NCBI GenBank assembly: GCA_002269645.1
Contig: NIVC01001400.1
Coordinates: 1-41,419, forward strand
Length of the DNA stretch: 41,419 bases
Reading direction: 5' to 3'
DNA from: Macrostomum lignano
Lineage: Eukaryota
Shown: one piece after another, positions 1 to 41,419 of the stretch
Layout: each line of letters opens with the position of its first letter
How positions within the stretch are numbered: position 1 is the first letter of the stretch
Notes under the pieces: generated by a model
What the model was told of the DNA's origin: nothing
What the model saw: the letters and a program-made list of their open reading frames with translations, nothing else
Database searches by the model: none
Made by a program: the position numbers and the translations under genes

Positions 1-619
1 CCACGAATTCTTGAATTGTGCTTCATGCACGAGGCTGTTATGCTCCCTCCTGCTAAGGTAAAATCGCTTAAAAGTGGTTTTTATTCATTCGGACACCAGA
101 ACTCGCCTTGTTTGCCAGGGTCCCTCCTTTGATACTTCAATTTGCTTGTAGCGTAAAGTATACTTGAGAGATTTAATTATCTTTAATTGCTGTCTTCTCA
201 CAGCAATAAAGTCCATGTAGAATTAAATGCATTAAACTCGCTACCAAGGACCACTAAAAAACACTTTGTTATAGAAGGACGCGTTAAACTCTTGATTCGT
301 GTAAAAATGGTTGAAAAGGCCGATACGTTGCCGTAATACATTAGCGAGATAGATAAATTATGACTGGCCATGTCGTGAGAAAGATTTTAAAGGATATATT
401 TATATATGTGCGGGTATGCGGGTTCTGTCTTATAAATGATCTCAATCATGGATAGAACCCTATTCGGTGTCTCAATCGGGGGCCCACCATGCATCACAAG
501 CTCGAAAAATCACATCGTCGAAAACTGATTTAACAACACACCATCACAATCTCGAAAAGTCATAAGCTCGAAAAATCATATCGTCGAAAAAGTTTAGCAA
601 CCACCATCACAAGCTCGAA

Positions 620-806
620 TAGGGTTAGGGTTAGAGCTTGTGCCTTAGGGTTAGGGTTTAGGGTTAGGGTCGGGGTTAGAACTTGTGTGCCTTTAAGTTA
701 GGGTTTAGGGTTAGGTTAGGGTTGGGGTTAGGGTTAGTGCCTTAGGGTTATGGTTCAGGGTTAGGCTAGGGTACTGGTGCCTTAGGTTAGGGTTAGTTAT
801 GGGTTG
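620..806 (+). repeat. Degenerate interstitial telomere-like (TTAGGG)n tract interrupted by GTGCC motifs
   Basis: Many TTAGGG/TTAGG/TTTAGGG units, preceded by repeated CCATCACAAGCTCGAA motifs (about 490-620). Confidence 0.75.
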
Positions 807-1891
807 CTTATGATGGCGACCCTCTCAATCTTACAGAATTTTCTTGCGCATCTACATCTAGTGAGAGACTAAACTAAATGACTTACTTGGTAGGGGACAA
901 ATATCTGAACAATCTGACGCGAAAATGAACTTTTTCGATTCGGATTAATTCACAGATACAGAAATTTTAATAATCGGCATTAAACTATTTTGCACGATTT
1001 GCAAGCGTTGCGTGCTGAGCTTAAAAAAGTCACTTATTAGTTTCCTCTCTATTTTAGTCGCGACTTGGTCCCTGAAATTTTGCGATTCCTGGCACACAAG
1101 TAGCTAAAGGTCAGGAATTCGGCAAGCCAAAGTGTTTGACAAAAGTCTGAGGGCAGAATCTTATCCCGTGCAACATTCTGACGTCCACCGATGGATGTCG
1201 CTAGAAAATAGGTATTTTTTACCTTTCGCAGACGCATGATGAAGTCGAGACCAAGCGTCGGTGCAATGTAAACTTATCCATTTGATAGCGACGTGGACGA
1301 TACATCGAATTGCTGTACGAGGAGGAATGTTTGATGGTACTGAAAGTTTTCTATTACCATTTACTGCGCTGCGTTGCACAACAAAATTAATGGAAGCGTG
1401 CTTTTTTCAGTTAAGAGAAGTCAAACAGGATTTTATTTCAAAATGAAATTAACACAGAGCTCAGATTTTAGTAAAAGTTAATAATTGTGATCTTCTCGCT
1501 GCCTACTGATGCAGTAGTAAGTTAAACATCCAAGTAGAGAATAAATAATCAATTGCTTGTTTAAAAACAGCGAGGACAGAAGTAATATCAACTTTAGGGC
1601 GTTGGTATTCTGGAAGTAGTTGGCCAGCAAACACGAGAATAAAGATAGAGAAGAACAATGATGGTCAGGTGTCAATAAATATGCAGCAACTGCGGCTGAT
1701 AAGAACTCGATAGCTAAGCAGATGCTTCCGCTAAATAATATAATTGTTACGAGCGCGTAAATAAGCAAAATCAGAGTTAGAATAGTTCATTTTTTGGAAA
1801 AGTCGGTTACAATCTACTTTACGAGCGTACACTTTTTTAAGATAAAACAGCAAAAAAGGCTTTTTTGAAAAAATACTTTGAAGATAATCTG

Positions 1892-1894
<3 letters not shown>

Positions 1895-1926
<32 letters not shown>
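1895..1926. repeat. (TA)n microsatellite
   Basis: Perfect TA run. Confidence 0.95.
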
Positions 1927-1928
<2 letters not shown>

Positions 1929-2019
1929 TGAAAAGAGATGAACACAGGGGACTTAAACACATGATAAGAACTTTTTATTATATGAAGAATTTATGCGTAT
2001 TAAGTAATTCGAATTCTGC

Positions 2020-2177
2020 TCAGGTGTTACCGCCGGCGCCTCCGGAAGCTTTGCCGCCGCCGACTAGCTCCAGGATGCAGAATACGCCGGAAACGATGGC
2101 GCAAATTGACGAATAGGCGAGGCGATCGGAGAAGTTCACCGCCTGACCGATGCCCAGGGCGACAATGGCGCTCAGAC
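2020..2177 (-). CDS. Exon 2 (terminal) of a four-TM claudin/PMP22-like membrane protein
   Basis: CAG acceptor at 2180-2178. Reads (G)LSAIVALGIGQAVNFSDRLAYSSICAIVSGVFCILELVGGGKASGGAGGNT* (end of TM3, TM4), TGA at 2022-2020. Phase matches the exon 1 donor. Confidence 0.8.
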
Positions 2178-2284
2178 CTGCGCGTGGATCGGCAATCGTG
2201 GTTTAAAGACTTCGGGCAGGCACAAACAAATGGATGAATAATAATTTGATTTGGATATAAAACGTATTTATGCTGACTGCGTGA

Positions 2285-2700
2285 TGAACAAATTAATCAA
2301 GGAATCAACGAAGCAATGAACCAATGAATTATTTTACTGAATAATGAACGAATTAAATAAAAAAACGACTGAGTAAACGAACTAATTAACGAAAGGATGA
2401 ATAAAGAAAATAATAAAAAAACTGAAAGAACAATGAGTGATTGAACGAATAAAGAAACGAACTATTTAATGAATGAAAACACGATATCACAAATGAATAT
2501 AGGAATAAATTAACAAATGAATGAACGAAAAAGAAACCAGTATAATGAACGATTAAACAAACGAAATAACAAATTAATGAATAAATGAATTAGTATATGG
2601 ATAAACGAAACAATAAACGGACGAAATAATGAGCAAACGAACGGACAAAACAAACATGCAAACATTTTATACTTTACGAGCAAACTCATAACAAACAAGA
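2285..2700. repeat. Degenerate (AATG/AACG)n low-complexity tract in the intron of the four-TM gene
   Basis: Recurring AATGA/AACGA/AATAA units. Confidence 0.7.
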
Positions 2701-2796
2701 ACCAGAAGAAGATAGAAGCATAAGATTAGAAGCCATCTCAGGTATTTTTGTAGGTGCAAATCTATTAATATTAAAGAAAGGAGAAAAACGACTCAC

Positions 2797-3063
2797 CAGC
2801 AATAAAAACAACAACCAAATCAACGATTAGCACAATTTTATTTCCGGCAGTCTCGTCAACAAACAAGTAGAGAAACGTGAGCAACACGCCGGCAAAATAG
2901 GTGACAATGCCGATTATAAGAAACGCTTGAAGCGCCTTTTCGGTTGAATCTGAGCCCAAAGTCGTCGCGCTCCTGACTTCGAGGCCGCTAGCCATACAAC
3001 AAAGCCGATGGTAATTAGCGCCCAGGTGCACTTCATCCACACGGATCCACCGTTAAAAGCCAT
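2797..3063 (-). CDS. Exon 1 of the four-TM claudin/PMP22-like gene, with an apparent 1-bp deletion near 2987
   Basis: ATG at 3063: MAFNGGSVWMKCTWALITIGFVVWLA (TM1), then a frame switch to GLEVRSATTLGSDSTEKALQAFLIIGIVTYFAGVLLTFLYLF (TM2) VDETAGNKIVLIVDLVVVFIA(G) (TM3). GTGAGT donor at 2796. The exon is 267 nt but the splice phase requires 268. Family assignment is by topology only. Confidence 0.7.
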
Positions 3064-4589
3064 TATGGCTAGATTGCTCTCGTTTGCCAATGAAAAAAGT
3101 ATATAGCAGGTGTTCAATTCCCGTATGCGTCTTCTGTTGCAACTCCGACTAGCTTACCGTTGAGTGTTTCGAAACTACCGATCTACCGGCATTATTTCAA
3201 ACGTGCTTATATAACGCTCCAATTTTTCTACCCTGACAACCAAGCAGTCCTTCGTCACAGCAAGAGCCTTCAGCCAATTGTAGGGCAGCGAGAGAATAAA
3301 AATTTCCTGAAATAAAACTCTGTTTAACTGCGGACCACCCGAGAGCTGGCCCACCTAAAAGTTCAGCTCAACTCACAATGGGGAAGGGATTTCAAAGAGT
3401 TTTTCTCTCTTTCAAAAGCAGAATAAAATGGCTGCTTTTGCTGGATGTACGCACGGGAACTAACCGTAACCCTTAGCAACTCAGCAGCTCACCTTCTCGT
3501 CCACATCCCCCAGTCCCACCGCCCATCCTGTCTGTGTAAACAACGTTTAGCACAGCAGCTCTGGGGGGGGGACGGAAGGCACGTCATCCCACGTCATATC
3601 AGTCCCCATGGCTCTCACCTGCAACAATAATAGGTAGTTTATTGTATCGAGACAGGCAGAGAAAGAGCCTGTGTGTTCTGCACTTGTGTGGGGGAGCGTG
3701 AATCAACAAACACAGCTGATGGACGTGACACGTGAATCATGGATATTTTGAAGGCCGTCTCTCGTAAACAAGAAGTCTATTTATGAAGCTGATGCCAGTC
3801 GGGATGCTGTCCTATTAGTAGTGCAATTAGAGGTTAACTGACAAGCTGATCTATAATTTGACCTTTTGCGAGTGTTCATCGCAAAATTATGTACCTATAA
3901 TAAAATGTTTGGAGTTATTAACAGACTTTCCGTAGTTTTCCATAGCTAAAATATGAAAGTGTGTAGTAAGCTGCTGCTTGGCCAGAGGTTTATGTGCAGC
4001 AAACGAATTTACCATATAAACAATCATGAGCAATCCATGCAGGGAGAGGTAACGAAAGCTAAGCAAAACAGCGCAACCATATTTGAGTAGGCAAAATCTC
4101 TTGGAAGCTAAAATAGACAGGCTCTGTCTACCTTGCAGTGTTGACTGAAGGCAAATACGGGCGGGACAGCACGGAATGCAGCAGCAAGCAGAGACTTCGG
4201 CTTGATCGTCAGGGACGAACAGGGACATCTGAGACCTGAACTGGACTGGAGGTACATGAGCATGGCATCACAGAACCACATAGTCTCATCGTTTTATGCC
4301 CTAATACATGCGATTATACTATAACTAACCTTATGTATACTTTGTTTTAATCCAGTAAAGTTTGTGAAAATTAACTTTTTTCCAAATTACCTGCGCAACT
4401 TTCTTTATTGTGGAGAAAAAATTGAAGGAAGGAATGATTATTATTTAGAATACTCTAGCAGTCTTTTAAATTAAAATAATTTTATATAAGTCTAAACTAT
4501 TGCTCCTTGATGTAAGCGTTGAAATTATTATATTATACGAGTATTTTAAAATAGAGATAAAGAGAAAGGAAAGAAAAAGGGTGGGAGAG

Positions 4590-6066
4590 CGGGATGTAGA
4601 AGAAATGAAGAAATGAAGAGGGAGAGGGAGAAGGAGACAGAGAGGGAAAGGGAGATAGAGAGAGAGACGAAGAGGAAGAGGGAGAGAGAGACGAAGAGGA
4701 AGAGGGAGAGGGAGAGGAAGAGGGAGAGGGAGATGGAGAGGGGGAGGGAGATGGAGAGGGAGATGGAGAGGGAGAGGGAGATGGAGAGGGAGAGGGAGAG
4801 GGAGAGGAAGAGGGAGAGGGAGAGGAAGAGGGAGAGGAAGATGGAGATGGAGAGGGAGAGGAAGAGGGAGAGGGAGAGGAAGAGGGAGAGGGAGAGGAAG
4901 AGGGAGAAGGAGATGAAGAGGGAGAGGGAGATGGAGAGGGAGAAGGAGACAGAGAGGGAAAGGGAGATAGAGAGAGAGACGAAGAGGAAGAGGGAGAGGG
5001 AGAGGAAGAGGGAGAGGGAGATGGAGAGGGAGATGGAGAGAGAGATGGAGAGGGAGAGGAAGAGGGAGATGGAGAGGGAGATGGAGAGAGAGACGAAGAG
5101 GAAGAGGGAGAGGGAGAGGAAGAGGAGAGGGAGATGGAGAGGGAGAGGAAGAGGGAGAGGGAGATGGAGAGGGAGATGGAGAGGGAGATGGAGAGGGAGA
5201 GGAAGAGGGAGAGGGAGATGGAGAGGGAGAGGGAGATGGAGAGAGAGACGAAGAGGGAGAGGGAGAGGGAGAGGAAGAGGGAGAGGGAGATGGAGAGGGA
5301 GATGGAGAGGGAGAGGAAGAGGGAGAGGGAGATGGAGAGGGAGAGGAAGAGGGAGAGGGAGATAGAGAGGGAAATGGAGAGGGAGATGGGGAGGGAGAGG
5401 AAGAGGGAGAGGGAGATGGAGAGGGAGATGGGGAGGGAGATGGGGAGGGAGAGGGAGATGGAGATGGAGAGGGAGATGGAGAGGGAGATGGAGAGGGAGA
5501 TGGAGAGGGAGATGGAGACAGAGCGGGAAAGGGAGATAGAGAGAGAGACGAAGAGGAAGAGGGAGAGGAGAGGAAGAGGGAGAGGGAGATGGAGAGGGAG
5601 ATGGAGAGGGAGAGGAAGAGGGAGAGGGAGATGGAGAGGGAGATGGAGATGGAGAGGGAGAGGGAGAGGAAGAGGGAGAGGGAGATGGAGATGGAGAGGG
5701 AGATGGAGAGGGAGATGGAGAGGGAGAGGAAGAGGGAGAGGGAGATGGAGAGGGAGAGGAAGAGGGAGAGGGAGATGGAGAGGGAGAGGGAGAGGGAGAG
5801 GGAGATGGAGAGGGAGATGGGGAGGGAGAGGAAGAGGGAGAGGGAGATGGAGAGGGAGATGGAGAGGGAGAGGAAGAGGGAGAGGGAGATGGAGATGGAG
5901 AGGGAGATGGAGAGAGAGATGGAGAGGGAGATGGAGAGGGAGATGGAGAGGGAGAGGAAGAGGGAGAGGGAGATGGAGAGGAAGAGGGAGAGGGAGATGA
6001 AGAGGGAGAGGGAGAGGGAGAGGGAGAGGGAGAGGAAGATGGAGAGGGAGATGGAGAGGTAGATAG
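4590..6066. repeat. Polypurine (GGGAGA/GAGATG/GAGGAA)n simple repeat
   Basis: About 1.5 kb of 6-nt purine units; source of the spurious ER/SP/LP ORFs. Confidence 0.95.
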
Positions 6067-6773
6067 AGGTAATGTCCAAGGACAAGTTTAAACAATTTCT
6101 AAGCGTTTACAAGCAGAAAGGGCTTCGCGTACACATGCCATCTCATTTCTTTTTATGAGTATCGTTATAGCAAGGTCAATATAAAACTTTTTAGGATGTG
6201 AAAGGCTATTAAATATAACGACGGTTATTTGCAAACTACTCTACTGAAAGCGTGGATTCCAGTAGGCTGTTAAGCGCATATGCATGGAAATTAAGCGTAT
6301 ATTATCGTTTACTTAATTTTAAATAGAAATTCTGACACAATGGAACTGCGGGATGATTTTAAGCTCAAATTCATTATCAATGATCAATGGCTGTGCTGTG
6401 ACTGCAGATTCTCATCTTCTATCATCTTCTTCAGTCTGCAGAGCTCAGCTTTCAATAGCAATAAAGCTGTACGCTTCTCGGCGCTTTTCTATAGAAAATA
6501 TTTCATCCGCTATGCTAGTTACTGTTGTGCTGCCTCGCGGTTTCCATGGTGACAAAGAATCACAATTCAATAGGATGAGCTGCAGTTGCGTTGCGACTTT
6601 AATTCTACCGCTTCTACCGATGCCATTCAATATAAAGAAAATTTTAGATCTTTACAATAGGCAAACTGGTCGAGACGACAGTATTAACTCGGGCAACAAT
6701 TAGAGATTTCTAACAGGGTTTTACCTAATCTAAATGTTAATGTGCTGGTTTTTATACCTAGTTGTAATACAGA

Positions 6774-7150
6774 GGGGGAGGGAGATGGGGACAGAGAGGG
6801 ATAGGGAGGGTGAGAGTGGGAGAAGGAGGAGACTGAGAGGGAGAGGGGGTAGATGGAGAGGGAGAGAGGAAGAGGGAGAGGGAGATGGAGAGGAAGATGA
6901 TGTAAATGGAGAGGGAGAGAGGAAGGGGGAGAGAGGAAGAGGGAGAGGGAGAGAGAGGGGGAGAGGGAGAGGGAGAGGGGGTAGATGGAGAGGGAGAGAG
7001 GAAGAGGGAGAGGGAGGAGAGGAAAAAGGAGAGAGGAGGAGAGGGAGAGAGTGAGAAAGGGAGGGGTAGATGGAGAAGTGGAAAGAGGAGAGGCAGATGG
7101 AGAGGGAGGGGTGAGGGGGAGATGGAGAGGGAGGCAGAGAGAGAGAGAGA
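6774..7150. repeat. Polypurine GA-rich simple repeat
   Basis: GGGAGA-type units. Confidence 0.9.
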
Positions 7151-7841
7151 GGAGGGATATCGACAAGGTGAGAGAGCATCGAATTGGGAAGAACACATGA
7201 GATGGAGACAGCTATAGAAGAAGGCGGAGAGGCACAGATGGTGAGTATAGCAAATCGCAGAATTTGATGAGGCCACGTGAGTAAAAAAAACACAGAGTGG
7301 ATGAAGGCTCTCCCTCAAAGTTGAATCCAAGGATTCTAAAAAAGTTGATCCCGGACAATGCAATCGCATACCTGAGGCTTAGGAAATGCATTAGCTAGGT
7401 GCAACCTGAGAAGAACCCCAATCCAAACCTTCATCATTGTGTCGCACTCCCAGCATCCACCCCATGCTTGAATGCAGAGCACGGCGCAGCCCACCACAAA
7501 CTTCCTTCAAAAGATTGTTCAGGAAGTTTGCCCCCCGGTTCTTCAGTTAAAACCTGCGCTATGCCGTGTGTCCCTGAGCAGCTGGGGCCAGATGAGAATT
7601 TGTGCTCAGAGCACTGAACTTCAAAGGGGAGCTCAGGCTGCTTTTACCCGGAAGAGAGCATTGCATTCATTTTTGCATTTGCGCGTACAGGACTTGTCAG
7701 TTGAAATTTTCCTATTTGATTCTGCACTACCAACAAGGAGAGAGGATACGTCGATAAGCTGATTTCAGCCATTATTAAGAATTCTAACTGAGCTGCGCTG
7801 GGTTAAATGCACTGTGGCGAAATAGTGGATAATGACTCACC

Positions 7842-8680
<839 letters not shown>

Positions 8681-9132
8681 AGCAATTATGCAAATTAGCA
8701 ATCCACTCAGCTGCATTATACTATTATACTCTTCCATAAATAGCAAAATTTGTCAATCAAAATATTAAGACTCAGTAGACAGTGAAATCTCAGTCCTTCA
8801 TAGTCACTTTTCATTACTATTACAGAGCTCCCATTGGTCCCCACCGGAATACACACAGCTGTATGCATAGATAAGGCAAAATCTCCGGCTTCTAAATTGA
8901 CTCCAAGCTCCGTGCATTTTGCCTGCTTTCATAGAAACCTAACGGCAAACAGAGCCGGCAGAAAGTACTGCAAACAGTATTTTTTAAAAGCAGCCTTTTT
9001 ACTCTTATCTGCACGTTGACCTACAACTTTTCTAATAGAAAAGCAGACAGGCTATTTAAACTCGACTCAACAGTACAACTTTGTCGGAGACTGTGGGGTG
9101 CATTTTAGCCATATTAAATATCTTAAGCCAGA

Positions 9133-9267
9133 ATGCCAATTCCACCGAAGCCGCCAGCTCTCAAGATCACGGCAGTGACTCATCAGTCTCTGGAGCTCAG
9201 CTGGGAGTCGCTGCACGCGAAGCTGACTGGAGTCCTCAGCGCACAGGATGGCAAGCTCAAGTCTGAG
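9133..9267 (+). CDS. FANK1: FANK1 exon 1 (start of the fibronectin type III domain)
   Basis: MPIPPKPPALKITAVTHQSLELSWESL...KLKSE, FN3 N-terminal pattern (P..L....T..SL.LSW). GT at 9268, phase 0, matches exon 2; the donor is weak (GTCTGT). Confidence 0.8.
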
Positions 9268-9309
9268 GTCTGTTTTATAGAGTTGAGAGATGAGATTTAC
9301 AGACAGAGA

Positions 9310-10053
9310 TGCAGGGTGAGATGAGAGAAAGTAGATGTAAGAAGAGAAGAGATTTAGGACGAGAGGAGGTGTAGCGATAAAAATGTAGAGAGAGATGTAG
9401 GCATAAATGAGAGTAGGGAGAGGAGATGTAGGAATAGATGAGATTTAGAGAGAAGAGAGGTAAGGAGAAAGGAGATGTAGGCCTAGAGAAGATGTCAGGA
9501 GAGGTGATGTAGGGATAGGGAAAGAGGAAATGTAGGGAGAGAGAGTAAATGTAAGGGGAGAAATTTAGGAAGAGATGTAGAGAAAGTAGATCTAGGAAAA
9601 ATGATGAGGAGATGAGATGAAGGGAGAGAGGAGATGAAGGGAGAGAGGAGATGAAGGGAGAGAGGAGATGATGGGTGAAAGGAGATGTAGGGAGAGGAGA
9701 TGTAGGGAGAGGAGATGTAGGGAGAGGAGATGTAGGGATAGGAAAATAGGAGATATAATGATAGTGAAAGAGGAGATACAGGGATAGGAAAAGAGGAGAT
9801 GTAGGCATATTGAAAGAGGAGATATAGGGATAGGGAAAGAGGAGATGTAGGGATAGTGAAAGAGGAGATGTAGGGATAGGGAAAGAGGAGATGTAGGGAT
9901 AGGGAAGGGAGAGAGGAGAGGAGGGGAGAGAGGAGATGAAGGGAGAGAGGAGAGGAAGGGAGAGAGGAGATGAAGGGAGAGAGGAGAGGAAGGGAGAGAG
10001 GAGATGAAGGGAGAGAGGAGATGAAGGGAGAGAGGAGATGAAGGGAGAGGAGA
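9310..10053. repeat. GA-rich tandem simple repeats (AGAGGAGATGAAGGGAG-like) in FANK1 intron 1
   Basis: Roughly 17-23-nt purine units. Confidence 0.9.
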
Positions 10054-10086
10054 CCTGCATTACCCTACCCACACACTCGATCCCAG

Positions 10087-10480
10087 GTGCAGGTGCAGCG
10101 CTCCGACCAGGCGCAGCCAGACAGCTGGGACGTGGCCTACAAAGGCTACGACACGAAGTGCACAGTGACTGGCCTGTCAGACAGCCAGTCCTACAGCCTG
10201 CGCTTCCGTTTCGGCGTCGACCCCGGCTGGGGCGAGTTCTCCAACCCGCAGTCGGTCAAAACCGCTCGCAGACTGTACACCGGCGAGGATCTGCATCGTC
10301 TGGTTCGACTGGAGAAACTGCAGGAGCTTCAGCGCGTGTTAGACACAGGCGAGGCCAATCCCAACGCGCCAGATGACAAAGGCTTCAGCCCCCTGATGCA
10401 GGCGGCTCTCGCTGGCAAGGCCGAGTCCTGTGAGATGCTCATCAATAGCGGAGCCCAGGTGGACTGGTGCGGAGAGAACG
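10087..10480 (+). CDS. FANK1: FANK1 exon 2 (FN3 C-terminal half and first ankyrin repeats)
   Basis: CCCAG acceptor. YKGYDTKCTVTGLSDSQSYSLRFR (FN3), GEDLHRLV, GFSPLMQAALAGKAESCEMLINSGAQVD (ankyrin). GTGAGT donor at 10481, phase 1. Confidence 0.92.
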
Positions 10481-10514
10481 GTGAGTCAGGAGATTACCGA
10501 TTTTATTCTGTCAT

Positions 10515-13500
10515 CAGCTGACAGTTGATTCAGCATGACGTTCCCTGACAGTTGATTCAGCATGACGTTCTGTGACACTTGATTCAGCATGACGTTCTCT
10601 GACACTTGATTCAGCATGACGTTCTCTGACACTTGATTCAGCATGACGTTCTGTGACACTTGATTCAGCATGACGCTCTCTGACACTTGATTCAGCATGA
10701 CGCTCTCTGACACTTGATTCAGCATGACGTTCCCTGACACTTGATTCAGCATGACGCTCTCTGACACTTGATTCGGCATGACGTTCCCTGACACTTGATT
10801 CAGCATGACGCTCTCTGACACTTGATTCAGCATGACGCTCTCTGACACTTGATTCAGCATGACGCTCTCTGACACTTGATTCAGCATGACGCTCTCTGAC
10901 ACTTGATTCAGCATGACGCTCTCTGACACTTGATTCAGCATGACGCTCTCTGACACTTGATTCAGCATGACGCTCTCTGACACTTGATTCAGCATGACGT
11001 TCCCTGACAGTTGATTCAGCATGACGTTCCCTGACAGTTGATTCAGCATGACGCTCTCTGACAGTTGATTCAGCATGACGCTCTCTGACAGTTGATTCAG
11101 CATGACGTTCCCTGACACTTGATTCAGCATGACGTTCTGTGACACTTGATTCAGCATGACGCTCTCTGACACTTGATTCAGCATGACGCTCTCTGACACT
11201 TGATTCAGCATGACGTTCTGTGACAGTTGATTCAGCATGACGCTCTGTGACAGTTGATTCAGCATGACGCTCTCTGACACTTGATTCAGCATGACGTTCT
11301 CTGACACTTGATTCAGCATGACGTTCTGTGACACTTGATTCAGCATGACGCTCTCTGACACTTGATTCAGCATGACGTTCCCTGACAGTTGATTCAGCAT
11401 GACGTTCTGTGACACTTGATTCAGCATGACGTTCTCTGACAGTTGATTCAGCATGACGCTCTCTGACACTTGATTCAGCATGACGTTCCCTGACACTTGA
11501 TTCAGCATGACGTTCTCTGACAGTTGATTCAGCATGACGTTCTGTGACAGTTGATTCAGCATGACGTTCTGTGACAGTTGATTCAGCATGACGTTCTGTG
11601 ACACTTGATTCAGCATGACGTTCTCTGACACTTGATTCAGCATGACGTTCTGTGACAGTTGATTCAGCATGACGCTCTCTGACACTTGATTCAGCATGAC
11701 GCTCTCTGACACTTGATTCAGCATGACGCTCTCTGACAGTTGATTCAGCATGACGTTCTCTGACACTTGATTCAGCATGACGCTCCCTGACACTTGATTC
11801 AGCATGACGCTCTCTGACACTTGATTCAGCATGACGTTCTCTGACAGTTGATTCAGCATGACGCTCTCTGACACTTGATTCAGCATGACGTCTCTGACAG
11901 TTGATTCAGCATGACGTCTCTGACACTTGATTCAGCATGACGCTCTCTGACACTTGATTCAGCATGACGTTCTCTGACACTTGATTCAGCATGACGCTCT
12001 CTGACACTTGATTCAGCATGACGTTCTCTGACAGTTGATTCAGCATGACGTTCTGTGACACTTGATTCAGCATGACGTTCTCTGACACTTGATTCAGCAT
12101 GACGTTCCCTGACACTTGATTCAGCATGACGCTCTCTGACACTTGATTCAGCATGACGCTCTCTGACACTTGATTCAGCATGACGCTCTCTGACAGTTGA
12201 TTCAGCATGACGTTCTCTGACACTTGATTCAGCATGACGCTCCCTGACACTTGATTCAGCATGACGCTCTCTGACACTTGATTCAGCATGACGTTCTGTG
12301 ACAGTTGATTCAGCATGACGCTCTCTGACACTTGATTCAGCATGACGCTCCCTGACACTTGATTCAGCATGACGTTCTGTGACAGTTGATTCAGCATGAC
12401 GTTCTCTGACACTTGATTCAGCATGACGCTCCCTGACACTTGATTCAGCATGACGTTCTGTGACACTTGATTCAGCATGACGTTCTCTGACACTTGATTC
12501 AGCATGACGCTCTCTGACACTTGATTCAGCATGACGCTCTCTGACACTTGATTCAGCATGACGCTCTCTGACACTTGATTCAGCATGACGTTCTCTGACA
12601 GTTGATTCAGCATGACGTTCTGTGACAGTTGATTCAGCATGACGCTCTCTGACAGTTGATTCAGCATGACGTTCTCTGACAGTTGATTCAGCATGACGCT
12701 CTCTGACAGTTGATTCAGCATGACGTTCTCTGACAGTTGATTCAGCATGACGCTCTCTGACAGTTGATTCAGCATGACGTTCCCTGACAGTTGATTCAGC
12801 ATGACGTTCTGTGACAGTTGATTCAGCATGACGTTCTCTGACACTTGATTCAGCATGACGTTCCCTGACAGTTGATTCAGCATGACGTTCTCTGACACTT
12901 GATTCAGCATGACGTTCTCTGACAGTTGATTCAGCATGACGTTCTGTGACAGTTGATTCAGCATGACGTTCCCTGACAGTTGATTCAGCATGACGCTCTC
13001 TGACACTTGATTCAGCATGACGCTCTCTGACAGTTGATTCAGCATGACGTTCTGTGACAGTTGATTCAGCATGACGTTCTGTGACACTTGATTCAGCATG
13101 ACGTTCTCTGACACTTGATTCAGCATGACGTTCCCTGACAGTTGATTCAGCATGACGTTCTCTGACACTTGATTCAGCATGACGTTCTCTGACAGTTGAT
13201 TCAGCATGACGTTCTGTGACAGTTGATTCAGCATGACGTTCTCTGACACTTGATTCAGCATGACGTTCTCTGACACTTGATTCAGCATGACGTTCCCTGA
13301 CAGTTGATTCAGCATGACGTTCTCTGACACTTGATTCAGCATGACGTTCTGTGACAGTTGATTCAGCATGACGCTCTCTGACACTTGATTCAGCATGACG
13401 CTCCCTGACACTTGATTCAGCATGACGTTCTGTGACAGTTGATTCAGCATGACGTTCTCTGACACTTGATTCAGCATGACGCTCCTGACACTTGATTCAG

Positions 13501-16500
13501 CATGACGTTCTGTGACAGTTGATTCAGCATGACGTTCTCTGACACTTGATTCAGCATGACGCTCTCTGACACTTGATTCAGCATGACGCTCTCTGACACT
13601 TGATTCAGCATGACGCTCTCTGACACTTGATTCAGCATGACGTTCTCTGACAGTTGATTCAGCATGACGTTCTGTGACAGTTGATTCAGCATGACGCTCT
13701 CTGACACTTGATTCAGCATGACGTTCTCTGACAGTTGATTCAGCATGACGCTCTCTGACAGTTGATTCAGCATGACGTTCTCTGACAGTTGATTCAGCAT
13801 GACGCTCTCTGACAGTTGATTCAGCATGACGTTCCCTGACAGTTGATTCAGCATGACGTTCTGTGACACTTGATTCAGCATGACGTTCTCTGACACTTGA
13901 TTCAGCATGACGTTCCCTGACAGTTGATTCAGCATGACGTTCTGTGACACTTGATTCAGCATGACGTTCTCTGACACTTGATTCAGCATGACGTTCTGTG
14001 ACAGTTGATTCAGCATGACGTTCCCTGACAGTTGATTCAGCATGACGCTCTCTGACACTTGATTCAGCATGACGCTCTCTGACAGTTGATTCAGCATGAC
14101 GTTCTGTGACAGTTGATTCAGCATGACGTTCTGTGACACTTGATTCAGCATGACGTTCTCTGACACTTGATTCAGCATGACGTTCCCTGACAGTTGATTC
14201 AGCATGACGTTCTCTGACACTTAATTCAGCATGACGTTCTCTGACAGTTGATTCAGCATGACGTTCTGTGACAGTTGATTCAGCATGACGTTCTCTGACA
14301 CTTGATTCAGCATGACGTTCTCTGACACTTGATTCAGCATGACGTTCCCTGACAGTTGATTCAGCATGACGTTCTCTGACACTTGATTCAGCATGACGTT
14401 CTGTGACAGTTGATTCAGCATGACGTTCTCTGACAGTTGATTCAGCATGACGCTCTCTGACACTTGATTCAGCATGACGTTCCCTGACACTTGATTCAGC
14501 ATGACGCTCTCTGACACTTGATTCAGCATGACGTTCCCTGACACTTGATTCAGCATGACGTTCTGTGACACTTGATTCAGCATGACGCTCTCTGACACTT
14601 GATTCAGCATGACGCTCTCTGACACTTGATTCAGCATGACGTTCCCTGACACTTGATTCAGCATGACGCTCTCTGACACTTGATTCAGCATGACGTTCCC
14701 TGACACTTGATTCAGCATGACGTTCTGTGACACTTGATTCAGCATGACGCTCTCTGACACTTGATTCAGCATGACGCTCTCTGACACTTGATTCAGCATG
14801 ACGCTCTCTGACACTTGATTCAGCATGACGCTCTCTGACACTTGATTCAGCATGACGCTCTCTGACACTTGATTCAGCATGACGCTCTCTGACACTTGAT
14901 TCAGCATGACGTTCCCTGACAGTTGATTCAGCATGACGTTCCCTGACAGTTGATTCAGCATGACGCTCTCTGACAGTTGATTCAGCATGACGCTCTCTGA
15001 CAGTTGATTCAGCATGACGTTCCCTGACACTTGATTCAGCATGACGTTCTGTGACACTTGATTCAGCATGACGCTCTCTGACACTTGATTCAGCATGACG
15101 CTCTCTGACAGTTGATTCAGCATGACGTTCTGTGACAGTTGATTCAGCATGACGCTCTGTGACAGTTGATTCAGCATGACGCTCTCTGACACTTGATTCA
15201 GCATGAAGTTCTCTGACACTTGATTCAGCATGACGTTCTGTGACACTTGATTCAGCATGACGTTCTCTGACACTTGATTCAGCATGACGTTCCCTGACAG
15301 TTGATTCAGCATGACGCTCTCTGACAGTTGATTCAGCATGACGTTCTCTGACAGTTGATTCAGCATGACGCTCTCTGACACTTGATTCAGCATGACGTTC
15401 CCTGACACTTGATTCAGCATGACGTTCTCTGACAGTTGATTCAGCATGACGTTCTGTGACAGTTGATTCAGCATGACGTTCTGTGACAGTTGATTCAGCA
15501 TGACGTTCTCTGACACTTGATTCAGCATGACGCTCTCTGACACTTGATTCAGCATGACGTTCTGTGACAGTTGATTCAGCATGACGTTCTGTGACAGTTG
15601 ATTCAGCATGACGTTCTCTGACACTTGATTCAGCATGACGTTCTCTGACACTTGATTCAGCATGACGTTCTGTGACACTTGATTCAGCATGACGCTCTCT
15701 GACACTTGATTCAGCATGACGTTCCCTGACACTTGATTCAGCATGACGCTCTCTGACACTTGATTCAGCATGACGCTCTCTGACACTTGATTCAGCATGA
15801 CGCTCTCTGACAGTTGATTCAGCATGACGCTCTCTGACACTTGATTCAGCATGACGCTCCCTGACACTTGATTCAGCATGACGCTCTCTGACACTTGATT
15901 CAGCATGACGTTCTGTGACAGTTGATTCAGCATGACGTTCTGTGACACTTGATTCAGCATGACGCTCCCTGACACTTGATTCAGCATGACGTTCTGTGAC
16001 AGTTGATTCAGCATGACGTTCTCTGACACTTGATTCAGCATGACGCTCTCTTACACTTGATTCAGCATGACGCTCTCTGACACTTGATTCAGCATGACGC
16101 TCTCTGACACTTGATTCAGCATGACGTTCTCTGACACTTGATTCAGCATGACGTTCTCTGACAGTTGATTCAGCATGACGTTCCCTGACACTTGATTCAG
16201 CATGACGTTCTCTGACAGTTGATTCAGCATGACGTTCTGTGACACTTGATTCAGCATGACGTTCTGTGACACTTGATTCAGCATGACGCTCTCTGACAGT
16301 TGATTCAGCATGACGCTCTCTGACAGTTGATTCAGCATGACGCTCTCTGACACTTGATTCAGCATGACGTTCTGTGACACTTGATTCAGCATGACGCTCT
16401 CTGACACTTGATTCAGCATGACGTTCTCTGACACTTGATTCAGCATGACGTTCTCTGACAGTTGATTCAGCATGACGTTCTGTGACACTTGATTCAGCAT

Positions 16501-18816
16501 GACGCTCTCTGACACTTGATTCAGCATGACGTTCCCTGACACTTGATTCAGCATGACGTTCTCTGACACTTGATTCAGCATGACGTTCCCTGACAGTTGA
16601 TTCAGCATGACGTTCTCTGACACTTGATTCAGCATGACGTTCTCTGACAGTTGATTCAGCATGACGCTCTCTGACACTTGATTCAGCATGACGTTCTCTG
16701 ACACTTGATTCAGCATGACGTTCTCTGACAGTTGATTCAGCATGACGTTCTCTGACAGTTGATTCAGCATGACGTTCTGTGACAGTTGATTCAGCATGAC
16801 GTTCTCTGACACTTGATTCAGCATGACGCTCTCTGACACTTGATTCAGCATGACGTTCTGTGACAGTTGATTCAGCATGACGTTCTGTGACAGTTGATTC
16901 AGCATGACGTTCTCTGACACTTGATTCAGCATGACGCTCCCTGACACTTGATTCAGCATGACGTTCTGTGACAGTTGATTCAGCATGACGTTCTCTGACA
17001 CTTGATTCAGCATGACGCTCTCTGACACTTGATTCAGCATGACGCTCTCTGACACTTGATTCAGCATGACGCTCTCTGACACTTGATTCAGCATGACGTT
17101 CTCTGACAGTTGATTCAGCATGACGTTCTGTGACAGTTGATTCAGCATGACGCTCTCTGACACTTGATTCAGCATGACGTTCTCTGACAGTTGATTCAGC
17201 ATGACGCTCTCTGACAGTTGATTCAGCATGACGTTCTCTGACAGTTGATTCAGCATGACGCTCTCTGACAGTTGATTCAGCATGACGTTCCCTGACAGTT
17301 GATTCAGCATGACGTTCTGTGACACTTGATTCAGCATGACGTTCTCTGACACTTGATTCAGCATGACGTTCCCTGACAGTTGATTCAGCATGACGTTCTC
17401 TGACACTTGATTCAGCATGACGTTCTCTGACAGTTGATTCAGCATGACGTTCTGTGACAGTTGATTCAGCATGACGTTCCCTGACAGTTGATTCAGCATG
17501 ACGCTCTCTGACACTTGATTCAGCATGACGCTCTCTGACAGTTGATTCAGCATGACGTTCTGTGACAGTTGATTCAGCATGACGTTCTGTGACACTTGAT
17601 TCAGCATGACGTTCTCTGACACTTGATTCAGCATGACGTTCCCTGACAGTTGATTCAGCATGACGTTCTCTGACACTTAATTCAGCATGACGTTCTCTGA
17701 CAGTTGATTCAGCATGACGTTCTGTGACAGTTGATTCAGCATGACGTTCTCTGACACTTGATTCAGCATGACGTTCTCTGACACTTGATTCAGCATGACG
17801 TTCCCTGACAGTTGATTCAGCATGACGTTCTCTGACACTTGATTCAGCATGACGTTCTGTGACAGTTGATTCAGCATGACGTTCTCTGACAGTTGATTCA
17901 GCATGACGCTCTCTGACACTTGATTCAGCATGACGTTCCCTGACACTTGATTCAGCATGACGCTCTCTGACACTTGATTCAGCATGACGTTCCCTGACAC
18001 TTGATTCAGCATGACGTTCTGTGACACTTGATTCAGCATGACGCTCTCTGACACTTGATTCAGCATGACGCTCTCTGACACTTGATTCAGCATGACGTTC
18101 CCTGACACTTGATTCAGCATGACGCTCTCTGACACTTGATTCAGCATGACGTTCCCTGACACTTGATTCAGCATGACGTTCTGTGACACTTGATTCAGCA
18201 TGACGCTCTCTGACACTTGATTCAGCATGACGCTCTCTGACACTTGATTCAGCATGACGCTCTCTGACACTTGATTCAGCATGACGCTCTCTGACACTTG
18301 ATTCAGCATGACGCTCTCTGACACTTGATTCAGCATGACGCTCTCTGACTCTTGATTCAGCATGACGTTCCCTGACAGTTGATTCAGCATGACGTTCCCT
18401 GACAGTTGATTCAGCATGACGCTCTCTGACAGTTGATTCAGCATGACGCTCTCTGACAGTTGATTCAGCATGACGTTCCCTGACACTTGATTCAGCATGA
18501 CGTTCTGTGACAGTTGATTCAGCATGACGCTCTGTGACAGTTGATTCAGCATGACGCTCTCTGACACTTGATTCAGCATGACGTTCTCTGACACTTGATT
18601 CAGCATGACGTTCTGTGACACTTGATTCAGCATGACGTTCTCTGACACTTGATTCAGCATGACGTTCCCTGACAGTTGATTCAGCATGACGCTCTCTGAC
18701 AGTTGATTCAGCATGACGTTCTCTGACAGTTGATTCAGCATGACGCTCTCTGACACTTGATTCAGCATGACGTTCTCTGACACTTGATTCAGCATGACGT
18801 TCTCTGACAGTTGATT
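10515..18816. repeat. 27-bp minisatellite array, left arm (about 307 units; CTGACA[C/G]TTGATTCAGCATGACG[C/T]TC[T/C][C/G/T])
   Basis: Continuous tandem units; the minus strand reads as a 9-aa repeat MLNQ(V/L)S(E/Q/G)(N/S)V. Confidence 0.98.
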
Positions 18817-19045
18817 ACGTCAGTTTGAGGCAGGTATCTGACTCTAACTGGTTTTAAACCCCCCCCCGCGCCGGCCCGGCCTCGCTTTGGTGGGTTGGTG
18901 GGGTGCTGGTGCTCTGCGTGCGTGCAGGGCTTAGGGCAGCCTCCCCCCGCTCTGTGTTATTTAGTCACGCGTCGCGGCCGCTGAGTCGGCGTAATTTTGG
19001 CAAAATATTTTTAGCCTGCCTGATTTGCCAAGCACTGCACTCACA

Positions 19046-20071
19046 ATGGACTCTACGTTGGGCAGCATGACCGTGCAGGCCCTCAAAGATGTCTTACGCG
19101 AGAAGGCCTTACCTACAAGTGGCAATAAAGAAGAGCTGATAGGCCGCCTGCTCGCTGCAAGCCAGGCCGAACGAGCTCCCAGCGATGACGACGGTGACGA
19201 CGACCAGGACGAGGATGACGTGCGCCGGGCTGCGCCAGCGGAGGAGGCCACAGAAGCGCAGATTCGGCAGACTCAGAAGAGGATCGAGCTGCTTAAACTG
19301 CAGAAGGCTGAGGCCCAGTTGCGGGATGAAGTGCAGTCGATCCGCAGTGGCGCCGCATCGCCCCCGCTGGCCAGAGGAGGGCCGGACATCTACGCCAGCC
19401 TGTTCGGGGACCAGAGCCGACAACCGAGGTTTGATTCGGCCGGAGCCCAGCGGCCCCCATCAGCGCTGCTCATCCCGGAATTTCTGGACGAGAGGCAGCA
19501 GTCGGGAGGATGGCTGACACAGGAACGTGGTCGCCTGACTCTGAAAGGCGCAACGCCGAGCCTGTCCGGAGTCAACTTCGGCCAGTGGGTGGCTGCCAAC
19601 GCGCGGATCATGCAGCGACTGCTGGAGACCGGCCAGCTGGTGGCGCCCGGTACGGATGGACAGCCCGACTGCAAGAGTCTGAACGCCTACCTCAACTTTA
19701 ACATCCACATCGGCGAGCTGCTCGACGCTGGCTACGACTGGAAGGTGGTGCTCCAGTACGACCAGGACATGAGGCTGCAGCAGCACTCGCGACAGCGCGA
19801 CTGGGACAGCCCCGATCTGAACCTCATCATCAAGCATATGACGGCGCCCAAAAACCTGCGAGCTGCTGGCCCAGTCGCGGTCGGTCAAGGAGTCCAGGGT
19901 CACCGTAGCAGGGGCCAGCTGTCATCCGCTGGACAGGTCATCTGCGGCTTGTTCAATAGCAACAAAGGCTGTCACAGACACACCTGCAATTTCGCCCACA
20001 TCTGCCGCATCTGCGAAGGGAGCCACTCAAAGCTGCAACACAGCTCGGTGGCTGCCGAATCAAAAAACTGA
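19046..20071 (+). CDS. Gag-like ORF1 (341 aa): N-terminal SAP domain, C-terminal CCCH/CCHH zinc fingers
   Basis: SMTVQALKDVLREKALPTSGNKEELIGRLL fits the SAP consensus. W..YDQDMR...W motif. C-x8-C-x4-C-x3-H-x-C-x2-C-x3-H-x4-H, similar to Ngaro ORF1 fingers. Confidence 0.85.
   Translation: MDSTLGSMTVQALKDVLREKALPTSGNKEELIGRLLAASQAERAPSDDDGDDDQDEDDVRRAAPAEEATEAQIRQTQKRIELLKLQKAEAQLRDEVQSIRSGAASPPLARGGPDIYASLFGDQSRQPRFDSAGAQRPPSALLIPEFLDERQQSGGWLTQERGRLTLKGATPSLSGVNFGQWVAANARIMQRLLETGQLVAPGTDGQPDCKSLNAYLNFNIHIGELLDAGYDWKVVLQYDQDMRLQQHSRQRDWDSPDLNLIIKHMTAPKNLRAAGPVAVGQGVQGHRSRGQLSSAGQVICGLFNSNKGCHRHTCNFAHICRICEGSHSKLQHSSVAAESKN
20062..20068 (+). promoter_or_regulatory. Candidate -1 programmed ribosomal frameshift heptamer A_AAA_AAC
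   Basis: Gag ends TCA AAA AAC TGA. The heptamer is correctly phased (X XXY YYZ), lies immediately before the stop, and leads into the open pol frame. Confidence 0.75.
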
Positions 20072-22587
20072 GCAAAGAGGCGGGTCGCGGCGGCACCAGT
20101 TTTAGCCCTAAGCGGACGGCGTCTGATAGACAGTCCAAAATTTTAATTCCATGCGAGACAGCTGCTCGCACTGCCACTGGCCCTGCCGCTCGCCCTGCCA
20201 CTCGCCTTGCCGCTCGACCTGCCACTCGCCCTGCCGCTCGCCCTGCCGCTCGCCCTGCCGCTCGCCATGCCACTCGCCCTGCCACTCGCCCTGCCGCCGG
20301 CCCTGCCGCCGGCCCTGCTGCCGGCCCTACTGCCGGCCCTGCTGCCGTTCCTGCTGCCGGCCCTGCTGCCGGCCCTGCTGCCGTTCCTGCTGCCGGTCCT
20401 GCTGCCGGCCCTGCTGCCGGCCCTGCCGCCGGTCCTGCTGCCGGCCCTGCTGCCGGTCCTGCTGCCGGCCCTGCCGCCTGTCCTGCTGCCGTTCCTGCTG
20501 CCGGTCCTGCTGCCGGCCCTGCTGCCGGCCCTGCCGCCGGTCCTGCTGCCGGCCCTGCTGCCGGTCCTGCTGCCGGCCCTGCTGCCGGCCCTGCTGCCGG
20601 CCCTGCTGCCGGCCCTGCTGCCGGTCCTGCTGCCGGCCCTGCTGCCGGTCCTGCTGCCGGCCCTGCTGCCGGCCCAGCCGCCGGCCCTGCCGCCGGTCCT
20701 GCTGCCGGCCCAGCCGCCGGCCCTGCCGCCGGTCCTGCTGCCGGCCCAGCCGCTGGCCCTGCCGCCGGCCCTGCCGCCGGCCCCGCTGCCGGCCCTGCTG
20801 CCGGTCCTGCTGCCGGCGCTGCTGCCGGCCCTGTTGCCGGCCCGGTGGCTGCACTCCGAAAACGTTGGCCGCTGTTAACTGCTGCTTGGACACCAGTCCT
20901 GCTCGGAGACTCGGACGCGGAGTTTCTGATCGCGGGAATTCGCGATGGCTTTCGCATCACCGACGCGGCTCCGACCAGCGAATCCCAGCTCGAAAATCAT
21001 GCATCCGCCCGCTGCGAGGCAAATCGGAATGCCGTTGAGCTGCAGATCAGAGAGGAGGTCGTGGCTGGCCGGTACATCAGCGCAACTGACTTGGGCATCG
21101 CCAGGCCGACCATCATCAGCCCACTGGGCGCCGTCCCGAAGGCAGACGGCGCCATCCGCCTGATTCACGACGCGTCCGCGCCACAGGGCAACAGCCTCAA
21201 CGATCTGTACAAGCCCCGCCAGAAGATGAAGTTTGCCAATGTCGAGGATCTCACCAGGCAGCTGGCACCAAGCTGGTTCATCAGCAAGGTCGACCTACGC
21301 CACGCCTACCGAAGTGTTCAGGTGCACCCAGACTGCTATAAGGCGACGGGGCTCCGGTGGACGTTCGAGCTGGACGGTCAGCCCACTTATCTGGTTGACA
21401 CGCGACTCCCATTCGGTGCGGCGGCATCAGTCAACATTTTCCACCGCCTAACGCAAGCTGTCAAGCGCTTTATGTACAGGCAATTCTCGCATCTGTCCAA
21501 ATTCGTCGTCATCGCATACCTCGACGATTTCTGCATAGCTGCCCGGGACTACGAGGTCTGCCTGCAGCTGCACAATTTTCTGCTGGTCACCCTGCAGCGC
21601 CTCGGCTTTGAGATCAACTGGGCCAAGACGCAGAGCCCAGCCACTTCGGTCACTTTCCTGGGTGTGCAGATCGACACATTGACTGGCCTGCTGTCACTGC
21701 CCGCCAAGAAGATGGACGGCCTTCGAGAACTTCTCCAGGACTGCGCCAACTCGAAGAGCCTGCAAAAACGTCGCCTTCAGCACCTAGTCGGCAAACTGAA
21801 CTGGTTCTGCAAAGTGGCCAAACCTGCAAAGGCCCTGCTTCGCGCGCTCCTGGAGATAACCATCGCTATTCCTGAGCAGCATCATCGAGTACCGGTGCGC
21901 GGCGAGCTACTGGCCCAGTTGCAGTTCTGGCAGCATGCAATCCCAGTGTTCCCGACCGACAAGCTGTGGCGGCGTGCACGAGTGCTGGCAGCGGTCGAGA
22001 CGGACGCCTGCGTCAGTGCCGGTGGCATGATCCTGAGCACCTCTGATGGCCAGCGCGAGTTCCGCCTCGTCGACTTCTGCAGTGACGCCGGTGGCATCTT
22101 CCTGAGCGAGCACATCAACGCCAAGGAGACGGTACTGCCGCTGCTCGCCATCATTCTGTTCCAGGAGCAGCTGGCCGGCGGCAAGGTGGCCTGCTACGTC
22201 GACAGCAGCGCGGCGGTCGGCACCATCAACCGCGGTGCCTCCAGCAACCCGATCGTCATGACCCTGCTCAAAACGGCCACTCTGGCAGCGCTGAGGCACG
22301 ACTTTCAGTTTCGAGCTCACCATATGCCGGGGTCCTGGCAGCTGCTGAGCGACCCGCTGTCGCGCTGCCTGACGCATCCCCGCCACATGCTGCTGTTTCT
22401 GCTGCGCTACTTCGGCCGGGCCAAGGCGCAGCCGGAAGATCTGCGCAGGGCCTGCCTCAATGAGTCAACGGCGGCCCGGTTGCTTGAGCAGGCGTCGCTC
22501 GCGCTGAGCCCCGGTCTCTGGCGCAGTTCTCGAGCGGAGCGAGTTGCGACGGCTGAAGCAGATCCCGAGCTCAGGTACGAGTCTTAG
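20068..22587 (+). CDS. Pol (reverse transcriptase + RNase H) in the -1 frame relative to gag, including a PAAG-repeat linker
   Basis: Frame is open from 19960 to TAG at 22585-22587. RT motifs: [58 protein letters not shown]. RNase H motifs: TDAC, HINAKE, YVDS, SDPLSR. The RT domain begins at about 20900. Confidence 0.9.
20165..20845 (+). repeat. GC-rich 12-bp minisatellite (CCTGCTGCCGGC)n inside the element, encoding (PAAG)n in the pol frame
   Basis: Tandem 12-nt units with no stop codon in the pol frame. Confidence 0.93.
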
Positions 22588-22776
22588 AGCTATTGCTTGG
22601 ACCTGGCTTTTTTGGCTTGGTTTAATTTTTTCTGCGGCTCGTTGATTTGATTTTACACGCTTGTCTCCTTCTCCCTCTTTCTGTTGGTGTTCGGGTTCGT
22701 TTTCCCTTTCTGGGCCGCGTCTGCCGGTCTTTTGTGCCACTTGCTTTTACTCTGCGTTAGTCTTTTGGGGTTTAAT

Positions 22777-25700
22777 CAGCATGACGTTCTCTGACACTTG
22801 ATTCAGCATGACGTTCCCTGACAGTTGATTCAGCATGACGTTCTCTGACACTTGATTCAGCATGACGCTCTCTGACACTTGATTCAGCATGACGCTCTCT
22901 GACACTTGATTCAGCATGACGTTCTCTGACACTTGATTCAGCATGACGTTCCCTGACAGTTGATTCAGCATGACGTTCTCTGACACTTGATTCAGCATGA
23001 CGTTCTCTGACACTTGATTCAGCATGACGCTCTCTGACACTTGATTCAGCATGACGTTCTCTGACAGTTGATTCAGCATGACGTTCTCTGACAGTTGATT
23101 CAGCATGACGTTCTCTGACAGTTGATTCAGCATGACGCTCTCTGACAGTTGATTCAGCATGACGTTCTGTGACAGTTGATTCAGCATGACGTTCTCTGAC
23201 AGTTGATTCAGCATGACGTTCTCTGACACTTGATTCAGCATGACGTTCTCTGACACTTGATTCAGCATGACGTTCTGTGACAGTTGATTCAGCATGACGT
23301 TCTCTGACACTTGATTCAGCATGACGTTCTCTGACACTTGATTCAGCATGACGCTCTCTGACACTTGATTCAGCATGACGTTCTCTGACACTTGATTCAG
23401 CATGACGTTCTCTGACACTTGATTCAGCATGACGTTCTCTGACACTTGATTCAGCATGACGTTCTGTGACACTTGATTCAGCATGACGTTCTGTGACACT
23501 TGATTCAGCATGACGTTCTGTGACAGTTGATTCAGCATGACGTTCTGTGACACTTGATTCAGCATGACGCTCTCTGACACTTGATTCAGCATGACGTTCT
23601 CTGACACTTGATTCAGCATGACGTTCTGACACTTGATTCAGCATGACGCTCTCTGACACTTGATTCAGCATGACGCTCTCTGACACTTGATTCAGCATGA
23701 CGCTCTCTGACACTTGATTCAGCATGACGCTCTCTGACACTTGATTCAGCATGACGCTCTCTGACACTTGATTCAGCATGACGTTCTCTGACACTTGATT
23801 CAGCATGACGTTCTCTGACACTTGATTCAGCATGACGTTCTCTGACACTTGATTCAGCATGACGTTCTGACACTTGATTCAGCATGACGCTCTCTGACAC
23901 TTGATTCAGCATGACGTTCTCTGACACTTGATTCAGCATGACGCTCTCTGACACTTGATTCAGCATGACGCTCTCTGACACTTGATTCAGCATGACGCTC
24001 TCTGACACTTGATTCAGCATGACGTTCTCTGACACTTGATTCAGCATGACGCTCTCTGACACTTGATTCAGCATGACGCTCTCTGACACTTGATTCAGCA
24101 TGACGTTCTCTGACACTTGATTCAGCATGACGTTCTCTGACACTTGATTCAGCATGACGCTCTCTGACACTTGATTCAGCATGACGTTCTCTGACACTTG
24201 ATTCAGCATGACGTTCTCTGACACTTGATTCAGCATGACGTTCTCTGACACTTGATTCAGCATGACGTTCTGTGACACTTGATTCAGCATGACGCTCTCT
24301 GACACTTGATTCAGCATGACGCTCTCTGACACTTGATTCAGCATGACGCTCTCTGACACTTGATTCAGCATGACGCTCTCTGACACTTGATTCAGCATGA
24401 CGCTCTCTGACACTTGATTCAGCATGACGCTCTCTGACACTTGATTCAGCATGACGCTCTCTGACACTTGATTCAGCATGACGTTCCCTGACAGTTGATT
24501 CAGCATGACGTTCCCTGACAGTTGATTCAGCATGACGCTCTCTGACAGTTGATTCAGCATGACGCTCTCTGACACTTGATTCAGCATGACGTTCCCTGAC
24601 ACTTGATTCAGCATGACGTTCTGTGACACTTGATTCAGCATGACGCTCTCTGACACTTGATTCAGCATGACGCTCTCTGACAGTTGATTCAGCATGACGT
24701 TCTGTGACAGTTGATTCAGCATGACGCTCTGTGACACTTGATTCAGCATGACGCTCTCTGACACTTGATTCAGCATGACGTTCTCTGACACTTGATTCAG
24801 CATGACGTTCTCTGACACTTGATTCAGCATGACGCTCTCTGACACTTGATTCAGCATGACGTTCCCTGACAGTTGATTCAGCATGACGTTCCCTGACAGT
24901 TGATTCAGCATGACGTTCTCTGACAGTTGATTCAGCATGACGCTCTCTGACACTTGATTCAGCATGACGTTCCCTGACACTTGATTCAGCATGACGTTCT
25001 GACACTTGATTCAGCATGACGTTCTGTGACAGTTGATTCAGCATGACGTTCTCTGACACTTGATTCAGCATGACGTTCTCTGACACTTGATTCAGCATGA
25101 CGTTCTCTGACACTTGATTCAGCATGACGTTCTCTGACACTTGATTCAGCATGACGCTCTCTGACACTTGATTCAGCATGACGCTCTCTGACACTTGATT
25201 CAGCATGACGCTCTCTGACACTTGATTCAGCATGACGCTCTCTGACACTTGATTCAGCATGACGCTCTCTGACAGTTGATTCAGCATGACGTTCTGACAG
25301 TTGATTCAGCATGACGTTCTCTGACAGTTGATTCAGCATGACGCTCTCTGACACTTGATTCAGCATGACGCTCTCTGACAGTTGATTCAGCATGACGTTC
25401 TGTGACAGTTGATTCAGCATGACGTTCTGTGACAGTTGATTCAGCATGACGCTCTCTGACACTTGATTCAGCATGACGTTCTCTGACACTTGATTCAGCA
25501 TGACGTTCCCTGACAGTTGATTCAGCATGACGTTCTCTGACACTTGATTCAGCATGACGCTCTCTGACACTTGATTCAGCATGACGCTCTCTGACACTTG
25601 ATTCAGCATGACGCTCTCTGACACTTGATTCAGCATGACGTTCTCTGACAGTTGATTCAGCATGACGTTCTCTGACACTTGATTCAGCATGACGCTCTCT

Positions 25701-27217
25701 GACACTTGATTCAGCATGACGTTCTCTGACAGTTGATTCAGCATGACGCTCTCTGACAGTTGATTCAGCATGACGCTCTCTGACAGTTGATTCAGCATGA
25801 CGTTCTCTGACAGTTGATTCAGCATGACGTTCTCTGACAGTTGATTCAGCATGACGTTCTCTGACACTTGATTCAGCATGACGTTCTCTGACACTTGATT
25901 CAGCATGACGTTCCTGACAGTTGATTCAGCATGACGTTCTCTGACACTTGATTCAGCATGACGTTCTCTGACAGTTGATTCAGCATGACGTTCTGTGACA
26001 GTTGATTCAGCATGACGTTCTCTGACAGTTGATTCAGCATGACGCTCTCTGACACTTGATTCAGCATGACGTTCTCTGACAGTTGATTCAGCATGACGTT
26101 CTCTGACACTTGATTCAGCATGACGTTCTCTGACACTTGATTCAGCATGACGTTCTCTGACACTTGATTCAGCATGACGTTCCCTGACAGTTGATTCAGC
26201 ATGACGTTCTCTGACACTTGATTCAGCATGACGTTCTCTGACAGTTGATTCAGCATGACGTTCTCTGACAGTTGATTCAGCATGACGTTCCCTGACACTT
26301 GATTCAGCATGACGTTCTCTGACAGTTGATTCAGCATGACGTTCTGTGACACTTGATTCAGCATGACGTTCTGTGACACTTGATTCAGCATGACGCTCTC
26401 TGACACTTGATTCAGCATGACGCTCTCTGACAGTTGATTCAGCATGACGCTCTCTGACACTTGATTCAGCATGACGTTCTGTGACACTTGATTCAGCATG
26501 ACGCTCTCTGACACTTGATTCAGCATGACGTTCTCTGACACTTGATTCAGCATGACGTTCTCTGACAGTTGATTCAGCATGACGTTCTGTGACACTTGAT
26601 TCAGCATGACGCTCTCTGACACTTGATTCAGCATGACGCTCTCTGACAGTTGATTCAGCATGACGTTCCCTGACAGTTGATTCAGCATGACGTTCTGTGA
26701 CACTTGATTCAGCATGACGTTCTCTGACACTTGATTCAGCATGACGTTCCCTGACAGTTGATTCAGCATGACGTTCTCTGACAGTTGATTCAGCATGACG
26801 TTCTGTGACACTTGATTCAGCATGACGCTCTCTGACACTTGATTCAGCATGACGTTCTCTGACACTTGATTCAGCATGACGTTCTCTGACACTTGATTCA
26901 GCATGACGTTCTCTGACAGTTGATTCAGCATGACGTTCTCTGACAGTTGATTCAGCATGACGCTCTCTGACAGTTGATTCAGCATGACGTTCCCTGACAC
27001 TTGATTCAGCATGACGTTCTGTGACAGTTGATTCTGCATGACGTTCTGTGACAGTTGATTCAGCATGACGTTCTGTGACACTTGATTCAGCATGACGTTC
27101 TCTGACACTTGATTCAGCATGACGTTCTCTGACACTTGATTCAGCATGACGTTCTCTGACACTTGATTCAGCATGACGTTCTGTGACACTTGATTCAGCA
27201 TGACGTTCTCTGACCCT
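22777..27217. repeat. 27-bp minisatellite array, right arm (about 164 units)
   Basis: Same unit as the left arm; resumes mid-unit directly after the element; occasional 25-bp deletion units. Confidence 0.98.
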
Positions 27218-27307
27218 TGATCGTAATTACCGCTGAGCTGCTCTGAGCTCCTTTAACTGACCTTGGTTAGCAGTCCTTGGATCCTAAAATTTCGCAACCC
27301 CCCGCAG

Positions 27308-27693
27308 GCAAGACGGCCCTCATGCTAGTGTGCTACAGAGGCATACTGCCGAGCATCAGGCAGCTGCTGGACCGCGGTGCCAGCAGACTCAAACGGGATC
27401 GCAAAGGCTCCACAGCACTGCACTACGCTGTTGACGGCGAGAAGCTCGAAGCCATCAGCCTGCTGTTGAACTTCTGTCCGGAGAGCGATGCAGTGGACAG
27501 GGAGTCAAAGTCAGACAAGGCTCTTGTCGATGAGCAGGGTGAAGAACCTATGAGAAGCGAGTTGCTCTCGGCCAGAGACGCAAGCGGATGCTGCGCCATC
27601 GTGCGCTGCGCCATGCTGAAGAACAATGGCAACCCGGATGTGACGAAGGCACTACTCGATGCTGGAGCCAGCGCTGACGCGGTTGATGATCAG
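27308..27693 (+). CDS. FANK1: FANK1 exon 3 (ankyrin repeats)
   Basis: CCGCAG acceptor. (G)KTALMLVCYRG...GSTALHYAVDG...VTKALLDAGASADAVDDQ. GTGAGT donor at 27694. Phases 1 and 0 are consistent with the flanking exons. Confidence 0.92.
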
Positions 27694-27899
27694 GTGAGTG
27701 CGTGGGGCTGCAGGTCCGCCACGACGTTGACATTCCACATTCGCCAAGCCATTAAACAGCCGACAAATTGCAAAACCTACCCTAACCTAACAACCCTAAG
27801 CCTCTGAAGTTTTGCCAAATTTCAAAATTCGTTGAACCACTCGATTGCGAAAGATTTCGAAGTATTTTTGGTTTGTCGCCAACGCCCGTCAAAAAGCCT

Positions 27900-28083
27900 C
27901 CTATCTCTTGGTGGACCCTTAATTCTGTCTCTTGGTGGGCGCTCCTGTCTCTTGGTGGGCGCTCCTGTCTCTTGGTGGGCGCTCCTGTCTTTTGGTGGGA
28001 GCCCTGTCTCTTGGTGGGCGCTCCTGTCTTTTGGTGGGCGCTCCTGTCTTTTGGTGGGAGCCCTGTCTCTTGGTGGGAGCCCC
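27900..28083. repeat. 20-bp minisatellite (CTCCTGTCTCTTGGTGGGCG)n in FANK1 intron 3
   Basis: About 9 tandem units. Confidence 0.92.
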
Positions 28084-28305
28084 TAGCTGTCTCATACCTA
28101 TGCAATACCTGCCAAAGAGGTGCCAAAAGTATACAGTTCCTCTTATTCGTCGAGCCTCGATGGTTACCTCTTTCATTTACTTACTGGGAGAGTGCAATTT
28201 TTCTGGGGCCATTGTGCGGTTGTCGGATACGGCCCCTTTCATGGCTCCCCTTTGTGCATACATATGTCACTAGACCCAAACCTTTGCACACGCAAACACC
28301 CGCAG

Positions 28306-28500
28306 GGCCAGACGGCACTGTTCTATTGCGCAATGCACCGCCACTTGCGCATGGCGGAGCTGCTTCTCAGCGCCGGTGCCGACCCGACGAGGCCCAACAT
28401 CAAAGGCGTCACGCCGACGGCCGTGGCCGACGCGCAGGAGAGCGCCGCGATGCGATCTCTGCTGGCAAAAACGGCCGCTGCTGCCGCTGCTTCCAGCTGA
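28306..28500 (+). CDS. FANK1: FANK1 exon 4 (terminal ankyrin repeats)
   Basis: CCGCAG acceptor. GQTALFYCAMHRHLRMAELLLSAGADP...KTAAAAAASS*. Spliced CDS is 135+394+386+195 = 1110 nt = 369 aa, with FN3-then-ankyrin architecture. Confidence 0.92.
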   Translation, partial: GQTALFYCAMHRHLRMAELLLSAGADPTRPNIKGVTPTAVADAQESAAMRSLLAKTAAAAAASS

Positions 28501-28576
28501 TGTCAAGCACTTCTGACGGTGAGATGTTTTTGTACTCATCTATACGTATCACTGCGTGCACATGTACGTGTACTGA

Positions 28577-28905
28577 GATTCCCTGTTAGAGGAGATTCCT
28601 GTTAGATATGAGATTCCCCTGTGAGAAGAATCCTGTTAGATATGAGATTCCTCTGTTAGAGGAGATCCCTGTTAGATATGATATTCCCCTGTGAGAAGAA
28701 TCCTGTTAGATATGAGATTCCTCTGTTAGAGGAGATTCCTGTTAGATATTAGATTCCCCTGTTAGATGAGATCCCTGTTAGATATGAGATTCCTGTTGGA
28801 TATGAGTTTCCCCTGTTAGATGAGGTCTCTGTTAGAGATGAGATTCACCTGCTAGATGAGATACCCCTGTTAGATATGAGACTCCTGTAAGGCATGAGAT
28901 TCCCT
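28577..28905. repeat. About 18-20-bp minisatellite (GAGATTCCTGTTAGATAT-like)
   Basis: Degenerate tandem units. Confidence 0.85.
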
Positions 28906-29162
28906 TACTGGACATGCACTATATCATGTTATTCAATATCAACCACTTTCTACATCTAACAACATTCTTCTAAATTTCAGAATTCGAAAAAGTTTAAAAC
29001 CGTTGGAATAAACAAAAGCTGATCTTGTCGGAACCATCAAAATGCAATGCACTGCGACTAAGTCTAGCAAATGTACACGCATAACTTATGAAGACAGACC
29101 TCAGAAAACTTTTCCAATCCCATAATAACATAAAATTTTTATAACAAAGCCAAGGAAATATA

Positions 29163-29470
29163 ACTGTTGCTAGGGAAGCCAGAACGGGACAGATATCTGT
29201 TGCTAGGGAAGCTAAAAGGGGACAGATATTTGTTGCTAGGGAAGCCAGAAGGACACAGATATCTGTTGCTAGGGAAGCCAGAAGTGGACAGATATCTGTT
29301 GCTAGGGAAGCCAGAAGGACACAGATATCTGTTGCTAGGGAAGCCAGAAGGACACAGATATCTGTTGCTAGGGAAGCCAGAAGGACACAGATATCTGTTT
29401 CTAGGGAAGCCAGAAGGACACAGATATCTGTTGCTAGGGAAGCCAGAAAAGGACATATCTGTTGCTAGGA
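29163..29470. repeat. 33-bp minisatellite (CTGTTGCTAGGGAAGCCAGAAGGACACAGATAT)n
   Basis: About 9 units. Confidence 0.93.
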
Positions 29471-29915
29471 CCACTGGATAGGTGAAAAGTAAAAATTAGA
29501 AAACTCGAAAACTTTTTACTCTTTAATAAAGTTAAAATTGAGAGATTTTATAGTGGGCGAGTAACTTACACTCGTAGAATTCTGATTTATTATATTTTAT
29601 ATTTCAATTTAAGTGGCCTTTAAATAAAACACAGAGCTTAATTGTATCGGTCCAAAAATACCGCGGGTAAAAAGTTTTCAACCTGAATAAATGTTGCACA
29701 GCATACGAGTGCACAGAAAGCAAAAAAACAATGTTTTAGGATATATTTGACGCTTAATAAATCAAAAATTACTTTTAAGACACTTTTCTGCCACAAAGTG
29801 ATTTTCTCTCTTTCTAATCATATCAATGTAATTTTTTGTTTATAAATGAAACCAAAAAACCCAACGCGCGCACAGACTTAGCCAAACAATGTCAAGCAAA
29901 GTTTTAGCCAATAAT

Positions 29916-29993
29916 ATCAGACAGGTGGCGCCCATCCGGTGTACTGGTGCGGACGGTTCCAATTAGGATTTTAACGCCGAGGCCTGTCGTCAT
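29916..29993 (-). promoter_or_regulatory. SECIS-like element in the 3' UTR of Rdx/MIEN1 paralog 1 (branched apex)
   Basis: Minus strand: AUGAC-GACAGG...CCUGUC-UGAU (quartet plus helix II), unpaired AAAA, about 180 nt downstream of the stop. 73/78 nt identical to the paralog 2 copy. Confidence 0.72.
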
Positions 29994-30174
29994 ACGTCTG
30001 GGCTCGCGCTGGTTTTTCTATTTGTTTTTGACGAAATTCAATTCATGCTACTATTTAGTCTACTTACAGTAGAAATATACGTTTTTGACCGTCTAAATTT
30101 GTTTATTCATTGTAAAAAAGAGAAAACGCTCTTCGGAGAGATTGTAAATGAAAAGTTAATAGCGAAGCACAGCA

Positions 30175-30442
30175 TTACAGCAGATTACATCCGGGACTTT
30201 GAGAATCTTCCAGTACGTTAGGATCGTCGCCATTTGTAGCTCGCTTCACCTGTTCGACAACCTGATTTTCATCAGGAAAGCCGTGCAGCTTCAGCTTGGA
30301 GAAAATCAGCTGGCCATTGATTGTCACCTCGAAGCTGCCCCGGCGACCATCGTGACCGGAGATCTGAACCCCGCTGGGGCACGCGCTGAGAATAGCTCTG
30401 CGCAGGTGCTCATAGCGGGGTTCGTAGCCTCATCCGCTGCCA
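30175..30442 (-). CDS. MIEN1: Exon 2 of MIEN1/SelW2-like Rdx-family selenoprotein, paralog 1 (Sec UGA at 30432-30430)
   Basis: (C)GSG-UGA-GYEPRYEHLRRAILSACPSGVQISGHDGRRGSFEVTINGQLIFSKLKLHGFPDENQVVEQVKRATNG...SPGCNLL*. Hallmark FEV.INGQLIFSKL..GFP and a CaaX end. Confidence 0.9.
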
Positions 30443-32387
30443 CTGCATTGGGTGAAATTGGGATAACCAGTAAGGATATATGCTCAATAAAAATCGCAAC
30501 TGGGTAAACGGCAGGAGTGACTATGACTGTGCTTCTCCAGTAAAATGCCTCGGCATCTAACTAAGCAAAGACTGGCTTCAACCCTTCAAATATGATTTGA
30601 AGCTATTAATATTACTTATTGCTTTTGATTGCAGATTGTCACAATCACATATTTGTTTTTTCTTAATTTGCTTTCTTTCCTTTTCTTCCCTTGCTTTTTC
30701 TTGGGTTGGCCATTTTTGCAACTTACTACCTTTCTTGGCATCTCATTACTTGGCTATATTAGCTAGATTGGCCAGGTGTTGCAAATGTATAATTCTAAAA
30801 CAATTTCAATACTTCATAAACTATATTCAAACATTCTAAAAGGTAATCAATATTATATTTTTTTATACATTTTATAAATAATACAATATGTTTAGGATAT
30901 AAAATTATTAATTGTAAAACTTATCTAATAGAATTAATTCATTATATGCTAGTGTGGTAGGGCTTTGAACATTACTACAAATTCAATTACTAATACATGA
31001 TATTTTAATTAATAACTTCAAGAATGTTACCAGTTCTGCATGAAATGATCAATACAAATATACAACAAAAATTAATTATTTGTTTAGACATTTATTTTTT
31101 GCACCACAATTTTTTATATCAAGTACTATGTATACAAATCAAATTCTTATCCTTGCCAATCAAAATTATATCCTTATTGCCCCAGATCATGTTAAGGCTT
31201 TTGTGGCCCTGCTTTTGTATTGGCTCCCACTCAGCCTGATCTCTTATGTCAATAGGCTAGACTATTACCTAGCTTAGCTCATAATACAAAGCTTATATAA
31301 TTTACAGTGGCTGGATTGGCCAGGTTGGCCAGCAGTTGCGCATATATGGCTTATAAGCTATGAGCTAGAGTCAATAAGCAAATTTTCTCTGGTATACATT
31401 AGGCCTATACTAATATATGATCTTGACACTAGTATTTACATAAGTCTTAGCCCAAACTCTGGATCATATAGTATACACCCAAAAATTAAGGTGTGCATTG
31501 GCCTTGTATGCAGTGTTAGGCACCAGTCCATTAATAAGCATCTATCCATAAATAAGCACTAAGATTTTTCATTAACATTAATAGACTGCCATTAAGATTT
31601 TTTTGCAATAATGGATTAACAAATTTGCATTAATAATATCCCTTATTCACCCTTAACATTAATGGCAATGTCAATGACCAAGGATGCAAAAAAGAACAAA
31701 AATATAAATCTGGCAAGAAGTTACATTGCAGTATGTATTTCAATTTACCTAAATACATATTTAACATTTTTGTTTTTAAGAATGATGATGCAAATATAAT
31801 AACTTCTTACTAATGAACTTTAATAATGAATTAAAATTATGTTATTGCTTGTGCATGAGCATCAATTACTTTGATTCACTTCTTTCCCAATTTTTTCTTA
31901 ACTTTCTGCTGCACTTACTAATGCTATTGAAACAACCTTTATATTTGTATTTTATTATTAATCAATTAGCTTTCAAGTTTCAAATAAATGAGTTATGTCT
32001 TACCTTTTTACCATATGCTTATTTTAGTAGTATTATATAAATATGGACAAGTGTGATACCTCGCGGTTAGGGCTACTGGTTTTCTATTGCTAAGGATTTT
32101 ACTAGTGGATTTACTGGTTTTAGATTTTGGTAGATTTCCTGCCACCAGGCTTCCTGCTTCCCTATTTCTATTAATTTAGTGATAAGGAGTGACACAGGAA
32201 AACCAAAATATTTAACAAAACTTTATTATTTCAAAAAAAGAAAAGAAAATCAGCATGCAATGGTTATTGTTACTTTACTTGTGGGAAAAGCTAGGCATTG
32301 ACTACCTTGTAGTGTACTGTTGTTGGCATTGACTACCTCTAACAGTTTTACGTATTTCCTAATATTTTTCCTGCCTCTTACCTTTCC

Positions 32388-34056
32388 TAATTTGAGACTT
32401 CGCGAGTCCGCAAACGAACGAATCTGCTTCCCAAGCAGTAACAGTAACAGTAATAAGTATTTGGCGCCTCAGCCATTGATTAGGCTCTTACACCACTAGA
32501 TATAAATTAATTCCAGGTTGGGAGTGTACTTATGTACACTGAGATCCTAATTGGAGCTAAGAGGACTGTACAAAGGGCAATTGACAAATCAAAAACCTCC
32601 CTGGGAGACAGTGACAGTGGAAGGACGCACCAGTCAGGAATCCCATGGGTTAGAAAAGCCAAAAACCGGTCATATGACCGCCCCCACGGCCATGGCAGCC
32701 CGAAAGAGCCTCCCCCCAACTAAACCCCGGGTACTCTTGCCAGACAGTCTCTTATCTTTGAAGCGGCAGGAGGGCTAATCGCCGGGACTATTTCACCCTT
32801 TGCTTCGCCAACCCACCATTTCTATAGTGACCATGCCAACGGTCTCGTCCTGCTCAGACTCAGTCCTGGTTCTGGCACACTCCAGCTATAATAGGGTCGC
32901 TGGCTGTTTGCTCAGAGGGCACTTGAAGGAGACTGTCAAAGCACCAACTGGAACAGGTATAGGCCTGCCTTCCTATACAGCTACCCACAGCCCTTCCCGA
33001 TCCACTATTACCCTCCAACCCAGCCTACTCACTCATTACAAGCTTTCAGCCAGGCAGAGACAAGTTTCACAGGGGTACTGCAGTTAGGCGCCTCTATGCG
33101 AGACAAAACCACAGCCTCGCGGTGATTTGAGACTAATTTGAGACTTCGCAAGTCTGCGAATGAATGAATCTGCTTCCCAAGCCTATGACTATGACTATGA
33201 TAAGTGCTTCCGGCGCCTCAGCCTAAGTAAAAAGGCTCTTACGCCACTAGAAATAATTTAGATTCCAAATTGGGAGAGTACTAATGTACACTAAAAGCCA
33301 AGTTAGACTATAGAGGACTGTACAGGGCAGTATCAAAAAAACCAAACCTCCCCGGGGGACAGTAGCGGTTCGACGAACCAGTCAGGAAGCCCGTGCCCAC
33401 AAACCAGGTTAGAAGGCCCCCATAGCCTATTAGAGATGGCCCGAAGGCCTAGAGCCGTGGCAACCATGCTGGGGCCGACCGCCCCTCTACCCCCGGTACA
33501 AATCATAAACCTCCCCGAGGCCCATGGGGGTTGAAAGAACCAATCAGGGAAGCCCGTGCCTACTCATGGGTTAGAAAAGCCAATGCCGGTCATTTGACCG
33601 CCCCCACGGCCGTGGCAACCCAAAGGAGCCTCCCTCCCAACTAAGCCACGGGTACTCTTGCCAACAGACAGTCTCTTATCTTTGAAGCGGCAGGAGGGCT
33701 AATCGCCGGGACTGTTTCACCCTTTGCTTTGCCAACCCGCCATTTCTATTGTGACTGTGCCAACGGTCCCATCCTGCTCAGACTCAGTCCTGGTTCTGGC
33801 ACACTCCAGCTTTAATAGGGTCGCTGGCTATACGTTCAGAGGGTGCCTGAGGGATACCGTCAGAGCACCTTGGTACAGGTATAGGCCTGCCTTCCTAAAC
33901 AGCTACCCACAGCCCTTCCCGATCCACTATTACCCTCCAACCCAGCCTACTCACTCATTACAAGCTTTCAGCCAGGCAGAGACAAGTTTCACAGGAGTGA
34001 CTGCAGTTAGGCGCCTCTATGCGAGACAAAACCATGAACAAATCTGCTTCCCAAGC
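32388..34056. repeat. Diverged tandem duplication (units 32388-33110 and 33134-34033, plus the start of a third), probably TE-derived, in the paralog 1 intron
   Basis: Both units start TAATTTGAGACTTCGC and end GGCGCCTCTATGCGAGACAAAACC; long collinear internal similarity; unit 2 has an internal duplication. Confidence 0.8.
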
Positions 34057-34879
34057 CCCAAACTGCTCTATACTTCTAAGGAATCCCAAAAACTAGCGCT
34101 TTTCCCCCGCTCTAATTACTTTCCTAACCCTAAACTACTGACAGTAGGCAAAAAGCATATCTGCTTTGCTACTAATTCCCATTCCTAAAATACTGCTCTA
34201 CTACACATACAAGTTTTTTAAATTATTATTTTTTACTTTCTTAGCTTATAAATCCCTTAAATGATCTCAGTGTTTTGCTAAAAGGTAGAAAAGCAGACAG
34301 TATATTATGAAGTCTGTTTTGCAAGATTTCTGTATTTTCTGTGGTAACTTTAACAGATTAACACTTAATAACAATTATCAGTTAAATTTTAGTTAATTTA
34401 ACAAAATTAAAAGTGAATAGGTTAAGATTTTTTTGTTTTAACACTATGCTTTTGCCATTAACAAAGTTAAGATTTTCATTAATAGTGCCCAACACTGCTT
34501 GCATGCCAAAAGTAGGCATGTACAGTTGGTGTACATCACTATTAAGAAAATGGTATGCATGCATACCTGGTATATATTTTATAGAATCATAGAAAAGTTA
34601 TTATAAAGTAGAATATAAAAAAGGTCACTTAATGTCGCAAAATCAGCTTAGTTTTGAGAATAGGTGTGCACTCTATTTTTTGGCATACATTTATATATTT
34701 AATTTTTGTTAGGGCATGAATGATCAAGACTATGGTTCTCAGCAAGTAAATAAACTTTGTTTATCTATAAAATTAATTCACTACACTCAATTTTCTGGCA
34801 TACATTTGTAATTATTCAAGTTTTATTTGGGTATGCACCTAGCATGATCTAGACGGTATCTACCCTTTTTGTTGCCCTA

Positions 34880-35483
34880 CATTTTGGTACCCCGGTTTGC
34901 TTTTTGGTGCCTAAATTAAAAATTATAGTTAACACAAAAATATAAAAAATGAGCCCTATTTAGCAGTAAGCACTTTGCTTTATAATACTTATTTATTTAA
35001 TAACTTAGGTATTCATTTTGTTAAGCTGACCTGGGTTTAAATTAAAAAATGGTCTTGTTTCATGTAATTTTTTTCTTTCAATTTGATTTTTTAAGAAATA
35101 AAACAGAATCATGTGACTCAAGAAATCAATACTAGAATAGATTTGTGCCATTCCATAATTTTGATCAAAACTACATTTAGCATTATTGATAGATTTCATC
35201 TTTACCTAAATAACTCTTCTTAGCATGCATGCTAAGTGCAGTGCAACCTTATAATTGTAATAAAGGATTCGAAAAGTGCATACAATTAAATTGACCTGAT
35301 TTTTCAAAATTTAAAAGACATGCCAATTGAAAAAAAAATAGATAGGCCTACTGGATTATAGCTTTCATTAGAAATACTAAATGTTTTGTAAAGTATTTAT
35401 TATATTTGCTATTATATTACTTTTTATTATTATTTAGGCATCATAAACTAGAGCACCAAAAAGCAATCTGGAGTACCAAAATG
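34880..35483. mobile_element. MITE-like segment bounded by 31-bp imperfect inverted repeats
   Basis: CATTTTGGTACCCCGGTTTGCTTTTTGGTGC (34880-34910) versus the reverse complement of 35453-35483: 28/31 match. No TSD identified. Confidence 0.4.
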
Positions 35484-35551
35484 CTAAGCACCAAAATGCA
35501 TGGAAACTATTCCGACTATGGTTCTTAGCAAGTAAATAAACTTAACATTGA

Positions 35552-36332
35552 TGTAGGCCCAATTTAAATTTTTGCGTCACTATGGAAACATAACTTGGAA
35601 AATATTTTTTGTTTAAATGAATCTGGTCCCCCACCCCAATCTTATTATAAATACATGGGAGTTTTGCACCCAAAGAGGCGACTGAGCTTTTTACTCGATC
35701 CTGAATATAGAGGCGATTTGCCTAAGAAAATTAGAGGTGTTCAAGCCTTCTTTATTTGTCAAAAGCTGAGAGCGACTGCTCATTGGGCAAAGGTGGAATC
35801 TACCAAGAGTATCAGACTAACAGTCTATGAGCCAATAAGCGGACCCGCAAAGAACAGAGGCGTGATCAGCCAATAGACAAGGGAGAATTATCCCAGTGGC
35901 TATTTCGAATCGAACAACCAATGACAGGTCGTGAATGACACAAGCAAATCTGTAGATAGGAAACAAGAATTCACTGGGCACCCTTGGTCCATTGGAGATG
36001 ACTGCTTTTTAGGACTTAGTCACCCCCTTAGCTAAACAGTGTCTTGCTGCTCAGGCACTACGTGCTACTAGGGCAATCCGTACTTACATGAAAGCCCATA
36101 GTTCTAACCTCGTAACTTAGTAATTCTAGTAATTCTAACTGGTTTAAATGGCTAGCTTATACATGAACCTTTAAAATTATAAAACTCATTCCAGGATACT
36201 CAAGAGTTCTGTAGCATCAGCAGGATAGGTTAAAATTAAAAATAAAATCCTTTAACAATTTGGTGACAGCCGTAGGATTGTGAATAGCCAGATAGAACCC
36301 CCTGGAACAACTTGGTGGCCATTGTAGGATTC
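35552..36332 (+). mobile_element. Probable LTR fragment (TGT...AATAAAATCCTTTAACA, about 35552-36257) followed by PBS-like motifs
   Basis: AATAAA then ...ACA, followed by TGGTGACAGCCGTAGGATT (36261-36279), whose complement has tRNA 3'-end format. The 5' boundary is inferred. Confidence 0.45.
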
Positions 36333-36964
36333 CCAACTTAGCTTAATTACCCCTTCAAGAATATAAATATATTAATACAACTTACTTCAAAATTAATGCA
36401 ATAGAAATATTGTATAAAATATTCTTGTTTTGTTGAGATGAGAAGCAACACTAATAATAATTACTCTACATATAGGGCCTATACAAAAATAGACTATTTA
36501 TCCATCTCTAAATAGGCCTAAACACTTAATAATAGCCACAAACTTTATTATAATAGAAACACATGCATGTACAAATATAAAAATAGTTGGCCTATTAGAC
36601 TGATACTGGTCTGGAACTTTGGGTATAGCTTTAACGCTTCTATACTAGGCCTATCCTCATAAAAACTGTTTGTACCAATTGGACAGCAAGAGAGAATGGA
36701 ATTAGGCGTAGTTTGCTAATTAAATTCATTTATTGTAAAAACTAGGCCTAACAGATTCTTGTAGCTAACTATTTCAGTATAGGCCTAGTGGATTTCTATC
36801 GATTCAAAACCGATTCAACAGATTTGACATTTGGATACAATGGCATCAAAGTTAGTATATAGTACTACTAAAGAAGAAGGTAGCCCCACCCACCTATCCC
36901 CTATGTTTTAATCTTTTTAGTGCATCAAGTTCAACTGTTAAAGTATTAATAAAATGATACTTAC

Positions 36965-36999
36965 CAGTATTCAACACTAACGGTAACGGGGTGCGACAT
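36965..36999 (-). CDS. MIEN1: Exon 1 of Rdx/MIEN1 paralog 1 (MSHPVTVSVEY-C)
   Basis: ATG at 36999; ends TAC TG|GTAAG; phase 2 fits exon 2; homologous to paralog 2 exon 1. Spliced product is 100 aa with Sec at position 16. Confidence 0.85.
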
Positions 37000-37365
37000 C
37001 GTAAACGACGTAAAGTAACTTCTGTCTCTAAGAATGTTAAGGTTTATTTAATATTTTATTATGATGCGTTGCCGTTTCCTTATTTTTTTAGCACTGAAAA
37101 TTCATTTTATATAAAAACTGTATTACCGCGATAAAAACAAACATAAAAGTTAACAAATGTTTCCGCAAAATGTAAAAACCAAAAGCATTTTTAATACAGA
37201 ACAAAGTCAGAAAACTGTATTACTACATTATGTAAAATTTAGTTAGCGTAAAGCATGTTAAAGGTAAAGGAAAAACGCATACATGTTTTGTATGTAATAG
37301 ATGCATGCGTAAAAAAGGTGTATTCATTTTTATATTTTTAAGGCAATTAAATATTTATTATAAAA

Positions 37366-37680
37366 TGTTTTAGCCCAGTGGTTGAGCGTCAAACTCACGA
37401 CTTGAAGGTTGGGGATTCGATTCCCGATCCCACTGGAACAATTTTGTGTGCAGCACGATCAAGAAGATATTTTACATGTAAACTCTGCATTTATTTGCTT
37501 CAGTTCACCCAGCTGTAAAATTGGTGCCAGCATTAGCTGGGGTAATTCAGGGTGTGTGGCGACCCCAGTCCTTAATTGGACTGAACGCAGTCTTCAGATG
37601 CGCCGCAAAATAGCTGCGGCGGAGCTGTCGGTTGCACATCTGGCCATAAGCTAGGCCGGTGTAAATCAGCTCAATTCAAT
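37366..37680 (+). mobile_element. tRNA-derived SINE
   Basis: A-box TAGCCCAGTGG (37371), B-box-like GATTCGATTCC, and central CAGTTCACCCAGCTGTAAAATTGGTGCC resembling conserved invertebrate SINE core domains. Confidence 0.65.
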
Positions 37681-38278
37681 CTCGATGAAGCATAATGCAG
37701 CAGACTGCAGACAGCTTTAACATTTGATAAGATTTTTTGACATTTGAATACAATGTATTAAAGTTCAGTCTGTATAATTTTGCATGACAAGAGTATATAA
37801 TCATATTTTACACTTTAGCCATCAAATTTGTACGGTTATCTTTTAATGGAAAATTCCTAGAGTTAATAAAAACGCTGGTGTAGGACATGCAAATTAAATG
37901 TTTCTGTCAGATTTACACATGTAAGCTGAAAAAATAGTATTTCCTTCTGTATTTTTGCGTGTGGTCGCCATGCAATATTACTGCCAACCAGCTGCCCGTC
38001 AAGATATCACCACAAAGATCTTCACATCAGAGCAACACTGCTCGCACTAATCTTAAAATCTACGATGTACGAGTACCCTACCCAGAGCAGTTGTCTCTCC
38101 AGAGGCACTGCTCCGAACTTCTCCGATGCACCGCGCAGCTGCCGCCGTGTCTCCTGCCGTCTCTGTCTAGACTCCGCTTTCGTCCCTGCTGGCACCGCCT
38201 CCACAGGGCCCTCTTCAGCACAGCTGCTACAAGCTAGCCCAGGAAGACAGTGATAACATCGAACTCCGCTGCCTGCAA

Positions 38279-38552
38279 TGATACCATCAAAGGCCATGAT
38301 ACCATCGTTTAATGTAGCTCTCTGACATACCATCGAAGGCCATGATACCATCGTTTATGTAGCTCTCTGCCATACCATCGAAGGCAATGACACCATAGTT
38401 TAATGTAGCTCTCTGCCATACCATCGAAGGCAATGACACCATAGTTTAATGTAGCTCTCTGCCAACCATCGAAGGCAATGACACCATAGTTTAATGTAGC
38501 TCTCTGCCATACCATCGAAGGCAATGACACCATAGTTTAATGTAGCTCTCTG
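38279..38552. repeat. 46-bp minisatellite (ATACCATCGAAGGCAATGACACCATAGTTTAATGTAGCTCTCTGCC)n
   Basis: About 6 units. Confidence 0.9.
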
Positions 38553-39425
38553 GGAACGTACAAAGAGCGCGCGGCCTTGACGGAAATCAGCAACCGCCCT
38601 TTGACCTCAGTGACCCGTCACCAGCTTCTTCAGCCGGAGCAATGGCTCCGATCCTGCTGCTCAGACCGATCTCTGCCGCCTCTCCTGTTAACCCGGAGTT
38701 GACGTCAACGCCTTACCTCGCCTCCATGACCCGCGATGATGCAGCAGAACCAGCACCTGATGCAACAGCTCGCTAGCTGCCACCGTCCGTCCAGCCTCGA
38801 CACCAGCTGCCTCAACGCCCGCATCAGATGCCACGATCCGACCGGGCTCATCCGCTCCACCATTCTCAAGAACGTGCTTCTCCCGACCTTCGACGGTACG
38901 GACCCTGCTGCATTTCCGGGCTTCTGGGATGCCTTCGTTTACCGCGTCGACCGCTCCAGCCTCAAAGACGTCGACAAATTTGAGGCACTCCGCGGTTTGC
39001 TCTCCGGCTCCGCTCTCAAGAATCTCGGTGCCCTCGACGCCTGCCAACCGGGCGCCTACGTGGAGGACTGCTGCGTGTCCTCCAGGCCAACTACGCCGAC
39101 ACGCAGGAGAAAAAGAACGCCTCCTTCCAGCGTCTCCTCGCCTTTCACTTCAGCTCTGCCTCCGACTTGGGTGAGCTCAAGGAATTCACAGACGCCCTCC
39201 ACCTGGCCACCGGCCAGCTCCTCCGCCTCGGCGAGCTTGCCTGCACCCTCGACAGCTACGTCTACGCGCTCTGGAGCCGCCTGCCGCTTGAATTCCAGAG
39301 CGAGATCCGCAATATTCCTGCTTCTAACAGGCAGCCTCTCATGCCCAAGATGGCAGAGCTCCAGGAGCATCTCGACTGACAGCTTAGGACCCTCAGAGCC
39401 GTCTCAGCCACAGTGCCAGCTGCGC
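38553..39425 (+). pseudogene. Decayed BEL/Pao-type LTR retrotransposon gag fragment (DUF1759-like)
   Basis: LPTFDGTDPAAFPGFWDAFVYRVDRSSLKDVDKFEALRGLLSGSA matches the LP.F.G....W..FWD.F...K..L...L.G.A pattern. Frameshift near 39065, stop at 39377-39379, no pol downstream. Confidence 0.7.
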
Positions 39426-39859
39426 CCTTTCTTCCATTTTAAAGTTATCTTTTAACTTTCTTCTAATTAACAAATTTTTAAGCTAACTTGCCCTAACTAT
39501 AGTATATTTTTTCTAATTTAAGCATAATGTACATATCTTTAATGGTCCACAAGTCAAGCAAACTATTTAGTATTTTTATTCTTTTTTTAAGTAGCCCTTC
39601 ATAAAAAAGCCGCTAGAAAAGTATTCAACCTTGATATTAAAAGTAGCGCAGCATGCGACTGCACGAAGCAAAAAATGAACTATGTTTCAAGATACATGTA
39701 TATTTGATGCCGAATAAATCAAAAGTTACTTTTAAGACACTTTTCTGCCACAACTTATTTTCTTTCTTTCTCCTTTTATAAACGTAACTTTTTCACAGTT
39801 TTTTTGTTTAAATGAAACCAAAAAAACCAACGCGCGCACAGACTCAGCCAGATACGTGT

Positions 39860-39937
39860 GTCAGACAGGTGGCGCCCATCCGGTGCGATGCTGCGGACGG
39901 TTCCAATTAGGATTTTAACGCCGAGGCCTGTCGTCAT
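39860..39937 (-). promoter_or_regulatory. SECIS-like element in the 3' UTR of Rdx/MIEN1 paralog 2
   Basis: AUGAC-GACAGG...CCUGUC-UGAC, with helix I (CCAGA/UCUGG, CGU/ACG) below the quartet and unpaired AAAA. Confidence 0.75.
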
Positions 39938-40120
39938 ACGTCTGGGCACGCGCTGGTTTTTCTATTTGTTTTTGTTTCTGAATTCAATTTATGCTACTAT
40001 TTAGTCTACTTAAAGTAGAAATATACATTTCAAATATCAAAATCTGTTTATTCATTGAAAAAAAGACTTCGTTTATGAGAGAGAAATCAAGAAAATTAAG
40101 TAAAAACGAAGCCAATAGCG

Positions 40121-40390
40121 CTACAATAGATGACATCCACAACCTCCGCTATCTGATCCCAGCTTCTTAGGCTTCACACCATTCGTGGCTTTCCTCACAT
40201 CGTCGATCACCTGTTTCTCAACGGGGAAACAGCGCATCTTCAGCTTAGAGAAAATCAATTGGCCATTGACTGTCACCTCGTAAGCGCCCCGACGACCAGC
40301 AACACCGGATACCTGAACCCCGCTGGGCACGCGCTGAGAATTGCTTCGCGCAGGTGTTCATAGCGGGGTTCGTAGTCTCATTGGACGCTG
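40121..40390 (-). CDS. MIEN1: Exon 2 of MIEN1/SelW2-like selenoprotein paralog 2 (Sec UGA at 40380-40378; 1-bp deletion at 40325-40327)
   Basis: (C)SVQ-UGA-DYEPRYEHLREAILSAC[fs]PSGVQVSGVAGRRGAYEVTVNGQLIFSKLKMRCFPVEKQVIDDVRKATNG...GGCGCHLL*. GGG here versus GGGG in paralog 1, so either a pseudogene or a consensus error. Confidence 0.8.
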
Positions 40391-40579
40391 CTGTAAGGTT
40401 GGGGGGAGGGGAATTATAGATGATCAGTAGAGATTTTGCTGTATTACGCAGTACATGTGTGAAGTTGTTACGCAGCGATGTAAATGTACATCTACCTACC
40501 GACAGACCACTTTTAGTATATGGAAACTTTGAATAAACTACATGTACATGTAGCTTCTGACCTCTCATACTTGATATAT

Positions 40580-40822
40580 CTGAGCAATTCCCCCAGTAAC
40601 CCTCGACATCGCAGCAATTCCGCCCGTAAGCCATGACATCTCAGCAATTCCCCCAGTAACCCTTGGCATCTCAGCAATTCCCCCACTAACCCTTGGCATC
40701 TCAGCAATTCCCCCAGTAACCCTTGGCATCTCAGCAATTCCCCAGTAACCCTTGGCATCTCAGCAATTCCCCAGTAACCCTTGACATCTCAGCAATTCCC
40801 CAGTAACCCTTGACATCACAGC
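40580..40822. repeat. 30-bp minisatellite (CAGCAATTCCCCCAGTAACCCTTGGCATCT)n in the paralog 2 intron
   Basis: About 8 units. Confidence 0.92.
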
Positions 40823-40944
40823 ACCTCGTGTTAGTAGTCAATGTCGCAATCAAATTTACTGTCTAAAAAAGACAATCTATATACATGTACGTATACTGAG
40901 ATAAATGAAACTCTCTAAAAATAAAACATAGGCTGATGACTTAC

Positions 40945-40979
40945 CAGTATTCGACACTAACATTGACGGTGTTTGGCAT
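40945..40979 (-). CDS. MIEN1: Exon 1 of Rdx/MIEN1 paralog 2 (MPNTVNVSVEY-C)
   Basis: ATG at 40979; TAC TG|GTAAG donor; 35 nt, same length as paralog 1 exon 1. Confidence 0.85.
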
Positions 40980-41419
40980 CGTAAATAGCAGCTTTTGAAA
41001 GCTATATTAATTGTAGAAAATTCAGTCTGCAAAGCGTTTTACGATTTGAGCAACTTTTGAGAACAGATTAAATTTAATTTCGTGTCTAACAATTTAACAA
41101 AGAAAGAGTGAATGTCTATGTCACGTGCTGGTCAAGCCTATGAATTAATTAGTACGAACATAAGTAGAGAATCTATGTCAGCACTGAGAGAGTTTTTTAG
41201 CGTGGCCTTACAATACTTTTACAACGAAGAAATTATAAATGTAAAAAGGCAGCAGGTCTTTTATAAAAGGAATAAAAAATGAAACTTTTTAAAAATCTTA
41301 TACAACTGCATGAGAACAAAATTGTACCATACATTTTGTAGAGTAACTTACATACAATTACTACTGACATGTATTCTGACCGAATGTCACCCTCTGGGAT
41401 CTGGGATCTAGATCTGGAT

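Follow-up and report, generated by a model that had tools for sequence, protein, structure and literature searches.

Introduction

Ngaro-like retroelements, of which zebrafish Ngaro1 and Xenopus DIRS-53_XT are examples, have a Gag-like ORF1 that bears a zinc knuckle, plus an ORF coding for reverse transcriptase (RT) as well as RNase H (RH), followed directly by a tyrosine recombinase (YR) without a methyltransferase. Their split direct repeats (SDRs) are arranged A1...B1-A2-B2, and they insert without a TSD (PMC9210276, PMC4157794). Degenerate copies, both of Ngaro and of DIRS, in which SDRs or ORFs have gone are described from Xenopus, where Ngaro copies often lack part or all of the SDRs (PMC9210276), and from nematodes as truncated YREs (PMC4157794). 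DIRS-1 of Dictyostelium, also a YR retroelement, has inverted terminal repeats, an internal complementary region (ICR) and a methyltransferase-like domain. Its ends are rebuilt from an internal copy of the junction, the ICR, which is the counterpart of the B1/A2 junction and is essential. Furthermore, DIRS-1 proteins can act in trans, and a trinucleotide at the circle junction was proposed to define integration (PMC7192593).

In this work, a retroelement copy inserted in a satellite array of Macrostomum lignano was analysed in a window of 41,419 nt, which is the whole stretch of DNA under study. The insert is very likely a defective Ngaro-like retrotransposon copy, of the order DIRS, that lost its YR gene and internal repeats by internal deletion. 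It has the same zinc-knuckle Gag-like ORF1, RT/RNase H ORF and TSD-less insertion as the Ngaro-like elements; the YR directly after RNase H, without a methyltransferase, is seen in its relatives and as a remnant here, and the split direct repeats are seen in the relatives only. On the other hand, this copy has ~27 YR codons, a single A and a single B and no internal B1/A2 junction. Its Gag contains a SAP domain, Gag and Pol are joined through a putative -1 frameshift site plus a long linker of tandem repeats, and there is no SGNH-hydrolase ORF. It shares the loss of repeats and coding capacity with the degenerate copies, but gag and pol are open and both true ends are kept, which is the pattern of a clean internal deletion and not of erosion. 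The inverted terminal repeats, ICR and methyltransferase-like domain of DIRS-1 are absent here and in the relatives. Among LTR retrotransposons, LARD and TRIM elements are deletion derivatives that are not autonomous and need a partner in trans. They embody the same concept (internally deleted, ends kept, possible dependence on a partner), but the order and the integration chemistry are different, and the copy studied here retains Gag and RT/RH and is short of the integration enzyme alone.

Insertion Site and Boundaries

The host of the insertion is a 27-bp satellite, found as a single TRF call (period 27, 616 copies, 10518-27221), with 8.3 kb of array to the left of the insert and 4.4 kb to the right.

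10518..18816, no strand: left part of the 27-bp satellite array that received the insertion (TRF and junction read)
18817..22776, + strand: whole retroelement copy, 3,960 bp, 63.7% GC (junctions, satellite phase)
22777..27221, no strand: 27-bp satellite array, right part (TRF and junction read)

The left junction reads ...CTGACAGTTGATT / ACGTCAGTTTGAGG... and the right junction ...TTTTGGGGTTTAAT / CAGCATGACGTTCT, the slash marking the boundary. The satellite register is unbroken across the insert (start-to-start spacing 3987 = 27 + 3960), and because it runs on exactly, the insert is defined as 18817-22776. The original prediction that the satellite host makes both boundaries of a 3.96-kb unit visible was thus borne out by the junction reads and the continuous phase; only its right end, 22775, was corrected to 22776, one base longer. 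No target bases were lost at the insertion site, and the TSD at the junctions is 0 nt, with a single ambiguous T only. The GC content of the insert is 63.7%, whereas that of the satellite is 46.3%. The satellite itself aside, no direct or inverted terminal repeats of at least 14 nt were found in the insert, its only terminal inverted match being 9 nt. Its 5′ and 3′ parts share no repeat of the split direct type (A1...B1-A2-B2), and its 3′ end, which reads ...GGGGTTTAAT, has no poly(A). No second copy or fragment of the retroelement was found within the window.

Gag, Frameshift Site and Pol

18817..19045, + strand: 5′ UTR, 229 nt, presumed A terminal region (by motif and spacing only)
19046..20071, + strand: ORF1, Gag, 341 aa from ATG (Pfam SAP; Gag of relatives)
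19058-19153, + strand: SAP domain in Gag (Pfam, E 3.7e-9)
19943-20026, + strand: C-terminal zinc knuckle in Gag, CGLFNSNKGCHRHTCNFAHICRICEGSH
20062..20068, + strand: putative -1 frameshift heptamer A AAA AAC, in frame with ORF1 (heptamer shared by L087)
20171..20843, + strand: Gag-Pol linker, 12-bp tandem repeat, 56 copies, 88% matches (TRF)
19702..22587, + strand: Pol frame, shifted by -1 from that of gag and open from 19702 (ORF reading)
21238..21672, + strand: reverse transcriptase domain, YLDD at 21517-21528 (Pfam RVT_1, E 8.6e-18)
21997..22365, + strand: RNase H domain (alignment with relatives, nearly invariant columns)

The 5′ UTR opens with ACGTCAGT, compared with GTAAGT at the opening of A2 in the relatives L085 and L086. 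About 36 nt into it, a TTAAAC motif is followed by a C-rich tract, as in the relatives; the nucleotide homology with their A region is not significant (z 1.1-1.4). Gag is 39% identical to the Gag of L087 (P0100) and, the knuckle included, has a homologue in ORF1 of L001, a relative that carries a YR (E 5e-9). The gag stop TGA (20069-20071) lies directly 3′ of the heptamer A AAA AAC, and gag of L087 also ends with A AAA AAC and TGA, despite the low Gag identity. The ORF2 frame overlaps ORF1 in the -1 frame and ends at 22587, and no start codon (ATG, GTG or TTG) is present between the upstream stop at 19701 and 20845. Synthesis of Gag-Pol probably involves a -1 frameshift at A AAA AAC before the gag stop. 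Folding of the RNA 3′ of the heptamer was no better than that of shuffles (z 0.93), so no stimulatory structure was seen there. The linker between gag and RT is a low-complexity tandem repeat of 673 bp that reads (PAAG)n in the Pol frame; analogous repeat linkers are found in L084 (AHLNPPA) and L087 (AHHHSSA).

In the RNase H, all four acidic residues (D387, E428, D453 and D503) are present by alignment with the relatives. Retroviral RTs of the PDB match the window RT at E ~5e-6. SAP and RVT_1 are the only Pfam domains in the element, with no DDE integrase or endonuclease domain found by Pfam.

Relatives and Family Placement

All 87 non-self matches to the window RT/RH are RT/RH proteins; the homologues other than the M. 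lignano protein A0A1I8JA32 are proteins of ~500-550 aa with 32-54% identity. The YR context was counted in the 66 related loci that extend 700 nt or more downstream. A YR ORF directly follows RNase H in 63 of them, and in the other three (L016, L047 and L070) RT/RH is followed by unrelated sequence. The median gap between RNase H and YR is 150 nt, too short to accommodate a methyltransferase domain; the RNase H tail of the window element and that of P0089 likewise run straight into the YR N-terminus, with no methyltransferase-sized segment between. The relatives L001-L003 and L084-L086 carry a YR.

The layout is complete in a coral relative (L002, Oculina patagonica genome), where A1 (7591-7922) equals A2 (12167-12498) over 332 identical nt and B1 (12035-12166) equals B2 (12624-12755). 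This element has split direct repeats A1...B1-A2-B2, three ORFs, no TSD and no methyltransferase, which matches the published definition of Ngaro (PMC9210276, PMC4157794). The closest lineage to the window element consists of four contigs of one metagenome. Its members L084, L085 and L086 have 53-56% RT/RH identity and 63-64% GC, and in them RNase H runs straight into a YR of ~325 aa (HMM E 3e-63), after which there is a B/A repeat junction. The sequence after B is homologous to the 5′ UTR of L087 upstream of gag (z 9.9), which shows a B1/A2 junction in this lineage. The element family is Ngaro-like, since the coral relative has split direct repeats and no methyltransferase; the assignment is based on the structure of relatives and not on an RT tree.

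The marks of other groups were also considered. The insert shows none of the marks of DIRS1-like elements, namely inverted terminal repeats, an internal complementary region and a methyltransferase-like domain, and the repeats of the relatives are direct and split. The PAT-like combination of split direct repeats with a methyltransferase-like domain is not seen in the window, and the relatives have no methyltransferase-sized segment. Neither the LTRs, DDE integrase and 4-6 bp TSD of LTR retrotransposons and retroviruses nor the poly(A) or simple 3′ tail, endonuclease and TSD of non-LTR (LINE-like) elements are present in the insert. A small reverse-transcribing virus of hepadnavirus- or nackednavirus-like type was considered for the many RT matches on contigs of 3-4.7 kb and rejected, these contigs carrying gag, RT/RH and YR. 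An SGNH-hydrolase ORF adjoins L003 only, and the extra ORFs of other long loci were uninformative.

YR Remnant and 3′ Region

22387..22536, + strand: C-terminal RNase H tail, continuing in frame into the first ~27 YR residues (tblastn E 3e-8)
22498-22536, + strand: YR remnant, 13-residue motif segment (motif scan, L084 YR alignment)
22588..22776, + strand: T-rich 3′ UTR, 189 nt, 47% T

No YR was found in six frames of the whole window with an HMM built from the YRs of the family itself, and on the 3′ UTR this HMM gave noise only (2.0 and -3.0 bits). By contrast with this absence, residues 1-63 of P0089, which comprise the RNase H tail and the YR N-terminus, align to 22387-22536 (tblastn E 3e-8). 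Three relatives conserve the motif LAFAPATW[KR]ASR, the window counterpart of which lies at 22498-22536; in the motif scan this remnant scores 45 against 29 for the next best place in the window, and one of 300 shuffles reaches it. The similarity to the relatives ends at ~22536, which is the left breakpoint of the deletion. The segment 22537-22656 has no convincing homologue, and the right breakpoint was not located. The YR C-terminal tail NERTAARLANSVSAHLA, with 10/20 identities to a 17-residue window segment, was rejected as a match: it is not colinear and overlaps the better RNase H-tail alignment.

The last ~120 nt of the insert (22657-22776) are similar to B, the region after the YR stop of L085 and L086. 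The score of the 3′ UTR against B of L086 is 31 (z 3.1) and is reached by 3 of 500 shuffles, which is moderate support. MAFFT placements in the 3′ region disagreed between runs past column ~130, and the B-region block alone has shuffle support. Furthermore, the insert ends ...TTTAAT, and the B/A junction of the relatives reads TTTAAT/GTAAGTG.

These results sustain part of the original prediction. Its DIRS-order, Ngaro-type assignment agrees with the YR of the RT/RH relatives and with the gag homology to YR-bearing ones, and its intact gag and RT/RH are confirmed by stop-free ORFs and retained catalytic residues. HMM, Pfam and repeat comparisons concur that this copy has no YR ORF, DDE integrase, LTR, ITR, SDR, poly(A) or TSD. 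A trace of the YR does persist, however, in the N-terminal remnant at 22498-22536.

Evidence From the Same Genome

The window ORF2 is 99.8% identical to the M. lignano UniProt entry A0A1I8JA32, which shares the deletion junction and the 17-residue post-junction sequence. From there the protein model is spliced to a further 78 aa, for which no coding sequence exists in the 18.6 kb downstream of the insert; ankyrin exons lie in this stretch instead. Because the junction is the same and the downstream exons are different, a second M. lignano locus with the same deletion junction probably exists, as read from the protein model. No M. lignano protein matching the closest YR or the Gag was found, and exact-protein look-ups for P0001, the window ORF1 and the window ORF2 gave no match.

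Origin of the Deleted Copy

We hypothesize that the full-length ancestor would have been ~5.2-5.4 kb long, in the order A1, gag, -1 frameshift, repeat linker, RT/RNase H, YR, B1, A2 and B2. From it, this copy would have kept A, gag, the linker, RT/RH, the first ~27 YR codons and B, and it would have lost ~300 YR codons and the internal B1/A2 junction. Its entry into the satellite would have occurred by conservative tyrosine-recombinase recombination of circular cDNA at the B/A junction, a reaction that leaves no TSD, removes no target bases and places the ends at the B/A position of the relatives. The copy should be unable to transpose by itself, because it has no integrase of any kind and no internal repeat junction from which its ends could be rebuilt. 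Chances are about equal that the YR was lost before integration, with a full-length partner supplying it in trans, or after it.

Satellite arrays are hard to assemble, and a chimeric join could have put the element into this one. Such an artefact is highly improbable, however, with both junctions precise to the base and in the same satellite phase and with the array running on for 8.3 kb and 4.4 kb on either side. The true 3′ end could also have been lost in a simple truncation, by a break or by satellite recombination just after RNase H. Unrelated sequence after RT/RH in L016, L047 and L070 (3/66 relatives) would fit this, as would the weak satellite likeness of the last ~50 nt (score 19, reached by 2/300 shuffles). 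Nevertheless, we consider it unlikely, as a random truncation is expected to give the exact satellite register only once in 27 cases, and the 3′ UTR is B-like and ends at the position of the relatives' B/A junction. A distinct retroelement class with another route of integration, one of the two alternatives in the original prediction, is hardly credible. Such a class would never have needed a YR, or would no longer use one, and would depend on a host enzyme, on an HUH nuclease or on an RT-driven mechanism. Its evidence is negative only (integrase, endonuclease, YR, LTR, poly(A) and TSD are all absent), whereas a YR remnant stands at the expected place, the 3′ UTR is matched by what comes after the YR in relatives, the relatives, near as well as distant, are all YR elements (L084-L086 and 63/66 loci carry the gene), and a TSD-less, base-conserving insertion is what YR recombination predicts. 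Thus, because the YR remnant is kept and the 3′ UTR matches the post-YR B region, the insert is taken as an internal-deletion derivative and not as a member of a YR-less class. The deleted Ngaro copy, which the same prediction had named as the scenario that would overturn it, is essentially what was found, by way of relatives from other organisms and not of copies in the same genome.

With the internal deletion preferred, it is a serious possibility, somewhat short of an even chance, that the YR deletion predates the insertion and that gag-pol copies propagate as a semi-autonomous family, borrowing the recombinase in trans from full-length Ngaro-like partners. Stop-free Gag and Pol with intact catalytic residues, the conserved frameshift site, the clean TSD-less signature of YR recombination and the second locus suggested by A0A1I8JA32 are consistent with it. 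However, no YR-bearing partner is found among M. lignano proteins and just one other protein model is known. Duplications on a large scale have occurred recently in the M. lignano genome, and they could multiply a dead element with no transposition involved. Moreover, the internal B1/A2 junction is missing from the copy, and the ICR, which corresponds to it in DIRS-1, is essential (PMC7192593).

It would go further to say that the YR-less gag-pol form is now a propagating semi-autonomous Ngaro derivative in M. lignano, present at two or more loci that share the deletion junction, with its own capsid and RT and the recombinase in trans; we regard this as conceivable but rather unlikely. Such a form may integrate as single-junction A...B circles. 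To our knowledge, no such semi-autonomous lineage is known among tyrosine-recombinase retroelements, and the literature was not searched specifically for one.

Significance

A candidate new retroelement class is reduced here to a deletion derivative of a known kind. At the same time, a Ngaro-like family is documented in Macrostomum lignano; a literature search on Macrostomum DIRS or Ngaro elements found no paper mentioning one. The features of its lineage are a Gag with a SAP domain, the conserved A AAA AAC followed by TGA, and a hypervariable tandem-repeat linker between Gag and Pol. Because the satellite shows exactly where the copy begins and ends, the insertion is also a rare natural read-out of the point at which a YR retroelement recombines with its target. 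If more copies share the deletion junction at unrelated sites, they would offer a convenient natural setting in which to test whether YR retroelements are mobilised in trans.

Insertion of the element into a satellite array

The window is eukaryotic DNA, and Tandem Repeats Finder identified a 27-bp satellite (consensus CTGACACTTGATTCAGCATGACGTTCT) in it at 10518-27221. The satellite is broken by a GC-rich block (61-73% GC per kb versus about 46%). The left junction between satellite and element reads ...CTGACAGTTGATT/ACGTCAGTTTGAGG..., the right junction between element and satellite reads ...TTTTGGGGTTTAAT/CAGCATGACGTTCT, and the satellite register is exact across the insert, with in-register copies 3987 = 27 + 3960 nt apart. 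From the junction reads and the exact register, the insert is placed at 18817-22776 (3,960 bp), and the original prediction was thus right to within one base. The insertion was base-precise: no target bases were lost, the two junctions show no target-site duplication (TSD) other than one ambiguous T, and the element does not end in poly(A). The following exons flank the satellite:

10087-10521, plus strand, ankyrin-repeat exon
27277-27807, plus strand, ankyrin-repeat exon
28120-28500, plus strand, ankyrin-repeat exon

Since these exons lie on the same strand, the 16.7-kb array and the sense-oriented element appear to be located in an intron of an ankyrin-repeat gene. Within the 3' UTR, 14 of the 17 nt at 22729-22745 (TTTTGTGCCACTTGCTT) agree with the satellite unit, a score of 19 that 2 of 300 shuffles also attained; this could be due to chance or to an element-target similarity bearing on site choice.

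Various simple repeats form a patchwork in the left third of the window (620-765, 4617-6063, 6771-7157, 7841-8678 and 9609-10049), including interstitial telomere-like (TTAGGG/TAGGGT)n, 1.4 kb of (AGAGGG)n, 0.8 kb of (CTAT)n and purine-rich minisatellites. Further minisatellites lie 3' of the main array (27925-28084, 28574-28903, 29160-29469, 38281-38552 and 40578-40823; periods 20, 36, 33, 46 and 30 bp). A GC-rich patch contains an ORF of 239 aa (38736-39455, plus strand) with zero Pfam matches, possibly a piece of another mobile element.

Coding content and proposed Gag-Pol expression

The element contains two ORFs, both of them stop-free:

19046 (ATG) to 20071 (TGA), plus strand, ORF1 (Gag), 341 aa
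stop at 22587, plus strand, ORF2 (Pol frame with RT-RNase H), RVT_1 (Pfam, E 8.6e-18), YLDD present

At its N-terminus ORF1 carries a SAP domain (Pfam, E 3.7e-9), and at its C-terminus a zinc knuckle. The RT of ORF2 is similar in sequence to retroviral RTs of known structure, and the nearly invariant RNase H (RH) residues D387, E428, D453 and D503 in an alignment of 21 sequences are kept in the window. Two properties of ORF2 were absent from the original prediction. The ORF2 frame, which is -1 relative to ORF1, is open from 19702 and has its first start codon only at 20845, and a 12-bp unit repeated 56 times at 20171-20843 (Tandem Repeats Finder) is read in this frame as (PAAG)n. The canonical slippery heptamer A AAA AAC occurs at 20062-20068, in frame with ORF1 and directly 5' of the TGA (20062-20071 together).

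The same heptamer and TGA also end the gag of L087 (1213-1222), which encodes the closest Gag homologue, a SAP-domain Gag of 39% protein identity. L087 is one of four contigs (L084-L087) from a single JGI metagenome (3300040801) that are far nearer to the window than any other relatives, with 39-56% identity across Gag and RT/RH; the two measured for GC content, L084 and L085, have 63.4% and 64.5%. The -1 frame of L087 (about 1230-1323) enters a tandem-repeat low-complexity stretch, AHHHSSA, and that of L084 enters another, AHLNPPA, 5' of the RT (1 to about 170). We hypothesize that Gag-Pol is made by -1 frameshifting through the repeat linker; a stimulatory RNA structure 3' of the heptamer was not supported (z 0.93). 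The N-terminal linker of Pol is tandemly repeated in each of these lineage members, with unrelated units (PAAG, 56 copies of 12 nt; AHLNPPA; AHHHSSA), which suggests a rapidly evolving spacer between Gag and RT. The 5' end of L087 abuts a (GAGT)n microsatellite.

Relationship to Ngaro-like elements

The window element is descended from a Ngaro-like retrotransposon and works like one. Eighty-seven related loci were fetched, and apart from the M. lignano protein A0A1I8JA32 the RT/RH homologues share 32-54% identity with the element. Among the 66 loci in which the end of RNase H was reached and at least 700 nt followed, 63 have a tyrosine recombinase (YR) match directly 3' of RNase H. These post-RH ORFs gave Phage_int_SAM_4 and Phage_integrase signals (Pfam). 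The gap between RH and YR has a median of 150 nt, too short for a methyltransferase-like domain such as that of DIRS1 and PAT elements. The other three loci (L016, L047 and L070) continue for more than 1 kb after RT/RH into unrelated sequence without a YR signal and look like copies truncated within AT-richer host DNA.

Ngaro-like elements are defined by split direct repeats, of which A1 is at the 5' end and B1, A2 and B2 are at the 3' end, and by the lack of a methyltransferase domain (PMC9210276, PMC4157794). Locus L002, from the Oculina patagonica genome, is a complete element whose structure fits this definition (A1-ORF1-ORF2-ORF3-B1-A2-B2). Its A1 (7591-7922) and A2 (12167-12498) are identical in sequence, its B1 (12035-12166) equals B2 (12624-12755), and no TSD was found. 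At L003, another relative, NADAR and GDSL/SGNH-lipase ORFs (1374-2390) lie just 5' of gag; SGNH hydrolase ORFs were reported in amphibian Ngaro elements (PMC9210276).

Loss of the YR and of the split direct repeats

As originally predicted, the copy has no YR ORF: none of the six frames of the 41-kb window, searched in full, was matched by an HMM made from some 70 YR ORFs that belong to relatives of the element. The predicted lack of TSD, poly(A) and terminal repeats was likewise confirmed, and no direct or inverted repeat joins the element ends except for 9 nt of complementarity. These are TTAAACCCC (18854-18862), about 38 nt inside the 5' end, and the 3'-terminal GGGGTTTAA (22767-22775); 16 of 300 shuffles score equally well. 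No further copy or fragment of the element was found within the window.

In the closest lineage, L084 has an RT/RH of 53-56% identity to the window followed by a YR of 325 aa (HMM E 3e-63), L085 also has RT/RH and YR, and in L086 the RH tail and YR form one ORF, which encodes P0089. Residues 1-63 of P0089 align in the ORF2 frame to 22387-22536 of the window at an E of 3e-8. This alignment starts in the RH tail (MLLFILRFFG in P0089) and passes into the YR N-terminus (LAFAPATWRASRA), where the similarity ends. The motif LAFAPATW[KR]ASR is common to L084, L085 and L086; in a scan of six frames of the window it scored 45 at 22498-22536, with a runner-up of 29, and among 300 shuffles of the element with matched composition only 1 reached 45. 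Thus the element once carried a YR, about 300 codons of which have been lost.

In L085 and L086, the region of about 130 nt that follows the YR stop (B) terminates in TTTAAT or TATAAT, and GTAAGTG... comes next. The sequence after B is homologous to the 5' UTR before the gag of L087 (score 57, z 9.9, 0 of 500 shuffles), so it is the A2 repeat and the join is the B1-A2 junction. The A2 of L086 contains a 15-nt tandem repeat. The last 120 nt or so of the window element, at 22657-22776, resemble the B of L086 in two colinear blocks with matched spacing (score 31, z 3.1; 3 of 500 shuffles attained this score). The element starts with ACGTCAGT and terminates with ...GGGGTTTAAT. Nucleotide homology between its 5' UTR, at 18817-19045, and the A of the relatives was not significant; they have in common a TTAAAC motif and a C-rich tract at similar spacing, and nothing more. 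This leaves the window copy with a single A and a single B and with no internal B1-A2 junction.

Two defining structures of Ngaro elements, the YR and the split direct repeats, are thus missing from the copy, and it is therefore filed as a defective derivative, neither an autonomous member nor a new class. The distinct retroelement class suggested in the original prediction is not borne out, given the YR remnant at 22498-22536 and the YR in 63 of 66 relatives. Degenerate Ngaro copies without split direct repeats have already been described (PMC9210276).

Proposed integration and mobility

We propose that a circular cDNA was integrated by YR recombination at its B-A junction. It was proposed that a circle-junction trinucleotide defines the crossover (PMC7192593); the copy is flanked by target ATT and element-terminal AAT, which is compatible with this proposal but not proof of it. 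A single deletion starting at about YR codon 27 and reaching into the second B would take out the YR, B1 and A2 at once. The same product would also result from a YR deletion combined with either recombination between B1 and B2 or resolution of the two junction sites. The resulting copy would be unable to integrate by itself and, by analogy with DIRS-1, in which the ICR is essential (PMC7192593), would also lack the template to rebuild its ends.

The YR-less form may have moved in trans. Its gag and pol are intact, its insertion is clean, and the proteins of DIRS-1 are active in trans (PMC7192593). Moreover, there is a probable second locus with an identical deletion junction. ORF2 is 99.8% identical to A0A1I8JA32 (UniProt, Macrostomum lignano), which shares the post-junction end and then, from GT at 22578, continues into 78 residues encoded nowhere in the window. 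Because the satellite of the window is flanked by ankyrin exons, a different locus is the most likely source of this protein model. However, a dead element could also be copied by duplication, and neither an M. lignano YR nor a second Gag was found in protein databases. We regard a propagating YR-less lineage as less likely than not.

This work gives a first look at the Ngaro-like family in Macrostomum, and the SAP-domain Gag, the conserved frameshift site and the repeat linker are further new points. A propagating YR-less lineage, if true, would raise the interest of the element.

Follow-up and report, generated by a model that had tools for sequence, protein, structure and literature searches.

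How does a retroelement produce its reverse transcriptase (RT) when the pol frame overlaps the end of gag and carries no start codon of its own? This question is raised by a 3.96-kb insert in the DNA of the flatworm Macrostomum lignano, located on the forward strand at 18817..22775 of contig NIVC01001400.1. The whole stretch that was analysed, 41,419 nucleotides in length, is referred to here as the window. We suggest that the insert is very probably a copy of a Ngaro-type element (DIRS order) whose Gag-Pol would be made by programmed -1 slippage at the heptamer A_AAA_AAC. Below, we describe the insert and its relatives, and weigh this reading against other ways in which the layout could arise.

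The insert interrupts a 27-bp host satellite array, with the left part of the array at 10518..18816 and the right part at 22776..27221 (TRF, no strand assigned). The satellite unit breaks off after ...GTTGATT at 18816 and restarts with CAGCATG... at 22777, with an ambiguity of 1 nt. Because the unit breaks at 18816 and restarts at 22776/22777, the insertion is precise, without duplication or loss of the target. The absence of target duplications has been described for tyrosine recombinase (YR) elements (PMC3266345). A tblastn search of the whole window with three family YRs gave no match to a tyrosine recombinase ORF (best E 0.12). A direct repeat of at least 20 nt is not found between the ends of the window copy, and terminal or split repeats (A-B-A-B) are likewise absent from it. 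No terminal inverted repeats were found in this copy, and blastn and tblastn gave no further copies of the element within the window. As a copy without recombinase and terminal repeats it may be non-autonomous or decayed, and its expression may be irrelevant.

The type of the element was assigned from its relatives, and gag and RT/RNase H are both present in the window copy. A sequence-only reading of this locus had called the element DIRS-type, which is right at the level of the order. It does not hold in the narrower sense of a DIRS1-type element, since the relatives are Ngaro-type (A-gag-pol-YR-B-A-B, no methyltransferase). The Ngaro layout is defined by split direct repeats in the order A-ORFs-B-A-B (PMC3783388). 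In locus L001 the order is A1, gag, pol, YR, B1, A2, B2, with A1 at 406-692, B1 at 4554-4692, A2 at 4687-4971 and B2 at 5068-5206. The ORF3 proteins of the relatives are mutually homologous tyrosine recombinases, encoded directly 3' of pol in L001, L002 and L003. Thus, the relatives resemble Ngaro retrotransposons in layout, in the presence of a YR and in the lack of a methyltransferase. The window copy resembles them in its insertion without target duplication, but differs in having neither YR nor split repeats. DIRS1-like elements belong to the same order and have an RT/RNase H related to Ty3/Gypsy (PMC3266345). The window, however, has no methyltransferase domain, inverted terminal repeats, internal complementary region or long pol/YR overlap, and a DIRS1-type identity is ruled out by the lack of both a methyltransferase match and inverted terminal repeats.

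The gag ORF (19046..20071, plus strand) is unbroken, and its translation from ATG 19046 gives 341 aa. An N-terminal SAP domain lies at about 19058-19153 (Pfam SAP match, E 3.5e-9), and the C-terminal part carries a CCCH zinc finger and then a C-x2-C-x4-H-x4-H motif (about 19943-20041). In a search of 5.8 billion proteins the sole match to gag was P0089 (locus L004), at 39% identity with 95% of its length aligned. No exact match to the gag sequence of the window was found, and scanning contigs from metagenomes and viruses with the gag alignment, or viral contigs with the pol alignment, likewise gave none. Because the gag searches yielded this single homologue, the heptamer can be checked in one close lineage only, and the remaining comparison uses relatives at 30-47% pol identity.

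The candidate -1 shift site, the slippery heptamer A_AAA_AAC, lies at 20062..20068 on the plus strand in the X_XXY_YYZ phase of gag and is followed directly by the gag stop TGA (20069..20071). Direct reading bears out what had been described earlier for this junction: gag ends TCA AAA AAC TGA with the heptamer in phase, and the -1 frame is free of stops from 19960 to 22587. The first ATG, GTG or TTG of that frame is the GTG at 20845, and stops close the other frames downstream, TGA 20069 the 0 frame and TAG 20103 the +1 frame. The -1 frame is already open for 36 codons within gag, and this overlap of gag and pol spans 19960..20068. The end of gag is connected to RT by the -1 frame only. A single further ORF crosses this stretch (ATG 20151-21038) and ends 5' of RT. 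The heptamer is the sole phased XXXYYYZ sequence in the whole of gag, and AAAAAAC occurs once in the element, which is 17% A. By arithmetic from base composition, a phased AAAAAAC would be expected about 3e-4 times in the 36-codon overlap. A_AAA_AAC is given in PMC5009743 as among the shiftiest heptamers with mammalian ribosomes.

The conserved pol ORF (20845..22587, plus strand, 580 aa, 88 homologues) encodes RT (Pfam RVT_1, about 21238-21672) and then RNase H. In pol, Pfam finds RVT_1 alone, and there is no protease, DDE integrase or methyltransferase. YR retroelements are known to be without protease and DDE integrase (PMC3783388). The pol profile of the family aligns over the RT and RNase H of Ty3 (4ol8, 7q5b). 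RT_RNaseH is detected in eight of 14 family members, and none of these 14 has a Dam/methyltransferase match. The first ATG of the pol frame, at 21226, is within RT and corresponds to residue 128 of the 580-aa conserved ORF. Motifs that are invariant across 14 family members sit upstream of this ATG. Thus, pol is without an independent start.

The junction was compared in a census of 56 loci, comprising 55 relatives and the window itself. The relatives in this census are metagenome contigs. The junction comes after the conserved CCCH finger in 49 of 50 loci, with the finger just 5' of the recoding site at the C-terminus of gag, and its position is thus homologous. Gag and pol overlap in 26 of 55 informative relatives. 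In 20 relatives pol overlaps gag in -1, and A_AAA_AAC is found within the overlap in 15 of these. All 15 occurrences are in phase and none is out of phase. The background frequency of AAAAAAC on the sense strand, 0.17 per kb, gives an expectation for these overlaps (1.82 kb) of about 0.3 in any phase and about 0.1 in phase. Clustering at 60% pol identity places the carriers of A_AAA_AAC in 14 groups, which are spread across the pol tree. Three of the 20 have a different phased XXXYYYZ heptamer, G_GGA_AAC among them, and two (L065 and L067) have no phased heptamer. In L004 gag ends GCA AAA AAC TGA. A check of conservation across relatives had been proposed together with the frameshift, and its outcome is favourable: phase and site are kept in L004 and in 15 of the 20 distant relatives with a -1 overlap. 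The sequence establishes the heptamer and its phase, how the frames relate to one another, the missing pol start, and that the heptamer is deeply conserved across the family.

We therefore regard the case for a -1 frameshift that fuses Gag to Pol as supported, both by comparison (the same phased heptamer in L004 and 15 distant relatives) and by the start-less pol, while the slippage, its efficiency and its stimulator are what we infer from these features. Most ribosomes translating gag would terminate at TGA 20069 and release Gag. A minority would step back by one nucleotide on A_AAA_AAC at 20062-20068, where the Lys and Asn tRNAs can re-pair in -1. The shifted ribosomes would stay in the -1 frame, first across unique sequence of about 100 nt, then across the 673-nt tandem array that encodes the linker, and finally across RT/RNase H. 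The predicted product is a Gag-linker-RT/RNase H fusion of roughly 1180 aa, and the earlier estimate of this size is arithmetically correct (341 + about 839 aa). Such a fusion would bring RT to Gag assemblies at a fixed and low ratio. It would presumably remain uncleaved, because this type of element encodes no protease.

This arrangement is similar to canonical retroviral and LTR gag-pol or gag-pro -1 frameshifting in its phased heptamer at the end of gag, its start-less pol overlapping in -1, and the conservation of the site. It differs in three respects. The window element is of the YR type without protease or DDE integrase, so that the fusion would not be self-processed. There is no supported hairpin or pseudoknot downstream. 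In addition, a repeat-encoded linker of about 224 aa lies 3' of the site.

The unique sequence 3' of the shift site (20072..20170, plus strand, read in the -1 frame) contains GC-rich segments that had been proposed to form a stimulatory stem. The complementary segments do exist and appear in the minimum-energy fold, but the fold is not below shuffles and the stimulatory role is not supported. Minimum-energy folds of the 72-99 nt 3' of the site gave z values of +0.58 and +0.82 against dinucleotide shuffles, with the window folds overall at +0.5 to +0.8, and when 17 sites of the family were folded in this way the mean z was -0.22. In a crude hairpin and H-type pseudoknot scan of the window, 57% and 54%, respectively, of 200 shuffles scored equal or better. 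Hairpins that are nominally unusual occur at just two family sites, L004 and L006. A structure of the non-nested kind may still be present 3' of the heptamer. The adjoining 0-frame stop may contribute to slippage; a stop directly after the heptamer is found also in L004, L014, L031 and L038.

Further downstream is a 12-nt tandem array of about 56 copies (20171..20843, plus strand, 73% GC; TRF period 12, 0% indels), which in the -1 frame encodes the Ala/Gly/Pro-rich repetitive linker between the shift site and RT. No forward frame is closed by a stop within the array, which is 673 nt in length, and the opposite strand is open as well. Because every forward frame is open there, the openness of the -1 frame across the array is weak evidence and uninformative on selection. 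The long start-less open frame is thus mostly a trivial property of the 12-nt repeat. The distance from the heptamer to the conserved pol motif is 848 nt in the window, against 44-113 nt in other relatives.

These features bear on the view that the window copy is a dead fragment. Its frame offset, array and heptamer would then be without function today, and the 12-nt array would be a microsatellite expansion that followed insertion and by chance kept the frame. The recombinase and terminal repeats are missing, the copy is located in satellite DNA, no forward frame of the array contains a stop, and no other relative has a spacer as long as this. However, there are no stops or frameshifts across the 341 codons of gag and more than 580 codons of pol, and between this copy and a second one in the species there is 1 difference in 590 residues. 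Moreover, an array of period 21, independent of this one, occupies the corresponding place in the nearest relative and is in frame with pol. Tandem arrays of this kind are seen at two loci from one sample: the -1 frame of L004 is open into a 21-nt tandem array, and L003, whose pol is 54% identical, starts in a related 21-nt array in frame with pol. We consider a dead fragment very unlikely on this evidence, and the heptamer signal is a conserved feature of the family even if the window copy is inert.

The relatives that do not overlap in -1 show other layouts at the junction. In 22 relatives gag and pol are in one frame with a single intervening stop, which is TGA or TAG in every case, with no TAA among them. 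The TGA is mostly followed by C and the TAG mostly by G. This layout suggests stop-codon readthrough of the gammaretrovirus type at the same junction, from which the window differs in having pol in -1. In six further relatives, which form one clade, pol is in +1, and the overlap of all six contains CC[ACT] CGT TTT CGT in the phase of gag. These six share with the minimal +1 cassette of influenza A PA-X, as quoted in PMC5009743, a core consisting of a Phe codon and then CGT. They differ from that cassette in the codon that precedes Phe, and we regard the motif as a candidate +1 site of the sister lineages, absent from the window.

Could pol instead be expressed separately from gag, through splicing in cis or in trans, through reinitiation, or through initiation that is internal or at a non-AUG codon, with the heptamer incidental? 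An ATG close to where the conserved pol region begins is present in many relatives, and pol is annotated by gene callers as a protein of its own. A few loci have no gag/pol overlap, such as L002 with a gap of 100 nt, and the UniRef gene model P0001 begins pol within the repeat. In the window, however, the pol frame has no ATG until past the invariant RT-proximal motifs. Independent expression also leaves unexplained the phase-locked conservation of the heptamer and, in the sister clades, the single in-frame stop in a leaky context or the conserved TTT_CGT at the same junction. Because the pol ATG is late, the heptamer is phase-locked and the sister clades have a leaky stop or TTT_CGT, pol is likely to be translationally coupled to gag, and we give independent expression little credence.

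Polymerase slippage, in which RNA polymerase II or the RT of the element adds one A in the A6 run, would give the same fusion protein, and the site does have a six-A run at which one inserted nucleotide makes the same frame change. Six A residues are short for efficient transcriptional slippage. Such slippage is indifferent to phase and to the next base, yet 15 of 15 relatives keep the X_XXY_YYZ phase and the C (chance about 7e-8), and other family members have G_GGA_AAC or G_GGA_AAA without an A6 run. Though slippage of RT on a retroviral shift motif has been documented in vitro (PMC5737442), we find this explanation highly improbable.

Programmed -1 slippage on the ribosome thus remains our preferred reading for the window. 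For the group as a whole we can put forward a wider proposal only tentatively, and we hold it to be slightly more doubtful than probable. Ngaro-type elements may depend on recoding for an uncleavable Gag-RT fusion, and may have switched repeatedly among -1 slippage on A_AAA_AAC, leaky TGA or TAG, and a +1 shift at TTT_CGT, at one homologous junction just after the CCCH finger. To this the flatworm lineage would add a fast-evolving tandem-repeat spacer between Gag and RT. If this is true, the TTT_CGT site would represent the use by a retroelement of the shift-site type of influenza A PA-X.

The mechanism itself is known. We found no earlier description of it for the DIRS order, though the primary Ngaro papers (Goodwin & Poulter 2004; Poulter & Butler 2015) may note gag/pol recoding. 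In overviews of DIRS, Ngaro and VIPER elements, a possible overlap of ORFs is all that is said on pol expression, and DIRS-order elements are absent from the text of a 2016 recoding review in the part that was available. The window taken alone is a modest result, a textbook mechanism in a partial copy. A phase-locked and conserved heptamer nevertheless leads to a concrete model of expression, in which the ratio of Gag to Gag-RT would be fixed without a protease. It also provides a rule for the annotation of pol in such elements, which is to join the frames at the heptamer rather than to call a truncated ORF. In addition, the same junction with a -1 shift, readthrough or a +1 shift offers a natural comparative series for the evolution of recoding signals.

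Two smaller observations concern ORFs outside gag and pol. Among the relatives, L002 contains an ORF for a GDSL lipase, a further point of resemblance to Ngaro retrotransposons. In the window, the ORF list could be taken for prokaryotic, and this was rejected: the long minus-strand 'ORFs' that flank the element are the 27-bp satellite, and they are an artefact of it because 27 is a multiple of 3.

The gag-pol junction of the Macrostomum lignano element is very probably crossed by programmed -1 ribosomal frameshifting at A_AAA_AAC (20062-20068). As the sequence-only reading had it, gag ends TCA AAA AAC TGA, which puts this heptamer in the X_XXY_YYZ phase with the stop adjoining. The -1 frame is stop-free from 19960 to 22587 and has its first ATG/GTG/TTG at 20845, whereas the 0 and +1 frames run into stops at 20069 and 20103, respectively. 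No ATG occurs in the -1 frame before 21226, at residue 128 of the conserved 580-aa pol ORF (20845-22587), a position preceded by family-invariant residues. The heptamer is the sole phased XXXYYYZ in the window's gag and the sole AAAAAAC in the element, which is 17% A. Some caution is needed with the open frame. A 12-nt tandem array (20171-20843, forward strand; 56 copies without indels, 73% GC) can be read through in every forward frame and on the opposite strand. Such openness is trivial in a GC-rich repeat with a period divisible by three, and the array makes up three quarters of the open frame that lacks a start codon. The point that survives this caveat is that only the -1 frame joins the gag end to the reverse transcriptase (RT).

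We suggest that translation of gag would yield Gag and, less often, through a -1 slip, a fusion of Gag, a linker and RT/RNase H. In the pol frame the array encodes an Ala/Gly/Pro-rich repeat of ~224 aa between the shift site and RT. Because tyrosine recombinase (YR) retroelements lack a protease (PMC3783388), the fusion would stay intact, and given an uncleaved fusion a flexible linker between Gag and RT is at least plausible.

Comparison across the family supports this reading strongly. Scanning metagenomes with the pol alignment yielded 80 more loci (30-47% identity). At each of them we located the N-terminal match to pol, the point upstream to which its frame stays open and an upstream ORF of 190 codons or more. 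Together, the scan, the previously retrieved loci and the window provide 56 informative loci (55 relatives and the window). In this automated census, with one N-terminal match per locus and relatives that are mostly metagenome contigs, pol overlaps gag in the -1 frame in 20 loci and the window, shares the gag frame with one stop between in 22, overlaps in the +1 frame in six, and is separated by gaps or several stops in seven. A CCCH zinc finger lies 5' of the junction in 49 of 50 family gags, and thus the junctions are homologous. A_AAA_AAC is found inside the overlap in 15 of the 20 relatives with a -1 overlap, every time in the X_XXY_YYZ phase; the other five have G_GGA_AAC, G_GGA_AAA or A_AAA_AAG (one each) or none (two). 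From the background on the sense strand of the 80 loci (51 AAAAAAC in 304 kb), ~0.3 would be expected in any phase and ~0.1 in phase in the 1.82 kb of overlaps, against 15 observed in phase and none out of it. At most loci the copy in the overlap is the only one. The carriers form 14 clusters at 60% pol identity that are dispersed over a neighbour-joining tree, a simple distance tree, and therefore do not represent one recent lineage counted repeatedly. The heptamer lies 0-36 nt 5' of the gag stop and 44-113 nt 5' of the conserved N-terminal motif of pol; in the window the latter distance is 848 nt, and in the other relatives it never exceeds 113 nt.

The closest lineage, which offers the clearest test, has the same site. 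Among 5.8 billion proteins, the window's gag has one detectable homologue (P0089, 39% identical), and its locus, L004, ends GCA AAA AAC TGA. Heptamer, phase and adjoining stop are identical to those of the window, while the preceding eight or nine residues are unalignable. In L004 the -1 frame continues without a stop into a 21-nt tandem array (about 1250-1323) reaching the contig end. L003, a contig from the same sample, opens within a related 21-nt array (1-about 90), in frame with its pol, which is broken by one frameshift. With an assembly break inside the array, L004 and L003 probably represent the two halves of a single element. The layout of gag, heptamer and stop, in-frame tandem array and RT is common to the two members of the lineage, and the repeat units, with periods of 12 and 21, are unrelated.

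These data also bear on other explanations. The window insert is possibly a dead copy, but this leaves the family-level signal unaffected. Polymerase slippage on the A-run would give an identical fusion protein; it is very unlikely, as it leaves unexplained why the phase is strict, why a C is conserved after the run and why G_GGA_AAC occurs as a variant. That pol is initiated independently or spliced is equally improbable, since this accounts for neither the heptamer and the missing ATG nor the recoding-type junctions kept by sister clades.

One component of the proposal found no support. The GC-rich segment put forward as a stimulatory stem does not stand out against shuffles: the minimum-energy folds, computed for 72 and 99 nt, fall slightly short of dinucleotide shuffles in stability (z +0.58 and +0.82), and in a crude enumeration the hairpins and H-type pseudoknots starting 3-10 nt past the site are matched by 57% and 54% of shuffles. 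Across the family, no conserved nested structure was found after the shift site (mean z -0.22 over 17 sites), and a hairpin near the site is present in few loci only (L004, L017, L031, L050 and L014). A stop codon lies directly 3' of the heptamer at five of 17 sites.

The six +1-frame relatives (L005, L007, L009, L011, L033 and L039) form one clade, and within the overlap all of them retain CC[ACT] CGT TTT CGT, read in the gag frame. Its TTT_CGT matches the core of the minimal +1 shift cassette of influenza A virus PA-X, as described in the recoding review PMC5009743, and represents a candidate site for +1 frameshifting in retroelements. The stop in the 22 single-stop loci (e.g., L001, L008, L023, L025, L034 and L066) is TGA in 13, TAG in nine and TAA in none, followed by C in 11 of the 13 TGA and by G in seven of the nine TAG cases. 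This layout suggests leaky-stop readthrough. Thus, three recoding-type modes, as judged from layout, occur at one junction, a by-product of the census that is of greater interest than the window finding.

Gag-pol -1 frameshifting at a heptamer of the A_AAA_AAC class is textbook knowledge for retroviruses and LTR retrotransposons. The mechanism proposed here is ordinary, and the class of the host element is new or poorly documented in this respect. In the literature searched, with the primary Ngaro papers outside it, no description of such frameshifting in the DIRS order was found. The overviews PMC3783388, PMC3266345 and PMC6681497 mention ORF overlap or differing frames and nothing more on expression, the accessible part of PMC5009743 makes no mention of DIRS or tyrosine-recombinase elements, and searches linking Ngaro or tyrosine recombinase to slippery sites, frameshifting, readthrough or pseudoknots returned nothing relevant.

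The family had been called DIRS-type, which is right for the order. The pol search returned 88 proteins; P0002 is 54% identical and the others, except P0001, are 30-38% identical and come from metagenomes and cnidarian genomes. The contexts of three relatives examined hold gag, pol and a third ORF, and these third ORFs are mutually homologous (E ~1e-25) with weak matches to Phage_integrase models; that of L003 has a recombinase-like motif at its C-terminus. Direct repeats in the relative L001 follow the order A1, gag-pol-YR, B1, A2, B2, which is the Ngaro arrangement of PMC3783388, and no methyltransferase match was found among the family members searched. Taken together, these features identify the family as Ngaro-type in the order DIRS, not DIRS1-type. 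L002, another relative, also carries a GDSL-lipase ORF; NADAR and GDSL-lipase domain ORFs lie directly 5' of its gag (1374-2390). The GDSL ORF is in keeping with the extra hydrolase ORF of some Ngaro elements.

The insert (18817-22775; 3.96 kb, GC ~60-73%) splits a 27-bp satellite array of 16.7 kb (10518-27221). A satellite unit is broken after ...GTTGATT at 18816 and picks up with CAGCATG... at 22777; because the unit continues across both ends, the insertion was precise, with no target duplication or loss. The 27-bp period also gives rise to spurious long "ORFs" on the minus strand (10486-18795 and 22747-27201). The two long sense ORFs of the insert, gag and pol, are free of stops and frameshifts. 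On the forward strand, gag (ATG 19046 to TGA 20069-20071; 341 aa) has an N-terminal SAP domain (19058-19153; Pfam E 3.5e-9) and a C-terminal CCCH zinc finger (19943-20041), and the conserved part of pol comprises RT (RVT_1, E 8.6e-18) followed by RNase H. Both RT and RNase H of Ty3 (4ol8, 7q5b) are covered in alignment with a profile built from 14 family members. The SAP (DNA-binding) domain is found in the gags of the window and P0089 only; Ngaro ORF1 has been proposed to influence integration-site choice (PMC8547959).

A recombinase is absent throughout the window, with no counterpart there to the YR of relatives, and the copy has no terminal or split repeats such as the A-B-A-B repeats of relatives. 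The copy thus consists of gag and pol alone and either arose by deletion or is a non-autonomous form; the precision of its ends speaks against one end having been truncated at random. The Macrostomum lignano UniRef protein P0001 matches the window's pol at all but one of 590 residues and has a tail for which the window holds no coding sequence; this species therefore has at least one further near-identical copy. The P0001 gene model begins within the tandem array, exits the element at a GT just 5' of the pol stop (22570-22587) and runs on into unrelated sequence; it is probably an annotation artefact, with a retroelement called as a host gene. The region is satellite-rich and probably heterochromatic. 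Other tandem repeats lie densely in the rest of the window (4617-6063, 7841-8678, 9609-10049, 27925-29469, 38281-38552 and 40578-40823), among them 1.4 kb of (AGAGGG)n, which has an extreme purine skew, 0.8 kb of (CTAT)n, and several 17-46-nt minisatellites.

What the first reader, a model, noticed from the sequence alone, without database searches (positions are those of the whole stretch)
29916..29993. Branched (three-way junction) SECIS candidate conserved in two selenoprotein paralogs
Seen (minus strand): A-UGAC / GACAGG / CCUC bulge / GGCGU / U-AAAA / hairpin A UCC-UAAUU-GGA / A / hairpin B CCGUCCG-(11 nt)-CGGAUGG / GCGCC / A / CCUGUC / UGAU. The paralog 2 copy (39860-39937) is 73/78 identical. 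Four of the five differences fall in the 11-nt loop of hairpin B and the fifth is the variable N of the quartet, while the coding exons are visibly much more diverged. Known: canonical eukaryotic SECIS types I and II are unbranched, with AA about 11-13 nt after AUGA; here AAAA is 17 nt away and there is an extra helix. Inference: a new SECIS architecture that standard SECIS searches might miss.
Basis: partly seen in the sequence, partly recalled or inferred. Interest (0 to 1): 0.8.

Follow-up and report, generated by a model that had tools for sequence, protein, structure and literature searches.

The report
Enlarged, probably branched flatworm SECIS element
The RNA signal that lets two neighbouring flatworm (Macrostomum lignano) selenoprotein genes read UGA as selenocysteine looks like an ordinary form 2 SECIS that has gained an extra hairpin, a bulge and a very long basal stem, so classical search rules would reject it, but its branched shape and its function are so far only predicted.

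Summary
Both 78-nt copies exist as written, are 73/78 identical, and fold into the described shape. The window is a Macrostomum lignano contig. The two genes are tandem SelW2/MIEN1-like (Rdx family) selenoprotein genes with an in-frame TGA at the redox motif.

The element is the only SECIS-like core in the 2 kb 3' of each stop codon: AUGA/UGAU quartet, 11-bp helix II, unpaired AAAA. No canonical SECIS is present there.

It is best read as a form 2 SECIS with additions:
- a CCUC/A internal loop in helix II
- a 25-nt hairpin B inserted 3' of the usual 3-bp mini-stem, which gives a predicted three-way junction

It fails the published SECISearch rules: 17 nt rather than 10-13 from quartet to AA, 50 rather than 15-39 from AA to GA, and a Y shape. 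Relatives' SECIS elements are canonical and 39-53 nt long.

Weak points: no orthologues were reachable, so there is no covariation. Hairpin A has only 3 bp. The flanks are nearly as conserved as the element. A conserved AATAAA lies upstream. There is no transcript or functional evidence.

Verdict: a likely functional SECIS and a new variant of a known kind; the branching is unproven.

The parts
36965..36999 (-). Paralog 1, coding part of exon 1: ATG..TAC TG|GTAAGT, encoding MSHPVTVSVEY plus the first two bases of the Cys codon.
   Evidence: Direct repeat D18 with paralog 2. Read by eye; coordinates. The N-terminus resembles relatives such as MSQPVKVHIEYC.
30175..30442 (-). Paralog 1, coding part of exon 2. 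The upstream acceptor AG| is at 30443/30442. The Sec codon TGA is at 30432-30430 and the stop codon TAA at 30177-30175. The product reads C-G-S-G-U-GYEPRY...SPGCNLL.
   Evidence: Translation; Pfam Rdx E = 1.5e-15; 100% identical to P0003 and 99% to PAA64976.1 of M. lignano.
30102..30107 (-). Proximal AATAAA, 68 nt after the stop codon and 109 nt upstream of the SECIS. It is conserved in paralog 2.
29996..30017 (-). 5' strand of the basal stem (extended helix I): AAAAACCAGCGCGAGCCCAGAC.
   Evidence: Pairs with 29877-29854 in the MFE, centroid and alifold consensus structures.
29916..29993 (-). Paralog 1 SECIS, from quartet to quartet.
- AUGA: 29993-29990
- helix IIa: GACAGG 29988-29983 with CCUGUC 29925-29920
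- CCUC bulge: 29982-29979, opposite A 29926
- helix IIb: GGCGU 29978-29974 with GCGCC 29931-29927
- AAAA: 29972-29969
- UGAU: 29919-29916
29958..29968 (-). Hairpin A, UCC-UAAUU-GGA. I read it as the ordinary form 2 mini-stem (helix III).
   Evidence: Pairing probability 0.87-0.99. Forbidding it costs 3.6 kcal/mol at 37 C and 5.1 at 20 C. Relatives L008 and L006 have a 3-bp mini-stem at the same place.
29932..29956 (-). Hairpin B, CCGUCCG-(11-nt loop)-CGGAUGG. This is the extra helix. It abuts the 3' strand of helix II with no linker.
   Evidence: Pairing probability 0.93-1.0. Four of the five paralog differences fall in its loop and none in its stem. No counterpart exists in 10 relatives' SECIS elements.
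29878..29915 (-). 3' side of the internal loop between the quartet and the basal stem. In paralog 1 it holds a 22-nt insertion (a duplicated UUGGCUAA) that folds on itself.
29854..29877 (-). 3' strand of the basal stem: GUCUGUGCGCGCGUUGGGUUUUUU.
29586..29591 (-). Distal AATAAA, at the end of the block conserved between the paralogs. It is the likely poly(A) signal if the SECIS is in the mRNA.
40945..40979 (-). Paralog 2, coding part of exon 1 (MPNTVNVSVEY plus TG|GTAAGT).
40121..40390 (-). Paralog 2, coding part of exon 2. The acceptor is a NAGNAG site, so the exon starts at 40390 or 40387. The Sec codon TGA is at 40380-40378. A 1-nt deletion (CCCC to CCC) at 40327-40325 shifts the frame in this assembly. 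The stop codon is at 40123-40121.
   Evidence: UniRef A0A1I8HGK5 reads the same stretch in frame.
40047..40052 (-). Paralog 2 proximal AATAAA.
39940..39961 (-). Paralog 2, 5' strand of the basal stem.
39860..39937 (-). Paralog 2 SECIS. It has the same helices as paralog 1. The loop of hairpin B is CAGCAUCGCAC, and the 3' side of the quartet is UGAC.
39820..39843 (-). Paralog 2, 3' strand of the basal stem.
39575..39580 (-). Paralog 2 distal AATAAA.

Best explanation
The element is the selenocysteine insertion sequence (SECIS) of two tandem SelW2/MIEN1-like selenoprotein genes of Macrostomum lignano.

How it should work (inferred from what is established for eukaryotic SECIS elements): the AUGA/UGAU quartet forms the kink-turn-like core that SBP2 binds. 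Helix II presents the unpaired AAAA. The complex brings eEFSec and Sec-tRNA to the ribosome, so that UGA at 30432-30430 (paralog 1) and 40380-40378 (paralog 2) is read as Sec.

Anatomy: it is a form 2 SECIS that has been enlarged in three ways.
1. A CCUC/A asymmetric internal loop splits helix II into 6 + 5 bp. The 3' strand still counts 12 steps from quartet to junction, but the 5' strand counts 17 nt.
2. Hairpin A (3 bp, 5-nt loop) is the normal form 2 mini-stem. A 25-nt hairpin B has been inserted between it and the 3' strand of helix II, which turns the apical internal loop into a three-way junction.
3. The conserved flanks pair into a basal stem of about 26 bp (an extended helix I). The whole structured unit is therefore about 165-180 nt.

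What is shown: the sequence, the gene context, the thermodynamic fold, the strand bias, the substitution pattern between paralogs, and the contrast with relatives. What is inferred: that the element is in the mature mRNA, that the junction forms in vivo, and that it supports Sec insertion.

The confidence given (0.65) is for the whole statement. Taken separately, I put about 0.8 on 'this is the working SECIS of these genes' and about 0.5 on 'the apical three-way junction forms in vivo'.
For: Gene context:
- Pfam Rdx E = 1.5e-15.
- 99-100% identity to M. lignano proteins, one named Selenoprotein W by UniRef.
- Relatives are named MIEN1 or selenoprotein W2a, and their TGA codons are read as W at the same CxxU site.
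- The in-frame TGA is followed by an 84-codon open frame.

Uniqueness:
- No canonical SECIS lies within 2 kb 3' of either gene, while the same scanner finds a canonical one in the control L002.
- Only 4 quartet-plus-helix cores occur in 82.8 kb, and 2 of them are these elements.

Structure:
- The 78-nt core folds at -27.2 kcal/mol (paralog 1) and -30.0 (paralog 2), with all helix probabilities at or above 0.87.
- The extended element has z = -4.83 (paralog 2, 181 nt) and -3.68 (paralog 1, 201 nt).
- The antisense strand folds worse: -60 against -68.2 kcal/mol, z = -2.54.

Constraint:
- Synonymous p-distance is 0.38 and dS is 0.54. The first 59 nt of the UTR are 46% identical, against 93.6% for the element.
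- P(5 or fewer differences under neutrality) is about 1e-10.
- There are 0 of 42 paired against 5 of 36 unpaired positions changed, p = 0.018.
- The two paralog differences in the basal stem turn A.G mismatches into U.G and A-U pairs.

Homology of form:
- The closest relatives found, L008 (54% identity) and L006 (48%), have form 2 SECIS elements with a 3-bp mini-stem placed directly after the AA loop.
- L009 has a 2x1 internal loop at the same place in helix II.
Against: - There are no compensatory changes. Only two distinct versions of the sequence were available, and the three paralog 1 copies are identical in the element.
- Hairpin A has only 3 bp.
- The element is not significantly better conserved than its flanks (p = 0.26), so a local gene-conversion tract cannot be excluded.
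- A positionally conserved AATAAA lies between the stop codon and the element in both genes, and no transcript could be retrieved.
- It fails the operational SECISearch distance and shape rules.
- Paralog 2 has a non-consensus C at the last quartet position and a frameshift in this assembly.
- The redox motif of paralog 1 appears to be CGSGU rather than CxxU.
Confidence: 0.65

Rival explanations
1. It is a functional SECIS but is not branched in vivo. Hairpin A does not form. The element is then a plain form 2 SECIS whose helix III is the 7-bp hairpin B, with a 17-nt single-stranded 5' bulge carrying the AAAA. This would resemble the long mini-stem SECIS elements of green algae.
For: - Hairpin A has 3 bp and its predicted advantage is only 3.6 kcal/mol, which comes largely from loop-penalty terms.
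- Hairpin B stacks directly on the 3' strand of helix II with no linker, as a form 2 helix III does.
- Long mini-stems are documented in Ostreococcus and Chlamydomonas (PMC2375036).
- No covariation supports hairpin A.
Against: - Pairing probability for hairpin A is 0.87-0.99 in both paralogs.
- The closest relatives have a 3-bp mini-stem with a 4-nt loop exactly where hairpin A sits.
- All 11 nt of hairpin A are identical in all four copies, while the loop of hairpin B varies.
Confidence: 0.2
2. It is a relic rather than a working signal. The genes are decaying or are expressed without Sec. Conservation of the 3' block reflects gene conversion or recent partial duplication, or the mRNA ends at the proximal AATAAA, so the structure is never used.
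For: - The flanks are about as conserved as the element.
- A conserved AATAAA lies upstream.
- Paralog 2 has a frameshift and a UGAC quartet end.
- dN/dS is 0.44, which is not strongly constrained.
- The cysteine-to-Sec spacing in paralog 1 is odd.
Against: - The conserved flanks are explained by pairing with each other.
- Substitutions avoid all 42 paired bases.
- The sense strand folds better than the antisense strand.
- The paralog 1 reading frame is intact in three contigs.
- Another assembly's gene model reads paralog 2 in frame.
- A second conserved AATAAA sits at the end of the conserved block.
- Adjacent sequence is at 46-58% identity, so any conversion tract would have to coincide with the structured unit.
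Confidence: 0.1
3. It is another kink-turn RNA such as a box C/D snoRNA, or a chance hairpin. AUGACGA is one mismatch from the C box AUGAUGA, CUGA is a D box, and there is a terminal stem.
For: The sequence shows a near-C box and a D box flanked by a stem.
Against: - The interior is fully base-paired, which leaves no single-stranded guide region.
- Helix II starts directly at the quartet, as in a SECIS.
- There is no snoRNA hit in Rfam even at E = 10 or below.
- Both copies sit at the same distance 3' of selenoprotein stop codons.
Confidence: 0.02

Closest known systems
Eukaryotic form 2 (type II) SECIS, as in the closest relatives found here (L008:479-521, L006:569-612, L007:470-514) and in Drosophila selenoprotein mRNAs
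   Same: - Location in the 3' UTR.
- AUGA...GA quartet preceded by an A.
- Helix II of about 11-12 steps.
- Unpaired A-run on the 5' side of an apical internal loop.
- A 3-bp mini-stem directly after the A-run.
- A helix I below the quartet.
   Different: - A 4x1 internal loop in helix II, so that quartet to AA is 17 nt rather than 10-13.
- A second, 25-nt hairpin 3' of the mini-stem, so the apical domain has two hairpins and AA to GA is 50 nt rather than 15-39.
- Quartet-to-quartet length of 78 nt, against 39-53 nt in 10 relatives.
- A basal stem of about 26 bp.
SECIS elements with a long mini-stem in Ostreococcus and Chlamydomonas (PMC2375036)
   Same: It is a lineage-specific enlargement of the apical part of a form 2 SECIS. 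If hairpin A did not form, hairpin B would be such a long mini-stem.
   Different: - Those elements are unbranched.
- They usually have G, not A, before the quartet.
- Here the extra helix is additional to a normal-sized mini-stem.
Lokiarchaeota SPS SECIS with an additional apical stem (PMC4989117)
   Same: A kink-turn core with an extra stem in the apical region.
   Different: It comes from a different domain of life, has a shorter main stem, and is a single unbranched apical stem.
SelW2 / MIEN1 (Rdx12) subfamily of the Rdx fold (the host genes)
   Same: - Pfam Rdx hit.
- The GYEPRY...SFEVT.NG.L.FSKL...GFP core.
- A C-terminal Cys-x-x-L end (CNLL, CHLL), like the CVIL/CSIL of relatives.
- Sec at the second position of the redox pair.
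   Different: By splice-site logic paralog 1 reads C-G-S-G-U, one extra residue compared with the CGGU of all relatives seen. Paralog 2 reads CSVQU or CVQU.

Membership tests
Eukaryotic SECIS (biological definition) | Lies 3' of the stop codon of a gene with an in-frame UGA at a known Sec position | tested here: met
   The elements lie 182 nt (paralog 1) and 184 nt (paralog 2) after the stop codons. The TGA aligns with the Sec (read as W) of the CxxU motif in relatives. Whether the mature 3' UTR reaches the element was not testable.
Eukaryotic SECIS (biological definition) | Non-Watson-Crick quartet, 5' A-UGA-N / 3' K-GA-W, with tandem G.A pairs | tested here: met
   Paralog 1 has AUGAC/UGAU, which fits UGAN/KGAW (PMC3753652). 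Paralog 2 has UGAC, so W = C, one deviation.
Eukaryotic SECIS (biological definition) | Helix II topped by unpaired AA(R) on the 5' strand | tested here: met
   11 bp (6 + 5) followed by U-AAAA, unpaired in the MFE structure and in the ensemble.
Eukaryotic SECIS (biological definition) | Helix I below an internal loop | tested here: met
   A basal stem of about 26 bp, z = -3.7 to -4.8.
Eukaryotic SECIS (biological definition) | Binds SBP2 and supports Sec insertion | not testable with these tools
   This needs EMSA, a reporter assay or 75Se labelling.
SECISearch operational pattern (PMC2375036, PMC1802603) | 10-13 nt between the quartet and the unpaired AA | tested here: not met
   17 nt. The 3' strand equivalent is 12 nt.
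SECISearch operational pattern (PMC2375036, PMC1802603) | 15-39 nt between AA and the 3' GA; apical loop 6-23 nt | tested here: not met
   50-52 nt between AA and GA. The apical domain after AAAA is 37 nt.
SECISearch operational pattern (PMC2375036, PMC1802603) | No Y-shaped structure; no more than 2 consecutive unpaired nt in the stem | tested here: not met
   The MFE structure has two apical hairpins, and CCUC gives 4 unpaired nt.
SECISearch operational pattern (PMC2375036, PMC1802603) | Free energy at or below -12.6 kcal/mol overall and at or below -3.7 for the upper stem-loop | tested here: met
   -27.2 and -30.0 kcal/mol with the quartet kept unpaired.
Rfam SECIS families (RF00031 and others) | Covariance-model hit | tested here: inconclusive
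   No hit at the gathering threshold or at E = 10 or below. The canonical type I SECIS of the control L002 is missed as well, so the test lacks power here.
Form 2 SECIS | AAR in an internal loop followed by one additional mini-helix and a single apical loop | tested here: not met
   The mini-helix is present (hairpin A), but a second hairpin follows it. This is why I file the element as a variant and not as a plain member.
Rdx family, SelW2/MIEN1-like (host protein) | Rdx fold | tested here: met
   PF10262, 57.6 bits against a cut-off of 22.6.
Rdx family, SelW2/MIEN1-like (host protein) | CxxU/CxxC redox motif | tested here: inconclusive
   Splice-site inference gives CGSGU (or CGU) for paralog 1 and CSVQU or CVQU for paralog 2. 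cDNA is needed to settle this.
Box C/D snoRNA | C box RUGAUGA, D box CUGA, terminal stem, and single-stranded guide regions | tested here: not met
   The C box has one mismatch, and CUGA and a stem are present. However, the interior is fully paired and Rfam gives no hit.

The most novel reading that the evidence does not exclude
The three-way junction is real and functional. Hairpin B would be a lineage-specific module, possibly present in other Macrostomum or flatworm selenoprotein mRNAs, that is required for or tunes Sec insertion, for example by contacting SBP2's lysine-rich region or a ribosomal expansion segment. That would define a third SECIS form, which filter-based searches discard, and it would mean that flatworm selenoproteomes are under-annotated.
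Probability: 0.15. Interest if true: 0.7.

Novelty: new variant of a known kind. Interest (0 to 1): 0.45.

Why it matters
SECIS finders have been built on the assumption of an unbranched hairpin with fixed distances. The classical pipeline explicitly discards Y-shaped candidates and candidates with more than two consecutive unpaired bases.

A working SECIS that breaks three of those rules would have several consequences:
- The kink-turn core plus a correctly spaced A-run would be shown to tolerate large insertions, both in helix II and in the apical loop.
- It would mark a blind spot for selenoprotein annotation in flatworms and perhaps elsewhere.
- It would give a natural test case for what the apical region does during recoding.

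M. lignano can be made transgenic (my own knowledge, not checked here), so the deletion tests are feasible. If hairpin B turns out to be a neutral insertion, the finding is a curiosity of one gene pair.

Tried and rejected
- **Rfam.** Searches of the whole window, 501 nt and 111 nt gave no SECIS hit. A canonical control was also missed, so the negative result is uninformative.
- **Transcripts.** Exact look-ups of the two window ORFs downstream of the TGA found nothing on record.
- **Orthologues for covariation.**
  - The first protein search found only M. lignano itself plus one distant transcript.
  - The representative search, a profile search and a search with the closest relative reached only relatives at 54% identity or less, apparently molluscs and other phyla.
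  - The look-up for P0013 found no record.
  - P0006 came from NCBI assembly GCA_003073045.1; the tool gives no organism, and I believe it is the apple snail Pomacea canaliculata.
  - The three paralog 1 copies in the assembly are identical within the element.
- **Metagenome scan.** It first failed on an alignment that was too diverse. It then worked but yielded no flatworm-like locus.
- **Covariance model.** Building one from the relatives' form 2 SECIS elements was abandoned, because MAFFT could not align these short, divergent hairpins.
- **SECISearch3 thresholds.** The paper's supplements are not held, so I could not apply the numeric filter thresholds.
- **Literature.** Searches for a branched, Y-shaped or three-way-junction SECIS, and for Macrostomum selenoproteins, found only the statements that Y-shaped candidates are filtered out.
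- **tRNA scan** of the window found nothing.
- **Alternative SECIS candidates.** Two sites in L008 at 752-822 and 327-436 were rejected after folding. The weak window candidate TTGATATGATT..., reported at offset 351 of the 3' flank (roughly 29826-29786, minus strand), pairs only 5 of 8 positions.

Full report
**What is there.** The copies are 73/78 identical. Four differences fall in the 11-nt loop of hairpin B and one at the last base of the quartet. All five are at unpaired positions. RNAfold returns the described shape as the minimum-free-energy and centroid structure: 6 bp, a CCUC/A internal loop, 5 bp, then a junction carrying UAAAA, a 3-bp hairpin A and a 7-bp hairpin B. Every helix has a pairing probability of 0.87 or more in both copies.

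**Where it is.**
- The window is the whole contig NIVC01001400.1 of the Macrostomum lignano assembly GCA_002269645.1.
- Upstream of each element on the minus strand is the last exon of a small Rdx-family gene (Pfam PF10262, E = 1.5e-15).
- The products are 99-100% identical to M. lignano proteins, one of which UniRef names Selenoprotein W.
- Wider searches place the genes in the SelW2/MIEN1 (Rdx12) group, with a C-terminal Cys-x-x-L end.
- Each gene has a short first exon: 36999-36965 for paralog 1 and 40979-40945 for paralog 2. Both end in TG|GTAAGT.
- Each second exon carries an in-frame TGA where relatives have the Sec of CxxU. Automated gene calls on those relatives print it as W.
- The two genes lie about 9.95 kb apart in tandem.
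- They are old duplicates: dS = 0.54, synonymous p-distance 0.38, dN/dS = 0.44.

**Is it the SECIS?**
- I wrote a scanner for the published SECISearch pattern (NTGA, 9-14 nt, AA or CC, then GA, with a paired stem). It finds nothing credible in the 2 kb 3' of either stop codon. It does find a canonical type I SECIS in a control transcript of a 43%-identical relative, L002.
- A looser descriptor (ATGA-N, at least 6 contiguous pairs, N-GA within 30-130 nt) hits only four times in 82.8 kb of both strands. Two of the hits are these elements.
- The element has an A before UGA, the AUGA/UGAU quartet, an 11-bp helix II, an unpaired A-run at its top, and a helix below the quartet.
- Rfam gives no SECIS hit at any threshold. 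It also misses the canonical control, so that negative says nothing.

The element is not an island of conservation.
- The UTR block upstream of it (30115-29994) is 87.6% identical between the paralogs, and the block downstream (29885-29840) is 89%.
- For comparison, the element is 93.6% identical, the coding exon 75.9%, the first 59 nt of the UTR 46% and the intron end 58%.
- The element is not significantly better conserved than these flanks (p = 0.26).
- The flanks are conserved because they pair with each other. AAAAACCAGCGCGAGCCCAGAC (30017-29996) pairs with GUCUGUGCGCGCGUUGGGUUUUUU (29877-29854) into a basal stem of about 26 bp. The same holds in paralog 2.
- The extended unit folds far better than shuffled controls: z = -4.83 for 181 nt of paralog 2 and -3.68 for 201 nt of paralog 1.
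- It also folds better than its reverse complement (-68.2 against -60 kcal/mol), as expected for an RNA-level structure with G.U pairs on the mRNA strand.
- The two paralog differences within the basal stem turn A.G mismatches of paralog 1 into U.G and A-U pairs in paralog 2.
- Paralog 1 has a 22-nt insertion on the 3' side of the loop between the quartet and the basal stem.

**How unusual is the shape?**
- Published SECISearch criteria require 10-13 nt from quartet to AA and 15-39 nt from AA to GA. They allow no more than two consecutive unpaired bases in the stem, and they discard Y-shaped candidates (PMC2375036, PMC1802603, PMC3753652).
- Here the values are 17 nt, 50 nt, four unpaired bases (CCUC) and two apical hairpins.
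- I extracted the SECIS of ten relatives of the same protein family from transcript and metagenome contigs. All are unbranched and 39-53 nt from quartet to quartet, against 78 nt here.
- The closest relative found, L008 (54% identity), is probably molluscan, since its own best named match is a clam protein. L008 and L006 both have form 2 SECIS elements in which the AA loop is followed directly by a 3-bp mini-stem with a 4-nt loop. That is exactly where hairpin A (3 bp, 5-nt loop) sits.
- L009 has a 2x1 internal loop in helix II at the position of CCUC/A.
- Removing CCUC and the 26 nt of 'A + hairpin B' would restore 13 nt and 24 nt, both inside the canonical ranges.
- I therefore read the element as a form 2 SECIS with two insertions. 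Hairpin A is the ordinary mini-stem and hairpin B is the novelty.

**Limits.**
- No orthologue from another Macrostomum species or other flatworm could be reached.
- The three paralog 1 copies in the assembly are identical within the element.
- There are consequently no compensatory changes. The evidence for the helices is thermodynamic plus the substitution pattern: 0 of 42 paired against 5 of 36 unpaired positions changed, p = 0.018.
- Hairpin A is worth only 3.6 kcal/mol in the model.
- No transcript was found. Each gene has a positionally conserved AATAAA between the stop codon and the element (30107-30102; 40052-40047), as well as a second one at the end of the conserved block (29591-29586; 39580-39575). 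If only the proximal signal were used, the element would not be in the mRNA.
- In this assembly paralog 2 has a 1-nt deletion that shifts the frame. Another assembly's gene model reads it in frame. Its quartet ends in C rather than A or U.

**Mechanism.** The core should act as in any eukaryotic SECIS: the kink-turn quartet is bound by SBP2 and eEFSec/Sec-tRNA is delivered to the UGA. This is inference from the established pathway. Fly SBP2 has high affinity for form 2 SECIS only (PMC2673426), which shows that SBP2 can discriminate between apical forms. What hairpin B and the long basal stem add, whether stability, protein contacts or nothing, is unknown.

**Known or new?** I found no description of a branched eukaryotic SECIS and none of Macrostomum selenoprotein genes. 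Known lineage-specific variants are unbranched, such as the long mini-stems of green algae and the extra apical stem of the Lokiarchaeota SPS SECIS.

**Verdict.** This is very likely the SECIS of these genes and a new variant of a known kind. The three-way junction is a reasonable prediction that still needs covariation or probing evidence.

Noticed in passing
window 30430-30442 and 40378-40390 (minus strand): By splice-site logic the redox motif of paralog 1 is C-G-S-G-U, one codon longer than the CGGU seen in every relative. Paralog 2 has a NAGNAG acceptor that gives CSVQU or CVQU. A CxxxU spacing would be unusual for the Rdx family.
   Followed up: partly
window 40325-40327 (minus strand): Paralog 2 has CCC where paralog 1 has CCCC. 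This shifts the reading frame after ...AILSAC. The UniRef model A0A1I8HGK5, from another assembly, reads the stretch in frame, so this may be a homopolymer assembly error rather than a pseudogene.
   Followed up: partly
window 30102-30107 / 40047-40052 and 29586-29591 / 39575-39580 (minus strand): Each gene has two positionally conserved AATAAA hexamers, one before the SECIS and one at the end of the conserved 3' block. This suggests possible alternative polyadenylation, with a short isoform that lacks the SECIS.
   Followed up: no
window 10518-27221: A 16.7-kb minisatellite of a 27-nt unit (CTGACACTTGATTCAGCATGACGTTCT, about 616 copies). It is interrupted at about 19.0-22.6 kb by a retroelement (SAP-domain ORF at 19025-20071, reverse transcriptase ORF at 20845-22587) that carries a GC-rich 12-nt repeat at 20171-20843.
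   Followed up: partly
window 4617-6063, 7841-8678: Long simple repeats: (AGAGGG)n of about 1.4 kb and (CTAT)n of about 0.8 kb.
   Followed up: no
window 27277-27807 and 28120-28500 (plus strand): Ankyrin-repeat ORFs (Pfam Ank, Ank_2) that converge on the 3' end of paralog 1. They are followed by 18/36-nt and 33-nt tandem repeats at 28574-28903 and 29160-29469.
   Followed up: partly
window 38736-39455 (plus strand) and 38281-38552: A 239-aa ORF with no Pfam hit and a 46-nt tandem repeat lie between the two paralogs. The UniRef 397-aa 'Selenoprotein W' model fuses paralog 2, antisense pieces of this region and paralog 1 into one protein, so it is a mis-annotation.
   Followed up: partly
window 32741-33111 and 33665-34034; 40578-40823: Intron 1 of paralog 1 is 6.5 kb and contains two copies, 90-100% identical, of a repeat of about 370 nt. 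Intron 1 of paralog 2 is only about 0.55 kb and contains a 30-nt tandem repeat.
   Followed up: no
L008:479-521: The SECIS of the closest relative found begins AUGACGAC and ends GUCCGAUAU. The M. lignano element has AUGACGAC...GUCUGAUAU. This could be shared ancestry of the core or coincidence.
   Followed up: no
window 30018-30115 (minus strand): The conserved UTR block continues about 100 nt 5' of the basal stem. It includes a small hairpin, CUACUGUAAGUAG. The basal stem does not explain this part of the conservation.
   Followed up: no
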